From IMG/VR virus record IMGVR_UViG_3300014954_000001: a stretch of DNA of 61,502 nucleotides; one strand, written 5' to 3'. The translations under genes and the position numbers were made by a program. The notes beneath the pieces were generated by a model. That model was not told the DNA's origin and searched no databases. It saw only the letters and a list, made by a program, of their open reading frames with translations. This stretch comes from a virus. Positions 1 through 61,502 of this stretch are shown piece by piece. Every line of letters begins with the position of its first letter. The first letter of the stretch is position 1.

Positions 1-66
1 GAGTTTGAATAACGGACATTTGAGCCACAAATCCTTATTTTACTGGGATTGTGGCTCTTTTATTTT
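1..66 (+). repeat. attL core: 66-bp direct repeat containing a host rho-independent terminator (stem 22-57 plus T-run)
   Basis: Exact match to 61437-61502. Stem gagccacaa / ttgtggctc is followed by ttttatttt. Confidence 0.9.
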
Positions 67-71
67 GCTCC

Positions 72-92
72 GTGATGTTAATGTGATGTTAA
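72..92 (+). promoter_or_regulatory. Tandem GTGATGTTAA x2 next to attL core (candidate recombinase/accessory-factor sites)
   Basis: gtgatgttaa at 72-81 and 83-92 (11-bp spacing). A related atgatgttaa lies at 61325-61334 near attR. Confidence 0.4.
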
Positions 93-161
93 GAATGATG
101 TGCCATTACTTTTACTACTCAAAATGAGCATTATTCTGATGATGTGCAGCTTCCTGAAAAA

Positions 162-201
162 GTGCAATCGAAAACAGTTGCAAATCGAAAGTGCAATCAA
201 A
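162..201 (+). promoter_or_regulatory. Three direct repeats (G/T)TGCAA(A)TC(G)AAA, candidate integrase arm-type sites
   Basis: gtgcaatcgaaa 162-173, ttgcaaatcgaaa 178-190, gtgcaatcaaa 191-201, between attL core and the int 3' end. Confidence 0.45.
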
Positions 202-215
202 TATGGTTGCAGATA

Positions 216-245
216 GAAAAAGAGCCGCCTCGGTCTGAGACGGCT
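216..245 (-). terminator. Rho-independent terminator downstream of int
   Basis: Stem agccgcctc / gagacggct (one mismatch) with a T-run on the minus strand (plus-strand aaaaa at 217-221). Confidence 0.55.
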
Positions 246-253
246 TTACAAAT

Positions 254-1333
254 TCAATTCTTGCGAAACTGGTTCAATCGGTCAGCCAGCTTCTGATCTT
301 TATCCGGATAAAGATGTGAGTATGTGTCGAGAGTGGTCTTTATAGATTCGTGACCTAGCCGCTCCGCAATCTCCAATGGAGTAAAACCGAGTTCTATCAG
401 CATGCTTGCGTGAGAGTGCCGTAGGTCATGTACTCTGATCGGCTTCAGACCAATTCTTTCTGATACTCTTTTCATTTCTTTTTCCAGAGCTGTCTTCTGG
501 AAGTAAAATATCCTGTCGCCATTTCCGATACCATATAGCTTGGAAATGTATTCTTGAATATCATCATATAAGAAATCCGGAATGGAAATACATCTTTTTG
601 CCTTTGGTGTCTTAGGCTCCAGGAATAGCTCCTCACCTTTAATTTTTGCATAGTTCTTATTGATATCAATTCTTTTTGATGAAAGAATGTCTGCAGGTGT
701 GAGTGCCAGAAGCTCTCCGGAACGCATACCGGTATAAAAGAGAATATCAAAAGCAAGCTTCATAGACGATTTGCTAATTGCATTTGAAAACCTCTCATAT
801 TCTTTCTGCGTCCAGATGTTCATTTCATCCGCTTTGCTCTTTCCCATACTGCCGGCCGCCCTGCATGGATTGACAGGCAGGCGGTAATGAGATACAGCAT
901 AATTCATTATTGCTGATAACTGGTTGTTCACAGTTTTTAAATATGTTTGGGAGAATGGCTTTCCATCATCATCCCGATAGGAGATAAGCTCATTCTGCCA
1001 TTTTCTGACCTTTATTGTATCAATGTCACAAATCTTCTGTTTTCCAAAGTAGGGGAGCAGCTTCGTTTCAATAATAAACCGCTTATTCTCCATTGTGGTA
1101 GGTTTCAAGCGGTGTTCCATATCTTCAAGATAATTTGCAACGAGGGAAGAAAAGAGTATGTCGCTTGAAGTGTTCTGCTGATCCAGAAAAGACCTCTCAT
1201 AATCTTTTGCTTCCCTCTGTGTTTTAAATCCTCGTTTACAGATATGCTTCTTTTCTCCAGTCCAATCGGTGTAATAAAAATTAGCATACCATAGTGTTTT
1301 GCCACTTTTAAGAGTGTATTTATATGCCGGCAT
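254..1333 (-). CDS. int: Tyrosine recombinase / phage integrase
   Basis: 359 aa. N-terminal arm-binding/SAM-like region. C-terminal catalytic residues in HDLRHSHAS and LGHESIKTTLDTYSHLY. Adjacent to attL. Confidence 0.93.
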   Translation of the reverse strand: MPAYKYTLKSGKTLWYANFYYTDWTGEKKHICKRGFKTQREAKDYERSFLDQQNTSSDILFSSLVANYLEDMEHRLKPTTMENKRFIIETKLLPYFGKQKICDIDTIKVRKWQNELISYRDDDGKPFSQTYLKTVNNQLSAIMNYAVSHYRLPVNPCRAAGSMGKSKADEMNIWTQKEYERFSNAISKSSMKLAFDILFYTGMRSGELLALTPADILSSKRIDINKNYAKIKGEELFLEPKTPKAKRCISIPDFLYDDIQEYISKLYGIGNGDRIFYFQKTALEKEMKRVSERIGLKPIRVHDLRHSHASMLIELGFTPLEIAERLGHESIKTTLDTYSHLYPDKDQKLADRLNQFRKN

Positions 1334-1980
1334 TAGATGTCCTCGGATGAATTAACCACACGAGCCAATATCTGATAAATATATTCCGGCTGGCGGGTTT
1401 CCAAAGGATACTGTTGATCGCCGAACTGGAAAGCAATGCCATTCTGATAAGGAGTTACAGCTGACAATGCCGAAATCTTCTTATCGAAAGCTCCTTTGTT
1501 TGCTGAAAATACAACTCTCTTATTCGTAATAGAAAGAACTCCCTGTGTACGCTCCTGCACGTCACCACGGATTGGAGCTGCCTTTCTCGCCCCAAGATGT
1601 ACCGACATACCTTTTGCAATACGGACACTTGTACCACGGCTTCCTCCGGAATATCCAACGACCACATTCTTTGTTTTAACAAAAGTAGCAGTTCCACAGT
1701 AATGACACACCTCTCCATTTGCAAGCATTACATTTGATGGCACAACTGGTAGCGGTGCGTCTGCGGAAATCTGCATTGGTCTGTTACCCTGGATGCGTTC
1801 TCCGTGTATTGCGGCCAGCAGGTACCGGATGCAGTCAACAAACCATCCGATACAAAACAATCCAAATGTGCATAGGTAAAGAATACCCATACCAATCTTC
1901 TTTTCTCTAAATTTATGAACCCCAAGCCATCCAAACAGGAGGCAGATAACAAAGTCGGTCCAAGCTGCAGTCCATACCAT
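1333..1980 (-). CDS. TM2-domain membrane protein with C-terminal PH/GRAM-like domain (candidate superinfection exclusion)
   Basis: N-terminal FGWLGVHKFREKKIGMGILYL...GWFVDCIRY (TM2-like, 2 TM). C-terminal VLSITNKRVVFSA motif. Sits between int and the repressor. Confidence 0.6.
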   Translation of the reverse strand: MVWTAAWTDFVICLLFGWLGVHKFREKKIGMGILYLCTFGLFCIGWFVDCIRYLLAAIHGERIQGNRPMQISADAPLPVVPSNVMLANGEVCHYCGTATFVKTKNVVVGYSGGSRGTSVRIAKGMSVHLGARKAAPIRGDVQERTQGVLSITNKRVVFSANKGAFDKKISALSAVTPYQNGIAFQFGDQQYPLETRQPEYIYQILARVVNSSEDI

Positions 1981-2010
1981 AATATTCCTCCAATCGTTCT
2001 GTTATTTTTT

Positions 2011-2661
2011 TTAAGCCCCTTTTCCTTCGGTACCACTCGAAGGAAACGATTTTTTTTCTTCGTCTGCGTATTTGCCATACTCACCAGCTGCAACTGCCGA
2101 GATACCTTCTACGCACAAAACACCTGCCTTTGCTAATAAATATTGCTGACTATCTTCGTCACAGCGGTTGAATTTTTGAAGGAGCGATTCTTCCTGTGAA
2201 CTTATTCTCTTTCTACTTGAAATGTTCAAAAGATAGTCCGTCGAAACATTCAAAGCACCAGCGATTTTTATTAAGTCTTCAATAGATGGCATTTTGTTGC
2301 CATACAAATATGCGTCCTTTTCTTCTTTATGAAATCCTACTCTTTGAGCAAATTCATCCTCCGACATTTTTTGCTCTTCCATTAAATCTCGAATTCTCAT
2401 TTTGAAATCAAGAACAAACTCTGGAGTATCCATTTTGAAGTTTGCGTAATCGATATTTGGAACTCCGTGGTCATACAATTGTGCGACTGACACTCCGAAC
2501 AATTTGGAAAGTTCAGATAATGTTTCGCTATTTGGTTCAGAAACATTATTTTCCCAACTACTGATGGTTTGTTTTACAACACCGAGCTTCTTTCCTAATT
2601 CGCCCTGAGTAAGCCCAGCTTCTTTTCTGAGCTGCTTAATTATGTTGCCGTTTACAGCCAT
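2011..2661 (-). CDS. CI-like repressor, XRE family, two HTH domains
   Basis: IKQLRKEAGLTQGELGKKLGVVKQTISSWEN plus a second HTH-like segment. AGGAGG lies 8 nt upstream. Divergent from the cro-like gene. Confidence 0.85.
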   Translation of the reverse strand: MAVNGNIIKQLRKEAGLTQGELGKKLGVVKQTISSWENNVSEPNSETLSELSKLFGVSVAQLYDHGVPNIDYANFKMDTPEFVLDFKMRIRDLMEEQKMSEDEFAQRVGFHKEEKDAYLYGNKMPSIEDLIKIAGALNVSTDYLLNISSRKRISSQEESLLQKFNRCDEDSQQYLLAKAGVLCVEGISAVAAGEYGKYADEEKKSFPSSGTEGKGA

Positions 2662-2686
2662 ATAGCCAACCTCCTTGCGTGTTTAT

Positions 2687-2715
2687 ATTTTAGTCCAAAA
2701 TCATTGGACTTTCAA
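2687..2715 (-). promoter_or_regulatory. Putative repressor-gene promoter TTGAAA-17-TAAAAT overlapped by palindromic operator
   Basis: Minus-strand -35 at 2715-2710 and -10 at 2692-2687. Palindrome AGTCCAA-aatca-TTGGACT at 2692-2710 fills the spacer. Confidence 0.55.
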
Positions 2716-2755
2716 TGGCAAAACAGATAAGTCCAAAAAATATTGACAAAACCTA

Positions 2756-2807
2756 TTGACAATCCAATATCAATGGACTATTATGTAAATGTCCATAGAA
2801 AATGGAC
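2756..2807 (+). promoter_or_regulatory. Putative early rightward promoter TTGACA-17-TATTAT plus operator GTCCAT-agaaa-ATGGAC
   Basis: -35 at 2756-2761, -10 at 2779-2784. Palindrome at 2791-2807 sits at the expected transcription start. The half-site (A/T)TGGACT recurs at 2704-2710, 2773-2779 and 2802-2808. Confidence 0.6.
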
Positions 2808-2825
2808 TGAAAGGAGGATACAAAA

Positions 2826-3032
2826 TTGGATACCAGCACAATCAATATTGCAGAAAGAGTAAAAGATGCTCGTAGGGATGCCAAATTAACACAGACCGAG
2901 CTCGGAAAGAGAATTGGGAAATCTAAACAGTGGGTATCCGAACTGGAGCGTGGAAATATTAAATTAAGTTTTGAGATGGCTGTAAGTATCTCCAACGCTT
3001 GCAATAAGACGACTGAATTTTTTTGCCATTAA
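2826..3032 (+). CDS. Cro-like XRE-family HTH protein (TTG start)
   Basis: 68 aa with AKLTQTELGKRIGKSKQWVSELERGN. RBS aaaggagga at 2810-2818. Confidence 0.8.
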   Translation: MDTSTINIAERVKDARRDAKLTQTELGKRIGKSKQWVSELERGNIKLSFEMAVSISNACNKTTEFFCH

Positions 3033-3087
3033 AGTCCATAAATAATTGACTTTAATTTCATTATAAATCGTGGAGGTGAAAATCAAA

Positions 3088-3561
3088 ATGGCAAACGTAA
3101 CAGCTAAGACAAGCTCCAACATCTTTTACAAAGCCCGTTGCGAGGCGGCAACACACAATGAACAGTTGAGTAGTAGAGAGGGAGCTGCTGACTATATGTC
3201 AATTGACAGAGGACGGCTTTACAGAATAGAAAGTGGCATTACTATTCCTTATCCAGAGGAAATCAGACTTATGGCAGATTTATATAATGCTCCGGAATTG
3301 GAAAATTACTTTTGCAGGACAATGTGTCCGTTGGGATGCGAAATGCCTAAAGTCGAGCTGGCAAATCTGGACAGGCTTACAGTCAGAACACTTTCTGTTT
3401 TCCGAAAAATTGGAAAAACAAAAGAAATGCTTCTCGATATCACAGCAGATGGGGTGATTGATGAAAGTGAAAAGCCGGAGCTTGATGAGGTAGTAAAAAA
3501 CTTGGAAGAGGTAGAGGAAATTGCACAGAGCATGAGGCTTTGGATTAAGAAGAATATGTAA
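3088..3561 (+). CDS. HTH-type early regulator (XRE-like)
   Basis: The ORF track starts at 3070. ATG at 3088 follows ggaggtg. Contains a REGAADYMSIDRGRLYRIESG HTH-like segment. Confidence 0.6.
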   Translation: MANVTAKTSSNIFYKARCEAATHNEQLSSREGAADYMSIDRGRLYRIESGITIPYPEEIRLMADLYNAPELENYFCRTMCPLGCEMPKVELANLDRLTVRTLSVFRKIGKTKEMLLDITADGVIDESEKPELDEVVKNLEEVEEIAQSMRLWIKKNM

Positions 3562-3669
3562 GAATGGGCTCGAATGGTCGGCAGCATCATTGGACCGAGT
3601 GAAAACGAGGAAAGTCTGGCGGTGCTATTGGCAGAGTAGAGCTTAATAATTTTTTATTTACAGTCTGCG

Positions 3670-3766
3670 GACATTTGACAGCAAGTGACAACAAATGTGT
3701 CCGTAATCCAATCCAATCCGAATCCAAATCCGAATCGGGAAACCAATACAATATTTGCTCGGAGCA
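3670..3766 (+). repeat. Non-coding copy of a segment of the replisome-organizer gene (contains AATCC pentamer array 3705-3738)
   Basis: 3687-3738 is identical to 11685-11736 (52/52 nt), and the flanks are also similar. Same orientation, 7998 bp apart. Confidence 0.85.
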
Positions 3767-3798
3767 ACAAGCAGCTCCAAGCACGAGGAGGTGGCAAG

Positions 3799-4230
3799 TT
3801 GTATTTAGCAGAAAACTTAAAGTTTCTTCGGGAACAGAACGGAAAGACACAGGGGGAGCTGGCAGTTCTCTTTGGAATTGAACAAAAGACAATATCTTCG
3901 TGGGAATGTGGTAGTCGTAAACCACCAATCGGCACGATTGTTAGTTTGGCAAAACTTTACAGGGTATCACTTGATGATTTGGTTCTGACAGATATGAGAC
4001 CACCGATACCTGTATATGCACTTAATCTTGCATATCTCCGTAAAAAGTACGGAATGACACAACAGGAACTGGTAGAAATCATTGGACTAAAACATAAAAG
4101 CAGTATCTCTCTGATTGAAAACGGGAAATACGAACCTTCCATTGAAAATTTGGAGAAACTAGCAGATTTCTTTGGTGTAACTATGGACCAGATTGTCAAA
4201 CAAGATTTATCGCAGGAGGTGAGCAAATGA
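3799..4230 (+). CDS. Tandem-HTH XRE-family regulator (probable TTG start)
   Basis: GAGGAGG at 3785-3791, then an in-frame TTG at 3799. Two HTH_3-like units (GKTQGELAVLFGIEQKTISSWE; GMTQQELVEIIGLKHKSSISLIE). The 3685 start would read through the repeat. Confidence 0.75.
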   Translation: MYLAENLKFLREQNGKTQGELAVLFGIEQKTISSWECGSRKPPIGTIVSLAKLYRVSLDDLVLTDMRPPIPVYALNLAYLRKKYGMTQQELVEIIGLKHKSSISLIENGKYEPSIENLEKLADFFGVTMDQIVKQDLSQEVSK

Positions 4231-4451
4231 ACGCATTAGCAACAGCACCAGGTGTCATTGCTACACCGGGAAAGTATTATATCGGGGCAAAAGAAGTGAT
4301 GGAATACCTTGATTGCAAGGAAAATAAGGCTTATGAGCTGATAAGGCAGCTTCGGGACGAATTGGTTAAAGCAGGCAAGCTTACACCGGCATACCCGATA
4401 GGAAAAGTCCCAAGAAAGTATTTTTTTGAGAGATGCATGATTGAAGAATAG
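4227..4451 (+). CDS. Small HTH DNA-binding protein (excisionase/MerR-like)
   Basis: 74 aa with YIGAKEVMEYLDCKENKAYELIRQLRDEL...GKVPRKYFFE. Start overlaps the upstream stop. Confidence 0.45.
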   Translation: MNALATAPGVIATPGKYYIGAKEVMEYLDCKENKAYELIRQLRDELVKAGKLTPAYPIGKVPRKYFFERCMIEE

Positions 4452-4461
4452 GAGGTGCAAA

Positions 4462-4656
4462 ATGGCATATTACAATGTTTGTCCAAAGTGCGGTTGCAAT
4501 CTGGATCCGGGAGAGAAATGCGATTGTGAGAGCTTAAAGATAGAGCATCAGGAAACAAGCAGATTTTTTTACAGTCAGTTTTTAAGAGCGGATGATAGCA
4601 ATGGTCAGATGTCATTTGTGTTTGACCATCCCCAAGGAGGTGCAATAGGAGCATGA
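4462..4656 (+). CDS. Small zinc-ribbon protein
   Basis: RBS aggaggtg, then ATG at 4462. CPKCGCNLDPGEKCDC. Confidence 0.55.
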   Translation: MAYYNVCPKCGCNLDPGEKCDCESLKIEHQETSRFFYSQFLRADDSNGQMSFVFDHPQGGAIGA

Positions 4657-5255
4657 GAAACAAATGTCTTTTGGGTTTAGGACTGGTATTCGTGATTTCG
4701 TTGACATCAATGGTTGCATTCGCTTTCAGCTTTACGGGAACTCCAGCAGACGAAGTGGATGAAACAGAAATGATTGTTAGAGCTGTGGTTTCTGAGGAAG
4801 CGGATGCAATGCCAACAACGGAACCAATCACAACAACCGGACAAGAGCAGGAAATGGTAAAAAAAGAGCAGTCCAAAATCGGCAGTATGGATTGGGATTC
4901 GGATGATGCGTATAGGCTTGCCAAGATTGCAATGGCTGAAGCTGAATCGGAGGACACCGAGGGAAAAGCCCTCGTGATGCTGGTTGTGTTGAATAGGGTT
5001 TGGGATGATGAATTTCCAGACACTATCGAGGAGGTTATCTTCCAGAAAGGGCAGTTTAGTCCGATCAGCAACGGAAGATATGACGAGGTAGAGCCGGACG
5101 AGGACTGTTACAGAGCATTGCAGCTTATTCAGACTGGTGGATGGGATGAAAGCCATGGAGCAACTTACTTTGAGAGCAAGAGCGATTCTACATGGCATAG
5201 TGAAAATCTGACTTTCCTGTTTAAGCATGGAAAACATTATTTTTACAAGGAGTGA
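4653..5255 (+). CDS. SleB/CwlJ-family cell-wall hydrolase with N-terminal signal/TM segment
   Basis: AKIAMAEAESEDTEGKALVMLVVLNRV...IFQKGQFSPISNGRY...ATYFES. Confidence 0.75.
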   Translation: MRNKCLLGLGLVFVISLTSMVAFAFSFTGTPADEVDETEMIVRAVVSEEADAMPTTEPITTTGQEQEMVKKEQSKIGSMDWDSDDAYRLAKIAMAEAESEDTEGKALVMLVVLNRVWDDEFPDTIEEVIFQKGQFSPISNGRYDEVEPDEDCYRALQLIQTGGWDESHGATYFESKSDSTWHSENLTFLFKHGKHYFYKE

Positions 5256-5261
5256 GGACAA

Positions 5262-5528
5262 ATGAGGAAGACACTGAAAAGAGATTTGATAGCGGTTATC
5301 TGGACGCTGCTTGTCACATATGCTATCGGGAAATGGGCTTTTCATCTTGCCTATATCGAGAGAGGATACGAGGCTGTCGGAGGTGAGTATTTATTAATCC
5401 CTGTGGTTTACTGGGGAGCATGGAAAGCAATTAACTATTTATTTGATTCGTTGGAGGAATTGGAAAATGAAAGAAATTGTAGAAAAAAAAGAAGTAGAGG
5501 AACTGCTCGGATGCGAAATTACAGATGA
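5262..5528 (+). CDS. Small membrane protein
   Basis: 88 aa with two hydrophobic segments. The 3' end overlaps the next ORF. Confidence 0.5.
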   Translation: MRKTLKRDLIAVIWTLLVTYAIGKWAFHLAYIERGYEAVGGEYLLIPVVYWGAWKAINYLFDSLEELENERNCRKKRSRGTARMRNYR

Positions 5529-5775
5529 ACAGTTCGAGGAGGCATTGAAATATGCCAGACATAAGCAGGAGTACATATACCAGCGTGAGCACAGACAGGT
5601 TGTGTTACAGCATTGGTATCTTGTGAAGCTCACAGAGGAATATGTGAGAAGCCTTGCTTTTTCAAAATTCACTATGGATTTATGCAGAACATTGCAGGAT
5701 ATGGAAAAAGAGCACCCGATCATAAATCAGAGTGCCCCTACGAATAACCATATTGTAGCAGTTCCTGCTTTATAA
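5467..5775 (+). CDS. Hypothetical protein
   Basis: ATG at 5467 follows ggaggaattgg. 102 aa. Confidence 0.5.
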   Translation: MKEIVEKKEVEELLGCEITDEQFEEALKYARHKQEYIYQREHRQVVLQHWYLVKLTEEYVRSLAFSKFTMDLCRTLQDMEKEHPIINQSAPTNNHIVAVPAL

Positions 5776-5811
5776 ATCAAGCAAATATTACACAATATGG
5801 AGGTTTAATCT

Positions 5812-6975
5812 ATGAACAATTCAAATGCTTTGGCTGAAATTCAGTCAAAATATCCAAACTGCAACCTGCTGTTACCATCAGCTACATCAGTGCAGATCAA
5901 CCCATTTTATAAGTGTTCCGTTATGGAAGTGGTGGCGGACACAGCACCGAACTCAGGAGATATCTTTTCTGTAGGAAAAGTAAAGACTGGAGAGGATGGA
6001 AAAGGAAAAGCCATATACGAGGATGTTTTCTCACCTGCAAAGCCGCTTCTTATGAAGCTGGCAACTGCGGCAGGAATCCAGTTTCATCCCGAGTACACAA
6101 CAGTTACAAGAGAAAATACAAATACTTATGTTGGCAAGGCATACGGAGCAGTAAGACTTCCGGACGGAAGCTACAAGACACACATGGAGACAAAGCGTAT
6201 TTGTCTTGACGATGAAGAATCTAAGTACCGCCTTGAATTTATGGACAAGTCAATTATGGGAATTCATGATTGGAGAGCTGCCAAGGCTGCCTCTGAAATG
6301 TTTAAAGGGGAGTGGAAAGACGATCCAGAGAAGATAAATCAGTGGGGCAAGCCCGAGAAATATTATGTCATTGCTGACAGCGACAGAGAGAAGTATATCG
6401 AGAGGTCAATTTTGGTGAATATGACACTTCTCAGAAAGACTGCTTCTGAAAAAGCACAGACAGGAGCAATCCTCAGAGTTATCAGAGCATTGCTTGGTAT
6501 TAAGGGGACATACTCAAAGGCAGAATTGGAGAAGCCGTTTGTTGTTCCTACAGTAACATTTGCACCAGATTACACGGATCCTACAGTGAGAAGTGCAATG
6601 CTCCAGCAGGGGATGAATTCCATGGGGAATATGTTCGGTGCCTCATCCACACCGCCTGCAATCTCCACTGCATTTTCTGGCGAAGCATTTTCGTCAGACT
6701 TTAATCCAGAGGATGAAATTGACAATCCTGCATTTGTTTCCGAACAGGTTGAGGATAGTGACGGGGCTGTGGAAGAGCAGGAAAGAAACTGGTTCGATCA
6801 GGAACAACCGGCACAGGAACAGCCACAGTCACAGCCGACAACAAATGGAAATGAGACAACTGGATATTTCTGTGATGGATGTGGAGCAGAAATCAACGAA
6901 AGGGTATATGAGTATTCGCTCAATAAATTTGGAAGACCGCTGTGCATGAAGTGTCAGAAAGGAGCTGGTAAGTAA
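5812..6975 (+). CDS. Hypothetical protein with acidic region and C-terminal zinc ribbon (possible ssDNA-binding/annealing role from context)
   Basis: 387 aa. C-terminal CDGCGAEIN...LCMKCQ. First gene of the operon with DUF3846 and SbcCD. Confidence 0.3.
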   Translation: MNNSNALAEIQSKYPNCNLLLPSATSVQINPFYKCSVMEVVADTAPNSGDIFSVGKVKTGEDGKGKAIYEDVFSPAKPLLMKLATAAGIQFHPEYTTVTRENTNTYVGKAYGAVRLPDGSYKTHMETKRICLDDEESKYRLEFMDKSIMGIHDWRAAKAASEMFKGEWKDDPEKINQWGKPEKYYVIADSDREKYIERSILVNMTLLRKTASEKAQTGAILRVIRALLGIKGTYSKAELEKPFVVPTVTFAPDYTDPTVRSAMLQQGMNSMGNMFGASSTPPAISTAFSGEAFSSDFNPEDEIDNPAFVSEQVEDSDGAVEEQERNWFDQEQPAQEQPQSQPTTNGNETTGYFCDGCGAEINERVYEYSLNKFGRPLCMKCQKGAGK

Positions 6976-7415
6976 TGAAGCTGATTAAGATTTCAACGGA
7001 CCTTGAACTGACTGTGCATGATTTTCCGACAGGAACACATTCAGAACAGAACGATTACCTTAGAGGATTGATTGGAAATGACTGTGAGCTGTATGAGCAT
7101 GTTATGCCAGAGCGATTATATACAGACTTGAAAATGAAAGACCGACCAACAAAGATACCGGGACAGTGTGTGAGCATGCTGATTGATGAGGAAGGGCGAT
7201 TAAAGCAAAACACCGCAAATCTTATTGGGAGTTATCTTTATAAAACAGATGTACATAATCAGCCGATTGTGGGAAATGTGCTCTTTGTCGGAGAAGAATG
7301 GAACAATGATGGTATCGACTTCTGCGGATTGGAGGAGGAGACATTTAAGCTTCTGGAACTTGAATTACACAATATGATTATGGCTATGAAAGCCACTATG
7401 GAGGTGTTGAAATGA
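6975..7415 (+). CDS. DUF3846-like protein
   Basis: LRGLIGNDCELYEHV...MLIDEEGRLK...PIVGNVLFVGEE pattern. Confidence 0.55.
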   Translation: MKLIKISTDLELTVHDFPTGTHSEQNDYLRGLIGNDCELYEHVMPERLYTDLKMKDRPTKIPGQCVSMLIDEEGRLKQNTANLIGSYLYKTDVHNQPIVGNVLFVGEEWNNDGIDFCGLEEETFKLLELELHNMIMAMKATMEVLK

Positions 7416-10400
7416 AAATATTACATACAGCGGACTGGCATCTTGGAACATTCCGAAGCCCAGTCAAGGATGGAGTAAATCTCCGAACAGAGGACACGAA
7501 AAGATGTCTGGATGAACTGATCAGAGTGGCAAATGAGGAAAAACCGGATTACTCGCTTGTATCTGGTGACATATTCCATGTTGGCCGCCTGTGGTCCGAC
7601 AGGTGCTGCGAGGAAATTATCACTGCAATTCATTATATCAGAGAGCTTGCGGCAGTATCAAAGCAGGTCGTTGTTATGAGAGGTACTCCAAACCATGACG
7701 GATCAGGACAGTTCAATGTCCTATCTGAAATGTTTGCAGATGTTCCGAATGTTCATGTGGTGATTACCCCACAGGTAATTTCATTTGATGATGTTGATAT
7801 TGCGGTACTCCCAGGATTTGACAGGGGAGTGTTCAGAGCTAATCATCCGGGATTGTCAAGTGATGAAGAAAATGTGGTGTTTACCAATGAATTATCAAAT
7901 ATTGTAACAGGGCTGAAAGCACAATGCTCTCCAGAAAAGAAAAGTATTCTGATGGCACATTACACAGTACCAGGATGCAATACCGAGAGCGGACAGACAA
8001 TGATGCTCACACAGTTTGAGCCAATCATTCCGCAGGAGGCTTTATTGGCGGCCAATTACAATCTGGTTGCTTTAGGACATATTCACAGACCACAGAAGAT
8101 AATGCACAGAGACTGGTATTATTCCGGTGCGATAAATGCCATGAACTTTAATGATGAGGGACAGCAGAGGGGCTTTTGGATTCACAACTGGCACGAGCTG
8201 GGAACGTGGCAGAGTATTTTCCATGAAACACCTATCAGAGAGTTTGCAACCATTGAACTCAATGATGATGATGTGACACAGATAAATATGCAGGCTATGG
8301 ATTTTGTTGCTACTGAGAAGTGGAGAGGACAGATCGATGGAAAGATTGTCCGTGTTCATTATAGCTGCACCGCAGAAAACAGCAAGGCTCTGAATAAGGC
8401 AACTTTGGAAAGAGAGCTTCTGGAAGACGGAGCATTTATGGTATGGGAAATTCTTCCGGACAAGATAGATGAATTCGCCAACAGAACACAGCTTGAAAAT
8501 GCCACGGATCCAGAAGCAAACCTTATTAAGTATCTTGAGGAAAAGCAGGTACCGCAGGAAAGAATACAGGAACTTGTATTAAAGGCAAGACCGATTATTG
8601 CTGAAGCCGAGGCAAGCATGACAGCGACAGCAAATAGCGGAACATTTGAACCTGTAGAAATTGCTGTTAAGAATTATCGTAACTACGAAGAGGAGACATT
8701 TAATTTCGAGGATATTACTTTCTGCACAATCAACGGTCAGAATGGAGCAGGAAAGAGCAGCTTGTTTATGGATGCGATTATCGACTGCCTTTATGAAGAA
8801 CCGAGAGAGGGTGTAATCAAGGATGATACAGGAAAGGCACCATGGCTTAGAAATGATGAAAGTGTCCGTTCTGGTTCGATTATGTTTACATTCCGTATCG
8901 GAGAGAAAAAGTATCGTGTTACACGAACCAGAGCCCGTTCCGGAAAAGGAACTTTGAATATCTCCCAGTTTGTTGAGAATGAATGGAAAGATTGTTCCAA
9001 GGAACGATACAACGATACACAGCAGGAAATATTGAACATCCTCGGAATGGACAGCTTTACATTCAAGTCATGCGCTCTGATTATGCAGGATCAGTACGGA
9101 TTATTTCTACAGGCAAAACCAGAGGAAAGAGTTGAAGTCCTTGGAACGCTTCTTGGACTTGGAGTGTATCAGCTAATGGAGAGAATCGCTTCCGACAAGG
9201 CGAAAGTGAATGGAGCCAAGAACAGGGATTTGAAGCAGGAAATCACAATTCATAATGTTACAATCGCTGAATTTGGCAAGCCGGACGAAGAACTGGAAGC
9301 ATGCAAGACGGAATTGGCAGAGCAGGAAGCCAGACTGCAGGCAAAGATTAATGAGAGAGACCAGAAGAAACTTATTCTGTCGAATCAGCAGGAAGCCGCA
9401 GAAAGGCGAAAGAAAGCTCTTGCAGCTGTTACAACATTACAGGCAAAAAAGACCATTGCAGAGCAGAATAGAGCTACACAGCAGGCAATAGCAGACAGCA
9501 GTTTAGCAACTCTCACTCAGAAGCCTGAAATAGAGGAAAAGATTGCTGAAAGAAATGATTTGTTGAAGCGGGAACTGGAACTTGCAGGACAGTCAGCACT
9601 CTACACCACAAAGAAACAGGAGGCTGAAAATCTTGCAAAGCAGGCTGAAAGTGAACAGAAGAACATTCTGGAGTTGCAGGCTGCTTTACAGAAGAAACAG
9701 GATGAAAAGAATGCAATGATACTGGATTCGGCCAATGATGGTGAGGTCAGGCAGAAAGCCGAAACATACACCAAAAAGAAAGCAGAGTTAGAGGATATGC
9801 AGGAAAAAGCTGTTGCATATCAGAAAGCAAAAACTGAATACTCTGCGGCAGTTTTCCATGAAAGCGAGACAAGGTCAAGCTTTGATAGGGAGAAGCAGAA
9901 AGCGGACGAGCAGAAGCAGTTTCTTGAAAAGAAAGTTGCAATATTGAATGAATCCGGATGTGTGGATATCGAGAAAGCACATTGTAAATTCTTGCAGGAT
10001 GCCATCGAAGCAAAGGAACAGCTGGAAGTGCATGAAGCATTGTATGTAGACATTGCCGCTCGCAGAGATTGCGAACTTGCAAAGAGCAGATATGCAATAG
10101 AGAACAAACAGGCTGAAATGGATGCGATAGGATATGATGCGGCAGCTTTAACAGTCCTGCAAAACGAATGTGCAACATTGCTTCCGTATGTGGCACAGCT
10201 CGAAAAAATCAACCAGAGGGAAAACAATCTCGCTTTGATTAAGGCGGCTTTGGAACATTTAAAGTCAAATATATCAGAAGCAGAAAACAGGCTTGCTGAG
10301 GTCAAATTAAAGGGCACACAGGCAGAAACAGAGCGTGATATATATGCCAAAGCGTTTGAAGAACATGTGCATGTGCTTAGTGCCATTACTGCTCTTGATC

Positions 10401-11257
10401 CGTGGGTAGAAAAGGAAAAAATGCTCCCAGTAGCAGAGGAAAGAAATGCAACAGCATTGAACAGGGTTCTGGAGTTGACAGCAGAAATTACCGGTATCGA
10501 TGATGAAATCTCAGAGAGACAGGCAGAGGCTGATAAAGAGATACTTGCTATGGCGGGAATGGAAGAGGCTCAGGCGATTGTGAACGGACTGGATACAGAA
10601 GTGAATGCCATTAACAGCATGGTAAAGGAAAAACAGATGCGAATTGGAGCTTTACAGCAGAAATCGGAACAGATTGCAAAGTTGAAGCAGGATATTGCAG
10701 CTTTACAGGACAAGCAGGTGGAATATGCCAAGGAGACAGCTGATTACGATACATTGAAAGTCGCATTTAGCCAGAGCGGTGTGCCACATCAGATTATCCG
10801 TTCTATTATTCCGCAGCTGACAGCTACAGCGAATACCATTCTTGGACAGATGACTGGCGGAAAAATGGGAGTGGAGTTCAGACTAGAGAGATTACAGAAA
10901 AATGGAAAAGAAAAGGTATCGCTTGATATTTACATTGAAGAATACGGAAAGTCGATACTTCCATACCTTTCAAAATCTGGAGGCGAGAAAGTTAAGTCTT
11001 CATTGTCTGTAATCCTTGCATTGGCAGAAATCAAATCGTCTTCGGCAGGAATACAGCTGGGAATGCTCTTTATTGATGAGCCGCCTTTCTTAGATGGGGA
11101 TGGAATACAGGCATATTGCGATGCACTGGAAACTATTCAGAGCAGATATAACAATATCAAAATAATGGCTATCACACACGATCCGACTATGAAAGCCAGA
11201 TTCCCACAGAATTTGGATGTAGTCAAAACGGAAAATGGTAGCAAGGTAATTTATTAA
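7412..11257 (+). CDS. Single-chain SbcD(Mre11)-SbcC(Rad50) nuclease/ATPase fusion
   Basis: N-terminal phosphoesterase motifs ADWHLG, SGDIFH, GTPNHD, MAHYTV, GHIHRP. Then Walker A NGQNGAGKSS, a ~600-aa coiled coil, signature SGGEKVKSSL, Walker B LFIDEP and ITHD. Confidence 0.85.
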   Translation: MKILHTADWHLGTFRSPVKDGVNLRTEDTKRCLDELIRVANEEKPDYSLVSGDIFHVGRLWSDRCCEEIITAIHYIRELAAVSKQVVVMRGTPNHDGSGQFNVLSEMFADVPNVHVVITPQVISFDDVDIAVLPGFDRGVFRANHPGLSSDEENVVFTNELSNIVTGLKAQCSPEKKSILMAHYTVPGCNTESGQTMMLTQFEPIIPQEALLAANYNLVALGHIHRPQKIMHRDWYYSGAINAMNFNDEGQQRGFWIHNWHELGTWQSIFHETPIREFATIELNDDDVTQINMQAMDFVATEKWRGQIDGKIVRVHYSCTAENSKALNKATLERELLEDGAFMVWEILPDKIDEFANRTQLENATDPEANLIKYLEEKQVPQERIQELVLKARPIIAEAEASMTATANSGTFEPVEIAVKNYRNYEEETFNFEDITFCTINGQNGAGKSSLFMDAIIDCLYEEPREGVIKDDTGKAPWLRNDESVRSGSIMFTFRIGEKKYRVTRTRARSGKGTLNISQFVENEWKDCSKERYNDTQQEILNILGMDSFTFKSCALIMQDQYGLFLQAKPEERVEVLGTLLGLGVYQLMERIASDKAKVNGAKNRDLKQEITIHNVTIAEFGKPDEELEACKTELAEQEARLQAKINERDQKKLILSNQQEAAERRKKALAAVTTLQAKKTIAEQNRATQQAIADSSLATLTQKPEIEEKIAERNDLLKRELELAGQSALYTTKKQEAENLAKQAESEQKNILELQAALQKKQDEKNAMILDSANDGEVRQKAETYTKKKAELEDMQEKAVAYQKAKTEYSAAVFHESETRSSFDREKQKADEQKQFLEKKVAILNESGCVDIEKAHCKFLQDAIEAKEQLEVHEALYVDIAARRDCELAKSRYAIENKQAEMDAIGYDAAALTVLQNECATLLPYVAQLEKINQRENNLALIKAALEHLKSNISEAENRLAEVKLKGTQAETERDIYAKAFEEHVHVLSAITALDPWVEKEKMLPVAEERNATALNRVLELTAEITGIDDEISERQAEADKEILAMAGMEEAQAIVNGLDTEVNAINSMVKEKQMRIGALQQKSEQIAKLKQDIAALQDKQVEYAKETADYDTLKVAFSQSGVPHQIIRSIIPQLTATANTILGQMTGGKMGVEFRLERLQKNGKEKVSLDIYIEEYGKSILPYLSKSGGEKVKSSLSVILALAEIKSSSAGIQLGMLFIDEPPFLDGDGIQAYCDALETIQSRYNNIKIMAITHDPTMKARFPQNLDVVKTENGSKVIY

Positions 11258-11306
11258 GACAGGAGCCGGAGGGAAAACCTCCGGTGTCCGAAAGGAGGAT
11301 GATCGA

Positions 11307-12092
11307 ATGCCAAACAGGATAATCAAGGAGAGCATCTGCAGGAGTGAAGAAATAGATTCTTTATCTTGGTTTGAGGAGGTTCTGTTCTATAGATTGATTG
11401 TAACCTGTGACGACTTCGGCAGATACGACGGAAGAGCAAAGATAATCAAGGGAAGCTGCTTTCCTCTGAAAGATATTACGGAAAAAGATATAGATAAGGC
11501 GCTTGGTAGGTTGTCGGCGGTGGGCTTGGTCAGAGTGTATGAAGCACAGGGAAGACCGTACCTACAATTGGTAACTTGGGCGGATCATCAGAGAATTCGT
11601 AATCAAAAGAGTAAGTATCCCGGATTTTCAGAGGATTGCGAATTGCTGACATTTGACAGCAAAGGACAGCAGATAAAAACATCAGACAACAAATGTGTCC
11701 GTAATCCAATCCAATCCGAATCCAAATCCGAATCGGAAACCAATACAAATATATGCTCCGAGCAGACAGTAGCTGCGGAGCCATCAGTAATAGGTATCAT
11801 GATGAATACTGGTGAAGAATACCCGATTACACAGAGTTATGTTCTTGAACTCGCAGAATTATATCCTGCTGTTGACATTATGCAGGAACTAAGGGCAATG
11901 AAAGGCTGGTGTGATGCTAATCCGAGAAAACGGAAAACAGCAGGAGGAATGAAACGATTTATCAACGCTTGGATTTCAAAGGTTCAGAACAGAGGTGGAA
12001 CACCTGGTTATACGCAATCTTACAATCAGACAGCCGGCGGCTCAAAGGTAGAGCAGTTTGCACAAGGAGCAAGGGAGTGGGCGAATGAATAA
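11307..12092 (+). CDS. Phage replisome organizer / DnaD-like replication initiator
   Basis: N-terminal SWFEEVLFYRLIVTCDDFGRYDGRAKIIKG...YLQLVTWADHQRIR. Internal low-complexity linker NPIQSESKSESE is encoded by the AATCC repeat. Confidence 0.75.
   Translation: MPNRIIKESICRSEEIDSLSWFEEVLFYRLIVTCDDFGRYDGRAKIIKGSCFPLKDITEKDIDKALGRLSAVGLVRVYEAQGRPYLQLVTWADHQRIRNQKSKYPGFSEDCELLTFDSKGQQIKTSDNKCVRNPIQSESKSESETNTNICSEQTVAAEPSVIGIMMNTGEEYPITQSYVLELAELYPAVDIMQELRAMKGWCDANPRKRKTAGGMKRFINAWISKVQNRGGTPGYTQSYNQTAGGSKVEQFAQGAREWANE
11649..11764 (+). repeat. Repeat copy inside rep gene with AATCC x5 plus AATCG array (11703-11736); candidate origin iterons
   Basis: Matches 3670-3766, with a ~22-nt insertion relative to that copy. 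Confidence 0.85.
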
Positions 12093-12747
12093 ACAGCAAT
12101 TTGCGACATTGGCAATCGGAATTAAATCCGCATATCCAGCTTCAAAAATACTCGAAGATAATGCCTCAATGGATTTTTGGTATATGACACTTAAAGATAT
12201 TCCGTATGAGATTGCTGAAAATGCTGTCATGGAGCATATTTGCACCAATATTTATCCGCCCAACATAGCTGAAATCAGAAAGCTATGTATGGAAAGATGT
12301 AAAACACCAATTCTGAGTTTTGACGAAGCATGGGGAGTTGTCCAAAAAGCAATGTCCGATTATGGGTGGTATCATCCGCAGGAGGCATTTGCAACCATGG
12401 ATGAGCTCACATTGGCTGTAGTTAAAAATCTTGGGTGGAGCAGGCTGTGCCAGAGCGAAAATCCAACTGCAGAAAGGGCAAACTTCCGTGAGGCTTATGA
12501 GAAAAAAGCCGCTGAAGCACAAAATACAAATGCACTTCCGGATTTCGTCGCTAAAAACAAAGTGCTGTTGCAAAAGCAGTATGTACCGGCGATTGAGAAG
12601 AAAGAGCCTGTAAGGATAGAACAGGAGAAAGAACCAGAACCTAAACCGCTCACAGAGGAACAGCGAGAAGAAAGGGCTCGCAAATTTGAAGAAATAAGGA
12701 GGAAGATTTTAGGTGGTGAAGCAGAGCGAAGCAATACAGGGAACTGA
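12085..12747 (+). CDS. G39P-like helicase loader/inhibitor family protein
   Basis: ATG at 12085 overlaps the rep stop. FATLAIGIKSAYPASKIL...FWYMTLKDIPYE...PPNIAEIRKLC. Confidence 0.55.
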   Translation: MNKQQFATLAIGIKSAYPASKILEDNASMDFWYMTLKDIPYEIAENAVMEHICTNIYPPNIAEIRKLCMERCKTPILSFDEAWGVVQKAMSDYGWYHPQEAFATMDELTLAVVKNLGWSRLCQSENPTAERANFREAYEKKAAEAQNTNALPDFVAKNKVLLQKQYVPAIEKKEPVRIEQEKEPEPKPLTEEQREERARKFEEIRRKILGGEAERSNTGN

Positions 12748-13546
12748 AAAAGAATTCTTAAATGAATTTCATAAACTCTGCTATTCACGAAGCTCTTGGC
12801 AGGTTTGGGCGGATTTGATGACAGCTATAGCGTGCTCAATAAGTAATGTGGCAGACAGAAGCCCGGAGCATTATGAGAGCAGAGAAAAAGAATATGCACA
12901 ATGCATAGAGAGACTTGGTTCTGTAGAGATTCCTGCAAAAATGCTTGCAATCATTGTTGAAGCCCTGGAAAGAAATCCGGAACAGGATTTCCTTGGAGAA
13001 ATGTATATGCAGCTAAATCTTGGAAATCACTGGAAAGGGCAGTTTTTTACACCCTACTGTGTGTGCAAGATGATGTCTGAGATAACCTGTGAGGATGTTG
13101 ACAGCCATATAGAAAAGCAAGGCTACTTATCCATTTGTGATCCGGCTTGTGGAGCAGGAGCAACATTGATAGCTGCCGCAAATACCATGAAAAAGTGTAA
13201 ACATAATTTTCAAAATCATGTGGTTTTTGTTGCACAGGACATAGACAGAATAACCGGGATGATGTGTTACATACAGCTTTCACTTTTGGGGTGTGCAGGA
13301 TATGTGTGTATAGCAAATACGATTACAAATCCTTTGACGGGGCATGTACTGTTCCCTAATGAAAAAGAGGGACAGGAACTCTGGTATATGCCAATGTTTC
13401 AAAATCAAATATGGACATGGAGAAGATTGTTCCAGTCAATGGGCGGTCTTGGTGGAACTGCAACCACCGAAAAAACAGTGGAAAAAGAGCACTTTTATAT
13501 GTTTTTCGATTTCGATAAAAAGGAGGAAGCCTATGGAAACAGGTAG
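12713..13546 (+). CDS. N6-DNA-methylase-like SAM-binding protein lacking the catalytic (D/N)PPY motif
   Basis: GTG start after aggagg. GQFFTPY and ICDPACGAGATL motifs are present. No NPPY/DPPY anywhere in the 277 aa. Confidence 0.6.
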   Translation: MVKQSEAIQGTEKEFLNEFHKLCYSRSSWQVWADLMTAIACSISNVADRSPEHYESREKEYAQCIERLGSVEIPAKMLAIIVEALERNPEQDFLGEMYMQLNLGNHWKGQFFTPYCVCKMMSEITCEDVDSHIEKQGYLSICDPACGAGATLIAAANTMKKCKHNFQNHVVFVAQDIDRITGMMCYIQLSLLGCAGYVCIANTITNPLTGHVLFPNEKEGQELWYMPMFQNQIWTWRRLFQSMGGLGGTATTEKTVEKEHFYMFFDFDKKEEAYGNR

Positions 13547-14480
13547 AAATGTAATGCACTACGCATTAGGAGATAATCAAGATTACGAACACGAATGGAG
13601 CAGAGCTGTTCTTGAGTATCTGGAAAACGGATATTCTTCGGAGGATAGCAAGAGCGAAGTTGAGGTAGGGAATACTACCTACAAGATATTAAAGAGAGAG
13701 AAAGTAACCGCATTCTATGACGCTGACGGTAACACATTGTTTGATATAGAGAACGACAGATTAAAAGAAGAATATGAGGCTATGGATTTTTCAGCATCCG
13801 AGCCGCAGTCGGAAATGGGAAAGGCTATTTCAAACATCGAACAGCAGGCATTTGAGCAGGCGGTTAATGATGATATAGATGCAGATGATACGATCCCGAT
13901 GGGAACAGCAAGTCTTAAAGAAATTGTAGAAGGAATCCCAGCACCTACACCAGAGGAAATTGAATCTGCGAAAGAAAATAATAACAGTTCTGTTTATATC
14001 GGAGTTGTTGGAGCAGTTACGAAGTTACAGGAGGAGTTGAAAAAAGCTAAGGATAAGTCATTTGCAGATCCAATAATCAAACATCTGATTGAAAGGTGCA
14101 GGGAATCTGAAAGTCTTGCTTCGGATGTATGCCAGGATCACAAGACTTGGGAGAAATGTTATAAGTACATTTATGAGCAGGCAAGGAAACAGGCAAAAGG
14201 AAGTAGTTGTGCAGTTCGTGATGATGTGGTTTATGAATGGGCTGAGGATTATTTCCATAAAGACGATAAGGCTGAGGAGGATAAAAAAGCTAAAGAAGCT
14301 GCGGAGAGAAAGAAAAAGCAGGATGAAAAGACTAAAACGGACAGTAAGAAAAAGGAAGTTTCCAAGCCAGCAGTAGAGCCGGAGAAAAAAACAGAGACAC
14401 CAAAGCCAGAGGCAAAACCTAAAAGGAATAATAAGGACATGGATGGCCAGCTTGATATGTTTTCTCTTTTAGGAATGTAG
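13533..14480 (+). CDS. PcfK-like (AcrIIA9-family-like) domain protein with acidic N-terminal half and Lys/Glu-rich tail
   Basis: AGGAGG, then ATG at 13533. IIKHLIERCRESESLASDVCQDHKTWEKCYKYIYEQARKQAKGSSCAVRDDVVYEWAEDYF. Confidence 0.55.
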   Translation: METGRNVMHYALGDNQDYEHEWSRAVLEYLENGYSSEDSKSEVEVGNTTYKILKREKVTAFYDADGNTLFDIENDRLKEEYEAMDFSASEPQSEMGKAISNIEQQAFEQAVNDDIDADDTIPMGTASLKEIVEGIPAPTPEEIESAKENNNSSVYIGVVGAVTKLQEELKKAKDKSFADPIIKHLIERCRESESLASDVCQDHKTWEKCYKYIYEQARKQAKGSSCAVRDDVVYEWAEDYFHKDDKAEEDKKAKEAAERKKKQDEKTKTDSKKKEVSKPAVEPEKKTETPKPEAKPKRNNKDMDGQLDMFSLLGM

Positions 14481-14492
14481 GAGGCGATATGG

Positions 14493-16574
14493 ATGAAAAA
14501 GAAAGATTTAAAAGACATACCGGTCTCAAAAGTAAATCTGGAAACAATACATGATATTGCTGTTGCGGGCAAGGGCAAACGAGGTGTGATTTCCACACAA
14601 AAGAAAAAAGTTGGTGCTGAGGAAACATTGATACTTAATGTATATCAGACCAGTGGAAGAAATAAGAGAGATATTTCGTTGATGTTTAGAGTGTTCTGCC
14701 AAAAGGAGAATTACATAACGCTTGAAGTGGAATGCGGCAAATGGAGAACGGGAGCCTTACTTAATCTGGTTTGCAGGGAATCGGGTTGGGCGGAATATTG
14801 GTGGAGCTATGAACAGCTTGAGTTCCTAACGGATATGGATGCAAAGAGAGCGGAGAGTACATTTAGAAAATGGCTAAAAACCAGAGATGAATGTGGTGTA
14901 CGACCTGCATTTGCACTGTTGGAACGCTATCAGGATAAAGTCAAAGCAATGAGGCTTGCAAAGAAACATAAGAAGGAAACAGATGTTATAGATCAGGAAA
15001 TGGAGCGATTCAAAGCTTTGCCAGATGATTACCAGACATTTGTTGAAGAAACGGTATTCAAGGATGAAAATTACATTTTTTACAATACCGACAGAAAGGA
15101 AGCCTATTGCACAAGCTGCAAGCATACTTTCATCTTGGAAAATAAGCATTTGAAGCATAAGACAATACCTGTTTGGAATAACCAAGACGAGGTCGAACAC
15201 AATCGAATCGTAAGGTGTCCGTACTGTAATAAATTCCTCCAAGCGAAAAGTGAGGGAATGAGCAGACAAAGTCTTGTATCGGTTGCATGGAGCGTGTTGG
15301 TTCAGCCAGATGGAGAAAACATTCTGACAAGATATTTTTGCCATGTAAAAGATTTCAGACTGGATTTTCATAATCCGAGAATAACCACAAGTGAAGGATA
15401 TCGAACAATACACAGAGATAGCGGTGTCACTGATTATATGTGGGCGAGATATAAGAACACTGATATGAGGTGGTGCTATTACAGGGATAGATACACAGGA
15501 TGGTACCCTCCGTCAGAATCAATATATCCAAGAAGTGTAGTTATGTATAACCAGGAACTTGCGGGCGATATAAAGGGGACCTGTATGCAATATAGTGTTC
15601 CAGATGTTTTTATCAATAAGATTGCCGACGATCCAAGATATTTTAACACACCATGGTTGATAGATAATTACTTCAACTCATACAGGAAATATCCATTTAT
15701 AGAACAGCTGTTAAAGGTTGGATTCTATAGAATGACCAGAGAGTTTTTGGATGATAACAGACAGAACGAAAATGTATTCAATAGCGGAAAGAGAAACATT
15801 ATGGAAACCCTTGGAATCGGGAAAACGCAGTACAACATGCTTCGAGAAGTTGGAGACCCCAGCATAAGGGACTTGGAGATTCTTAGATATAAGCCAGACT
15901 TAAAGAGGGATGAATTCCAAACATTAAGATACATCACAGACAATGGACGAGCGAATAATTACACAAATTACATTGACATGATGAAATACACCACTCTCCA
16001 TAAGGTCTGCCGCTACATATCGGATAAGAAAATAAAATATGATCATGATTACTTTGATTATATCGGATGGATTGAAAAGATGGGCTATGACATGACCAAC
16101 GAGTTTAATCTGTTCCCTAAAAACTTTGTGAATGTACACGATGAAATGTCAAAACAGTATGTGAAATTCAAGGACAAGCAGGCGAGAGAAGATGCCAAGA
16201 GATTTAATCAGACCTTGAAGAAACTGAGAAAAGAAACAAAGGATGTTGAAGCAATGAATCTCAACATAGAGGGACTGTTTATAAGGCTTCCGAATCGTTT
16301 AGAGGAACTGAAAAAAGAAGGAGAAGCATTACATCATTGTGTTGGCACCTATATGGAGAGAGTTAGAAAGGGAGAAACCATGATTTTCTTCATTCGGAGG
16401 AAAGAAGAGCCGGAGAAACCCTACTACACTTTGGAATGGCATGGGAAAGTAGTCCAGTGCAGAGGCTCTCATAATTGCGATATGACACCAGAAGTAAAAG
16501 CGTTTGTTCAGATATTTCAAGAAAAAATGACGGAATATGCGAGCGAACCCCAAAAGCATAGAAAGGCGGGATGA
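14493..16574 (+). CDS. PcfJ-like domain protein
   Basis: 693 aa. C-terminal LHHCVGTYMERVRKGETMIFFIRR...YYTLEW...VVQCRGSHN. Confidence 0.65.
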   Translation: MKKKDLKDIPVSKVNLETIHDIAVAGKGKRGVISTQKKKVGAEETLILNVYQTSGRNKRDISLMFRVFCQKENYITLEVECGKWRTGALLNLVCRESGWAEYWWSYEQLEFLTDMDAKRAESTFRKWLKTRDECGVRPAFALLERYQDKVKAMRLAKKHKKETDVIDQEMERFKALPDDYQTFVEETVFKDENYIFYNTDRKEAYCTSCKHTFILENKHLKHKTIPVWNNQDEVEHNRIVRCPYCNKFLQAKSEGMSRQSLVSVAWSVLVQPDGENILTRYFCHVKDFRLDFHNPRITTSEGYRTIHRDSGVTDYMWARYKNTDMRWCYYRDRYTGWYPPSESIYPRSVVMYNQELAGDIKGTCMQYSVPDVFINKIADDPRYFNTPWLIDNYFNSYRKYPFIEQLLKVGFYRMTREFLDDNRQNENVFNSGKRNIMETLGIGKTQYNMLREVGDPSIRDLEILRYKPDLKRDEFQTLRYITDNGRANNYTNYIDMMKYTTLHKVCRYISDKKIKYDHDYFDYIGWIEKMGYDMTNEFNLFPKNFVNVHDEMSKQYVKFKDKQAREDAKRFNQTLKKLRKETKDVEAMNLNIEGLFIRLPNRLEELKKEGEALHHCVGTYMERVRKGETMIFFIRRKEEPEKPYYTLEWHGKVVQCRGSHNCDMTPEVKAFVQIFQEKMTEYASEPQKHRKAG

Positions 16575-16780
16575 TAATGGCAGATAAGCAGAGATACAGA
16601 ATAAAAAATCTACTACAGAAGCTCAATGACGAGGATAGAAATTCACTTTGTTGCCTGTTGGTAAAGGCAGGATATGCAGTGAGAATTGGCAAAGAGCGAC
16701 CAGGAGGAAAAGGACAGACAATGTACTTCGTGGAGTATTGGGTGGAGGGAGATGATACAAATGCTGAAACAGGTAACTAG
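16571..16780 (+). CDS. Hypothetical small protein
   Basis: 69 aa. Start overlaps the upstream stop. Confidence 0.5.
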   Translation: MIMADKQRYRIKNLLQKLNDEDRNSLCCLLVKAGYAVRIGKERPGGKGQTMYFVEYWVEGDDTNAETGN

Positions 16781-17027
16781 CTTGATAATACCGAAGTTTA
16801 TTGCAAGGAAACCCAAAATCAAGCACGGAACATACAACAAGTATGGCTTTGTTATTACGCTTCATCAGTATTGTATCTGTCCTAGATGTAACCATATCCT
16901 CAATGCCGGTCCAGATTATCAGCCGGATTATTGTAGTAAGTGCGGACAGCATGTTAATTGTTCAGATGTTCCATGGGAAGAGGAAGTTCAGCTTGGATAT
17001 GTCAGAAAGGAGGAACACTGTGAATAA
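16752..17027 (+). CDS. Small zinc-ribbon protein
   Basis: CPRCNHIL...CSKCGQHVNC. The internal ATG at 16752 is preferred over 16686. Confidence 0.45.
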   Translation: MIQMLKQVTSLIIPKFIARKPKIKHGTYNKYGFVITLHQYCICPRCNHILNAGPDYQPDYCSKCGQHVNCSDVPWEEEVQLGYVRKEEHCE

Positions 17028-18063
17028 ATCAAAAATTGAGTGGTGTGATCATACATGGAATCCGATTACAGGATGCCGACACAACTGTTCATATTGCTAT
17101 GCAAGAAGAATGACCGCTAGATTTGCTGGAGATGTAAGACTGAATTTGATGGCGAAGAAAGATTATTCAATAGAGCCTGCGGCAGATAATTCAGACAATG
17201 TATTTGTTTTGGAAGAACCAATGCTAAACGAAACAGGAAATACATTGGTTTATCCATTTGGATTTGAACCTACATATCACAAGTACCGCATGGATTATCC
17301 AGAAAAGCTCAAAATGGGAAATAACATTTTTGTCGGGGCAATGGCTGACATATTTGGGAAATGGGTTCCGGACGAATGGATCAGAGATGTAATGGAAACC
17401 TGTTTGGATAACCCAATTCACAATTACCTGTTTCTTACAAAGAATCCGGAGAGATATACGGAAGTTGGAGTGCCGGCGGGACTGGAAAATATGTGGTACG
17501 GAACAACCATTACCTGCGATGCGGATGCTGATAGATTTAATTATCTTCCTGCTGGATGCAATACGTTTGTCAGCATTGAACCACTAATGGAGGACATTGT
17601 TTCTAAGCATAATGTGATGTTTCGACAGGTTGATTGGATAATCATCGGAGCAGAGACGGGACGTAACAAAAATAAAATAGTGCCAGAACTGCAATGGATA
17701 AAAGACATCGTTGTAAAAGCTGATTATAATTCAGTGCCAGTTTTCATGAAAGACAGTCTGATTCCGATTGTCGGGGAAGAAAATATGCGCCGAGAATTTC
17801 CGAAGCAGCTGCAACATTCGGAGATTAGCCCGAAGCTGAAAGCAAAGTTGTTTGATGGCTGTGCATCATGCAAGGCTCATTTGAGAAAAAGCGAAATGAT
17901 AACCCTGCTGGCAAGGTCAAAAAGAGGCGAACAGCCCAAACAATTCGGGTTTATGTGCAGGGATTGCTTCAAGGAGTTTTGCAAAGGCCTTGGATTAGAT
18001 ATACCGGAGCTTATTGGATTGGCAGAGAGCGTAACGATAGGTCCAGGTGATGAAGATGAGTAA
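16999..18063 (+). CDS. Phage Gp37/Gp68 (DUF5131) family protein with CX3CX2C motif
   Basis: KIEWCDHTWNPITGCRHNCSYCYARRM. Start is ATG 16999 or GTG 17020 (after aggagg). Cys-rich C-terminal extension. Confidence 0.75.
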   Translation: MSERRNTVNKSKIEWCDHTWNPITGCRHNCSYCYARRMTARFAGDVRLNLMAKKDYSIEPAADNSDNVFVLEEPMLNETGNTLVYPFGFEPTYHKYRMDYPEKLKMGNNIFVGAMADIFGKWVPDEWIRDVMETCLDNPIHNYLFLTKNPERYTEVGVPAGLENMWYGTTITCDADADRFNYLPAGCNTFVSIEPLMEDIVSKHNVMFRQVDWIIIGAETGRNKNKIVPELQWIKDIVVKADYNSVPVFMKDSLIPIVGEENMRREFPKQLQHSEISPKLKAKLFDGCASCKAHLRKSEMITLLARSKRGEQPKQFGFMCRDCFKEFCKGLGLDIPELIGLAESVTIGPGDEDE

Positions 18064-18439
18064 ATGGAACGCAAACAGAGAGGGCTATGCTGACAATACC
18101 GCCAGCATAGCGATCCAGAGAGTATCGAAAGAAGAAAGGAAGAACGATATGGCAAAGAGAAGCTGCAGACGAACAACTGACGAGAATGCTATTCACAATA
18201 AGGCTGTAAAGATAAGAAAAATGACAGATGAGCAGCTGGTACATTACGTTGAGGACAGAGTGGAAAAGGCGAGAAGTGAAGGTTTTAATTGTGGAAAAAC
18301 ACAGGCACCCAAACATAAAACTGTGGATATTACAGGAATTATCGAGGAAATTAGCTCTGTGAAAGGAATTGGAGCAACTAAATTGGCTGATATAAAAGCT
18401 ATTCTTGAAAAACATCTGGAGGTGAGAGCTGATGCCTGA
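18047..18439 (+). CDS. Hypothetical protein with C-terminal helix-hairpin-helix-like motif
   Basis: 130 aa with VKGIGATKLADIKAILE. Confidence 0.55.
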   Translation: MMKMSKWNANREGYADNTASIAIQRVSKEERKNDMAKRSCRRTTDENAIHNKAVKIRKMTDEQLVHYVEDRVEKARSEGFNCGKTQAPKHKTVDITGIIEEISSVKGIGATKLADIKAILEKHLEVRADA

Positions 18440-18992
18440 TCCTCGAAGACAGCTTGTTGGCAGGAGAAGCAAAGTATCCGGAGAGACGTTCGAGAGGTGG
18501 ATTTCAAATGCGTGCGAATTCTATCTGCGAAACGGATGGGCTCACATAGAAAAGACACCAGAGCCATTTCATATCACAGGCAAGGATAGGGATGGAACTG
18601 TCAAAGGATATTACGAGAAGAAAGGACAGCCTGATTACAAAGGAATCCTCTGTGATGGAACTGGGATTATGTTTGAAGCGAAGCATACTGACGGTGACAG
18701 AATCAGACAAAATGTTGTGACAGATACGCAATGGGAGAGCTTGGACATATACGAGAAGTTCGGTGCTCATTGTTATGTGATGGTATCGCTAGGACTAACA
18801 AAATTCTATAGAGTGCCATGGGCGACTTGGAAGAAAATGAAAGAATTGTTTTGCCACAAATTTATGACAGAACAGGAACTGGAGCCTTATAGGTTGAAGG
18901 AAAAACAATGCACGATTCTTATTTTGGAAGGAGTGGAATTGAAAGATGAAAATACAGAAGACAGAGCTTGCGGCAAAGCTCAATCAGATTAA
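18432..18992 (+). CDS. recU: RecU-like Holliday junction resolvase
   Basis: GETFERWISNACEFY...HIEKTPEP...PDYKGIL..GIMFEAKHT pattern. Confidence 0.7.
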   Translation: MPDPRRQLVGRRSKVSGETFERWISNACEFYLRNGWAHIEKTPEPFHITGKDRDGTVKGYYEKKGQPDYKGILCDGTGIMFEAKHTDGDRIRQNVVTDTQWESLDIYEKFGAHCYVMVSLGLTKFYRVPWATWKKMKELFCHKFMTEQELEPYRLKEKQCTILILEGVELKDENTEDRACGKAQSD

Positions 18993-19995
18993 GGGAGTTG
19001 TTCCCAAAAAGACGACAATGCCTATCTTACAGGGCATTTTGGTAAAGGAAGGGTATTTAATCGCCAATAACTTAGAAATGACCATTAAGGCGAAGTTAGA
19101 GGGCACAGAGGATGAATGCTTTATCATTCCGGAAAGAGCCTTTGACCTTATCAATAATTTGCCGGATGGAGAAATTGATATCACCATTTCGGGTGGAAAC
19201 ACAATGACCATCAAGGCAGACAAAATCAAAAATAAGTATCAGACAATGGATCCAGGACCATTCCCAGTATCAGATATTGAGGGCGAGGGAAGTGAGTTTA
19301 CGATTAAAGCAGGACTTTTGTTGGAATCTGTAAGGAGAGTTTCTTATGCGATTCCACAGCAGGGAGGAAATGCCACCATGTCAACCATGTGTCTGCAGGC
19401 TAAGGACGGACAGTTGAATTTCGTAGGACTTGATGGACATGTCCTTGCTTGGGACAAGATTGATTATGACGGAGAGTTTGAGCTGCTTATCCCTAAGAAT
19501 ACAATCGATAAGCTGAAAACGCTTGGATTAACCGGGGATATAAGAATCCGACGCAGTAATGCAATGGCTGTGTTTGCAACAAAGGATTTTGAAATCTGCA
19601 CAAGGCTTGTGCAGGGGGAGTATTACAAATATCAGAATATGTTCAAAGAGCTGCCACTACATACCGTTATATCCAGAAAAGAACTTCTGGATGCTATGGT
19701 ACGAGCAAAGATGTGTACTGCTGAAAAATGCCCGGTTAAATTTGAACTGTCTGGAAGCCAACTGAACCTGAGCATTAAGGATCAGACAACGGATTACCAT
19801 GAGACTGTTGATTTACAGGAAGATATATCGGAGGAATTAACAATAGGTTTTGATGCCAGATTGGTAATTGAAACACTAAAAGCATTTGATTGTGACAATG
19901 TAGGAATTTCTCTGCAGGGTCCTAAAATGCCAATGATTGTAGAAGCGGAGGATAGCGATTTCAAGACAATCGTTCTCCCTGTGGCTATAAAGTAA
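18946..19995 (+). CDS. dnaN: DNA polymerase III beta sliding clamp homologue
   Basis: 349 aa. N-terminal LAAKLNQIKGVVPKKTTMPILQGILVKEGYLIANNLEMTIKAKL resembles the DnaN N-terminus. Three-domain length. Confidence 0.75.
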   Translation: MKIQKTELAAKLNQIKGVVPKKTTMPILQGILVKEGYLIANNLEMTIKAKLEGTEDECFIIPERAFDLINNLPDGEIDITISGGNTMTIKADKIKNKYQTMDPGPFPVSDIEGEGSEFTIKAGLLLESVRRVSYAIPQQGGNATMSTMCLQAKDGQLNFVGLDGHVLAWDKIDYDGEFELLIPKNTIDKLKTLGLTGDIRIRRSNAMAVFATKDFEICTRLVQGEYYKYQNMFKELPLHTVISRKELLDAMVRAKMCTAEKCPVKFELSGSQLNLSIKDQTTDYHETVDLQEDISEELTIGFDARLVIETLKAFDCDNVGISLQGPKMPMIVEAEDSDFKTIVLPVAIK

Positions 19996-20110
19996 GCACC
20001 ATGTAACTATAAACAAAAATTCATATGCGTTATCTGATTGGTCTCGGATAAGGAATATATCACACTAATAAAAGGGGCGGCAGGTGCTTCCGCCCGGAAA
20101 GGAGAAACAA

Positions 20111-20260
20111 ATGATATTCAAAATAATACTGATAATAATTGCGTTTGTTATGCTTTGCGGAATGGTTGCTGATGAAAGCAGATATAACAAGAGAACATAT
20201 TGTATCGGATTTGTAGCTTGCATTATTGCAAGAGCAATTTTGGAAGGAGGATTATTTTAG
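20111..20260 (+). CDS. Small hydrophobic protein (49 aa, below ORF-track cutoff)
   Basis: RBS ggaaaggag, then ATG at 20111. MIFKIILIIIAFVMLCGMV... The stop overlaps the next start. Confidence 0.45.
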   Translation: MIFKIILIIIAFVMLCGMVADESRYNKRTYCIGFVACIIARAILEGGLF

Positions 20261-20499
20261 TGAGAGATTATAAGAAAGTTTGTAGATGCAGGGACTGCGG
20301 GAAGATATATGATAAGGGCATTCCATATATATGTTCAAAATGTGGGGCTGAGATTGGAAGACCTACACCAACAATTTTACAGATGATGGGAAGCGGAGAA
20401 GTTACACTTACAGAAAAATGCGAGAAGGTTGTTGCTAAAAAAGGTTTGTTTGGATGGAAGGTTAGAGAACCACAGAATCCCGAGGCTATACAGGAATGA
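20260..20499 (+). CDS. Small zinc-ribbon protein (GTG start)
   Basis: ggaaggagg, then GTG at 20260. CRCRDCGKIY...CSKCGAE. Confidence 0.55.
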   Translation: MRDYKKVCRCRDCGKIYDKGIPYICSKCGAEIGRPTPTILQMMGSGEVTLTEKCEKVVAKKGLFGWKVREPQNPEAIQE

Positions 20500-20663
20500 C
20501 ACCAAAGGAGATGTGCAACAGCTGCACCCATGAAAATTACTGCATGGGTGCATATCACGAGGACCATTGGTGCGGCAATCACACCAGAAAGGATCGAAAA
20601 TATGAAATGTCCAAGATGCGGAAAAGAGGTAAACAAACTGTTGGCTCTGTCGAGAGCAGATAA
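20496..20663 (+). CDS. Small Cys/His-rich protein (55 aa, not in ORF track)
   Basis: ATGA overlap with the upstream stop. MTPKEMCNSCTHENYCMGAYHEDHWCGNH. Overlaps the next ORF by 62 nt. Confidence 0.4.
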   Translation: MTPKEMCNSCTHENYCMGAYHEDHWCGNHTRKDRKYEMSKMRKRGKQTVGSVESR

Positions 20664-20859
20664 CAGGACAATGATATGTGATGAGTGTGGAACAAAGGAA
20701 GCTTTAGATGCCGCTGGATTAACGGAAGGAAGTTCTATAAGAAATTCCATACTTGCATGCGTTGGCAGAGGCTCTACACCACAGGAAAGAACCGAAGCAA
20801 AGGTTCAGGCTACTGGAAACAAGTGGGCTATGGAGAATTTCAATGCCACGCATAACTAA
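20602..20859 (+). CDS. Small zinc-ribbon protein
   Basis: MKCPRCGKEV...MICDECGTKEA. Confidence 0.55.
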   Translation: MKCPRCGKEVNKLLALSRADNRTMICDECGTKEALDAAGLTEGSSIRNSILACVGRGSTPQERTEAKVQATGNKWAMENFNATHN

Positions 20860-20880
20860 AAATTTACGGAGGTAGAAAAG

Positions 20881-21066
20881 ATGGTCCGAAAAGGAGATAA
20901 AGTCATTATGAATGGCAAATATTATGTGTCAGAGAAAAATAAAGACAAGGAATTTATTGTAACAACCGAACCAGCAGAGGTATGTGGGACATTATCCGTC
21001 TGGCTTGAAGGATTTAGAGGTTGTTATGCGGTTGATGGATTAACGAAAGTTGGTTCATTGAACTGA
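20881..21066 (+). CDS. Hypothetical small protein
   Basis: 61 aa. RBS ggaggtag upstream. Confidence 0.55.
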   Translation: MVRKGDKVIMNGKYYVSEKNKDKEFIVTTEPAEVCGTLSVWLEGFRGCYAVDGLTKVGSLN

Positions 21067-21101
21067 GATATTAGAATTTATTACAAGTAAACTGAAATGA
21101 G

Positions 21102-21470
21102 GTGACAGTGTTGGAGGTAAAGAGAAAAGCATTACCTAAGAGTGTAAGGATTGCAGTATACCAAAAATGCAACGGTCATTGTGCATACTGTGGGTGTGAT
21201 TTGCAATATAAGGATATGCAAGTAGATCATGTGATTCCGCTGAATGGATGGAATGAGCAAGGAACAGACACAGTGGATAATATGCTTCCTGCCTGCCGGA
21301 GCTGCAATCATTATAAGAGTCGGTCCACACTTGAAGGATTCAGAAAGATGGTAGAAGCCATGCCGGACACTCTGATGCGTGACAACGTTACATACAAAAA
21401 TGCAGTAAGGTTCGGACTGGTAATTCCGAACAAGAAGCCTGTTGTTTTCTATTTTGAGAAAATTAACTAA
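21102..21470 (+). CDS. HNH endonuclease
   Basis: CAYCGCDL...VDHVIPL...NMLPACRSCNHYK. Confidence 0.85.
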   Translation: MTVLEVKRKALPKSVRIAVYQKCNGHCAYCGCDLQYKDMQVDHVIPLNGWNEQGTDTVDNMLPACRSCNHYKSRSTLEGFRKMVEAMPDTLMRDNVTYKNAVRFGLVIPNKKPVVFYFEKIN

Positions 21471-21492
21471 ACTGAAATTTAGGAGGCATATT

Positions 21493-21705
21493 ATGACAAA
21501 AGAACAGATTCACGAAGCACTGTGCAAAGCTCCAGATGAAGATAAAATGAGGCTGGCTATAGCTTGTCAGTTGAATGGTATTGACGTTCGGGATATAGAG
21601 ACAGGGTTGGCAAATGTGCTTACAGGTGTACAAAAAGCTATAAAACCAGCAATTGAATATTACAGATATTTAGGAGGAATCATTGATGAAAAGAGTGGAT
21701 TGTGA
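21493..21705 (+). CDS. Hypothetical small protein
   Basis: aggaggcatatt, then ATG at 21493. Confidence 0.55.
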   Translation: MTKEQIHEALCKAPDEDKMRLAIACQLNGIDVRDIETGLANVLTGVQKAIKPAIEYYRYLGGIIDEKSGL

Positions 21706-22156
21706 AAAATGTGTTCATTCAGAATTTATAGATGCAGATAAATTAAGATGCAGATTAAAAAAATGCCAGCCAGAGTATGAAGACATGAGAGAAGCAAGGG
21801 AAGCCTTGGTGGAAGCATTTCCTGGTAGTTTTATAAATGATAATGATGAGTTTATAGCTGATGTAAAGAGTAACCAATATTTCATATTGAGAGGTTGTGA
21901 GTATCCCGAGGATATAGACTATAAAGTTTTAGAGTGGCTTTCAAGATCGGCATGTAAAGGTCAGCCGTATAGTCAGGAATGGAGGAATCGTAAATACAGA
22001 AAACGTATGTTAGACGGAATAAACGATTATATGGATACCAATTTTACAGAAGATGAAATGATGGAAATATATACATATATTGGAAATGCTTGTAATCATC
22101 AGCGTACAATCAAATTTGTGGAAAGCGGATATGATCTAAAGGTTCTGAAAGAATGA
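21683..22156 (+). CDS. Hypothetical protein
   Basis: 157 aa, co-directional, overlapping starts and stops. Confidence 0.55.
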   Translation: MMKRVDCEKCVHSEFIDADKLRCRLKKCQPEYEDMREAREALVEAFPGSFINDNDEFIADVKSNQYFILRGCEYPEDIDYKVLEWLSRSACKGQPYSQEWRNRKYRKRMLDGINDYMDTNFTEDEMMEIYTYIGNACNHQRTIKFVESGYDLKVLKE

Positions 22157-22467
22157 AAGGACAACTGACATTTGATGAATTTATGTATATAACAGAGGAA
22201 AAGCCACCGGAACATAAGCAAGAGAGAGTTCCGATGGTGGATCCATGTTACTACTGTTTATGCAGGTCGTGTATCAATAATGCAGAGAGCCTTACTGTCA
22301 ATCCGGAAGAAGTGCCATACGACTGGCACCCGTGTTTCTTTTGCGATATATGCAATAATTTTGATGGAGAAAGTCCCGAAAATATGGAAAGAGAGGAATG
22401 CCATGAATATGTGATAGATGATTATCATGCAAGGCAGAATAGGAAAAAATTTAGAATTGTGAGGTAA
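22153..22467 (+). CDS. Hypothetical Cys-rich protein
   Basis: 104 aa with CYYCLCRSC...CFFCDIC. Confidence 0.55.
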   Translation: MKGQLTFDEFMYITEEKPPEHKQERVPMVDPCYYCLCRSCINNAESLTVNPEEVPYDWHPCFFCDICNNFDGESPENMEREECHEYVIDDYHARQNRKKFRIVR

Positions 22468-22472
22468 AGATT

Positions 22473-22727
22473 ATGAGTATAGAACTTAAAACGTGTCCGT
22501 TTTGTGGCGGGAGGGCAGTAATGAAGGCTGTCAATAAGAAATACGGGTTCACTATTTGGTGTCAGTGTAGAAAATGTGGTGCGAGAACCGAGGGATATTG
22601 TCCTGATATGAACCATGAAGATAATACTATTACCAGTATTGAAGAGTGCAAAGATAGGGCTGCAAAGGTATGGAATAACAGAGCGGAAAGTGCAAATGAA
22701 ACTGCGGAAGGTGGGGAAGCCTCTTGA
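22473..22727 (+). CDS. lar: Lar-family restriction alleviation protein
   Basis: LKTCPFCGGRAV...IWCQCRKCGART...ECKDRAAKVWNNRA. Confidence 0.7.
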   Translation: MSIELKTCPFCGGRAVMKAVNKKYGFTIWCQCRKCGARTEGYCPDMNHEDNTITSIEECKDRAAKVWNNRAESANETAEGGEAS

Positions 22728-22861
22728 TGGAAAAACATGAGAAAGAAAATGTGTGCATTGACTGCAAACATTATGAAGCCTGTGGAAAACCAGAACGATT
22801 TATGAGGTGCTTGGGATATGAGAAAGCAGTAAATGCAGAAAGGAAAGACAATGATAGATGA
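22727..22861 (+). CDS. Small Cys-rich protein (44 aa, not in ORF track)
   Basis: ATGA overlap with the lar stop. VCIDCKHYEACG. Confidence 0.4.
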   Translation: MEKHEKENVCIDCKHYEACGKPERFMRCLGYEKAVNAERKDNDR

Positions 22862-23150
22862 ACTTATGGAAAAGTTGCTGGAAGAGCCAGTAGTAGATAA
22901 TAATGAAATAGTGTTTACGAGCAGAGCTGTAGAACTGATACATGAAATTTCAGAGAAGTGTAAAGGTATTCAGATAGTAGAGCAAACGAGGGAACAGGCA
23001 GAGGAATATGCTAAGGATTTGTCTGCAGAGGAAGTGTACTATGATATGCTTCGTAAAATTGTGGATGCTCCAACTACTTTACACATGAAATGCTCAGTAA
23101 GGATGCTTGTACCCATTATTGACCGAAAGCTGAAAGAGAGGGGACTGTGA
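22851..23150 (+). CDS. Hypothetical protein
   Basis: MIDELMEKLLEE...; in-frame start preferred over 22833. Confidence 0.5.
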   Translation: MIDELMEKLLEEPVVDNNEIVFTSRAVELIHEISEKCKGIQIVEQTREQAEEYAKDLSAEEVYYDMLRKIVDAPTTLHMKCSVRMLVPIIDRKLKERGL

Positions 23151-24055
23151 TGGGATTAGGAAACTACGAACAGAACTTAATAAAGTCAATTGCCGAGAAT
23201 GATATAAGGGAAGCCAGAAAGTGGGCGGTGGCTGCATTGAATGCGGACACTACTCAAAAAAACAAAGGCTTTGTGACCAGATATAAGAACATCCTCACAT
23301 CGGAGGGAGCAGGAATGATAGAACTTCCGGGAAACCTAAAAGATATTCTTGTTTGCGAAGATGTTTCCTTGTCGTTCAAAGAGAATCGCTACTATGTGAC
23401 AGAACGACAGGAAAACATTGCAAAAAATATTTTCAGACTGGCTAAGGTCAGCGGAAAACTTATGGAACTGATGATACCATACAAAAATGCAACTCTACTC
23501 TATGGACCGCCTGGGACAGGTAAAACAATGTTTGGAAAGTACATAGCGTACAAAATGGGATTGCCTTTTTGCTATTTGAATTTTTCAAAGGTTGTGGATA
23601 GTTACATGGGGGTTACTTCTCGGAACATTGCACAGGCATTTACCTATGCCTCTACAAATCCTTGCGTTTTTATGTTGGACGAGGTTGATACTATAAGTTG
23701 CAATAGAGAAAGAACTTCAAGTGGAGCAGACCGGGAAATTGGTAGAGTTACAGTTACTTTAATGCAGGAATTTGACAAACTTGCAAATGATGTTGTGGTT
23801 ATTGCGGCTACAAATAGATTAGATATTTTAGATAAAGCATTTGTGAGTAGATGTTCCCAAAAGTATGAAATGCCGCCGTTTACAGTGGAAGAGAGCAAAC
23901 AGATGGTCAATAAATTTTTAAATGATATTGAGATATCGATTCCAGATATTGAGATTGATCAGGTTGTTCAAAAAAATAGTGACCAACGAACAATTATGGC
24001 AGATGTTATTCGGCTTATTGCAGACAGGCTGGAGGTGGAGGATGAAAATAGTTAG
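23147..24055 (+). CDS. AAA+ ATPase (classic AAA clade)
   Basis: Walker A LLYGPPGTGKT, Walker B VFMLDEVD, sensor/arginine-finger region VVVIAATNRLDILDKAFVSR. Confidence 0.85.
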   Translation: MMGLGNYEQNLIKSIAENDIREARKWAVAALNADTTQKNKGFVTRYKNILTSEGAGMIELPGNLKDILVCEDVSLSFKENRYYVTERQENIAKNIFRLAKVSGKLMELMIPYKNATLLYGPPGTGKTMFGKYIAYKMGLPFCYLNFSKVVDSYMGVTSRNIAQAFTYASTNPCVFMLDEVDTISCNRERTSSGADREIGRVTVTLMQEFDKLANDVVVIAATNRLDILDKAFVSRCSQKYEMPPFTVEESKQMVNKFLNDIEISIPDIEIDQVVQKNSDQRTIMADVIRLIADRLEVEDENS

Positions 24056-24461
24056 TATTTCAGACTATGCAATACATCATCGAATAGGCAGGAGTGAGCC
24101 AACAGGAACTACATACACCACACGATTTGGAAATACTAGACAGAAAAATGTGTTTAAGGAATTCTACCAGACCAACATAGGAGAATTTACTCCGGAGAAG
24201 TGGTTGGAAGTTACTTTGCAGATAATACAGACACTTATGGAAAATGAACTTCTGGAGGAAATAAAGGAACATGTCGCAGGCCATTGTGTGTGGCTTAAAA
24301 ATGATAAGGAGATTGAGGAATACTCGGCATCCTGTTTAGCTTCTGGGGCATATATGTACTGGGAAGATTTTAAGGACAAGAGACTACCGGCACATAAGGT
24401 ATTTATCTTTGAGGGAGGTGATTTCAGATGGCAGTCTGTATGGAATGCGGAAGAAAATTGA
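24042..24461 (+). CDS. Hypothetical protein
   Basis: ggaggtggagg, then ATG at 24042. 139 aa. Confidence 0.5.
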   Translation: MKIVSISDYAIHHRIGRSEPTGTTYTTRFGNTRQKNVFKEFYQTNIGEFTPEKWLEVTLQIIQTLMENELLEEIKEHVAGHCVWLKNDKEIEEYSASCLASGAYMYWEDFKDKRLPAHKVFIFEGGDFRWQSVWNAEEN

Positions 24462-24640
24462 GAAGCCAACAAAGCAAGGAAGTGGGATACGGACCGGTAT
24501 GTTATAAGAGAGCGTTCGGTACCAGTATGCGGATCCGTGATGGAGATTCAAAAACAGGTACTGCTTCAGACGATTTCCCATATTATGAAATACCAGGGCA
24601 AATGTCGATTGAGGATTTTATAAAAGCAGATGAAAAGTAA
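24428..24640 (+). CDS. Small DUF6011-like protein
   Basis: CMECGRKLRSQQSKEVGYGPVCYKR. Confidence 0.5.
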   Translation: MAVCMECGRKLRSQQSKEVGYGPVCYKRAFGTSMRIRDGDSKTGTASDDFPYYEIPGQMSIEDFIKADEK

Positions 24641-24732
24641 AAGGAGAGTGCTTTCGCAACCCTCCCAACAGACAGTTAGATTATATCATAATTCGTTATG
24701 AATTTGAAATAAAAAAGAAGGAGGGCGACAGC

Positions 24733-25332
24733 ATGGACAGCCAGTCAACAGAAGAAAGAGCAGAAAAGGTTATAATAGCTCTTACACCAGAACAATTGAA
24801 GGATATTTGTGCAAATGCAGCTGAAATTGGAGCAAAGGAAGCATTAAAAACCTATGAGCAGGAAAGAAAAAAGGAGCAGGGAAAACGGGCAGACAGAAGA
24901 TTGAGGAATACAAAGCTGCTCCTGCGTAATTATCACATGCTCAAAGAACATGCGGAAAACTCAGTTTTCGGGCGAACACAGATGGAGGAATCGGCTTTGG
25001 ATATCTTGGAATCAATGATGAATCTTTATGACAATGAGGTGATCATTGAAAGCATCAAGAGAAGTGCAACCAGAACGGCTATTATCGTTTCACATATCGA
25101 GACAATGTTTGGCTTGTATGATGCCTATTGTGAAAAATCTCCGAACCAGGATATAGACCGCAGGAGATACGATGTGGTTTGGGATAAGTACATGGCAGAA
25201 CCGGTTCTTACTGTAAAAGAGATTGCGGCAAAGCACAATATGTCAAAGGAAAATGTGTATTCCGATTTGAGAGTTGCGGAGGAAAGATTGACCGCTCTTA
25301 TATTCGGGGTGGACGGATTGAAAGTACGATAA
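24733..25332 (+). CDS. ArpU/RinA-like late transcriptional regulator (sigma-70 region-4-like HTH)
   Basis: RRLRNTKLLLRNYHMLKEH...LTVKEIAAKHNMSKENVYSDLRVAEERL. Last gene before the late region. Confidence 0.55.
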   Translation: MDSQSTEERAEKVIIALTPEQLKDICANAAEIGAKEALKTYEQERKKEQGKRADRRLRNTKLLLRNYHMLKEHAENSVFGRTQMEESALDILESMMNLYDNEVIIESIKRSATRTAIIVSHIETMFGLYDAYCEKSPNQDIDRRRYDVVWDKYMAEPVLTVKEIAAKHNMSKENVYSDLRVAEERLTALIFGVDGLKVR

Positions 25333-25357
25333 AGCCACCGTCTACAAAATAATTACA

Positions 25358-25386
25358 TTGACATCACAGCTTATAAATGGCAAAAT
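25358..25386 (+). promoter_or_regulatory. Candidate promoter TTGACA-17-CAAAAT
   Basis: -35 at 25358-25363, 17-nt spacer, -10-like at 25381-25386. Confidence 0.35.
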
Positions 25387-25418
25387 CGTATTTGTAAAAT
25401 TCTAAATCGAACGTCGGG

Positions 25419-25451
25419 GAAGTCTGCAGAGTTGTTGCAGGCTTCTTTTTT
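25419..25451 (+). terminator. Rho-independent terminator
   Basis: Stem gaagtctgca / tgcaggcttc (10 bp, one G-U), 7-nt loop, tttttt. Confidence 0.7.
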
Positions 25452-25534
25452 GATGCAAACTTTCCGAGAAAGGAGAGACGATTGAACAGGAAATGCACCT
25501 GCTCCTCCAGAATAATATTGATTGGAGGAAAATA

Positions 25535-26920
25535 ATGAATTACACAATTATGGTGCTGGCTGCTTATGCGGTAATTATGATTGCGGCAACAGTACTTATG
25601 ACAAACAAAGAGAAAAGCGTCGAAAGGTTTTGTGTTGGAAATAGAAATACAGGATGGTTTATATCTGCATTAAGCATTGCAGCTACATGGATATGGGCTC
25701 CTGCACTATTTACATCAACAGAGAATGCTTATACCAAAGGCTTTGCAGGGCTGTTTTGGTTTCTGGTACCTAATGTGCTTTGTCTCATATTCTTTATTCC
25801 GTTTGCTAGGAGAATAAGAAAAGAAATGCCGGAAGGAATCACACTGTCTGGATATATGCACCAGAAATATCAATCTGAATCGGTAAAAAATATTTACCTG
25901 TTCCAGCTTGGAGCATTATCGGCATTATCTACAGGAGTCCAGTTATTGGCAGGAAGCAAAATATTAAGTATGCTGACAGGCATTCCATTCTGGATCATGA
26001 CAGTAATCATGGCTGTGATTGCTTATTCGTATTCACAGTTCTCTGGAATAAAGGCTTCTATACTGACAGATTCTATACAGATGGTCTTTATGTTGATTGC
26101 AAGCGTTTGCTTTGCAGTTTTCGGCATTAAGAATGGTGGCGGTCTTCAAAATATGTTCGCAGGAATTGGCGGATATACAGGAGAGTGTAGCTCTCTTTTC
26201 TCTGCAAAAGGTATAGAGATATTTCTTGGTTTTGGACTCCCCACAACAGTTGGTCTTATCTCAGGACCATTTGGCGACCAATGTTTTTGGCAGAGAGCAT
26301 TTTGTGTAAAGAAAAATCGAATAGGAAGGGCTTTCTTTGTTGGAGCAATTCTATTTGGCATGGTGCCATTTTCAATGGGAATCCTTGGGTTTGTCGGAGC
26401 TGGAATGGGATATACGGCAATTGATACAGGTGTGATTAACTTTGAACTTATTTCAGAATTATTTCCGAGCTGGGCGGTAATCCCATTTTTATTTATGATT
26501 GTATCTGGATTATTATCTACGATTGACAGTAATCTGTGTGCAATATCATCCCTCACAACAGACATATTCAAAAAGAATACACTCGGAAAGACCAAGATTG
26601 CCATGGTTGCACTGTTGGTAATAGGAATTATAGTTGCCAATATCCCAGGGCTTACAGTTACGCATTTGTTTTTAATGTATGGCACACTCAGAGCAGCAAC
26701 GCTTCTCCCAACAATATTTACATTAAAGGGGGTAAAGCTCAAACCAGAAGGTGTTGTTACTGGCATTGCGACCGCGCTGATTATAGGACTTCCTGTATTT
26801 GCTTATGGAAATATCACAGGAACTGCAGCTTATAAGACAGCAGGCAGCCTTTTGACAGTTCTGTTATCCGGAACAGTTGCTTTGATTGTAAGCAGAAAGA
26901 GGGGTGCAGAGAATGGATAG
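25535..26920 (+). CDS. Sodium:solute symporter (SSF) family transporter
   Basis: 461 aa, highly hydrophobic and multi-TM. N-terminal FCVGNRNTGWFISALSIAATWIWAPALF. ggagg, then ATG at 25535. Confidence 0.8.
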   Translation: MNYTIMVLAAYAVIMIAATVLMTNKEKSVERFCVGNRNTGWFISALSIAATWIWAPALFTSTENAYTKGFAGLFWFLVPNVLCLIFFIPFARRIRKEMPEGITLSGYMHQKYQSESVKNIYLFQLGALSALSTGVQLLAGSKILSMLTGIPFWIMTVIMAVIAYSYSQFSGIKASILTDSIQMVFMLIASVCFAVFGIKNGGGLQNMFAGIGGYTGECSSLFSAKGIEIFLGFGLPTTVGLISGPFGDQCFWQRAFCVKKNRIGRAFFVGAILFGMVPFSMGILGFVGAGMGYTAIDTGVINFELISELFPSWAVIPFLFMIVSGLLSTIDSNLCAISSLTTDIFKKNTLGKTKIAMVALLVIGIIVANIPGLTVTHLFLMYGTLRAATLLPTIFTLKGVKLKPEGVVTGIATALIIGLPVFAYGNITGTAAYKTAGSLLTVLLSGTVALIVSRKRGAENG

Positions 26921-27698
26921 CGTACTCGGAAGAAAGCAGCGAATCAAAAACTCTGACTGGATAGAAACTTTTGACAAAATCGAACAGCTGATAACTAAAA
27001 AAGAGTTGGATCAGCTTGTAGATAAGACCATACAGGATATAAAAGCCAAGACGAAAGGAAAGAAAGCTTCCTACGCATGGAGCGGAGGAAAAGATTCCCT
27101 TGTGCTTGGAGAAATTTGCCGTCGGGCAGGAATAAGCTCCTGCGTCCTCGTAATCAGCAATTTGGAGTATAAAGCATTTACGCAATGGGTTGAGGATAAT
27201 AAGCCTCCGGAATTGTCCATTATCAATACAGGACAGGATATTAAGTGGCTTGTTACTCATCCACACATGCTTTTCCCGCAGGATAGCAAATATGCAGCTC
27301 AATGGTTCCATATTGTTCAACATAGAGGACAAGCAAAATACTACAAAGAAAACAACCTCGATATGCTCCTTCTTGGAAGACGAAGGGCTGATGGGAATTA
27401 TGTTGGAAAAGGTGACAATATCTACACCAACAGCCAAGGGGTTACACGATATAGCCCTTTGTCAGATTGGACGCATGAGCAGGTTTTGGCATATATCCAT
27501 TATTATAATTTGGCTATGCCGCCTATATATGATTGGAAAAATGGCTATCTATGCGGAACGCATCCTTGGCCAGCAAGGCAATGGACAGGAAGTACAGAGA
27601 ATGCCTGGAGCGAAATCTATGAGATTGACAGCTCCATAGTAATTGAGGCGGCAGAATATTTTGAGAGTGCAAAAGCATTCTTAAAGACAATAAAATAA
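26913..27698 (+). CDS. PAPS-reductase-like PP-loop ATP pyrophosphatase (copy 1)
   Basis: YAWSGGKDSLVL P-loop, LLLGRRRADG, YSPLSDWTHEQVLAYI. The ATG overlaps the transporter stop (atggatag). Confidence 0.75.
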   Translation: MDSVLGRKQRIKNSDWIETFDKIEQLITKKELDQLVDKTIQDIKAKTKGKKASYAWSGGKDSLVLGEICRRAGISSCVLVISNLEYKAFTQWVEDNKPPELSIINTGQDIKWLVTHPHMLFPQDSKYAAQWFHIVQHRGQAKYYKENNLDMLLLGRRRADGNYVGKGDNIYTNSQGVTRYSPLSDWTHEQVLAYIHYYNLAMPPIYDWKNGYLCGTHPWPARQWTGSTENAWSEIYEIDSSIVIEAAEYFESAKAFLKTIK

Positions 27699-27711
27699 GT
27701 TGCTGACACTT

Positions 27712-27752
27712 GACAGCATTTGCAGACAAAAGACTGCAAGTGCTGTCTTTTT
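27712..27752 (+). terminator. Strong rho-independent terminator
   Basis: 14-bp stem gacagcatttgcag / ctgcaagtgctgtc, 8-nt loop, ttttt. Confidence 0.8.
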
Positions 27753-27779
27753 GCTATTTGCAGATAGCGTATATATCAT
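27751..27779 (+). promoter_or_regulatory. Candidate promoter TTGCTA-17-TATCAT
   Basis: Immediately after the terminator and upstream of the ParB-like gene. Confidence 0.4.
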
Positions 27780-27820
27780 ACGGATTTGTTCCTCCAATCA
27801 AAATACAGGAGGAAACAAAG

Positions 27821-28450
27821 ATGGAAATTATCACAATGAAGCTGGTGGACCTCGTGAAGCCAGAAAAGAATGTCAGAATTCATACGGAGCAACAGCTGAA
27901 AGAGTTCCAAAGAAGTGTCAAAATGTTCGGACAGATCCGTCCGATTGTTGTTGACGAAAACAATGTAATCTTGGCAGGAAATGGTTTGTATGAAACATTG
28001 ATTGCCATGGGAAAAGAAACAGCTGATGTTTATAAGTATGACAACCTTACTGAAAATCAGAAAAAGAAGCTGATGATTGCAGACAATAAGATTTTCAGCC
28101 TAGGTATTGAAAATCTCGATACACTCAATAGCTTTTTAGAGGACCTGCAGGGCGACCTTGATATCCCGGGCTTTGATGAAGACATATTAAAGCAGATGGT
28201 GTCAGAGGCAGAGGATGTTACAGAAAAGCTCTCCGAGTATGGAACTTTGGATGATGAAGAAATCCAGAGCATTAAAGAAAGCGGAGAGAGAAAAGAACAG
28301 CAGATTCAAAAAGCGGAGGCGGAGCAGGCAACACCAGCACCGCAGCCGATTGCTCAGCCACAACAGGAAATGCCAGAGGACAGTGAAGATACCACCGAAG
28401 TAAAGAAATTTGTTATCTGTCCGAAATGCGGGGAGAAAATATGGCTATAA
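27821..28450 (+). CDS. ParB/Srx-like N-terminal domain protein with degenerate arginine motif and C-terminal zinc ribbon
   Basis: KPEKNVRIHTEQQLKEFQRSVKMFGQIRPIVVDENNVILAGNGLYETL. C-terminal CPKCGEK. aggagg, then ATG at 27821. Confidence 0.65.
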   Translation: MEIITMKLVDLVKPEKNVRIHTEQQLKEFQRSVKMFGQIRPIVVDENNVILAGNGLYETLIAMGKETADVYKYDNLTENQKKKLMIADNKIFSLGIENLDTLNSFLEDLQGDLDIPGFDEDILKQMVSEAEDVTEKLSEYGTLDDEEIQSIKESGERKEQQIQKAEAEQATPAPQPIAQPQQEMPEDSEDTTEVKKFVICPKCGEKIWL

Positions 28451-29589
28451 AGCGGTGTGAATCCAGTATAGATGTTGTAAAGGCCGCCAAAATCCGTATA
28501 AGAAATGTATTCCAAAACGGATTGCCGGTGTATATGTCTTTCAGCGGTGGTAAGGACAGCCTTTGTATGGCACAGCTTGTTATGGAGCTTGTGCAGGCAG
28601 GGGAAATCAATCCGGCACAGCTTACTGTACAATTTATAGACGAGGAAGCCATTTTCCCTTGCATGGAAGATAAGGTGAAAGAATGGCGAAAGAAATTTAT
28701 GCTAATTGGAGCAAAGTTTGAGTGGTATTGCTTAGAAGTAAAACACTACAACTGCTTTAATGAGTTGTCCAACGATGAAACTTTTATTTGTTGGGACAGA
28801 TATAAAAAAGACGTTTGGGTAAGACAGCCGCCATCATTCGCAATCAGAAATCATCCGCTGTTAAGACCTCGTATCGATGCATATCAGGATTTCCTTCCAA
28901 GAATATGCAGCGGAGGAATAACAATTACCGGAATCAGGACAGCGGAATCCGTGCAGAGATTGCAAAATATTGCAACTATGCTTAAAGCTGGAAAGACAAT
29001 GACAAATAAGCACCAGGTCTTTCCAATATACGATTGGACCAATAATGATGTATGGCTTTACCTCCTTCGAGAAAAGGTTGATATACCGGAAATATACCTG
29101 TTCTTATGGCAGTCTGGGACACGAAAAGGACAATTAAGAGTATCACAGTTCTTTTCGATTGACACGGCAAAGAGCCTTGTCAAAATGAATGAGTATTATC
29201 CGAACCTTATGGAACGGATAGTAAGACGGGAACCTAACGCATATCTCGCAGCCTTATATTGGGATAGTGAGATGTTTGGTAGGAGCACAGCTGCAAGAAA
29301 ACAAAATGAGAAGGGAATGGCTGAGAAAGATTATAAAGCGGCTCTTTTGGAACTGTTTTCAGATATGAACGGAAATTTCCAAACAAAGCACAAGAGATAT
29401 GTTGCTGAACGATACAGGAACTTTTTTATGAGTGTTTCTGCTATTGCGGACAATAAGGATTGCAAGGCCATATATGAAGGACTTATTTCTGGTGATCCAA
29501 AGCTGCGTTCCTATCGTGCTTTATATCAGAGAATCTATGGTAAATACATTACAGAAGCCAAAAAGAAGGAGGGCATGACAAATGGATAA
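28441..29589 (+). CDS. IbrA-like PAPS-reductase-family PP-loop protein with long C-terminal extension (copy 2)
   Basis: MSFSGGKDSLCMAQL, ITGIRTAES, PIYDWTNNDVWLYL, plus a ~150-aa C-terminal region. Overlaps both neighbours. Confidence 0.7.
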   Translation: MAIKRCESSIDVVKAAKIRIRNVFQNGLPVYMSFSGGKDSLCMAQLVMELVQAGEINPAQLTVQFIDEEAIFPCMEDKVKEWRKKFMLIGAKFEWYCLEVKHYNCFNELSNDETFICWDRYKKDVWVRQPPSFAIRNHPLLRPRIDAYQDFLPRICSGGITITGIRTAESVQRLQNIATMLKAGKTMTNKHQVFPIYDWTNNDVWLYLLREKVDIPEIYLFLWQSGTRKGQLRVSQFFSIDTAKSLVKMNEYYPNLMERIVRREPNAYLAALYWDSEMFGRSTAARKQNEKGMAEKDYKAALLELFSDMNGNFQTKHKRYVAERYRNFFMSVSAIADNKDCKAIYEGLISGDPKLRSYRALYQRIYGKYITEAKKKEGMTNG

Positions 29590-30103
29590 GAAATTGAGTA
29601 GCCCACTTTCTACTCTCCAATGGGTAGACAGGGATATGGTAAAACCAAACGATTACAACCCAAATAAAGTGTCAAAACAGAATTTGGAATTGCTGAAGCA
29701 ATCCATATTAACCAATGGATGGACATTACCAATTGTTGTGAGACCGGATTTCACGATTATTGATGGTTTCCACCGATGGACTGTTGCAGGAGAAGAACCT
29801 TTGAAGTCAATGCTTGAAGGCAAGGTTCCTGTTGTAATTGTAGAACATAAGGATAAAGCCGGTAATATTTACGGTACTGTAACCCACAACAGGGCAAGAG
29901 GTACACATTTGCTTGAACCTATGAAAGCGATTGTTAAAGAGCTTATGGGAGAGGGGAAATCTGTTGAAGAAATCGGTAAGCAGCTTGGCATGAGGCCAGA
30001 GGAAATATTCCGATTATCGGACTTCTCCAAAGAAGACTTTTTGAATATGATGATTAAACCAAATCAGGGTTATTCAAAAGCAGAGTTTATAACGAAGATT
30101 TAA
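29582..30103 (+). CDS. IbrB-like ParB/Srx-domain protein
   Basis: VKPNDYNPNKV...LPIVVRPDFTIIDGFHRW...THNRARG. Confidence 0.7.
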   Translation: MDKKLSSPLSTLQWVDRDMVKPNDYNPNKVSKQNLELLKQSILTNGWTLPIVVRPDFTIIDGFHRWTVAGEEPLKSMLEGKVPVVIVEHKDKAGNIYGTVTHNRARGTHLLEPMKAIVKELMGEGKSVEEIGKQLGMRPEEIFRLSDFSKEDFLNMMIKPNQGYSKAEFITKI

Positions 30104-30204
30104 TGTTAAAACAATAAATATTCGTGAGAGTGACACACGGGAGGGCATACACCCTCCCTCTTGTGCGTCCACGATTGCAAAACGAACAGGAGAGAGGTGG
30201 TGAT

Positions 30205-31014
30205 ATGCCGAGAGCACCGAGCGAGAAAGTAACACAAGCTGAAAAGCTATTCAATGATGGTATGGCAATGGTTGAGATTGCTAAGAAACTGGAAGTTTCA
30301 GACGGAACAGTCCGCAGCTGGAAGAACCGGTACGGATGGGGAAAAGCCTCAAAAAAAAACAAGTGCAACGTTGCGAAAAAAAATGAGAAGAAAAATGCAA
30401 CGTTGCAAAAGAAAAAGAGGGGAGGTCAACCCAAAAATCAGAATGCAAAAGGCGGTTCTGGCAATCCAAACCCAAACCCTCCACCAGACAGAACAAAGCA
30501 TGGCGGTTATGTTCCTGTATTTATGGATGCGTTGGATTCAGATGAGCAGGAACTTCTTGGGTCTATTCCAGAAGATACAGAGCTTCAACTGATGGAACAG
30601 ATACAGCTTTTTTCGATTAGAGAGCGAAGAATACTTAAAGCAATCAATAAATACCGCGAACAAAAAGGAGAGGTTGCGGTAATGGATGTGAACCGAAGCG
30701 AGTCAAAACGCTCGTTTAAAGACCAAGAGGAAGAGGCAGAGTACGATAGGCGCCAGAAGGAGAAGGTTGATAATAAAGAAATTCTTCCGGGTAAGTCCTA
30801 TAATATAGCAACACACACAGCCAATAAGGATATGATCATAGCGAGGCTGGAACAGGAACTTTCTACTGTGCAGAGCAAAAAGACAAAGGCTATTGAAGCG
30901 TTGTCCAAGTATCGCATAGAAAAGGCAAGGCTTGAAAGTGAAAGTGCTGGCAACGATGCGGTTGATGATTGGATTGCAGCTGTATTGGGAGAGGAAGTGA
31001 GCGAAGATGAATAA
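30205..31014 (+). CDS. terS: Terminase small subunit
   Basis: N-terminal HTH AEKLFNDGMAMVEIAKKLEVSDGTVRSWKNRYGW, then a coiled coil. Immediately upstream of the large subunit. Confidence 0.7.
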   Translation: MPRAPSEKVTQAEKLFNDGMAMVEIAKKLEVSDGTVRSWKNRYGWGKASKKNKCNVAKKNEKKNATLQKKKRGGQPKNQNAKGGSGNPNPNPPPDRTKHGGYVPVFMDALDSDEQELLGSIPEDTELQLMEQIQLFSIRERRILKAINKYREQKGEVAVMDVNRSESKRSFKDQEEEAEYDRRQKEKVDNKEILPGKSYNIATHTANKDMIIARLEQELSTVQSKKTKAIEALSKYRIEKARLESESAGNDAVDDWIAAVLGEEVSEDE

Positions 31015-32437
31015 GAACTCACGGACATTACGAAGAAAATTCTTCCAGAAGAAAATCCCAATATACAGGAAAAATCCGGTGCTATTTGCACAAGAGGTAT
31101 TACTGTTTGAGCCTGATGATTGGCAAAAACAAGCTTTGATGGATTTGGCGGAAAGCCCAAAGGTTGCAATCAAGTCTGGACAGGGTGTTGGAAAAACAGG
31201 TATGGAAGCCGTTGCTCTGCTGTGGTTTTTATGCTGCTATCCCTATCCGAGAATTGTTGCAACAGCTCCTACCAAACAGCAGTTGCACGATGTATTGTGG
31301 TCCGAAGTCAGCAAGTGGATGAGCAAGTCTCCTTTGCTCTCAGACATCCTCAAATGGACGAAGACCTATATTTATATGGTTGGCAACGAAAAGCGTTGGT
31401 TTGCCGTAGCTAGGACTGCTACAAAGCCAGAGAATATGCAAGGTTTCCACGAGGACAATATGCTGTTTATTGTTGATGAAGCTTCTGGTGTTGCAGATCC
31501 TATCATGGAAGCAATACTTGGCACTCTTTCTGGAGCAAACAATAAGCTGCTGATGTGCGGAAACCCTACAAGAACATCTGGAACATTTTACGATGCTTTC
31601 AATGTGGATAGGTCGATATACAGGTGCCATACGGTATCGTCTGCAGATAGTAAGAGAACCAACAAGCAGAATATCGAATCTCTCATACGGAAATATGGGA
31701 AAGACAGTAATGTTGTTCTTGTCCGTGTGTTCGGAGAATTTCCAAAGCAGGAAGATGATGTGTTTATAGCCCTTTCCATAGTAGAACATTGCTGTATGCT
31801 GGATTTGCCAGACGATGTTCCTATTAAGCGAATATCATTCGGTGTGGATGTTGCGAGATATGGCTCGGATGAAACAGTTATTGCTAAGAACGTAGGAGGA
31901 AGAATAACGCTTCCTGTATCGTTCAGAGGGCAAAGCCTTATGACGACAGTTGGAAAGATAGTACAGCTCTATAGACAAGCTATAACAGAGTTTCCACGAT
32001 ACAGAGGGAAGATATACATTAACATTGATGATTGCGGCCTTGGTGGCGGGGTTACAGACCGTCTTGAGGAAGTAAAGCAGGAAGAAAAGCTCACACGAAT
32101 GGTAATTGTTCCGGTTAATGCCGCAGGTAAAGTTCCGGAAGAAACACTTGGTGATGGGAAACAGAAAGCCTGTGATATTTACGACAATATGACAACATAT
32201 CTTTGGGGCACAGTGAAAGATGCCTTGATGATGGAGGAAGTAAGTCTGGAAAATGACAATGAGCTTGTTGCTCAGTTTACTTGCAGGAAATATAGGCTGA
32301 CGAGCAGGGGGAAGATGCTGCTTGAAAGCAAAGAGGAAATGAAGAAACGAGGAATTGATTCCCCGGATAGAGCAGATGCGGTTGCACTGTCTTGCTACCA
32401 GAAAAAGACATTCAATATCGGAAGTCTCGTAGATTAG
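31007..32437 (+). CDS. terL: Terminase large subunit
   Basis: Walker A KSGQGVGKTG, Walker B MLFIVDEASGV, C-terminal nuclease-like region with D residues. Confidence 0.85.
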   Translation: MNKNSRTLRRKFFQKKIPIYRKNPVLFAQEVLLFEPDDWQKQALMDLAESPKVAIKSGQGVGKTGMEAVALLWFLCCYPYPRIVATAPTKQQLHDVLWSEVSKWMSKSPLLSDILKWTKTYIYMVGNEKRWFAVARTATKPENMQGFHEDNMLFIVDEASGVADPIMEAILGTLSGANNKLLMCGNPTRTSGTFYDAFNVDRSIYRCHTVSSADSKRTNKQNIESLIRKYGKDSNVVLVRVFGEFPKQEDDVFIALSIVEHCCMLDLPDDVPIKRISFGVDVARYGSDETVIAKNVGGRITLPVSFRGQSLMTTVGKIVQLYRQAITEFPRYRGKIYINIDDCGLGGGVTDRLEEVKQEEKLTRMVIVPVNAAGKVPEETLGDGKQKACDIYDNMTTYLWGTVKDALMMEEVSLENDNELVAQFTCRKYRLTSRGKMLLESKEEMKKRGIDSPDRADAVALSCYQKKTFNIGSLVD

Positions 32438-32448
32438 GAGGTGAGGAA

Positions 32449-34611
32449 ATGCAGGACAATGAGAAAGAAAGCAGAGCAGATGGATATAAGAATCTGATGA
32501 ATAAGTATGGTACTCAAGATGATGTGTCAGAGCAGTATCGTTTTGAGAGTGATGATCCTGTAACAGATGTGGAACTCACACTGAACTACGAGGAAAACGG
32601 ATTGTTCGCTAAGATAATAGATATCCCATCTGATGATGCTGTTAGTAGTGGATTTGAATATGGTGTAAATGATGTTGACCTGGAAACATTTATAAATGAT
32701 TCACTTGACGAGTTGGACTTTGAGGGTGCAGCTTCTACAGCTATCAAATGGTCGAGACTTTATGGCGGATCGCTTATGGTTATGATTATTGATGATGGCA
32801 AACAGATTGATGAACCTGTTGATTGGGATAACATCAGAGGCATTGATGAATTGCTGGTGTTTGAAAGACCACTGATTACACCAGACTACAATAGCATATA
32901 CAATCATGATCCGAAGACTGGTAAATGGTCCAAATTTGGAAAGCCAGAGTTTTACGACATATCGCCTATGTATGGCAGACAGTTCAGAGTGCACGAGAGC
33001 AGATGCCTTCTTTTCAAGAATGGAACACTGCCACAGTCAAGCTCAAGGACGGAGTATCGGTTCTTTGGTATGCCAGAGTACACGAGAATACATAAAGCCT
33101 TGCAGGAAACTGTTACATCGCATGGAAATGGAGTTAAACTGCTTGATAGGGCGGTACAGGCAATTTACAAGATGAATGACCTTGCCAATCTTCTGGAAAC
33201 AGACGAGGGCGAGGATATTGTTCTTAGAAGATTGCGTATAATTGATATGGCAAAAGGCATCATCAATTCTATAGCTATTGATGCGAACGGAGAAGATTAC
33301 GATTATAAGACTGTGACATTTTCCGGAGTAAAGGATATTATCGATGCGACATGCAATATGCTTTCGGCAGTAACAAACATCCCACAGACGAAGCTCTTTG
33401 GAAGGTCACCAGCCGGCGAAAACTCCACCGGAGAGGGAGATATGGAGAACTATTACTCCTATGTGAATAAGATTCAGAAGTTGAACCTCAAAAGAAATCT
33501 TGGAGTGCTGATTGATATTATCTTGATAGCCGGAAAGTATAAAGGCGAGTTCGAGGAAATACCGGATTATACACTGAAATTTAAACCTCTTTGGAATCTA
33601 AGTGAAGCGGAACAGGCTGGGGTTGATCAGACGAAGGCGGCAACTGAACTTACAAAGGCACAGACCGCACAGGTTTATGTCGATATGCAGGCTCTTGATG
33701 CTTCGGAAGTCAGAAAGCGATTGGCAGAGAACGGAGAATTTACTGTTAATGATATTCTGGATGATGAAGACGATTGGGAGGCTATGGTAGATGATGCTCC
33801 GGTTAATGCCAATGAATCAGCCGAAACATCGAATACAGCATTGTCTGCAGAAACAAAAGCACCAAAGGAGCAGGAAGAAACTGAAACTGATTCAGCAACG
33901 GATACAACTATTCCTACCGGATGCGGTGTCATTGTTGTGAAAGATGGGAAAGTGCTTGTTGGCACAAGGAAAGACAATGGACTTGTGTGTGGACCTGGAG
34001 GACATATTGAAATAGGGGAAACACCGGAAGATGCGGCTATAAGAGAAACAAGGGAAGAATTTGGCATCAATATAGCAAATATAATTCCAGTAACTTTGAT
34101 TTCTGGTATGTCCGAACAATATTGTCCTTCGCAGGTTTTTCTATGCACAGAGTATTATGGAAATCCAATATGCTTTAATACAGAGATGGAAGATGCCCGT
34201 TTTGAAGATGTAGGAAGTGTTCTTGACATGGACTTATTCCTTCCGTTTAGACTTTCACTTGAGGACTTTCTAAGGCAACTGGATGAAATTCGGTTGACAG
34301 CTGAGGTAAGTCAAAGTAATATGGAAGCAGATGGAGGTCCTGGCTCCGGAAGATACCCAAAGGGTAGCGGAAAAAAGAATGAAAAGAGCGGCTCTAAGAA
34401 AAAGAAATCCCAGTCCTTGCCAATGACTGCAAAGGAAAAGGCGAAGGTGACGCATGATATAAATAATGTGTATCACGCAAAGTATAAGGGTAAGTCGAGC
34501 TGCTATATAAGGACGCATTCAAATGAGCCAGATAGCCCAGCTTATGTATATCGATTCAGAAACCATGGCTTTGATGATTACGAAATATACATGAAGGAAT
34601 CCACAGATTAA
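32449..34611 (+). CDS. Portal protein (DUF1073-like) fused to a C-terminal NUDIX hydrolase domain and a basic tail
   Basis: 720 aa. Portal-like for the first ~470 aa. Nudix box GHIEIGETPEDAAIRETREEFGI at 34000-34068. Continuous ORF. Confidence 0.75.
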   Translation: MQDNEKESRADGYKNLMNKYGTQDDVSEQYRFESDDPVTDVELTLNYEENGLFAKIIDIPSDDAVSSGFEYGVNDVDLETFINDSLDELDFEGAASTAIKWSRLYGGSLMVMIIDDGKQIDEPVDWDNIRGIDELLVFERPLITPDYNSIYNHDPKTGKWSKFGKPEFYDISPMYGRQFRVHESRCLLFKNGTLPQSSSRTEYRFFGMPEYTRIHKALQETVTSHGNGVKLLDRAVQAIYKMNDLANLLETDEGEDIVLRRLRIIDMAKGIINSIAIDANGEDYDYKTVTFSGVKDIIDATCNMLSAVTNIPQTKLFGRSPAGENSTGEGDMENYYSYVNKIQKLNLKRNLGVLIDIILIAGKYKGEFEEIPDYTLKFKPLWNLSEAEQAGVDQTKAATELTKAQTAQVYVDMQALDASEVRKRLAENGEFTVNDILDDEDDWEAMVDDAPVNANESAETSNTALSAETKAPKEQEETETDSATDTTIPTGCGVIVVKDGKVLVGTRKDNGLVCGPGGHIEIGETPEDAAIRETREEFGINIANIIPVTLISGMSEQYCPSQVFLCTEYYGNPICFNTEMEDARFEDVGSVLDMDLFLPFRLSLEDFLRQLDEIRLTAEVSQSNMEADGGPGSGRYPKGSGKKNEKSGSKKKKSQSLPMTAKEKAKVTHDINNVYHAKYKGKSSCYIRTHSNEPDSPAYVYRFRNHGFDDYEIYMKESTD

Positions 34612-34623
34612 GGAGGTTGTCCT

Positions 34624-34824
34624 ATGAAAGAACAGTTATTAGCTGAATTGAAGGAATTGACTGAAAATGTCTCAGACACATACGATGACTTTGTGTATGG
34701 AATAAACTGTACAATGAAAAAGCAGGATGAAGAGGACATTCAAAGTGTCATTGATTTCATCAAAGAGAATCCAGAGAGAACATCATCCGATATTATTGAG
34801 TATTTGGATGAACTTGGAATATAA
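34624..34824 (+). CDS. Small acidic hypothetical protein
   Basis: 66 aa. aggaggttgtcct, then ATG. Followed by two terminators. Confidence 0.55.
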   Translation: MKEQLLAELKELTENVSDTYDDFVYGINCTMKKQDEEDIQSVIDFIKENPERTSSDIIEYLDELGI

Positions 34825-34861
34825 GATACGAGCCTTGCTGAGCGTGAGGCTCTTTTCTTTT

Positions 34862-34902
34862 GCCCTGTAGTGCCGCTAATTGTGGCATTATGGGGCTTTT
34901 TT
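34862..34902 (+). terminator. Rho-independent terminator (a weaker one sits at 34830-34860)
   Basis: 13-bp stem (3 G-U) gccctgtagtgcc / ggcattatggggc, 9-nt loop, tttttt. Confidence 0.6.
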
Positions 34903-34953
34903 AGTGTCAACAGTCAAATAGACGATTATAAGCTAATTTCCGAATAAGAGGCA

Positions 34954-35895
34954 ATGAGAGAAGGTGAGAGTTTGGATGAAAGATTGAGAAAAGAACTGTT
35001 GCGGTCTGAATTAAAAGAGCGGAATAAGGGGAAAAAGATTATCCGATGCAAATACAGACCCAAGTATCCTGACAGTGCAGAAAGAGAGTATGTAAGATTG
35101 ATAAATGCCTATATGACCATTGAGAAAGAAGTGCTTATGAAGTATATACCAGAGATTAAGCAAATACTCAATGATGGTACACAGCTGCATACTGATTCCA
35201 AGAAAGATAACGAGAAGAAACGCAGGACAGCTCGGTTTTCAGCTTTGGATAATACAATAGTCCGCCTTACAATTCTTTTTAAGACTATTCAGAGAGAGCT
35301 TGATAGTGCCTTTGGACTTTATGATTTGAAAAGGCAGATAAATAGAATTGCCAACCTTGATCACAAACTCACAGTTCGGGAATGGAAAAAAGCAGTAAGT
35401 AAGACATTAGGTATTGATTTGCTTGATGACTATTATTCTGGAGAATATTACGCACAGATGCTGGAAAAGTGGGTGTCTGACAATGTGGACTTAATAAAGA
35501 CGGTTCCTAATCAATCTCTTGAGCGAATGAAGGAACTGGTTTATGAAAGCTATATGAAAGGCTCAACCACAACGAATATCGTAAGAGAAATTCAGCGCCA
35601 ATATGGAATGAGTAAGCGTCATGCAAAACTAATAGCCAGAGACCAGACAGCGAAGCTTAATGCTGATATTACGGAGAGCCAACAGAGAGATGCTGGTGTG
35701 TCAAAGTATGAATGGTCTGGAGTAATGGATAGACGAGAGCGGAAAAGCCATAGAGAGCTGGAAGGAAAGATAATCAGCTGGGACAATCCGCCAGATGTAG
35801 GAAATGGCAGAAAATGCCATCCTGGACAGGATTATCAATGCCGGTGTTGTGCAATTCCGGTGTTTGATATAGATAATCTGGATTTGCCAGTTTGA
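34954..35895 (+). CDS. Head morphogenesis protein, SPP1 gp7 / Mu F family
   Basis: RERKSHRELEGKIISWDNPP...HPGQDYQCRCCAIPV. Confidence 0.8.
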   Translation: MREGESLDERLRKELLRSELKERNKGKKIIRCKYRPKYPDSAEREYVRLINAYMTIEKEVLMKYIPEIKQILNDGTQLHTDSKKDNEKKRRTARFSALDNTIVRLTILFKTIQRELDSAFGLYDLKRQINRIANLDHKLTVREWKKAVSKTLGIDLLDDYYSGEYYAQMLEKWVSDNVDLIKTVPNQSLERMKELVYESYMKGSTTTNIVREIQRQYGMSKRHAKLIARDQTAKLNADITESQQRDAGVSKYEWSGVMDRRERKSHRELEGKIISWDNPPDVGNGRKCHPGQDYQCRCCAIPVFDIDNLDLPV

Positions 35896-35935
35896 AAGGA
35901 AGTGGTTGCATTGAAAAAGTGACAGAAAGCAGGAG

Positions 35936-37294
35936 GTGCAGAAAGTGAAGCTGAAACGAATTGACAGCATTTCCATGGATCAGACTTATTACACAGAAGA
36001 AGGCTATCTTGTAGATCACCCAATTGTGACTACATGTGGCATATTTGAGTATAAGAATGACGATGGAAGCACACGGAGGGAACTCCGATTGCCTGAGAAT
36101 GTCTTTGACAAGAAATCGTTGGAGAGTTACAAGGGCAAACCAATCATCATTACACATGATGCTGGAGAAGTGGATAAGGAGAATGTCCGCAGAGAGCAGA
36201 TAGGTACAATTATGAGTGAAGGATACAGGGATGGAGATAGCGTTCGCTGTGAGATTATTATTCATGATACAAATGCTTTGAAAAGTTGCGGATTGAAAGA
36301 GTTATCCCTTGGATACAGCCTTGATACTGATGATACTCCGGGAGTATATCACGGAGAGAAATACGATTGTATTCAGAAAAATATCGAAATCAATCATCTT
36401 GCACTTGTCGGAGAAGCAAGAGCGGGAGAAACTGCTCGCTTGAATATCGATGGCAAGGATGATGATACACAAATCTTAAAAGGAGGCAAAGTAATTATGT
36501 ACAAACCTAATTCAAAAGGCCGCAGAGCTGATGAGGGCGAAGAGCTTACACCAGAAGAGATGGAAGCTGCTATTGCTTTATTCAAGGCTCAGAAAGCCGC
36601 AAATCAGGCAACTGGTGAGGGAGTTGATGGAGAAGATCCAGAGGAAACACCAGCAGCTAATCCGGAGGAAAATGGAGAACCGGAAAAGACACCCGTTGAA
36701 AAGGTTAAGGAGAATATTGACCGCAGAGATGCTGAGGGTGATGGTATGTCGCCAGAGGATATTATTGCAGAGCAGAAAGCAGACCTTGATACTCTCTTAC
36801 AGGAGATTGACAAGATGCAGGCTCAGAGCGATATGAATGGCGATGAAGGAGAAGATGCTGGAGAGAAAGAAGAAACTGCTCCTACAGACGAAAACACAGA
36901 TTCGGATGACGAGGGAGCGGGTGCAGAATGCGATCCGGAGAAACAGAAAGGAGTAAACATGGATTCTGTGGATAAAATTATTCAGGACCGCCTTGATGTG
37001 TGCCGAATGGCTGACCGATTAAACCTTGATGGAGTTGAAGGGCTTTCGGTAAGAGAAGGAAGAAAACGCATTATCAAGGCAGTTAATCCGAAGATGAATC
37101 TTGATGGAAAGAGTGACAGCTATATCAATGCAGCTTATGACATTGCAAAGCAGTCATTCCATGAGAGAAAGAGCACTAATGATCAGAGAGAGAGAATTGC
37201 AGCTGATAAGGTCCGCAAGGATGCAAAAGAGGTTAGTAATTCAACATCTGCTCGTAAGAAAATGATTGCGAATATGACAGGAGGTAGAAAGTAA
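35936..37294 (+). CDS. DUF2213-like prohead scaffold/protease protein with acidic C-terminal half
   Basis: TCGIFEYKNDDGSTRRELRLPENVF...YKGKPIIITHD. Located between the MuF and capsid genes. Confidence 0.55.
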   Translation: MQKVKLKRIDSISMDQTYYTEEGYLVDHPIVTTCGIFEYKNDDGSTRRELRLPENVFDKKSLESYKGKPIIITHDAGEVDKENVRREQIGTIMSEGYRDGDSVRCEIIIHDTNALKSCGLKELSLGYSLDTDDTPGVYHGEKYDCIQKNIEINHLALVGEARAGETARLNIDGKDDDTQILKGGKVIMYKPNSKGRRADEGEELTPEEMEAAIALFKAQKAANQATGEGVDGEDPEETPAANPEENGEPEKTPVEKVKENIDRRDAEGDGMSPEDIIAEQKADLDTLLQEIDKMQAQSDMNGDEGEDAGEKEETAPTDENTDSDDEGAGAECDPEKQKGVNMDSVDKIIQDRLDVCRMADRLNLDGVEGLSVREGRKRIIKAVNPKMNLDGKSDSYINAAYDIAKQSFHERKSTNDQRERIAADKVRKDAKEVSNSTSARKKMIANMTGGRK

Positions 37295-37806
37295 TGAGCA
37301 CAGCAGTACAGACAAGTTATGGCTTTGGCTTTCCTAAAGGAGTGGCCGGCGGGCTGTTTGATTTATCAGCCCATGATGTTACAACAAGACAGGCGGAAGG
37401 TGATGGTGTTGCCTTTGGTCTTGGTGTTGTCGTTGGAACAAATAAAGGCACTGACGTAAAACTTCCGGCAACAGGTGCAACATCTGATGATTTTGAGGGT
37501 GTTGTAGTACACAATTCTGTTATGGTGGAAAAGGATATGGATAACAATGTTTCCATCAACAGCAAGCGTACAGTAGGCTGCCTTCATTTTGGAAGAATTT
37601 GGGTGCAGACTGGAGCAGCAGCTAAACCTACATACAAGGAGAAGGTTTACTTAATTACGGATGGTGATGAGGCAGGAAAGTTCACAACATCTGCAGATTC
37701 AGCAACCAAGGTGGAAGTAAATGCTATTTTCCTTGGAGAAACTGATAATGGCATTGCAAACGCAGAGTTCAGACCGGGTGCGGTTGTGAAAGCTGCGGAG
37801 AAATAA
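37294..37806 (+). CDS. Putative head decoration/cement protein
   Basis: 170 aa, directly upstream of the major capsid gene. Gly/Val-rich beta-type sequence. Confidence 0.35.
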   Translation: MSTAVQTSYGFGFPKGVAGGLFDLSAHDVTTRQAEGDGVAFGLGVVVGTNKGTDVKLPATGATSDDFEGVVVHNSVMVEKDMDNNVSINSKRTVGCLHFGRIWVQTGAAAKPTYKEKVYLITDGDEAGKFTTSADSATKVEVNAIFLGETDNGIANAEFRPGAVVKAAEK

Positions 37807-37823
37807 GAAGGAGGTATTCACGA

Positions 37824-38837
37824 ATGAAAGATTTTAACATGGATGATTACAGTGCATTAAAGGGTTCTACCCTTGTTAAGGGGCTTGCGGGAAGTGAGCA
37901 GCTTCGTTTTGATAGCGTTGAATCTGCAACTGTATTCTTTGCCAGAGAACTTGACCAGGTAAAGACAAAGACTTATGACAAGCAGTATCCGGAGCTCTCT
38001 GCATTGTCTTGCTTCCCTATCACTTCTGAGGTTAATGAGGGAGCAGAGACCACAACATATTACAGCTATGATATTACCGGTATGGCGGCAATCATTAACA
38101 ATTATGCCACAGACCTTCCTAGAGTTGATGTACAGGGCGAATCCCACACTGCTTCTATTAAGTCTGTCGGTGACAGCTATGGTTACAATGTACAGGAAAT
38201 GAGAGCTTCCAGAATGGCAGGAAAGTCTCTTGATGCCAGAAAAGGTGCAGCTGCAAGAAGAGCGTCAGATTATATGGTTAATAAGATTGCTTTTGCAGGC
38301 GATAAGAAACATAACCTCGTCGGCATTTTCTCTGATGGTACCGACATTCCTCTGTACACTTTGTCTGAGGTTGAAGTTGATGGAAAGAAGTACACAGACT
38401 GGGCACATAAGACTGCTGATCAGATTCTTGAGGATATCAATGGCATGCAGAAGTTTGTTGACAAGATTACAATGTCTATCGAAAAGCCTGATACATTAGC
38501 TCTTCCGTCGTACATTTACATGGATCTTTCAACAAGAAGAATTCCAGATACGGAGACTACTGTACTCAGCTTTATCAAAGACCATGCACCATACTTAAAG
38601 AACTTCGAGAGCATGGCAGAGCTACAGGATTCCGCTACTGATATCAATCATACAGGAAAGAATGTTGCGTTTATGTACACGAAGGATCCGGAAAAGTTCA
38701 GTTTGGAAATTCCGCTTCCGTTCTACCAGTACCCATTGCAGGTACAGAAACTCGAGACAGAGATTCCTTGCGAAACAAGAACTGCTGGACTTATCATTTA
38801 TTATCCGTTATCAATGCTTCTTGCATACGGAATTTAA
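37824..38837 (+). CDS. Major capsid protein (DUF2184/HK97-fold type)
   Basis: 337 aa. FFARELDQVKTKTYDKQYPEL...SIKSVGDSYGYNVQEMRAS. Position in the head module. Confidence 0.7.
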   Translation: MKDFNMDDYSALKGSTLVKGLAGSEQLRFDSVESATVFFARELDQVKTKTYDKQYPELSALSCFPITSEVNEGAETTTYYSYDITGMAAIINNYATDLPRVDVQGESHTASIKSVGDSYGYNVQEMRASRMAGKSLDARKGAAARRASDYMVNKIAFAGDKKHNLVGIFSDGTDIPLYTLSEVEVDGKKYTDWAHKTADQILEDINGMQKFVDKITMSIEKPDTLALPSYIYMDLSTRRIPDTETTVLSFIKDHAPYLKNFESMAELQDSATDINHTGKNVAFMYTKDPEKFSLEIPLPFYQYPLQVQKLETEIPCETRTAGLIIYYPLSMLLAYGI

Positions 38838-38852
38838 GGAGGGAATGACATT

Positions 38853-39248
38853 ATGAAGATTATCAATAAGTCGAGAAAGATTATCGGAATCAACGGAGAG
38901 CCGCTCCTTCCTGGAGCGGATTTAGAGTTACCGGAGGGAATGGAAACCCATCCGGTAATTTCTTATTATCTGGAGAAAGGAATTGTGGTTGACTCCCAGA
39001 ATGTTTCCGCAGAGGAGAACACAGGTATTAGTGACCTTGATAGAGCTCGTATCGAAGAGGAAGCTATTGCAAAGTATAAGGCGGAGCAGGAAAAGGCAGC
39101 AAAGGCTAAGGAAGCTGAGATCAAAGCTGTAAAGACTATGAAGAAAGATGACCTTCTTACAAAAGCTGTAGGAATGGGACTTGAGGTAACGGACGATGAT
39201 ACCGTTGATACTCTAAAGGAGAAAATTGTAGCCGAACTCAGCAAGTAG
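38853..39248 (+). CDS. Hypothetical head-associated protein with C-terminal Rho_N/HeH-like motif
   Basis: 131 aa with KKDDLLTKAVGMGLEV...LKEKIVAEL. Confidence 0.45.
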   Translation: MKIINKSRKIIGINGEPLLPGADLELPEGMETHPVISYYLEKGIVVDSQNVSAEENTGISDLDRARIEEEAIAKYKAEQEKAAKAKEAEIKAVKTMKKDDLLTKAVGMGLEVTDDDTVDTLKEKIVAELSK

Positions 39249-39251
39249 GAG

Positions 39252-39650
39252 GTGACCATTATGGATGCCTTTGAAATTATAAAAAAGACCATGGGTGAGT
39301 TTGCAGATGTACCGGATGATACAGTACAGACTTTCATATCTCTTGCAGAGCCACTTATCAGCAAAAAGAGGTTTAGAAAGTTGTATCCGCAGGCTTTGGC
39401 ATATTTAGCGGCACATAAAATGAAAATGTCTGGTTTAGGAAAGACAATCGGCATAGGAACGGTAGGGGACACCATTGGATTATCTTCTGTTTCAGAAGGT
39501 GAGACATCGGTGTCCTTTTCTAATAATCAGGCAGGAAACACTGCGACAGATTCGGAATTCGGATTAACAGTGTATGGTATGCAGTACCTTAATTTGAGAA
39601 AGCGCTGCATTGTCACGATTGTGTCGGCTGGTGTGGATTGTGGCGGTTAA
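39252..39650 (+). CDS. Head-tail connector (DUF4054-like)
   Basis: FADVPDDTVQTFISLAEPLISKKRF...ALAYLAAHKM. Confidence 0.5.
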   Translation: MTIMDAFEIIKKTMGEFADVPDDTVQTFISLAEPLISKKRFRKLYPQALAYLAAHKMKMSGLGKTIGIGTVGDTIGLSSVSEGETSVSFSNNQAGNTATDSEFGLTVYGMQYLNLRKRCIVTIVSAGVDCGG

Positions 39651-40104
39651 GGTTAGAGAGAAAGTTACTGCAGATGGCAAGAAATTTCAGAAGATGTTGG
39701 AGGACCTTAATAAACTTGAGGTTCGTATTGGCATACAACAGGGGGTAGGCAGCGAGGATGGTGTTGATTTAGTTGATATAGCAATGTTCAATGAACTCGG
39801 CACTGTCCATATCCCGTCAAGACCTTTCCTGCGAGATAGCGTCGATGCCCATTCGCCAGAAATCAATGCCTTTTTGCAGTCAATGAGAACACAGCTGGTA
39901 AAAGGTGGCTCTGCTGAAGATGTACTAAAGAAAATTGGCGTGTTTCAGAAAGGTTTGATTCAGAAAGAAATCGTAAATGGTGATTTCGTTCCGAACTCAC
40001 CGGAAACCATAAAACGAAAAGGTTCTGATAAACCATTGATTGATACAGGCCGTATGAGACAGTCGATTAACTATGTAATACAGGAGAAAGGAGGTTCTGA
40101 CTAA
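39610..40104 (+). CDS. HK97 gp10-like head-tail joining protein
   Basis: IAMFNELGTVHIPSRPFLRDSVD. The true start is possibly GTG at 39640. Confidence 0.55.
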   Translation: MSRLCRLVWIVAVKVREKVTADGKKFQKMLEDLNKLEVRIGIQQGVGSEDGVDLVDIAMFNELGTVHIPSRPFLRDSVDAHSPEINAFLQSMRTQLVKGGSAEDVLKKIGVFQKGLIQKEIVNGDFVPNSPETIKRKGSDKPLIDTGRMRQSINYVIQEKGGSD

Positions 40105-40481
40105 TGCCATTCTTTGGTAGTTCATACACATTGAGAAGGTATGGGGAAGACAAGATTATAGATGGCTATCCTACAGCCGGATATGAAGACATCCAAGTTA
40201 TTCTTGATGTGCAGACTTTATCTGATGATGAAGTTATAGAGGCTGGTGGAAGCAGGGATGAGGAAATGTTGAAAACTTTTGGAGATTTCCCTGTTAGAAC
40301 ATCAAAACAGGAAGAATGCGTTAGGTCAGACCAGCTTCTGTATGATGGAAGATGGTTTGAATGCATGTCTTCTCGCCTAAGCAGGAATACAATTTTGAAG
40401 CATTGGACATCAACATTTAAGCTGATACCAGTCAGCGAGAACAAAGAGCCAAGCAATTCTGAAATGGAGGAAACAGAATGA
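40104..40481 (+). CDS. Neck/tail completion protein (hypothetical)
   Basis: 125 aa with overlapping start and stop in the structural operon. Confidence 0.4.
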   Translation: MPFFGSSYTLRRYGEDKIIDGYPTAGYEDIQVILDVQTLSDDEVIEAGGSRDEEMLKTFGDFPVRTSKQEECVRSDQLLYDGRWFECMSSRLSRNTILKHWTSTFKLIPVSENKEPSNSEMEETE

Positions 40482-41068
40482 CATTTTCAGAGGTTAAGAA
40501 GTTCATTTACGAACTTGTTAAGCGGTATCATCCAGGAGCGATGGTGGTGTGGACGAAAACCAAAGGTGTAACACCTAAACCGCCATATATAACGCTTGGG
40601 TATAGTAATTTGAATAGGTCAGCTTTTCCTTTGTCAGACGATGAAAGAGAACATAGATATTACAATTATGATTTCACTTTTGAAATCAATTTATATACTG
40701 TTGGGAAAGAGGTAAAAGCTGGAAATGGAAGCTACTTTGAGAATACAGCAGTAGAAGATTTGGAAGAATTTATCAGATTTCTCGATTCGGATGGAATTAC
40801 AGAAGAACTGGCTGAAAAGAATGTAACTATTGTTATGAATCCACCCATAAGAGATTTATCAGAACTGATCGGAGATACGAAATTCAATTATCGTTCCATG
40901 TGCGAATTCACGGTAACATTTGTCGGATTGGCTGATGGAAAGTATGGAGTATCTGGAATTCAAACAGTTCCGAATTCAAGCGGTGGAGGAATGAAAGAAT
41001 TTGCAGAGGCAGAAACCTATGCAATAGAAGAAATAAGAATACAGGAGGAAACAGACAATGGCGATTAG
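40478..41068 (+). CDS. Tail terminator-like protein (hypothetical)
   Basis: 196 aa, directly upstream of the sheath gene. Confidence 0.35.
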   Translation: MTFSEVKKFIYELVKRYHPGAMVVWTKTKGVTPKPPYITLGYSNLNRSAFPLSDDEREHRYYNYDFTFEINLYTVGKEVKAGNGSYFENTAVEDLEEFIRFLDSDGITEELAEKNVTIVMNPPIRDLSELIGDTKFNYRSMCEFTVTFVGLADGKYGVSGIQTVPNSSGGGMKEFAEAETYAIEEIRIQEETDNGD

Positions 41069-42179
41069 AAATAATCTTAATGATATTGTCAAGGTGGATA
41101 TTGCAATTTCTACTCCCGGTTCAAGCGATGAGAGCTTTAGCAATGTGCTCCTTGTTGTCGAAGGTCCGGAAACAGGAAAGAAATCTACAGATAATATTGG
41201 AACAAAGGTCGTTAGTATTTCACAGGCATCTGAGCTTGTGGATTATGGATTTTCAACAGAATCACAGGCATACATTATGGCGAGTGTGGCATTTTCTCAG
41301 TCACCGGCACCAAGTCTTATCTATGTTGTTGCAAGGCAGGTTACAAGCGAGGAAACAGACCCTGTTACTTATGAAAAAATCAGCGTAACACTTGATAGAG
41401 CCAAAGAAGCTGGCGGGTGGTATGGAATTGCCTTATCAAAGACATTTCTCACAAAGACTGACCTTGAAGAAGCTATCAAATGGACAGAATCCAATGACAA
41501 ACTCTTTGGATTCACATTTATTGGAGAAACATTACCGGTCAGCACAACAAACTTCTTCCGCAGCTTTGCTGTTTATGGCGGGGGAGTACCAGATGTTGAG
41601 AGCAATCCAGATGAAAATTATTACATTTCTTTAGCAATGATGGCTAAGTGCTTTGGATATGATCCTGGAAGCGAAACATGGGGGTTAAAACCACTGGCGG
41701 CCGTATATCCGTGTAAGTTATCCACTGCTATGAAAAAATATTGCGATGAAAACTGCATTACATATTTTACAACTTATGCTAAAAAGAACGTCACAAGCTC
41801 GATGGGCGGCAAGGTGCTTGCAAACGAATGGATTGACACAATTCGATTCAGAGATTGGTTAAAGAATGACATGCAGGAAAGAGTATTTAATCTTCTTGTG
41901 TTGAACACGAAAGTGCCTTTTACTGATGAAGGTATTACTGCGGTTGAAGGCAAGATGGAGGAATCGTTAAAAGTGGGGCAGAAAGTCGGAGGAATTGCGC
42001 CTACAGAGTATGACGATGATGATAATGAAATTCCGGGATACACAATAACTGTGCCTTCATCCTCAAGTATGAGTGATTCAGAAAAGGCATCCAGACAGTT
42101 GACAGGCTGCAAGTTTACCGCCAAGTTAGCAGGAGCAATCCAAGTAGTAAATATCAGTGGCAACCTTGTGTACGCATAG
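41058..42179 (+). CDS. Tail sheath protein (DUF3383-like)
   Basis: 373 aa. Position before the tube, chaperone and tape measure genes. Confidence 0.55.
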   Translation: MAIRNNLNDIVKVDIAISTPGSSDESFSNVLLVVEGPETGKKSTDNIGTKVVSISQASELVDYGFSTESQAYIMASVAFSQSPAPSLIYVVARQVTSEETDPVTYEKISVTLDRAKEAGGWYGIALSKTFLTKTDLEEAIKWTESNDKLFGFTFIGETLPVSTTNFFRSFAVYGGGVPDVESNPDENYYISLAMMAKCFGYDPGSETWGLKPLAAVYPCKLSTAMKKYCDENCITYFTTYAKKNVTSSMGGKVLANEWIDTIRFRDWLKNDMQERVFNLLVLNTKVPFTDEGITAVEGKMEESLKVGQKVGGIAPTEYDDDDNEIPGYTITVPSSSSMSDSEKASRQLTGCKFTAKLAGAIQVVNISGNLVYA

Positions 42180-42195
42180 AAGGAGGTGAAGGTTA

Positions 42196-42609
42196 ATGCC
42201 AAGAGTAACAACTTATAATCCGAAAAAGATAACGCTTGCACTCGGAAACCATATTGCAAGTGGTTTTGCTGATGACAGCTTTATTGTTATTGAGCCTGCT
42301 GGCGATGGAAACAGCTATGTGGCAGGAGCAGATGGTGAAGTCTGCGTGAGTGTGGATCCGTCATCCATCTATACCGTAAAGGTATCTGTTCTTCAGAACT
42401 CTAAAACAAATGCATATTGCAAGAAGATGTATGAGAAGATGAAGAAAAATGGTAAGGGATTTTTCCCTGTTACAGTGAAGGATCTTGTTGGCAATGAGAA
42501 ATTCAGCGCATCTACAGGCTGGATTACTAAGCCCGCAAGCAAAACTTACGGAAAAGCACAGAACAATCGCGAGTGGGAGATTGTAGTAGCTGATGGTGTA
42601 GAAAGTTAG
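42196..42609 (+). CDS. Tail tube protein (DUF3277-like)
   Basis: 137 aa with YNPKKITLALGNHIASGFADDSFIVIEPAGDG. Confidence 0.55.
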   Translation: MPRVTTYNPKKITLALGNHIASGFADDSFIVIEPAGDGNSYVAGADGEVCVSVDPSSIYTVKVSVLQNSKTNAYCKKMYEKMKKNGKGFFPVTVKDLVGNEKFSASTGWITKPASKTYGKAQNNREWEIVVADGVES

Positions 42610-42619
42610 GAGGTAAAAT

Positions 42620-43159
42620 ATGGCACGATTAAAGCAGCTTGAACCAAAGAAGGAAACGATTGGAGGTCTGAATTTTTATATAAGACCTTTTCCAGCTATG
42701 GTTGCCGCAAACCTTACGGGAGATTTAGCTTCGTTGCTTACCCCGGTTCTTGCAGCACTTATGCCGCTTGTAGGCAATAGCGACAATGAAAGCGATGGAG
42801 AAGATGGAGATTTGATGGACATTGATGTAAATGATGCGGCCGCTTCCATTTCAAAGAGTATGGAAGGGTTTTCTGGTAGCAAAGTTGAATCGATGATGAA
42901 AAAATTGCTCATTACTCATAAGAATGTAGTCGTTGAACTTCCTGTAATGGATGAGGACGATGTGGAGACAGGAGAGTATTCACAGGAAATACTTGATATG
43001 GATATCGTAAATGAGATTTTTTGCGGGGATGTACAGGACATGTTCATTCTCGCTTTTTATGTTATCCGTTTGAACTTCAATGGTTTTTTCAAGAGACTCG
43101 CCGGCCCATCTGGGAAAGTAGGCGAGTCTATAGCGAAGAAGATGAGGAAGATATTGTAA
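42620..43159 (+). CDS. Tail assembly chaperone (short, G-like product)
   Basis: 179 aa, immediately upstream of the tape measure gene. Confidence 0.65.
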   Translation: MARLKQLEPKKETIGGLNFYIRPFPAMVAANLTGDLASLLTPVLAALMPLVGNSDNESDGEDGDLMDIDVNDAAASISKSMEGFSGSKVESMMKKLLITHKNVVVELPVMDEDDVETGEYSQEILDMDIVNEIFCGDVQDMFILAFYVIRLNFNGFFKRLAGPSGKVGESIAKKMRKIL

Positions 43160-43359
43160 AATACGGAAAACTTGACACCTCGCAATTTTCCGAGCTGGAG
43201 TTAAGAATGTACATACTGATTAAAGCTAAATTAGCTTCAATGTTTGAGTTGAAGGAATATTACACCTTAGACGAGGCATTGAAGCTATATGCTTTATATC
43301 GTATGGATATGGATATTCAGAATGGAAAGGCTGAGGAAATGAGAGAAAGGAGGGAATAG
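42620..43359 (+). CDS. Tail assembly chaperone, -1 frameshift (GT-like) product
   Basis: Slippery heptamer T TTT TTC at 43084-43090 in the zero frame. The -1 frame stays open to 43359 (FQETRRPIW...). Confidence 0.6.
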
Positions 43360-43361
43360 CA

Positions 43362-46037
43362 TTGACGATAAGAGACATTGCGGTTGCATTTGGTATTGAA
43401 GTTGATCAGAAAAGTGTCAGTGCGGCAGAGAATGCCATTAAAGGTGTAAAAAATATGGCCTCAAAGCTCTTAGGCGCTATTGGAATAGGCTTTTCAATTG
43501 CCGGTATTGCAAACTTGGCGGAAGCTGCGGCAGATGCAGAGGCATTAAAATCGCAGTTTTCGCAGGTGTTTGGAGATTTAGAGCAGGACGCTTCAGACAA
43601 GCTTGATAAGATTGCTGATGATACTGGAGTAACTGTAAATAGAATGAAGGGCAGTTTTACCCAGATAGCCGCATTTGCAAAGACAACAGGAATGGAGCAG
43701 GCGGACGCATTAGATATTGCTGACAGATCCATGAAAGCCGTTGCGGATTCTGCCGCATTCTACGATAGAAGCATAGAGGATGTAACTAATTCCCTCCAGT
43801 CTTTCTTGAAAGGTAATTTTGAAAATGACGCTGCTCTTGGTCTTTCATGTACTGAGACAACGAGAAATACAGCCGCAAATGCGTTGTACGGAAAGTCGTT
43901 TAAAGACTTGTCAGAAGCGGAAAAACAGCTGACATTACTGCAGATGGTTGAGGATGCGAATAAAGCCTCTGGTGCAATAGGACAGGCGGCCAGAGAATCT
44001 GATACATGGACCAATCAGCTTGGTAATTTGAAACAGAATGTGCAGGATTTGAAAGCGGCGGCTGGAAATGCGTTCTTAAAGCCGGCAGTAATGGTATTAA
44101 AACTGCTAAATTCCCTAGTATCAAAGGCAACTGTGGGGATGAAAAAGCTGACATCAGAGACAGGAATCCTAACCAAAGCATTCAATGGTATGCATGCTTT
44201 AGTAAAAAGATTGAAGCCAGCTATTGATCGAATGATGCAGACCTTGCAGATAGGGGCTAAAAAAGGCATGGGAATGGTGAAAAATGTTATAGATAAACTT
44301 GGTGGAGTTGATAACGCTCTGAAGCTCTTGGCTATTATTGCCGGAGCTTTTTTTATTGTGATGAATTGGAGCAAAATCATATCTGGAGCAAAAGCATTTA
44401 TTACATTACTTACAAAGATGAAAGGCTTATTCAGCTTGGCAAACCTAAAGACTTTGGCAATAGTGGCAGCGGTTGTTTTACTAGCGTTGATTGTTGAGGA
44501 TTTCATCAATTTCCTTATGGGGAATGATTCAGTTATCGGCACGATTTTCGATAAGGCAGGCATTGGTGCAGATAATGCCCGGGAAGCCATTTTTAAAGCT
44601 TGGCAGAAAGTGAAAGAGTTCCTGCTTAATGTATGGGATTTTCTCAAACAAGCTGCCGGAATGTGGGTTGACACTGTTAAAGGATTCTTTGAGAGGCACG
44701 GAGAAAGTATAAAAGAGAACTTTATGAGAGCCTGGGGAATCATAAAAACTTTTCTGAGTGGAGTGTGGACATTCATATCACAGTTAGCGGCAACGATATT
44801 TGGTGGAACAGAAGATAGTATTGATGGTTCTACAACAAGCACAAAGGATAAACTATTGTCAGTATGGCAAGCTATTCTCGATGCTTTGTCAGCGGTTTGG
44901 GATGCTTTATATGAAGCCGGAAGTGCTGTATTCAATGCTATTGCGACTGTAATAGAAACTGTATTTGGATGGATCCAGACATTTTGGAATGCGTGGGGTT
45001 CTACAATACTTGCATGGTTTAAAGGACTGTGGGACAACTGCGGACAATTTATAAATGGATTCCTTGAAGTAATAAAAGGACTTGCGAATTTTATAAGTTC
45101 TGTATTCACAGGAAACTGGTCTGGAGCATGGGAGGCTATCAAACAGATATTCTCTGGAATATGGGATATGATTGTAGCTTTCTTGCAGCAGGCATGGAAC
45201 ACAATATCAACAGTTCTGACTATTGGATTAGGTGCTTTGCAGGCACTTTGGAACGCAATTTGGGGTGCAATAAGTGCATTTTTCTCTGGAATATGGAATG
45301 GAATAGTTTCTTTCTTGACAGGAATATGGAATACAATAACAAGCACTATTTCAAATGCAATAAATTCTGCTTATAACACGATAGTTTCAGTATTGCAGTC
45401 CATATACAACTTTTTCAGCAGTATTTTTTCAAACATAGCTAATTCCGTAAGTTCCACATTTAATAATATAGTGAGTGGAATTAAAGGTGCTGTTGGGAAT
45501 ATCAAGACTGCCATTGTTGATGGTTTTAATGCGGCAATCAGCTTTATAACAAGCCTTCCGTCAAAAGCTATTCAATGGGGTGCAGATTTCATAGGTGGCT
45601 TGAAGAGCGGAATTATGTCTGGTGTGCAGGGGATTGTGGATGCTGTGAAAGGCATTGGAGATAAAATCAAATCGTTTCTGCATTTCTCGGTTCCGGATGA
45701 AGGTCCATTAACAGATTATGAGAGCTGGATGCCTGATTTTATGGGTGGACTAGCCGAAGGTATCAGTTCAAACGAGGACACTGTTCTTGACAAAGTTAAA
45801 GGGCTTGCAGGCGGCATATCAACCCTTATGAAAGGAGCTACAGCTTCAGCTGCAACAGCAACTGGAAGTGCAGTAAATAACACAAGTAATACGACAAATG
45901 TGACACAGAACAATACCTTCAATAATTCTTACTCTGGCAGTGATGTACAGGCACAACAGAATGTATCGAAGGGCATGAAACAGTCGGCACAGGATGCCAC
46001 AAGCTATATGGCTAAAGGGCTGGCATATGCAAGGTAG
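43362..46037 (+). CDS. Tape measure protein (TTG start)
   Basis: 891 aa with TM segments and repetitive W/G/I-rich C-terminal motifs (IWNGIVSFLTGIWNTI). Confidence 0.85.
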   Translation: MTIRDIAVAFGIEVDQKSVSAAENAIKGVKNMASKLLGAIGIGFSIAGIANLAEAAADAEALKSQFSQVFGDLEQDASDKLDKIADDTGVTVNRMKGSFTQIAAFAKTTGMEQADALDIADRSMKAVADSAAFYDRSIEDVTNSLQSFLKGNFENDAALGLSCTETTRNTAANALYGKSFKDLSEAEKQLTLLQMVEDANKASGAIGQAARESDTWTNQLGNLKQNVQDLKAAAGNAFLKPAVMVLKLLNSLVSKATVGMKKLTSETGILTKAFNGMHALVKRLKPAIDRMMQTLQIGAKKGMGMVKNVIDKLGGVDNALKLLAIIAGAFFIVMNWSKIISGAKAFITLLTKMKGLFSLANLKTLAIVAAVVLLALIVEDFINFLMGNDSVIGTIFDKAGIGADNAREAIFKAWQKVKEFLLNVWDFLKQAAGMWVDTVKGFFERHGESIKENFMRAWGIIKTFLSGVWTFISQLAATIFGGTEDSIDGSTTSTKDKLLSVWQAILDALSAVWDALYEAGSAVFNAIATVIETVFGWIQTFWNAWGSTILAWFKGLWDNCGQFINGFLEVIKGLANFISSVFTGNWSGAWEAIKQIFSGIWDMIVAFLQQAWNTISTVLTIGLGALQALWNAIWGAISAFFSGIWNGIVSFLTGIWNTITSTISNAINSAYNTIVSVLQSIYNFFSSIFSNIANSVSSTFNNIVSGIKGAVGNIKTAIVDGFNAAISFITSLPSKAIQWGADFIGGLKSGIMSGVQGIVDAVKGIGDKIKSFLHFSVPDEGPLTDYESWMPDFMGGLAEGISSNEDTVLDKVKGLAGGISTLMKGATASAATATGSAVNNTSNTTNVTQNNTFNNSYSGSDVQAQQNVSKGMKQSAQDATSYMAKGLAYAR

Positions 46038-46047
46038 GTGAAAAGGA

Positions 46048-46662
46048 ATGGCAAGAAATCTAAAACCGGTTAGCATTGCCGGAATAGAAGGGGATGCTCT
46101 TATCAGCGAGGATATCAGCTATTCTGCTGACATTCCTGAGTATCCTGTTGAAAATGGTTACAATGTATCAGACACAGTTATATTAAAACCTATTCAGTTA
46201 AGCATCACTTTATATATAAGTGATAGCCCGGCTACATGGAGAAATCGCAAAGGACATAGTCCTTCTGCGGGCAGAACCAAGAAGATATGTGAGAAGTTTG
46301 AGAAATTGTATTTTCAGAGAAAATTGGTAAAGGTTGTCACTACAGACAAGATATATACCAATATGGGAATCACATCGATGTCAATTTCTCATAGTTCGGA
46401 AATTGGGTATGCACGACAGATACAGTTTTCATTAAAGAAAGTGTATGTAACCAAAAGAAAAACGGTTCACATACCTAAATATATTTTGCAGAGTGGAGAA
46501 TCGAAGAAAAGTGCAGGAAAAGCGACAACATCATCCAGCAGTTCAAATTCTTCGAGTTCCTCATCGAGCAGATCCGGCGGTTCTGGAAGCTCTGGCAAGT
46601 CGAGCAGCGGAAAGAAAGGCTCAATATTATATAACATTGGAAAAAAAGCAGGATTTTTGTAG
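46048..46662 (+). CDS. Tail/baseplate protein with Ser-rich C-terminus
   Basis: 204 aa with ADIPEYPVENGYNVSDTVILKP and a poly-Ser tail. Confidence 0.4.
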   Translation: MARNLKPVSIAGIEGDALISEDISYSADIPEYPVENGYNVSDTVILKPIQLSITLYISDSPATWRNRKGHSPSAGRTKKICEKFEKLYFQRKLVKVVTTDKIYTNMGITSMSISHSSEIGYARQIQFSLKKVYVTKRKTVHIPKYILQSGESKKSAGKATTSSSSSNSSSSSSSRSGGSGSSGKSSSGKKGSILYNIGKKAGFL

Positions 46663-46673
46663 GAGGTGGGTAA

Positions 46674-46991
46674 ATGCTATATATTACGGTTCCAGATATG
46701 AACGATAGCGTATCGTCCTTAACGATTGCAGATAAAGAATATCTTATCCGCTTTACCTATAACGGAACAGGAGACTTTTGGAGCTTTGGATTATTAGACA
46801 CAAACAACAATCCGATTATTTCTCCTACGAAGATGGTACCTAATTTCCCACTCACTCATTTTATGAATTTTACATCATTGCCAGATGGAATATTTGGTGT
46901 ATTGAGCGAGGAAAAAAGACTTACGAGAGAATCCTTTAATAATGGGACAGCCGAATTTGTTTTTATACCATGGGATGAATGGGAGGATTAG
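46674..46991 (+). CDS. Hypothetical tail protein
   Basis: 105 aa in the baseplate operon. Confidence 0.4.
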   Translation: MLYITVPDMNDSVSSLTIADKEYLIRFTYNGTGDFWSFGLLDTNNNPIISPTKMVPNFPLTHFMNFTSLPDGIFGVLSEEKRLTRESFNNGTAEFVFIPWDEWED

Positions 46992-46992
46992 C

Positions 46993-47871
46993 ATGGCTCA
47001 AGAAAATTTTATCAGAAGATATCTTATGAAGGCTGGAAAAATGGGGCATAACGGATTTCAAATCGGTCAAACTTCAACCGAGAATCCTCATGCATTGCAT
47101 ATAAGTTTCAGTATTGAAAAATCAACATCAGAAACTGCCAATACAGCCAAGGTACAAATATGGAATTTATCCCCTGCCAATCTCAGCATCCTTGACACGA
47201 AAGATTGTGTAATTGAATTACAGGCGGGATATGCCAATCACATTGCATTGATTCTAGCAGGAAATGTAGTTACATCGTCAACAGAGATGGATGGGGCTGA
47301 TAGAATGACAGAGTTGGAGGTTGTGGATGGAAGGGTAGCCTTGAGAGACACTTATGTGGAGATATCTCGCTCTGGACGAGTTGATAGTAAGGAAGTATTT
47401 GATGAGATTGCAGGCGCTATGGGAGTATCGGTTATATACTCAAAAGGCTGCAAGTTTAAAGTTTTACCACATGGCTTCAGTTTTGTTGGTCCCGCAAAGA
47501 CTGCACTGAAGAAATTGTGCAAGACATGTGGTCTTTCTTGGTCTATTCAGAATTCTGTTCTACAGATAAGAAAGCCGAATGAATCTATAACAACTAGGGC
47601 ATATCTTTTAAGTTCCGATACGGGACTGTTAGAGGTACCTAAGCGCATAACAATTTCATCAGAGAGCGATGATTCCAGCAGTGGAAAAAGCAACAGTCAG
47701 ATAGGCTATGAGGTCAAGTATTTTTTAAATGGAGCAATCGGTGTGAATGATTATGTAAGATTAGAAAGCGACAAAGTACGAGGCTATTTTAGAGTCTATA
47801 AGCTGACGATTGATGGAGACAACCTTGAGGGCGATTGGATATGTACAGCCCAGCTTCTGGAGGTGAAATAA
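46993..47871 (+). CDS. Baseplate hub-like protein
   Basis: gggagg, then ATG at 46993. 292 aa. Position after the tape measure gene. Confidence 0.4.
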   Translation: MAQENFIRRYLMKAGKMGHNGFQIGQTSTENPHALHISFSIEKSTSETANTAKVQIWNLSPANLSILDTKDCVIELQAGYANHIALILAGNVVTSSTEMDGADRMTELEVVDGRVALRDTYVEISRSGRVDSKEVFDEIAGAMGVSVIYSKGCKFKVLPHGFSFVGPAKTALKKLCKTCGLSWSIQNSVLQIRKPNESITTRAYLLSSDTGLLEVPKRITISSESDDSSSGKSNSQIGYEVKYFLNGAIGVNDYVRLESDKVRGYFRVYKLTIDGDNLEGDWICTAQLLEVK

Positions 47872-48440
47872 TGTTACAAGAATTTGTAGAACAGGTTGAA
47901 AAAACAGCACGGTCAGTAATGGAAGAGATGCACACTGCAATACCAGGAAAAATAACTGCGTTCAATGCAGGAACAGGCTTTGCTACTGTAAAACCTTATG
48001 GAACATATACAACTGATGCCGGCAGAAAGATGTCATATCCAACAGTTACAGAGGTTCCAGTTATCATTCCTCAAAGCCCAATGAATGATATTTATATTGC
48101 ATTCCCGATAACAGCAGGAATGGATTGCCTACTCATAGTTTCTGAACAGGAACTGGACGCATGGATTGGAGGCGGTGAATCTGAAAATGACATTCGTTTT
48201 GACTTGACAAGTGCAATAGCAATTCCGGGACTGCTTAATAAGGGAAGTGCGGCACTGAGAGAGGCATGCAACAAAGAAAGCATAATATTACAGAATGGAG
48301 ATTCTAAGTTATCTATAAATAAAGAAAACGTGGAAATAAAAGGAAACCTGATTGTGAGTGGCGATGTAAAAGCAAAGAATGTATCTCTTATAAATCACAC
48401 TCATACAGGTGTGCACGGAGACACATCAAAGGCAAAATAA
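47871..48440 (+). CDS. Baseplate central spike (Mu gp45 / gpV-like)
   Basis: IPGKITAFN...ATVKP and C-terminal HTHTGVHGDTS. Confidence 0.6.
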   Translation: MLQEFVEQVEKTARSVMEEMHTAIPGKITAFNAGTGFATVKPYGTYTTDAGRKMSYPTVTEVPVIIPQSPMNDIYIAFPITAGMDCLLIVSEQELDAWIGGGESENDIRFDLTSAIAIPGLLNKGSAALREACNKESIILQNGDSKLSINKENVEIKGNLIVSGDVKAKNVSLINHTHTGVHGDTSKAK

Positions 48441-48456
48441 AGAAGGAGGCGAGGAA

Positions 48457-48804
48457 GTGGATATATTGCTTGACAGTAATGGTGACTTGGCATTCAAGGG
48501 AACAGACATTGTCCTTGCCAATTCTGTTCGTCAAAAGATAAAAATTCGGTTAAAGTGGTTTTTTCAAGAATGGAGATGGGATGATGAAGCTGGTGTTCCA
48601 TATTTTGAATATCTTTTTGTGAAAAATCCAGATATAGACCAGATTAAAGAATTGATAGAAGAACAAATTTTCAATGTAGATGAAATTACGGAAGTTAATG
48701 ATGTATCTATAGAAATTGATAGCTTGAAAAGGTCGGCAGTAATCCGATACGAAGCTGTTACAGATGAAAAAACATATAAGGAAGAGGTGAAGATTGGTGG
48801 CTGA
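48457..48804 (+). CDS. Baseplate wedge protein (gp25/gpW, DUF2634-like; GTG start)
   Basis: LLDSNGDLAFKGTDIVLANSVRQKIKIRL. Confidence 0.5.
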   Translation: MDILLDSNGDLAFKGTDIVLANSVRQKIKIRLKWFFQEWRWDDEAGVPYFEYLFVKNPDIDQIKELIEEQIFNVDEITEVNDVSIEIDSLKRSAVIRYEAVTDEKTYKEEVKIGG

Positions 48805-50257
48805 ATATGGAATTACAGATAAAGGATTTGAGATTAAAAGATTGGATGAAATATTGGAGGAGCTTCATTCAGAACTTTCTGGAAAATTTGGATTTAACAC
48901 CAGATTGGATCCTCAATCATTTCTGAATGTACTAATAACAACATACGGCGGACAAATTTCCGAGCTTTGGGAAGTGGCACAGGCCAGTTATTATGCAAAA
49001 TATCCGTCTACAGCTGAAGGAGTAAGCCTTGATAATGCTGTGCAGTATGGTGGCATTCGACGAAGCCCTAATAAATACAGTTATTACACATTGCATTGTA
49101 CAGGTGATGATGGAACGGTTGTAAGACAGGGAGCTACAGTTGCGACAAATACAGCACCGCAAGCTAAACTGGCGGCTGTTTCAGAATTTGTTATAACAAG
49201 GGAATCTTTCAACAGGGTATCAATAAGAGTAGCAGCTCCTGTTACAGGGGCTATATATTCTGTATCAATAAATGGTGTCCAATACAGTTTTACGAGTGTG
49301 TCTGATGACGAATTATCAATTATTGAAGGACTGAGTAAAGCTGTAAATCCAGATGGATATAAGGTATCTGTGAATGAAAGCAATATTACATTGGATGTGG
49401 TCAGCGAATCAGCATCAAGGAGTGGAATACTTGTACTTTCTGACAATTTAACAACAGCAAGCGTTACCACTCTTGCTGATTTTGCGACTATAGATTATGG
49501 AAAACTTATATTCCCTAACGGAACGATAACAATCATGATTACAAATATTAGCGGGTTTAATGCTGTTGAGAATTTGATTGCACCTACATACGGAAGACTA
49601 CAGGAAACGGATGTAGAACTTCGACATTCATATTTGGCAAAATCGGCTATCCGCTCTACAAGAATGATAGACAGTATTTGTTCTCAGTTAATAAATAATG
49701 TTCCAAATGTAGAAAGTGCAACAGGATATGAGAACGATACGGATGATACAGACGAGGAAGGAAGACCTCCGCATAGTGTTGAAATAATAGTGGATGGCGG
49801 AGATGAAACAAGTATTGCAAGCATTATTCTGGATAAAAAAGCTGCTGGCATTCAGACTTTTGGTTCTATTACTGTTAATGTTGCAACAGAGTATGGAGAT
49901 TCCATTCCTGTAAGCTTCAATAGACCGGAATACATTTATGTTTGGATGAAAGTTACATTGGATGCGGATAAATCATATCTCCCTACAAATTATGCAAACT
50001 TGGCGATAAATTCAATTGTCAAAGATGCTTCCAAATTACAGGCAGGTGACAATATGTTGTCACAGACATTCAATGATGGAATTTATTCGGCAGTGGGTGG
50101 TGTGACTTATGTAGATATTAAATGTGCTGCCACAAAAGACAAAGAGCGTATTCCGACCAGCGATGAATACACAAAGGTAAATATAAAAGTTGAAAGCAGA
50201 CAGAAGATTGTGGTTGTAGATACGAGAATTGAGGTGGTGTATAGTGGACATTCTTGA
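48794..50257 (+). CDS. Baseplate J-like protein
   Basis: 487 aa with AKYPSTAEGVSLDNAVQYGGIRR. Confidence 0.65.
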   Translation: MVAEYGITDKGFEIKRLDEILEELHSELSGKFGFNTRLDPQSFLNVLITTYGGQISELWEVAQASYYAKYPSTAEGVSLDNAVQYGGIRRSPNKYSYYTLHCTGDDGTVVRQGATVATNTAPQAKLAAVSEFVITRESFNRVSIRVAAPVTGAIYSVSINGVQYSFTSVSDDELSIIEGLSKAVNPDGYKVSVNESNITLDVVSESASRSGILVLSDNLTTASVTTLADFATIDYGKLIFPNGTITIMITNISGFNAVENLIAPTYGRLQETDVELRHSYLAKSAIRSTRMIDSICSQLINNVPNVESATGYENDTDDTDEEGRPPHSVEIIVDGGDETSIASIILDKKAAGIQTFGSITVNVATEYGDSIPVSFNRPEYIYVWMKVTLDADKSYLPTNYANLAINSIVKDASKLQAGDNMLSQTFNDGIYSAVGGVTYVDIKCAATKDKERIPTSDEYTKVNIKVESRQKIVVVDTRIEVVYSGHS

Positions 50258-51401
50258 TAAATGGTTGGATGATTTACCGCAACAGTTTCAAGGAAAGAAA
50301 TACATAGAAGCCCTTATTTCGGTGTTCGCAAAGCAATTAGAGGATTTATATAAGGTATTCAAACAGCTTGATGCAGAGACAGATTTAGATAGTGCTGTTG
50401 GTATGAATTTGGATATGGTCGGAGATATTGTGACACTTACACGAAAAGAAGCTGGTGTTCTTGCAGGTATTGATGTTGAGGATCCTGTTATTAGCGATGA
50501 GAGGTACCGCCAGTTCTTAAAGTATCAGATGCTGGTTAATACAAATGAATGTACCTACCATGACCTTATGGATGGATTGGCATTATTATGGGATGTATCT
50601 CCGATTTATTACAGAGAGGATCCGGCTCTTCCTGCCGTGATTATCCTCACAATGCCATTTCTTACACCAGGCGGAAAAGTTGTTACATTGGGTAAAGTTC
50701 CGATGGTAAAGCCGGCAGGTGTCAGAATTGAATTTGAGTATTATATCAAGGCTATTGTTGAGGTAGCCTTTAATTTTTGGATATCATCCTATGAAGTGCC
50801 GAGATGCAACACTATTGTTTGTGGTACACACCCAAAGAGAGCAACACTTGGAACTATAATTGAAGTTCGCTGTGAACAGGATGTGAATGCTTTGATAACA
50901 GCTTTTGAATCAAGCAAAACAGGTACAATTCGGATAGGCGGAACTGCATATGATGCAACACTAGGACAATTGCTTAAAAAGGATATAGAAATTGAAATTG
51001 ACAGCAACCTACATATCGTAGACTTTCTGCAGTCTGGACAGAGTGTGGCAGGATTGAAGCCAAATAAGGCAAATAAGGGAATGATAATTCCAAAAGATAT
51101 TCTTATTGATGGAAGCACATATTTACAGAAATATAACATGCCAGCTTCTGGCCGCCAAACATCTGGCGGTGGAGTGCTGGCTGATTCTTTATCCGTGGAT
51201 GTTCAAAGTGGCATACAAGCCGAGGAAAATATAATGCTTGGAACATCAACCGAGATATATGCTTCTCCGGAGCACAAAGCTGGTAAAGCATATAAGACGC
51301 TTGCTGTTTCATCATCAGAAACAGAGGCAGATGTAAATGTATTCATTGCTTCGGCTACCATCAGACGATGTGGAACCAGAAGCTGTGGAAATAAAGAATA
51401 G
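50244..51401 (+). CDS. Baseplate/tail-fibre attachment protein (Mu gp48-like)
   Basis: GTG at 50244 after gaggtgg. WLDDLPQQFQGKKYIEALISVFAKQLEDL. Confidence 0.4.
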   Translation: MDILDKWLDDLPQQFQGKKYIEALISVFAKQLEDLYKVFKQLDAETDLDSAVGMNLDMVGDIVTLTRKEAGVLAGIDVEDPVISDERYRQFLKYQMLVNTNECTYHDLMDGLALLWDVSPIYYREDPALPAVIILTMPFLTPGGKVVTLGKVPMVKPAGVRIEFEYYIKAIVEVAFNFWISSYEVPRCNTIVCGTHPKRATLGTIIEVRCEQDVNALITAFESSKTGTIRIGGTAYDATLGQLLKKDIEIEIDSNLHIVDFLQSGQSVAGLKPNKANKGMIIPKDILIDGSTYLQKYNMPASGRQTSGGGVLADSLSVDVQSGIQAEENIMLGTSTEIYASPEHKAGKAYKTLAVSSSETEADVNVFIASATIRRCGTRSCGNKE

Positions 51402-51412
51402 GAGGTAGCAAG

Positions 51413-51727
51413 ATGGGATTCTGGGAAAAAGATTTTCTAAACAGAAGACGGCAGGAATGGATGGAGTCTATTCATAAATTCCAGTACCAAGTAAATGGAA
51501 ATTGGTATGATGCCAAAATCAATAGTAAGAAAATCACAGGCAACAAGATTGTTTTTATTGTAAGTTTGCTCACCACTCCCAAGACAGCCCACACAATTAC
51601 CGGAATTCGCCTTTGGGACATTACCGGTCGCATTTGTGGAGGACTGGAAGTTGCCGTTAAAAGGACGGCAAATCAGGGTGTGTTAGCTAAATTTGAATTC
51701 CCAATTTACGAGAAAGGAGATGAATAG
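51413..51727 (+). CDS. Hypothetical tail protein
   Basis: 104 aa. RBS ggaggtag. Confidence 0.4.
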   Translation: MGFWEKDFLNRRRQEWMESIHKFQYQVNGNWYDAKINSKKITGNKIVFIVSLLTTPKTAHTITGIRLWDITGRICGGLEVAVKRTANQGVLAKFEFPIYEKGDE

Positions 51728-51729
51728 GG

Positions 51730-52212
51730 ATGAATGTATTACCAGAATATTTGGAAGGCAACAGAACTGGCTCATACACACCAGAACAGTGGCTTGATGA
51801 AGTAAAGGACAAAAATTCGGACGAAATTATCCAGGAGGGAACTCCAATGGATGCCGAACACTTCAATCACATGGAACAGGGCATTCACAACAACTCACTT
51901 ATGTTGGCTCTTTTGTTAGAGAATGTAAAACATACTCAGCAAAGCGTAGAGTCTGTTGATGGTGAGGAACTTGAAGTTACATTGACCAACACAAAGGATT
52001 TCTATTTTAATAATTCTGTTAAGACTGTGGCACTTGCAAATATGCGTAGCACATTGGATTACAGGGTTATCACAGAAGTACAAGGCAATCCTGTAAATGT
52101 TGGTGATGTGGTTGTCTATGATAAGCAGGTGAATGGTTTTAAGATTGCTTTTACAGGCAGTGCTAAAAGTGTGACTGTTCGTTGCTTTGTACAGGGAGGA
52201 GGTACGGTGTAG
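51730..52212 (+). CDS. Tail fibre protein (short)
   Basis: GTPMDAEHFNHMEQGIH motif, common in Firmicutes phage fibres. Confidence 0.5.
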   Translation: MNVLPEYLEGNRTGSYTPEQWLDEVKDKNSDEIIQEGTPMDAEHFNHMEQGIHNNSLMLALLLENVKHTQQSVESVDGEELEVTLTNTKDFYFNNSVKTVALANMRSTLDYRVITEVQGNPVNVGDVVVYDKQVNGFKIAFTGSAKSVTVRCFVQGGGTV

Positions 52213-52382
52213 TGGCAAATATCATTATTCATAGTGACGAAAGAAAAGCTGAAACAAACAGAACCCTTCGTGATTATGGTATCAATCCGGAACATGCAAC
52301 CAAAGCACAAAGAGATATGGCAGATTGCGTAGCCCAGAAGACAGGCGAAGCCTGCAGAGTATTAAGGAGGTATGACAGATGA
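52212..52382 (+). CDS. Hypothetical small protein (GTG start)
   Basis: 56 aa. Start overlaps the upstream stop. Confidence 0.35.
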   Translation: MANIIIHSDERKAETNRTLRDYGINPEHATKAQRDMADCVAQKTGEACRVLRRYDR

Positions 52383-52723
52383 AAGTCGTAGAGGTAAATG
52401 TTGGAAAGAAAATTGAGTACAGTGTATCGAAAAATAAGATTACATTTGCTGATGAATTGATGCTCAATTGCGAAAAGTTGGAGAGAGATAATGATGAATG
52501 TGTTGACATTTGCATTGCAAAGAATGGGATGATTACTTCTGGCCAGCTTGGTGAAAAGTATGCAGCACAAATTGAGATTCCGGCAAGGCAGTATGTTGAA
52601 AAGGAAGTTCCTAATCCAGATTATGATCCTGAGGTAGAAAACAGCAGCGAAACAATTATGGAAAGAACCCCTGTTCCGTTCAATATGGCAAATGTTACGC
52701 TCAAATTATATGCAATCGAATAA
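52379..52723 (+). CDS. Hypothetical tail-associated protein
   Basis: 114 aa with ATGA overlap. Confidence 0.45.
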   Translation: MKVVEVNVGKKIEYSVSKNKITFADELMLNCEKLERDNDECVDICIAKNGMITSGQLGEKYAAQIEIPARQYVEKEVPNPDYDPEVENSSETIMERTPVPFNMANVTLKLYAIE

Positions 52724-52734
52724 GGAGGACTATT

Positions 52735-53787
52735 ATGGGAAATTATGATCAGATGGCAGCTGCGGTAAGCGAGCTGTCAGGCGGAAAAAATGTGGTATTA
52801 CTGGATGACATCGGAATGCCATCAATTTATGTAAGAATTCCAAAAGGAAAAAATTCAGAGCTTGTAAGCGGCCTTAGCGATAATGTTCATTATGCGTTTA
52901 ATGTGGACAGTGTCGAGAAGACCGCTTTTTATTATTCCAAGTATCAGAATATTATTGTAAATGAAAGGGCATATTCTCTCGGACACAGAGATCCTGCAAA
53001 TTCCATAAATTGGGATGCTGCAAGAAAGGCTTGCGAAAATAAAGGAGCGGGCTTCCACCTTGCAACAATGGCAGAGTGGGCTTATATTGCTCTCTGGTGC
53101 CGCAAGAATGGCACTATGCCGCATGGAAACAATAATTACGGAAAAGATTCGGCTTATACACATGAACACGGCGAGGAATCTTCAAAGGATAGCGGAAAAA
53201 CTGGAAGATGTTTTACCGGTTCTGGACCTGTAACATGGAACCATAACCATCACGGAGATGGCATTTGTGACTTAAACGGAAATGTATGGGAGTGGAATGC
53301 AGGCATGCGTCTTGTTGATGGAGAAATCCAGATCATTCCATACAATAATGCAGCGATGGGGAGCAAATGTGATATGTCGGCATCCTCTACTCTCTGGAAA
53401 GCAATTAAGGCGGATGGCTCGCTTGTAGAACCTGGAACAGCCGGAACATTAAAGTGGGATTGGGTATCTGGCAAAATTCAGCTTACTTCTGGTGCGATTA
53501 CATATAAGACTGATAGCGGTGTCGGTGGACAGTATAAAGATATGACACTTGCAAGCGGGCTTACTGCTCCAGAAATTGCAAAGATGTTATTACTCTACCC
53601 AGATGAACCAAACGGAGATTACGCAGGCGATTATCATTGGTTCAACCCTGTTGGCGAGCGTTTGCCGGTTTGCGGGGGCGCCTGGGTCAGTGGTGCCGGC
53701 GCTGGTGTCTTCCGCTTGAGCCTCGGCAATCCCCGCTCCTATGCGCACTGGTCCCTCGGTTTCCGCTCCGCTTTTGTTGATCTGTAA
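52735..53787 (+). CDS. DGR target: distal tail-fibre / receptor-binding protein with C-type-lectin/FGE-like C-terminal domain carrying VR
   Basis: 350 aa. WDAARKACENKGAGFHLATMAEWAYIA. The C-terminal GGAWVSGAGAGVFRLSLGNPRSYAHWSLGFRSA is encoded by VR. Confidence 0.85.
   Translation: MGNYDQMAAAVSELSGGKNVVLLDDIGMPSIYVRIPKGKNSELVSGLSDNVHYAFNVDSVEKTAFYYSKYQNIIVNERAYSLGHRDPANSINWDAARKACENKGAGFHLATMAEWAYIALWCRKNGTMPHGNNNYGKDSAYTHEHGEESSKDSGKTGRCFTGSGPVTWNHNHHGDGICDLNGNVWEWNAGMRLVDGEIQIIPYNNAAMGSKCDMSASSTLWKAIKADGSLVEPGTAGTLKWDWVSGKIQLTSGAITYKTDSGVGGQYKDMTLASGLTAPEIAKMLLLYPDEPNGDYAGDYHWFNPVGERLPVCGGAWVSGAGAGVFRLSLGNPRSYAHWSLGFRSAFVDL
53658..53772 (+). repeat. DGR variable repeat (VR)
   Basis: 115-bp gapless alignment to 54288-54402. 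18 differences, all opposite TR adenines. Confidence 0.93.
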
Positions 53788-53809
53788 TCTGTTGCACTGT
53801 AATCTGACT

Positions 53810-53829
53810 GAGGCTGCGATAGCAGCCTC
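53810..53829 (+). promoter_or_regulatory. GC-rich hairpin (8-bp stem, 4-nt loop) downstream of VR: DGR target-recognition element / tail-operon terminator
   Basis: gaggctgc-gata-gcagcctc followed by ttattttattttt. Confidence 0.65.
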
Positions 53830-53938
53830 TTATTTTATTTTTACCTTGCAATAACGAAATGCGATATAAAATAACAAATAAATCCGAAGCAGAACTATGT
53901 GTGGTAGAATGGAAAAAAATATGGTATAGAGGGACTTT

Positions 53939-54274
53939 ATGGAGGAATTAAAGATATTACAAAAGACCTTCGATATGATGAACTATGCTTATCCTGCATT
54001 GGCACAATACCCAAAGGGCGAGAAATTCGCCCTTGTTGTGGATATAAAGAGGTGCATGGATGTTATGTTGGAGAGGATTATCGAGGCCAACAAAAAGTAT
54101 TATAAGAAAACTACACTACAGGAATTAGATGTAGAAGTGGAAAAGTTAAAGGCATATGTCCGATTGTCGTATAACTTAGGTTTTTTACCTCCGAAAAAAT
54201 ATGAACAATGGTCCGGTCTGGTAGTTGAAATTGGCAGAATGGTAGGAGGCTGGATAAAGAGTGTAAGCAAGTAG
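53939..54274 (+). CDS. avd: DGR accessory variability determinant (Avd, four-helix-bundle family)
   Basis: 111 aa, basic and helical. Position between the target gene and TR. YPKGEKFALVVDIKRCMDVMLERIIEAN. Confidence 0.75.
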   Translation: MEELKILQKTFDMMNYAYPALAQYPKGEKFALVVDIKRCMDVMLERIIEANKKYYKKTTLQELDVEVEKLKAYVRLSYNLGFLPPKKYEQWSGLVVEIGRMVGGWIKSVSK

Positions 54275-54287
54275 GGTACGGAATACT

Positions 54288-54402
54288 GCGTTTGCCGATT
54301 TGCGGGGGCAACTGGAACAATGGTGCCAACGCTGGTGTCTTCAACTTGAACCTCAACAATCCCCGCTCCAATGCGAACTGGAACATCGGTTTCCGCTCCG
54401 CT
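54288..54402 (+). repeat. DGR template repeat (TR)
   Basis: 24 adenines, arranged as 11 AAY and 2 ATY codons in the VR frame. Lies between avd and RT. Confidence 0.93.
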
Positions 54403-54557
54403 CTGCCTTCAAGTCAGATGCTGCAGACCTAATGGGTGTGCAGTCAGTACAGAGGTGTAAAGGATTCCGTCTCCTTTGCTCTCGCAAAAAAAATGTAATG
54501 GGCATGAATGCCGGTAGTAGTATAAGCGAATCCCGCAATGCTCTGAAAGGAGATAAT

Positions 54558-55664
54558 ATGTCCATTAAAAATGTGTATGCTCAAATCGTATCTTTTGATA
54601 ATTTGCTACAGGCTGAGAAAGATGCCCGAGCAGGAAAAAGATATGAAAATGAGCAGCTTGCATTCTGGGGTAACCTGGAAGATAATATACATTCGATATC
54701 CGAAAAACTTAAATGCCATAATTATCCGCCAGACATATACCATCATTTTTATGTGTATGAGCCAAAATTGCGAAAAGTAATATTTTCTGATTACACAACA
54801 AAAGTAATTCAAAGGGCAGCATACAATGTACTCAATCCTATAGTTTGTAAAGGGATGATTAGTGATACCTATTCCTGCATAGAAGATAGAGGACAACTTA
54901 AATCTATGCAGAGATTAGCAGGGTGGGTTGATTTTGTAGAGAAAAGCGGTGAACGTTGGTACTATCTGAAAATGGATGTGGAGAAATTCTTCTATCGAAT
55001 GGATCATGAGGTGCTTATGAGCATAATCCGGAAAAAGATAGTGGACAAGGAAGCGGTTAGATTCCTTGAACATTATGTGTGCCATGCTTCCAGAGCATTT
55101 GGACTTCCGCTTGGAGTAAAGTCACCACTGGAAATATCGGATAAAGAAATGCTGTGGGATGTAGGGATTGCCATAGGCGGCGGATTGTCGCATATGTATG
55201 GCAATATGTATTTAAACCCTATGGACCAAATGGCAAAGAGAAAAGAGGGCATACAGTATTATATTCGTTATATGGATGATGTGATTATTTTATCGACGGA
55301 CAAGGAGTTGCTACACAGGTACAAGAATATGTTTTCTGATTTTTTAGGCGATGTTCTGAAACTTCGATTAAATAATAAAACAGCAATTAGACCTGTCTCA
55401 CATGGCCTGGAATTTGTTGGTTATACTATTCGCCCTTTTGATGTTCGATTGAGAAAAAGTACAAGCCTTAGAATGAAAAGGCATTTGAAAACAATACAGG
55501 AGCTTTATCGTGATTATGAGATAGACCTTGATAGAGCCCGCTCCACTCTTATGAGTTATAAGGCCTTGATGGACCATTGCGACTGCAGGGCTTTGGAAAA
55601 GAAAATATTTGAGGATTTTGTTCTTACGCACAATCCGAAGGAGGCTGATACAGAAAATGGATGA
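54558..55664 (+). CDS. DGR reverse transcriptase
   Basis: aaaggagataat, then ATG at 54558. RT motifs including YIRYMDDVIILS and IGGGLSHMYGNMYLNPMD. The ORF-track start at 54300 reads through TR. Confidence 0.88.
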   Translation: MSIKNVYAQIVSFDNLLQAEKDARAGKRYENEQLAFWGNLEDNIHSISEKLKCHNYPPDIYHHFYVYEPKLRKVIFSDYTTKVIQRAAYNVLNPIVCKGMISDTYSCIEDRGQLKSMQRLAGWVDFVEKSGERWYYLKMDVEKFFYRMDHEVLMSIIRKKIVDKEAVRFLEHYVCHASRAFGLPLGVKSPLEISDKEMLWDVGIAIGGGLSHMYGNMYLNPMDQMAKRKEGIQYYIRYMDDVIILSTDKELLHRYKNMFSDFLGDVLKLRLNNKTAIRPVSHGLEFVGYTIRPFDVRLRKSTSLRMKRHLKTIQELYRDYEIDLDRARSTLMSYKALMDHCDCRALEKKIFEDFVLTHNPKEADTENG

Positions 55665-55884
55665 AGACAATATGTTAGAACTGCTCGAACTTTATATGGA
55701 CATGGTTGAAAAACAGGATGAAATCATATACCGCCTTGGAAAAATCGTAGCCAGACAGGCAACGGATATTCAACTGTTGAAAAATGACAGGGAATTTTCG
55801 GACGATAAACTAACGGAGGATACAGCAATTGTAGATGAAGTTATCGGGCAGTATAACGATATGAAAAGCGAATTAGAGCCGTAA
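55657..55884 (+). CDS. Small hypothetical protein downstream of RT
   Basis: 75 aa. Start overlaps the RT stop. Followed by a terminator. Confidence 0.45.
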   Translation: MDEDNMLELLELYMDMVEKQDEIIYRLGKIVARQATDIQLLKNDREFSDDKLTEDTAIVDEVIGQYNDMKSELEP

Positions 55885-55897
55885 GGCTCTTTTTTTA
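55875..55897 (+). terminator. Rho-independent terminator ending the DGR operon
   Basis: agagcc-gtaa-ggctct followed by ttttttt. Confidence 0.65.
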
Positions 55898-55924
55898 TGC
55901 CCTTTGGAAGGAGGTGAGAGAACA

Positions 55925-56233
55925 ATGGAGGATCCAATTACAAGAGCTGAGTATGAAGAATACCAAAAGCGAATGGAGCAGGAAGACCACAGGCAGAACC
56001 GACGGATTGAACAGTTGGAGGAAAATACCAAGCAGATCAACGCTCTTACGGTATCAATAGAAAAACTGGCACAGAGTGTTGAAAGCATGGTTAGGGAGCA
56101 GGAGGCACAGGGGAAACGTCTCGTGTCTTTGGAAAGCAAAGACGGAGAAATGTGGAGAAAAGTCGTTGGTTATGTAATAACTGCGGTAATAGGAATTGTC
56201 CTAGGATTTGCATTTACGCAAATTGGAATGTAA
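55925..56233 (+). CDS. xhlA: XhlA-like lysis-associated membrane protein
   Basis: Coiled-coil N-terminus (HRQNRRIEQLEENTKQINAL) with a C-terminal TM segment. Confidence 0.6.
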   Translation: MEDPITRAEYEEYQKRMEQEDHRQNRRIEQLEENTKQINALTVSIEKLAQSVESMVREQEAQGKRLVSLESKDGEMWRKVVGYVITAVIGIVLGFAFTQIGM

Positions 56234-56266
56234 CTTTAGTTGAGATTATTTATAGGAGGAATCATC

Positions 56267-56593
56267 ATGAACATGGAATTTATTATTGCTAATGCGTCAC
56301 AGTTACTTGTTGTAGTTGCGGTTATCTGTACACTGATTTCTGTAATTACAGAGTTCACAAAGGAGATTGGTATTCTTAACAGAATCCCTACATCTTTGCA
56401 GGTCTTAATCCTGTCAATTATAATTTGCGTCACAGCCTTTTTTGCATATATTTCATATGCGAAAATCACCTTCGTGTGGTATTACCTTGTGGCTGTAATT
56501 TTTGCTTCATTTATTGTTGCTATTGTTTGCTGCAAAGGTTGGGAATATCTGATTACTATTTGGAAAAGGTTCTATAAGCCGGAGGATAAATGA
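56267..56593 (+). CDS. Holin
   Basis: 108 aa with three hydrophobic segments, immediately upstream of the endolysin region. Confidence 0.65.
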   Translation: MNMEFIIANASQLLVVVAVICTLISVITEFTKEIGILNRIPTSLQVLILSIIICVTAFFAYISYAKITFVWYYLVAVIFASFIVAIVCCKGWEYLITIWKRFYKPEDK

Positions 56594-56841
56594 GAACGGT
56601 GATTATGGTCTACATAATCATTGCAATTTTAGGATTCGCAGCAGGGGTGATTTTGCTTTGCAGGACAATGTATAAAACTATATCCAAAAGACACACAGAG
56701 AATACACCGGGGATAGTAATATTCCCGGTATTTCTTGTGTTAACATCAATAGCGTGGCCGCTGTGCCTAATTGCACTTTGTGTACTGACCATAAAAGAAT
56801 TGGATAATGAACAAAATAACTATGATCAAAGAGATTTGTAG
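56590..56841 (+). CDS. Small 2-TM membrane protein (holin-like/antiholin candidate)
   Basis: 83 aa with overlapping start. Confidence 0.5.
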   Translation: MRTVIMVYIIIAILGFAAGVILLCRTMYKTISKRHTENTPGIVIFPVFLVLTSIAWPLCLIALCVLTIKELDNEQNNYDQRDL

Positions 56842-56850
56842 GAGGAACAC

Positions 56851-58656
56851 ATGAAAGAACAGGATTTTATTCAGAAAATATGTGGATATGCGATAAGTGA
56901 TATGAAAGAGAACGGAATTCTTGCCTCTGTCACGATTGCTCAGGCTATTCTTGAAAGTTCCTGGGGTACATCTGAATTGGCGAAGAAAGCTAATAATTAC
57001 TTCGGCATGAAATGCTCTTTGAGCAGCAACTCGTGGGGAAGTGTATGGGATAGAGTATCAAAATACACAAAAGTCACAAACGAGCAGGATGAGGCCGGAA
57101 AAATTTATACTATCAAAGCGGATTTTAGGGCATATCCAGATATAGAAATGAGCATAAAAGACCATTCAATGTATCTTGTTGGTGCTATGAATGGAACGGA
57201 GCATAGATATTGTGGTATCGCAAATGAAAAAGACTACAGAAAAGCGGTTGAAATCATTAAAGCTGGAGGATATGCCACAGATATAAATTATGTGTCTAAG
57301 ATTTGCTCAATTATAGAGAAATATGAATTAACACAGTATGACGAAATGGAGGAATTGAATATGGGAATTGAAATCAGAAAGCAGATTGCAACGAATAGTC
57401 CCTGTAATAAAACGGGAGATGAAATTACTGTAAAGGGCTCTATGTTACATAGTGTAGGGTGTCCGCAGCCTAAGCCAGAAGTATTTGCAAAGATTTGGGA
57501 GACTTCTACAGGAGCCTGTGTTCATGCAGTTACAGGCGCTGACGCTTATGCAATTCAGTGTTTACCTCTTTTCCCGGAGCGGAAAAAGGCTAGAAGAGGA
57601 TGGCATGGAGCAAGTGGAAAGAATGGCAGTGTCAACAACACACATTTATCTCTTGAAATGACAGAGCCGGCTACAATTAAGTATGTGGGAGGGGCTACAT
57701 GGATTGAGACAGGAGACGGAAGCAATACCAAGAGACATGTCCTTGCAACATATGCGAATGCAGTACAGGTATTTGCTAAATGGTGCAAGGAATTTGGGCT
57801 AAATCCATTGGAGGATGGTGTAATTATCTCACATCATGAGGGAAATCAGAGAGGTATCGCAAGCAATCATGGGGATGTTGAGCACATTTGGAACAAGTTT
57901 GGACTTACTATGGATCAGTTTAGAGAGGATGTTAAGAAAGCCATGGGAGGACAGACGATTAACACAGTGCCAGATGCGCCAGTAGATAACAGCAGCGATG
58001 ATACAAGTTCACAGGCTGTCAATCCTTTGAGTGGTTCTGTGAAGATTATTTACACGGGGGATGATGGACTTAATGTAAGAAAAGCACCTTGTATATTGGA
58101 CAAGTATGTTGATCATGTTGAACACGCAGGCACATTCACTGTGGTTGGTATATCAGCAGATGAAAAGTGGTACAAGTTAAAGAGCGGGCTTTTTATCACA
58201 ACCATACCTGAATATGTATCATTCAAAGCAACACCGGAGCAGAAGCAGCAGACAGCAGGCACGGGATATTACAGAGTAAGAAAGAGCTGGGATGATGCGG
58301 GCTCACAGATTGGAGCATTCAAGAATCAGAACAATGCCATTGAATTATGCAAGCAGAATAGCGGATACAAGGTATTTGATAATGATGGCAATGAGATCTA
58401 TCCTTGCATCAAAGATGATGGTACTCCTTTTAAGTTCCGGGTAACAATTCCTGATCTCAGAATCAGAAAAGGACCAGGAACTACTTATGATTACTGGAAG
58501 AAAAATGGAAGTCCGGAATATACTGGTAAAAATGTATTTACAATCATTGATACAGCTGAAGGTCCGGGAGCTAAAATCTGGGGATTATTAAAATCGGGAG
58601 AAAAAGACAGAGACAGATGGATTTCTCTTGATGAAGATTATGGAAACAGACTGTAA
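56851..58656 (+). CDS. Bifunctional endolysin: N-acetylglucosaminidase plus N-acetylmuramoyl-L-alanine amidase plus SH3-like wall-binding repeats
   Basis: AQAILESSWGTSELAKKANNYFGMK (glucosaminidase). WHGASGKNGSVNNTHLSLEM...ISHHEG...NHGDVEH (amidase_2). C-terminal LNVRKAP...KWYKLKSG (SH3). Confidence 0.85.
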   Translation: MKEQDFIQKICGYAISDMKENGILASVTIAQAILESSWGTSELAKKANNYFGMKCSLSSNSWGSVWDRVSKYTKVTNEQDEAGKIYTIKADFRAYPDIEMSIKDHSMYLVGAMNGTEHRYCGIANEKDYRKAVEIIKAGGYATDINYVSKICSIIEKYELTQYDEMEELNMGIEIRKQIATNSPCNKTGDEITVKGSMLHSVGCPQPKPEVFAKIWETSTGACVHAVTGADAYAIQCLPLFPERKKARRGWHGASGKNGSVNNTHLSLEMTEPATIKYVGGATWIETGDGSNTKRHVLATYANAVQVFAKWCKEFGLNPLEDGVIISHHEGNQRGIASNHGDVEHIWNKFGLTMDQFREDVKKAMGGQTINTVPDAPVDNSSDDTSSQAVNPLSGSVKIIYTGDDGLNVRKAPCILDKYVDHVEHAGTFTVVGISADEKWYKLKSGLFITTIPEYVSFKATPEQKQQTAGTGYYRVRKSWDDAGSQIGAFKNQNNAIELCKQNSGYKVFDNDGNEIYPCIKDDGTPFKFRVTIPDLRIRKGPGTTYDYWKKNGSPEYTGKNVFTIIDTAEGPGAKIWGLLKSGEKDRDRWISLDEDYGNRL

Positions 58657-58781
58657 TAGTCAAGACGGTCAGTTGCTCCATAACCTATACCGATAAGATA
58701 TAACACAATCCGCTATAAAATAACAAACGACACAAAAAGATGTCAGAAAATGCTATTTTATAACGGAAGGAGCAACGACGT

Positions 58782-59039
58782 ATGATAAGAATTTTACTAT
58801 CTACAAAGCTCGGCGAAATGAAATGGAGTCAGGCGGATCTGGCCAGGGCAACCGGAATCAGACCCAACACCATCAGCGAATTGTACCATGAGTACACAGA
58901 TAGAGTGAATTTGGAACACCTCGACCTAATATGCGAGGCTCTACATTGCGAACTCGATGAACTGATTGTTAGGGTGCCAAATGATTATGCGAAGATTACC
59001 CACACCAGATCCGGCTCCTTGATTTCGTCAGACAAGTAG
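58782..59039 (+). CDS. Small XRE/HTH_26-type regulator
   Basis: MKWSQADLARATGIRPNTISELY...LDLICEALHCELDELI. Confidence 0.7.
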   Translation: MIRILLSTKLGEMKWSQADLARATGIRPNTISELYHEYTDRVNLEHLDLICEALHCELDELIVRVPNDYAKITHTRSGSLISSDK

Positions 59040-59063
59040 TGCTGCAACACTGCTGTCATAGAG

Positions 59064-59095
59064 AAAGACGTTCAAGGACCGAACGTCTTTTTTTA
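59064..59095. terminator. Convergent-gene terminator hairpin
   Basis: aaagacgttc-aaggacc-gaacgtcttt followed by a T-run on the + strand. Confidence 0.65.
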
Positions 59096-59106
59096 TACCA
59101 CAATAT

Positions 59107-59550
59107 TTATCTGCATTCAATGGTATTTCTATCCAATGAATTCTCAAATAGTGTTAAATCAAAATTGTTATCAATGTATCCCTGCCGGATGGTTTCTATG
59201 TAGGTCAAAGATGGTCTTCCGGGTGTACGCTGTTGGTTCATAATATAGACCATAGCTCTTTTCTTTTTCCCACCAATATCAACCATTACATTCTGCTTAT
59301 AATAATATCGGGGATATCCTTCATATATATCTAATCTTTTCTCGTCTTCTGGTTCAATATTCCATAGTAGAACAGGAACATATGAACCATGCTTTTTGGC
59401 TATTGTTGCGTGCGAATTGGTTGCACTGCCTCTATATAAAAGTTCCCAGTTAGTTAATTGTCCAGTGCCATAAATACTCGCAGAGGGGCATCTATAAGCC
59501 ATCTGCTTTAAGTTGAGATTGCTTCCGTATGCTACATACAATTTTCCCAT
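59107..59550 (-). CDS. Gamma-glutamylcyclotransferase (AIG2/GGACT-like) family protein
   Basis: MGKLYVAYGSNLNLKQM...WELLYRG...EGYPRYY. ATG at 59550 follows GGAGA. The track start at 59562 is TTG. Confidence 0.7.
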   Translation of the reverse strand: MGKLYVAYGSNLNLKQMAYRCPSASIYGTGQLTNWELLYRGSATNSHATIAKKHGSYVPVLLWNIEPEDEKRLDIYEGYPRYYYKQNVMVDIGGKKKRAMVYIMNQQRTPGRPSLTYIETIRQGYIDNNFDLTLFENSLDRNTIECR

Positions 59551-59596
59551 ATTATTCTCCAATCTCCCCGTTGTGCCGGTAGGTCAGCACTTTTTA

Positions 59597-60520
59597 CTAA
59601 GCTGCTCGACAAGTCATTCCGGCAGCTTTTTTAAGTGGTGTCATAAGATGAAGCCTGCATGTTTTAAATTCGTCTCCATAAAGTCCGAGGCGGTGAGTGA
59701 GAATGTTTCTCATAATTGTAACTTTCTGCTCTGGTGTGTATCCATCCATTGAACGGAATACGATTTTTTCTTGTGAAGTGATAGCCCATGCAGATACCGC
59801 CAAACAAAACTGTATGTAGGCCTTGATTTTGCCTGCGTGAAGTGTGCTGTTGAAAAGTCTGAATTCCACTGTACCCTTGGTGAAGAAAGAATGGAGATTT
59901 ACTCCATGATATCTTGTAGCATTGTAGTGCTGATGATCGATTCCACCGCAATAACCATCATTGGCTCTGCTATACCAGATTTCTTCGGCTTTTTCTTTTG
60001 TAAGATTCTTATCCTTTTTCATGGCATCAAGTAGCGTTTTGTTAAGTTTGTGGCACCAGTTACTCTCGCGGTCTCCGATTTGGAGAGCTTCGTAAATCAG
60101 ATCCTGTCTGGCTGTCATAAAGTTAACTAATCTTCTAAGAGATACTGCTGTATGGTTTGCACCATCGACATGGATATGAATGCCACAACTGCTATGAGCC
60201 TTTGCTCCGTTCTCTCGGAGTTTTCGTATGATGTTTTGGAGAAGTTCAATGTCGGAATAATTGAGCGGCGGTGTTACAAATTCGACTCTGTATTCGTCAA
60301 GAGGCTCGATTGTATCATCGTTTCTTATTGGTGTAATAGATGAATCTCTCATAATTTTCCATTTACGAGCTGCCCGATCGGCAATCGTGCGTGTGTGATA
60401 GCAATTTGATTCTGGATGAGAAGGCGCTGTTCCAAGAACTTCGGCAACGAGACGAGCTGCTTTTTCTCTTGTAATACCTGTCATTTCTACTTCAACTCCG
60501 AATAATTGATTTTTTATCAT
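59597..60520 (-). CDS. Amidoligase (glutamine-synthetase-like COOH-NH2 ligase, Amidoligase_2-type)
   Basis: FGVEVEMTGITREKAARLVAEVLG...VEFVTPPL...SCGIHIHVD...TVEFRLFNSTLH. AGGAGG lies 8 nt upstream. Confidence 0.7.
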   Translation of the reverse strand: MIKNQLFGVEVEMTGITREKAARLVAEVLGTAPSHPESNCYHTRTIADRAARKWKIMRDSSITPIRNDDTIEPLDEYRVEFVTPPLNYSDIELLQNIIRKLRENGAKAHSSCGIHIHVDGANHTAVSLRRLVNFMTARQDLIYEALQIGDRESNWCHKLNKTLLDAMKKDKNLTKEKAEEIWYSRANDGYCGGIDHQHYNATRYHGVNLHSFFTKGTVEFRLFNSTLHAGKIKAYIQFCLAVSAWAITSQEKIVFRSMDGYTPEQKVTIMRNILTHRLGLYGDEFKTCRLHLMTPLKKAAGMTCRAA

Positions 60521-60659
60521 ATATTTATCCTCCTAAATTATATTTCTGCTTTATTGAATTTTTATTCTGTTTCTATGAATATATTACCATATGTACACAC
60601 AGTGTCAATGCTTTTTTCTAATATTATGAATATTTTTTCTGAAAAAGCAGAATAAAAAG

Positions 60660-60688
60660 TTGACAAAACAGAAAAGTGAATTTATAAT
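60660..60688 (+). promoter_or_regulatory. Perfect consensus sigma-70-type promoter TTGACA-17-TATAAT
   Basis: ttgaca at 60660-60665, 17-nt spacer, tataat at 60683-60688. Drives the small ORF / HTH operon. Confidence 0.75.
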
Positions 60689-60705
60689 AAAACAGAGGTG
60701 ATTAT

Positions 60706-60867
60706 ATGGTTGATGAAAGATTGAAAGAGCAATACAATCAATCGGTTGTCGAGCTAAAGGAAGCTCTTAAAAGAGAGAGTATTTTTAACAGGATTTACCG
60801 AAATATGATTGTGATAATGGATAAATTAGAGAAAATTTTGCGAAAGACAGGAGGAGAAAGAAGATGA
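60706..60867 (+). CDS. Small helical protein (53 aa, not in ORF track)
   Basis: RBS agaggtg, then ATG at 60706. The stop overlaps the next ATG (ATGA). Confidence 0.5.
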   Translation: MVDERLKEQYNQSVVELKEALKRESIFNRIYRNMIVIMDKLEKILRKTGGERR

Positions 60868-61064
60868 TTTGTTATGATCGACTGTGGAAAACACTAATTG
60901 ATAAGCACTTGAAAAAGACGGAACTTCGGGATAAAATAGGAATAAGTAATGCTACATTAGCAAAACTTGGTAAAAACGAGCCTGTCAATCTCAAGGTTAT
61001 CGATGCTATATGCCAGGAACTTAATTGTGAGGTCGAGGATGTTTTAGAGATAAAACATCCATGA
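60864..61064 (+). CDS. Small XRE/HTH_26-type regulator (paralogue of 58782-59039)
   Basis: LKKTELRDKIGISNATLAKLGKNEPVNLKVIDAICQELNCEVEDVLE. Confidence 0.7.
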   Translation: MICYDRLWKTLIDKHLKKTELRDKIGISNATLAKLGKNEPVNLKVIDAICQELNCEVEDVLEIKHP

Positions 61065-61098
61065 TGTTGCTATAATTAGGAGGGAGGAAAAATAGACA

Positions 61099-61317
61099 TT
61101 GAGGCCATGCATAATATGCGGAACAAAAGAGCAACCTAAATTAACGAAGGAAGAGGAAAGAACGGCAGACTTATTGCTTGATTTGTTATCAGAAACTGCG
61201 GATATAGAAGGACCAAGCGTATTATCTGATTCGGACCTTGATTTTATTTGCGGAAAAATATGCGATAAATGTATATTGAAAATCAAAAAAGAAGAGGGCA
61301 TACTCGAAACGGAGTGA
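61099..61317 (+). CDS. Small Cys-rich (zinc-ribbon-like) protein (TTG start)
   Basis: CIICG...CGKICDKC. RBS gggagg at 61082-61087. Confidence 0.45.
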   Translation: MRPCIICGTKEQPKLTKEEERTADLLLDLLSETADIEGPSVLSDSDLDFICGKICDKCILKIKKEEGILETE

Positions 61318-61436
61318 TGTTTTTATGATGTTAATAAATATATGAAATAAAAGTAATGAAAGTAAGAAATAATAATTTTAACAAAAATAAGAGAAAAAAT
61401 AACGATGAACGTACACAGAAATGCTGTTACGAAATC

Positions 61437-61502
61437 GAGTTTGAATAACGGACATTTGAGCCACAAATCCTTATTTTACTGGGATTGTGGCTCTTTTATT
61501 TT
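61437..61502 (+). repeat. attR core: 66-bp direct repeat
   Basis: Exact match to 1-66. The window ends inside or at the repeat, so its true length may be greater. Confidence 0.9.

Follow-up and report, generated by a model that had tools for sequence, protein, structure and literature searches.

Gene content and flanking elements

The window, a stretch of 61,502 nucleotides of viral DNA, belongs to a temperate gut phage that carries genes for an importer, two PP-loop proteins and two ParB-like proteins directly upstream of its DNA-packaging genes. All features described here lie on the plus strand. A sequence-only reading of the window had listed the five open reading frames with their coordinates and overlaps, as well as two terminator-like hairpins, and all of these were borne out. 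Each of the motifs that it named was also found: SGGKDS in PP1, FSGGKDS in PP2, AGNGLYE and CPKCG in ParB1, and DGFHRW in ParB2.

The first gene of the module (25535..26920), with a ribosome-binding site (ggagg) 8 nt upstream of its ATG, encodes a 461-aa Na+/solute symporter of a phage-specific SSF clade with LeuT fold (Pfam SSF PF00474, 3e-23; phrog_20720, 1e-243). It overlaps by 8 nt (atggatag) the gene for PP1 (26913..27698), a PAPS-reductase-like PP-loop ATP pyrophosphatase of 261 aa (PAPS_reduct, 2e-10; phrog_424). The genes for ParB1 (27821..28450), PP2 (28441..29589) and ParB2 (29582..30103) follow, ParB1 and PP2 overlapping by 10 nt and PP2 and ParB2 by 8 nt. Purifying selection is strong on all five genes (dN/dS 0.02-0.09).

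Upstream lies a conserved gene, here called reg (24733..25332), for a 199-aa presumed late regulator. Its sole match is phrog_1558, a family of unknown function (1e-53), and a Pfam search returned no family. The role of late regulator, as in the sequence-only reading, is deduced from its position. Most window-type relatives have reg ahead of the module, and a RinA-like gene takes this place on the Taranis-type backbone. A consensus scan gave a candidate sigma-70-like promoter behind reg (TTGACA-17-tgCAAAAT, 25358..25386; 10/12 matches), although the region shows no excess of such matches over chance. Between reg and the transporter gene, a terminator-like hairpin (25420-25445) is followed by a U-run (25420..25451 in total); its predicted dG is -19.7 kcal/mol (z -4.0), and 0/200 shuffles fold equally well.

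A second, strong terminator-like hairpin with a 14-bp stem (27712-27747) and a U-run (27712..27752 in total) follows PP1 (dG -23.7, z -5.3). Of the distinct spacers, 47/98 have such a hairpin; its conservation, marked by compensatory changes, is limited to relatives whose PP1 is at least about 74% identical, and further out the genes abut. Just upstream of ParB1 lies a short inverted repeat, GCTATTTGCAGATAGC (27753..27768), whose core ATTTGCAGA recurs within the terminator stem at 27718-27726. Hairpins resembling xCATTTGCAGATGx occupy the same spacer in distant relatives, e.g. L102, L291 and L280. The downstream boundary of the module is the small terminase subunit gene terS (~30202..31014; Pfam Terminase_5 and Phage_terminase), the start codon of which is uncertain, its reading frame opening at 30124. 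The large subunit gene, terL (31007..32437), was assigned by position, weak AAA_19/AAA_30 matches and its place after terS in relatives.

The encoded proteins

The best PDB sequence matches of the transporter are DUR3 (7e-13) and CHT1 (1.4e-5), and its STxDS segment aligns with a PutP-like protein; none of the named subfamily models reached its cut-off. Its dN/dS is 0.05-0.07, and the reading as an intact importer is supported.

PP1 has a predicted structure (AF2 pLDDT 86), for which Foldseek finds the fold of PAPS reductase, CysD and TtuA (TM ~0.5). In its family, WS[GA]GKDS is invariant and C69 is the sole invariant cysteine. PP2 (382 aa; PAPS_reduct, 6.5e-15; phrog_2302, 2e-98) consists of a PAPS_reduct domain and a C-terminal extension that can be aligned with IbrA. 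It shares 44% identity with gp37 of phage FP_Taranis, and its match to IbrA-annotated proteins of E. coli and S. thermophilus phages spans most of the protein; its family alignment contains no invariant cysteine.

ParB2 (173 aa; ParB_N, 4e-7; phrog_2159, 3e-74) carries the motifs NDYNPN, DGFHR and HNRARG and shares 72% identity with FP_Taranis gp38 and 35% with annotated IbrB. It aligns with the partition-protein model TIGR00180 to about residue 136, including a segment that looks like a helix-turn-helix. ParB1 combines a ParB/Srx-like N-domain with an acidic/PQ linker and a single C-terminal CPxCG (phrog_620, 'ParB-like', 1e-51; no Pfam match). The usual arginine motif is absent, with AGNGLYE in its place, and the invariant positions are G53, G55, KKKL, DN and C200-P-x-C203. 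The N-domains of both proteins resemble the ParB-like domain that some phage proteins carry fused to a DNA methyltransferase (phrog_498), with 4e-28 for ParB1, which also matches PADLOC MTase_II (1e-14), and 4e-16 for ParB2.

Linkage of the transporter across phages

Hundreds of phages from the gut and the sea carry the same gene set. Among contigs and genomes with enough flanking sequence, the transporter gene is followed by a trio of ParB, IbrA-like and IbrB-like genes in 67/67 viral contigs and 71/73 species genomes. IbrA-like and ParB genes likewise follow the Taranis-type transporter in 71 of 73 loci, and the transporter accompanies the trio in 138/140 gut loci. PP1 is dispensable: some members of the family lack it, and it is present in 60/67, 68/73 and 14/73 loci of three locus sets.

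This linkage is near-absolute on at least four phage backbones and in two biomes. The first backbone has the window-type regulator and terL, the second a RinA-like regulator and the Taranis-type terL, and another a lambda-family portal (L399). The marine backbone has a lambda-gpA-type terminase downstream and the order ParB_N > SSF > IbrA > IbrB, with the transporter inside the trio, between ParB and an IbrA that bears Pfam DUF3440. In FP_Taranis, a cultured phage of Faecalibacterium, a shortened homologue belonging to this transporter clade (gp35; hhalign 95%, E 3e-8; best fold match CHT1, TM 0.64-0.69) occupies the same slot, and its stop overlaps the ParB1 start, coupling it translationally to the trio. 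T4-like marine phages carry the transporter clade between terS and terL, beside a different, unnamed PP-loop family ('WSGGIDS'), and the link between transporter and PP-loop protein is therefore recurrent. About 14/51 distant members of the clade have no PP-loop neighbour and some lie in cellular-looking contexts, observations counted against the DNA-modification reading discussed below.

The counts uphold the proposal that the transporter is coupled to the PP-loop and ParB genes and is not a chance insertion, and the co-occurrence across backbones and biomes supports treating the five genes as one functional unit. The view of transporter and PP1 as a self-contained two-gene cassette fails because PP1 is optional; the trio is the constant partner, and the terminator is lineage-specific. 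No paper describing the transporter link was found in the literature. The earlier statement that such a transporter has no precedent was too strong, since a study of 7-deazaguanine DNA modification mentions phages with a gene for the preQ0 transporter YhhQ (PMC6884629), though the families are unrelated.

Comparison with known systems

Judged by their sequences, PP2 and ParB2 are homologues of IbrA/IbrB of E. coli and of the paralogues YbdN/YbdM. ParB2 shares DGFHR and HNRARG with IbrB, and the IbrA/IbrB genes overlap in the same order as those of PP2 and ParB2. Phage homologues are annotated as 'co-activator of prophage gene expression', and YbdNM is uncharacterised except for its regulation by YbdO (PMC9068703). 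Unlike IbrA/IbrB alone, the pair in the module is always joined by a third, ParB-like protein and by an SSF-clade transporter of its own, in many cases also by a second PP-loop enzyme, and lies directly upstream of the terminase genes.

In DndC/DndB, SspD and BrxP of type-4 BREX, too, a PP-loop ATP pyrophosphatase of the PAPS reductase family goes with a ParB-like protein of the DGxHR type, and the phosphorothioation systems Dnd and Ssp target DNA. Profile matches to DndC and BrxP are weak, however (30 bits against a cut-off of 290). The module has no DndA/D/E or SspA/B/C partners, the alignments of PP1 and PP2 do not contain the conserved cysteine set for an Fe-S cluster, and neither Dnd nor Ssp includes a transporter.

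With 7-deazaguanine modification by DpdA, the module shares the logic of a DNA modification able to draw on an imported precursor, and a ParB-like NTPase helper and a PP-loop enzyme occur there too. The helper is DpdB of bacterial Dpd systems, a ParB-like ATPase assisting DNA base exchange (PMC12839542), and the PP-loop enzyme is QueC, which serves precursor synthesis. The module differs in having no transglycosylase, a PAPS-reductase-like instead of a QueC PP-loop family, and an SSF/LeuT-fold transporter instead of the COG1738 family of YhhQ. In the study cited above (PMC6884629), YhhQ was not tightly linked to any phage group, whereas the transporter linkage here is near-absolute.

The module also has no methyltransferase domain, in contrast to the phrog_498 fusions, and its ParB-like proteins are separate and translationally coupled to a PP-loop enzyme. 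Fusions of a ParB-like domain and a DNA methyltransferase are similarly placed, near terS.

Proposed function and alternatives

The best reading, which we infer and hold at somewhat less than an even chance, is that this is one conserved, mobile phage module, heading the packaging and late genes, that imports a substrate for ATP-dependent modification of DNA or nucleotides before packaging. The constant core is the phage-specific SSF-clade importer, ParB1, PP2 and ParB2, with PP1 as an optional accessory. The importer would take up a small molecule that the host supplies in insufficient amount. The PP-loop enzymes, whose loops are intact in both PP1 and PP2, may then adenylate the imported molecule or the nucleic-acid target at the expense of ATP, giving an activated intermediate, as the chemistry of their family suggests. 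By binding DNA and nucleotide, ParB1 and ParB2 would bring the reaction to phage DNA that has been replicated but not yet packaged. Phage DNA, or a nucleotide pool that feeds it, may thereby be covalently modified, which would protect or mark the genome.

That a PP-loop enzyme occurs together with a ParB-like protein of the DGxHR type, which parallels DndC/DndB, counts for DNA modification, and phage DNA-modification genes are commonly placed directly upstream of terS. The linkage of the transporter, the travel of the module as a unit on different backbones, the strong purifying selection, the intact PP-loops, the methyltransferase-fusion domain of ParB1 and the examples of DpdB and YhhQ are counted in favour as well. 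Against it, the module contains no nucleic-acid-specific catalytic domain (glycosylase, transglycosylase or methylase), and many cultured phages, among them those of E. coli, Streptococcus, Mycobacterium and Flavobacterium, have IbrA/IbrB but no transporter. A ParB/Srx fold can also serve reactions on small molecules or proteins, sulfiredoxin being an example. In the window lineage, moreover, the transporter and PP1 genes lie between the promoter-like site and terminators, like a prophage-expressed moron.

A pathway that acts on small molecules and not on DNA is unlikely, although it deserves consideration. The imported compound would become a cofactor, nucleotide analogue or anti-defence metabolite in late infection, with the PP-loop enzymes adenylating and the Srx-like proteins serving as phosphotransferases or NTPases. 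PAPS-reductase-clade enzymes of known function do act on small oxyanions (e.g. sulfate) and FMN. The transporter clade is repeatedly found with PP-loop proteins, of three different families, its neighbours in some non-IbrA loci are B12-radical-SAM, ATP-grasp and ABC genes, as is typical of such pathways, and the missing arginine motif of ParB1 would fit as well. The TIGR00180 alignment of ParB2 and the methyltransferase-fusion domain of ParB1 speak against this pathway, and the terminase-adjacent position, constant on unrelated backbones, is hard to fit with pure metabolism.

A regulatory or packaging accessory is rather improbable. Here the IbrA/IbrB-like proteins and ParB1 would be DNA-bound activators or co-activators, or clamps marking the pac site, and the transporter would supply or sense a ligand. 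Sandt and colleagues reportedly defined IbrA/IbrB genetically, in 2002, as activators of the prophage eib genes, which points to regulation and against DNA modification; the co-activator annotation also favours regulation. KorB and VirB are examples of CTPase clamps of the ParB family that control transcription. The place of the module between the presumed late activator and terS and the conserved small inverted repeat upstream of ParB1 agree with such a role. It does not, however, explain a conserved importer and two ATP pyrophosphatases with intact catalytic loops. Most phages with the same terminase types do not have the module, which is therefore no core packaging factor, and in S. thermophilus phages the IbrA/IbrB pair lies far from terS.

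It is very unlikely that the transporter and PP1 form an independent lysogenic-conversion cassette for nutrient uptake and activation in the host beside an unrelated IbrAB module. The promoter-like site, the strong hairpins on both sides in the window lineage and the compensatory changes in the post-PP1 hairpin of close relatives would suit it. It is already largely contradicted by the association of the transporter with the trio, whereas PP1 is dispensable, by genes that abut or overlap in distant relatives and FP_Taranis, and by the marine transporter between ParB and IbrA.

The module is not a sulfate assimilation system. Gut-phage cysH is treated as a sulfur auxiliary metabolic gene in the literature (Kieft et al.; PMC12323421), and PP1 and PP2 share both the Pfam domain and the PHROG label ('moron, auxiliary metabolic gene') of such genes, which virome studies usually assign to this role. 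PP1 and PP2 were rejected as CysH, CysD or DndC, their scores lying far below the family cut-offs (16-43 bits against 154-413 for the CysH and CysD models) and the catalytic cysteine tail being absent. The CysH-like role once offered for PP1 falls in particular, its NGYLC cysteine not being conserved, an ECGLH tail lacking and its score being about 22 bits against 154-254. That viral CysH/CysD boost assimilatory sulfate reduction, with the symporter importing a sulfur source, is barely conceivable and already contradicted at the sequence level, given the ATP-type SGGKDS loop, the lack of cysN, cysC, cysI or cysJ partners, and a context of tightly linked ParB-like DNA-binding proteins and terminase instead of sulfur metabolism.

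The recurrence of the module in gut and marine phages suggests that these phages take up a small molecule with which their DNA or nucleotides are modified.

The window locus

Between a conserved gene of unknown function (24733-25332; phrog_1558), presumed to encode the late regulator, and the terminase genes terS and terL, the window carries a block of five genes. The first encodes an SSF-family transporter (25535-26920; PF00474, 3e-23). It is followed by PP1, a PAPS-reductase-like PP-loop protein (26913-27698; PAPS_reduct profile match), and by the ParB/Srx-like protein ParB1 (27821-28450), which matches phage profiles only (phrog_620, 1e-51). A second PP-loop protein, PP2 (28441-29589; PAPS_reduct profile match), and a second ParB/Srx-like protein, ParB2 (29582-30103; ParB_N profile match), complete the block. 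The transporter and PP1 genes overlap by 8 nt, ParB1 and PP2 by 10 nt, and the 3' end of the PP2 gene overlaps ParB2 by 8 nt. ORF calls and profile searches agree with the five reading frames and families listed by the sequence-only reading. The phage is a temperate phage of Lachnospiraceae with an integrase gene at 254-1333, and a Lachnospiraceae MAG from the Hadza gut carries a transporter 98% identical to that of the window in an unchanged gene order. No match was obtained when the region was compared by megablast with 50,697 phage records; relatives were found at the protein level only.

The pair of transporter and PP1 genes had been described as flanked by terminators. Both hairpins, at 25420-25445 (-19.7 kcal/mol, z -4.0) and 27712-27747 (-23.7 kcal/mol, z -5.3), indeed fold far better than shuffled sequence, and each is followed by a U-run. 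The hairpin behind PP1 is present in 47 of 98 distinct spacers and shows compensatory changes in close relatives only; the gap between PP1 and ParB1 shrinks to 0-8 nt in distant ones. At permissive thresholds, an Rfam search of 24400-31200 yielded neither a riboswitch nor any other RNA family for the leaders. Within the PP1-ParB1 spacer of the window there are two copies of the motif ATTTGCAGA, one in the terminator stem (27718-27726) and one in the small inverted repeat GCTATTTGCAGATAGC (27753-27768). Repeats resembling xCATTTGCAGATGx are kept in distant, terminator-less relatives (spacers of loci L102, L291 and L280). A binding site for a protein, or an element of a late promoter, is a possible role of the ATTTGCAGA/GCTATTTGCAGATAGC repeat.

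In the early region (7412-11257, 12713-13546 and 16801-18063), a calcineurin-like phosphoesterase and an SMC/RecN-type ATPase are joined in a single SbcCD-like chain of 1281 aa; a protein with an N6 DNA methylase domain, PcfK/PcfJ-like proteins and a DUF5131 protein are encoded there as well. The portal gene at 32392-34611 (+) codes for a fusion protein, in which the Phage_portal_3 part (residues 66-417) is followed by a NUDIX hydrolase domain towards the C-terminus (residues 512-565, Nudix box GGHIEIGETPEDAAIRETREEFG) and then by a lysine-rich tail. A nucleotide-pyrophosphatase domain is an unusual feature for a virion protein; it might serve in anti-defence or have to do with nucleotide chemistry carried out by the module.

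Conservation and mobility of the module

Scans of IMG/VR with the transporter and PP1 yielded 153 loci, and the order from the upstream conserved gene through transporter, PP1, ParB1, PP2 and ParB2 to terS and terL is kept down to about 58% amino-acid identity. Among 80 GTDB species genomes, the transporter again always lies inside the module, in which ParB1, PP2 and ParB2 form a trio and PP1 is optional. The GTDB hosts include Lachnospiraceae, Oscillospiraceae, Anaerovorax and one Clostridioides difficile. Prophages with the module reside in the cultured strains Acetatifactor muris DSM 23669, Parablautia intestinalis, Eubacterium plexicaudatum ASF492, Agathobaculum desmolans ATCC 43058, Dysosmobacter segnis, Flavonifractor and a Clostridioides difficile isolate.

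Neighbours were counted with HMMs at loci with at least 2.5 kb downstream of the transporter. IbrA-like and ParB genes follow the transporter in 67/67 viral and 71/73 genome loci, and PP1 is present in 60/67 and 68/73, respectively. A chance insertion of the transporter is rejected. All five genes are under strong purifying selection, with dN/dS ratios of 0.02-0.09 at an unsaturated dS of about 0.06-0.5 and similar values at 80% identity. At least 14 genomes have a RinA-like activator and a Taranis-type terL on either side of the module, where the window has its own regulator and terL; the module transfers as a block between phage backbones.

Locus L100 seemed at first sight to hold PP1 without a transporter, a reading that was rejected. 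At 6198-8008, a tyrosine-recombinase (integrase) gene splits the transporter gene, of which the last 137 codons remain in frame with an ATG as a C-terminal fragment of 137 aa; the rest of the module is intact.

A cultured example: FP_Taranis

The Faecalibacterium phage FP_Taranis (NC_047914) has the order RinA-like activator, gp35, ParB-like, IbrA, IbrB, terS and terL. Its IbrA is 44% identical to PP2, its IbrB 72% identical to ParB2, and the stop codon of gp35 overlaps the start of the ParB gene. The paper describing this phage does not mention the transporter, ParB-like or IbrA/IbrB genes.

Annotated as "transporter membrane protein", gp35 (333 aa) matches no Pfam, NCBIfam or PHROG family. 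Its AlphaFold model (pLDDT 86) has a LeuT fold, the best PDB match being the SSF member CHT1 (TM 0.64-0.69). Shallow alignments compared poorly with the transporter clade (E 0.014, probability 3%), whereas deeper ones gave an hhalign probability of 95% (E 3e-8, 213 columns). gp35 is a shortened member of the phage clade of the window transporter. Of 73 gp35-type loci, all have ParB genes behind the transporter and 71 an IbrA-like gene; in 14, a PP1 homologue (39% identical) is inserted between transporter and ParB1.

Marine and distant relatives

The transporter clade is large, with 252 representatives (50% clustering) below 1e-30, and a metagenome scan seeded by its distant members produced 80 loci. 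On marine contigs (L322 44-3808; also L324, L327, L328, L331, L334, L344 and L346), the transporter gene lies inside the trio, in the order ParB_N, transporter, IbrA (PAPS_reduct plus DUF3440) and IbrB, with neighbours overlapping or a few bases apart and a lambda-gpA-type large terminase behind them. T4-like marine contigs (L339 5995-8464; L354 5914-9420; L360 5908-11032; L392 156-2875) place the transporter between a gp16-type terS (PF11053) and a terL of the Terminase_6 (Terminase_6N) type, followed by one or two paralogous PP-loop proteins of about 370 aa with the motif WSGGIDS. Searches of Pfam, NCBIfam and the PDB gave no relative of this family, and cultured phages gave no match. A gene for a B12-binding radical-SAM protein sometimes follows and is the next gene in L360.

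A PP-loop gene stands beside the transporter in 37 of the 51 distant loci with enough flank; the others are mixed, some of them cellular-looking. The cellular-looking contexts are of two kinds. In one (L350, L361, L367/L368, L374 and L382) there is a divergent TrmB-family regulator, joined in L367/L368 by genes for malic enzyme, a saccharopine-dehydrogenase-like protein and a P-type ATPase. In the other (L348 and L379/L383), transporter relatives occur with B12-radical-SAM, ATP-grasp and ABC ATPase genes. The two kinds gave no shared hint of a substrate. Taken together, the gut and marine contexts indicate that the recurrent association is that of the transporter with a PP-loop enzyme beside terminase genes; it is seen on five or more kinds of backbone.

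The transporter

The window transporter scores 82.7 bits against PF00474 (TC 2.A.21; cut-off 22.8) over profile positions 1-352 of 406. Its segments FSGIKASILTDSIQ and LLSTIDSN align with GGFMAVCVTDFIQ and IMSTADSQ of a PutP-like protein, and the conserved TM5 (..G..A..TD..Q) and TM8 Ser-Thr segments of the SSF family are both found. The TD..Q and STxDS residues presumably form the Na+ (Na2) site, as in PutP and vSGLT. Judged by these alignments, the gene encodes a complete SSF protein.

At subfamily level no substrate is assignable and no cut-off of a named SSF subfamily is reached: the NCBIfam equivalog scores are 68 against 328 for PanF, 50 against 515 for PutP and 19.5 against 750 for ActP, and the superfamily model "sss" gives 118 against a cut-off of 184. 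Among solved structures, DUR3 urea/H+ symporters (7e-13) and CHT1 (1.4e-5) are closest in sequence, a likeness that hints at small amines and is not taken as substrate evidence. Cellular relatives were no better guide, their contexts (TrmB regulator, malic enzyme, saccharopine-dehydrogenase-like gene, P-type ATPase) being incoherent. The phage collection yielded a second SSF match, MT835682, which was discarded as an ordinary host gene of PutP-like type next to leuA.

The PP-loop enzymes

PP1 and PP2 were compared with the known families of this fold. Against CysH cut-offs of 154-254, PP1 reaches 22 bits and PP2 16-18; against CysD cut-offs of 195-413, the two score 25-43 bits with a match limited to the shared C-terminal motif, and the module has no gene for a CysN-like GTPase partner. 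PP2 scores 29.9 against a cut-off of 290.4 for the DndC/SspD model TIGR03183, PADLOC DndC matches span a stretch of only 50 residues, and no DndA/D/E or SspA/B/C partner genes lie in or beside the module. BrxP of type-4 BREX (779 aa; PAPS reductase plus extra domains) matches over stretches of 45-60 residues only (E 1e-4 to 4e-8). CysH, CysD, DndC/SspD and BrxP were therefore rejected as identities, since cut-offs or full-length matches, Cys sets such as that for the [4Fe-4S] cluster of DndC/SspD, and partner genes are wanting.

The invariants of the PP1 family are WS[GA]GKDS, R157, DGN, R179, W186-H-E and PP.Y.W..G, and its sole invariant Cys is C69. The tail after ARQW contains no Cys, and the catalytic tail of the ECGLH type is missing. 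The Cys within NGYLCGTHPW, previously taken as a CysH-like sign, loses this meaning: C214 (YLCGTHPW) aligns with the GYLSVGDTHT segment of CysH, outside the catalytic tail, and Taranis-type PP1 has Tyr at this position. No Cys is invariant in the PP2 family alignment, which argues against Fe-S-dependent sulfur transfer of the DndC, TtuA or LarE type. Foldseek of the PP1 model found a generic PAPS-reductase/CysD/TtuA PP-loop fold (TM about 0.5) and no specific match or substrate clue; PDB sequence searches returned weak PAPS reductase matches for PP1 and nothing below E 0.06 for PP2. Both proteins keep an ATP-type PP-loop, which at the family level suggests ATP pyrophosphatase (adenylation) chemistry.

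IbrA/IbrB homology and the ParB-like proteins

PP2 is 26-27% identical to proteins annotated as IbrA over 82-86% of its length, most of it aligns with the IbrA-annotated proteins of E. coli phage PhiR5_2 and S. thermophilus phages, and the multiple alignment extends from the N-terminus to the C-terminal ..LI.GD/ND..R.. segment. It matches phrog_2302 at 2e-98 (positions 1-364 of 381). Pfam DUF3440 is not reported for PP2 of the window and matches the marine IbrA at 5e-9; both share one HMM (alignment A5). ParB2 and annotated IbrB share the invariant residues D61 G62 F63 H64 R65 and N103 R104 A105 R106 G107, and have the motifs NDYNPN, DGFHR and HNRARG in common. The IbrA/IbrB-like labels of the sequence-only reading are borne out, and PP2 and ParB2 are homologues of IbrA and IbrB. 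In the S. thermophilus phages (Streptococcus phage CHPC1148, L320 2767-5817), the pair follows the lysis genes, far from terS, and the gene overlapping the start of ibrA is a SNF2/DEAD-like helicase (gp26), not a ParB-like or transporter gene.

A partition ParB was rejected as the identity of either ParB-like protein: ParB2 scores 28 and ParB1 15.9 against TIGR00180 (cut-off 58.45), ParB1 has AGNGLYE and not the GERRxR CTP-binding box, and the module holds no ParA partner. The database label "partition protein" refers to a domain and no more. ParB1, the third protein beside the IbrA/IbrB-like pair, is ParB/Srx-like and lacks the arginine box, as noticed before from the AGNGLYE motif and seen again in the alignment, where a Riemerella phage homologue has GHGKKK. 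Its invariants are KKKL..DN and a single C-terminal CPxC. This lone CPxCG (window 28417-28450) is kept from Clostridia phages to the Riemerella phage; a single CxxC is unable to bind zinc on its own, which suggests an intermolecular zinc site (Rad50-hook-like dimerisation). The N-domains match the methyltransferase-fused phage ParB-like domain phrog_498 (ParB1 4e-28, ParB2 4e-16), and that of ParB1 also matches PADLOC MTase_II (1e-14). Of the sequence-level arguments that the ParB-like proteins may direct an enzyme to DNA, this likeness to DNA-methyltransferase fusions is the strongest.

Possible function of the module

The module is a mobile unit under selection that stands at the head of the packaging genes and combines an importer with two ParB/Srx-like proteins and either one or two PP-loop enzymes. 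A small molecule would be imported, adenylated by the PP-loop enzymes at the expense of ATP, and used under ParB guidance on replicated DNA before packaging. As a whole, this sequence of import, adenylation and ParB-guided action is a tentative yet quite possible reading. Parallels are found in DndC/DndB, in DpdB, a ParB-like ATPase that aids DNA base exchange (PMC12839542), and, for the importer, in YhhQ, a preQ0 importer encoded by some phages (PMC6884629).

A bolder and somewhat unlikely reading is that phages of gut Clostridia and of marine bacteria share a hitherto unrecognised DNA modification made before packaging by a LeuT-fold importer, an IbrA-family PP-loop enzyme and ParB/Srx guidance. 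The importer substrate would then be attached to phage DNA, at a base carbonyl or a backbone phosphate, via an adenylated intermediate. IbrA-family enzymes, together with PP1, or the WSGGIDS family in T4-like phages, would perform the attachment.

A small-molecule pathway that never touches DNA is unlikely; importer and adenylating enzymes would suit it, and the methyltransferase-fusion match of the ParB-like proteins points towards DNA. A regulatory or packaging accessory role, quite unlikely as it seems, is consistent with the genetics of IbrAB, which were reportedly named by Sandt et al. in 2002 for activating prophage eib genes; a dedicated importer points to chemistry that consumes an external substrate. 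That the transporter and PP1 form an independent moron is very unlikely. The two had been proposed as a self-contained two-gene cassette, a view suggested by the flanking hairpins and not upheld: what the transporter constantly goes with is the trio, PP1 is dispensable, and the hairpin behind PP1 is confined to close relatives. Sulfur assimilation, as databases and the literature usually label such genes, is highly improbable, having failed each of the defining tests applied.

Significance

Pairs of the IbrA/IbrB type (YbdN/YbdM in E. coli) and phage "PAPS reductases" are very common and are routinely scored as sulfur-metabolism genes in virome studies; the K-12 paralogues YbdN/YbdM are uncharacterised beyond repression by YbdO (PMC9068703). 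In several hundred sampled gut and marine phage loci, a phage-specific dedicated importer is tied to such genes. Such linkage speaks against the sulfur reading and for a chemistry that consumes an external substrate. The gene families, the FP_Taranis annotations and the pairing of PP-loop with ParB-like proteins were known; the dedicated importer appears to be the new element, the literature searched containing no paper that links a transporter to IbrA/IbrB or phage PAPS-reductase-like genes. The system would be categorically new only if a new DNA chemistry were demonstrated. FP_Taranis on Faecalibacterium and the cultured prophage strains are tractable systems. If gut and marine phages do share such a DNA modification, it would be the first biochemical function for IbrA/IbrB (YbdN/YbdM). 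A DNA modification as the product would also bear on the resistance of gut phages to restriction and CRISPR and on sequencing bias in viromes.
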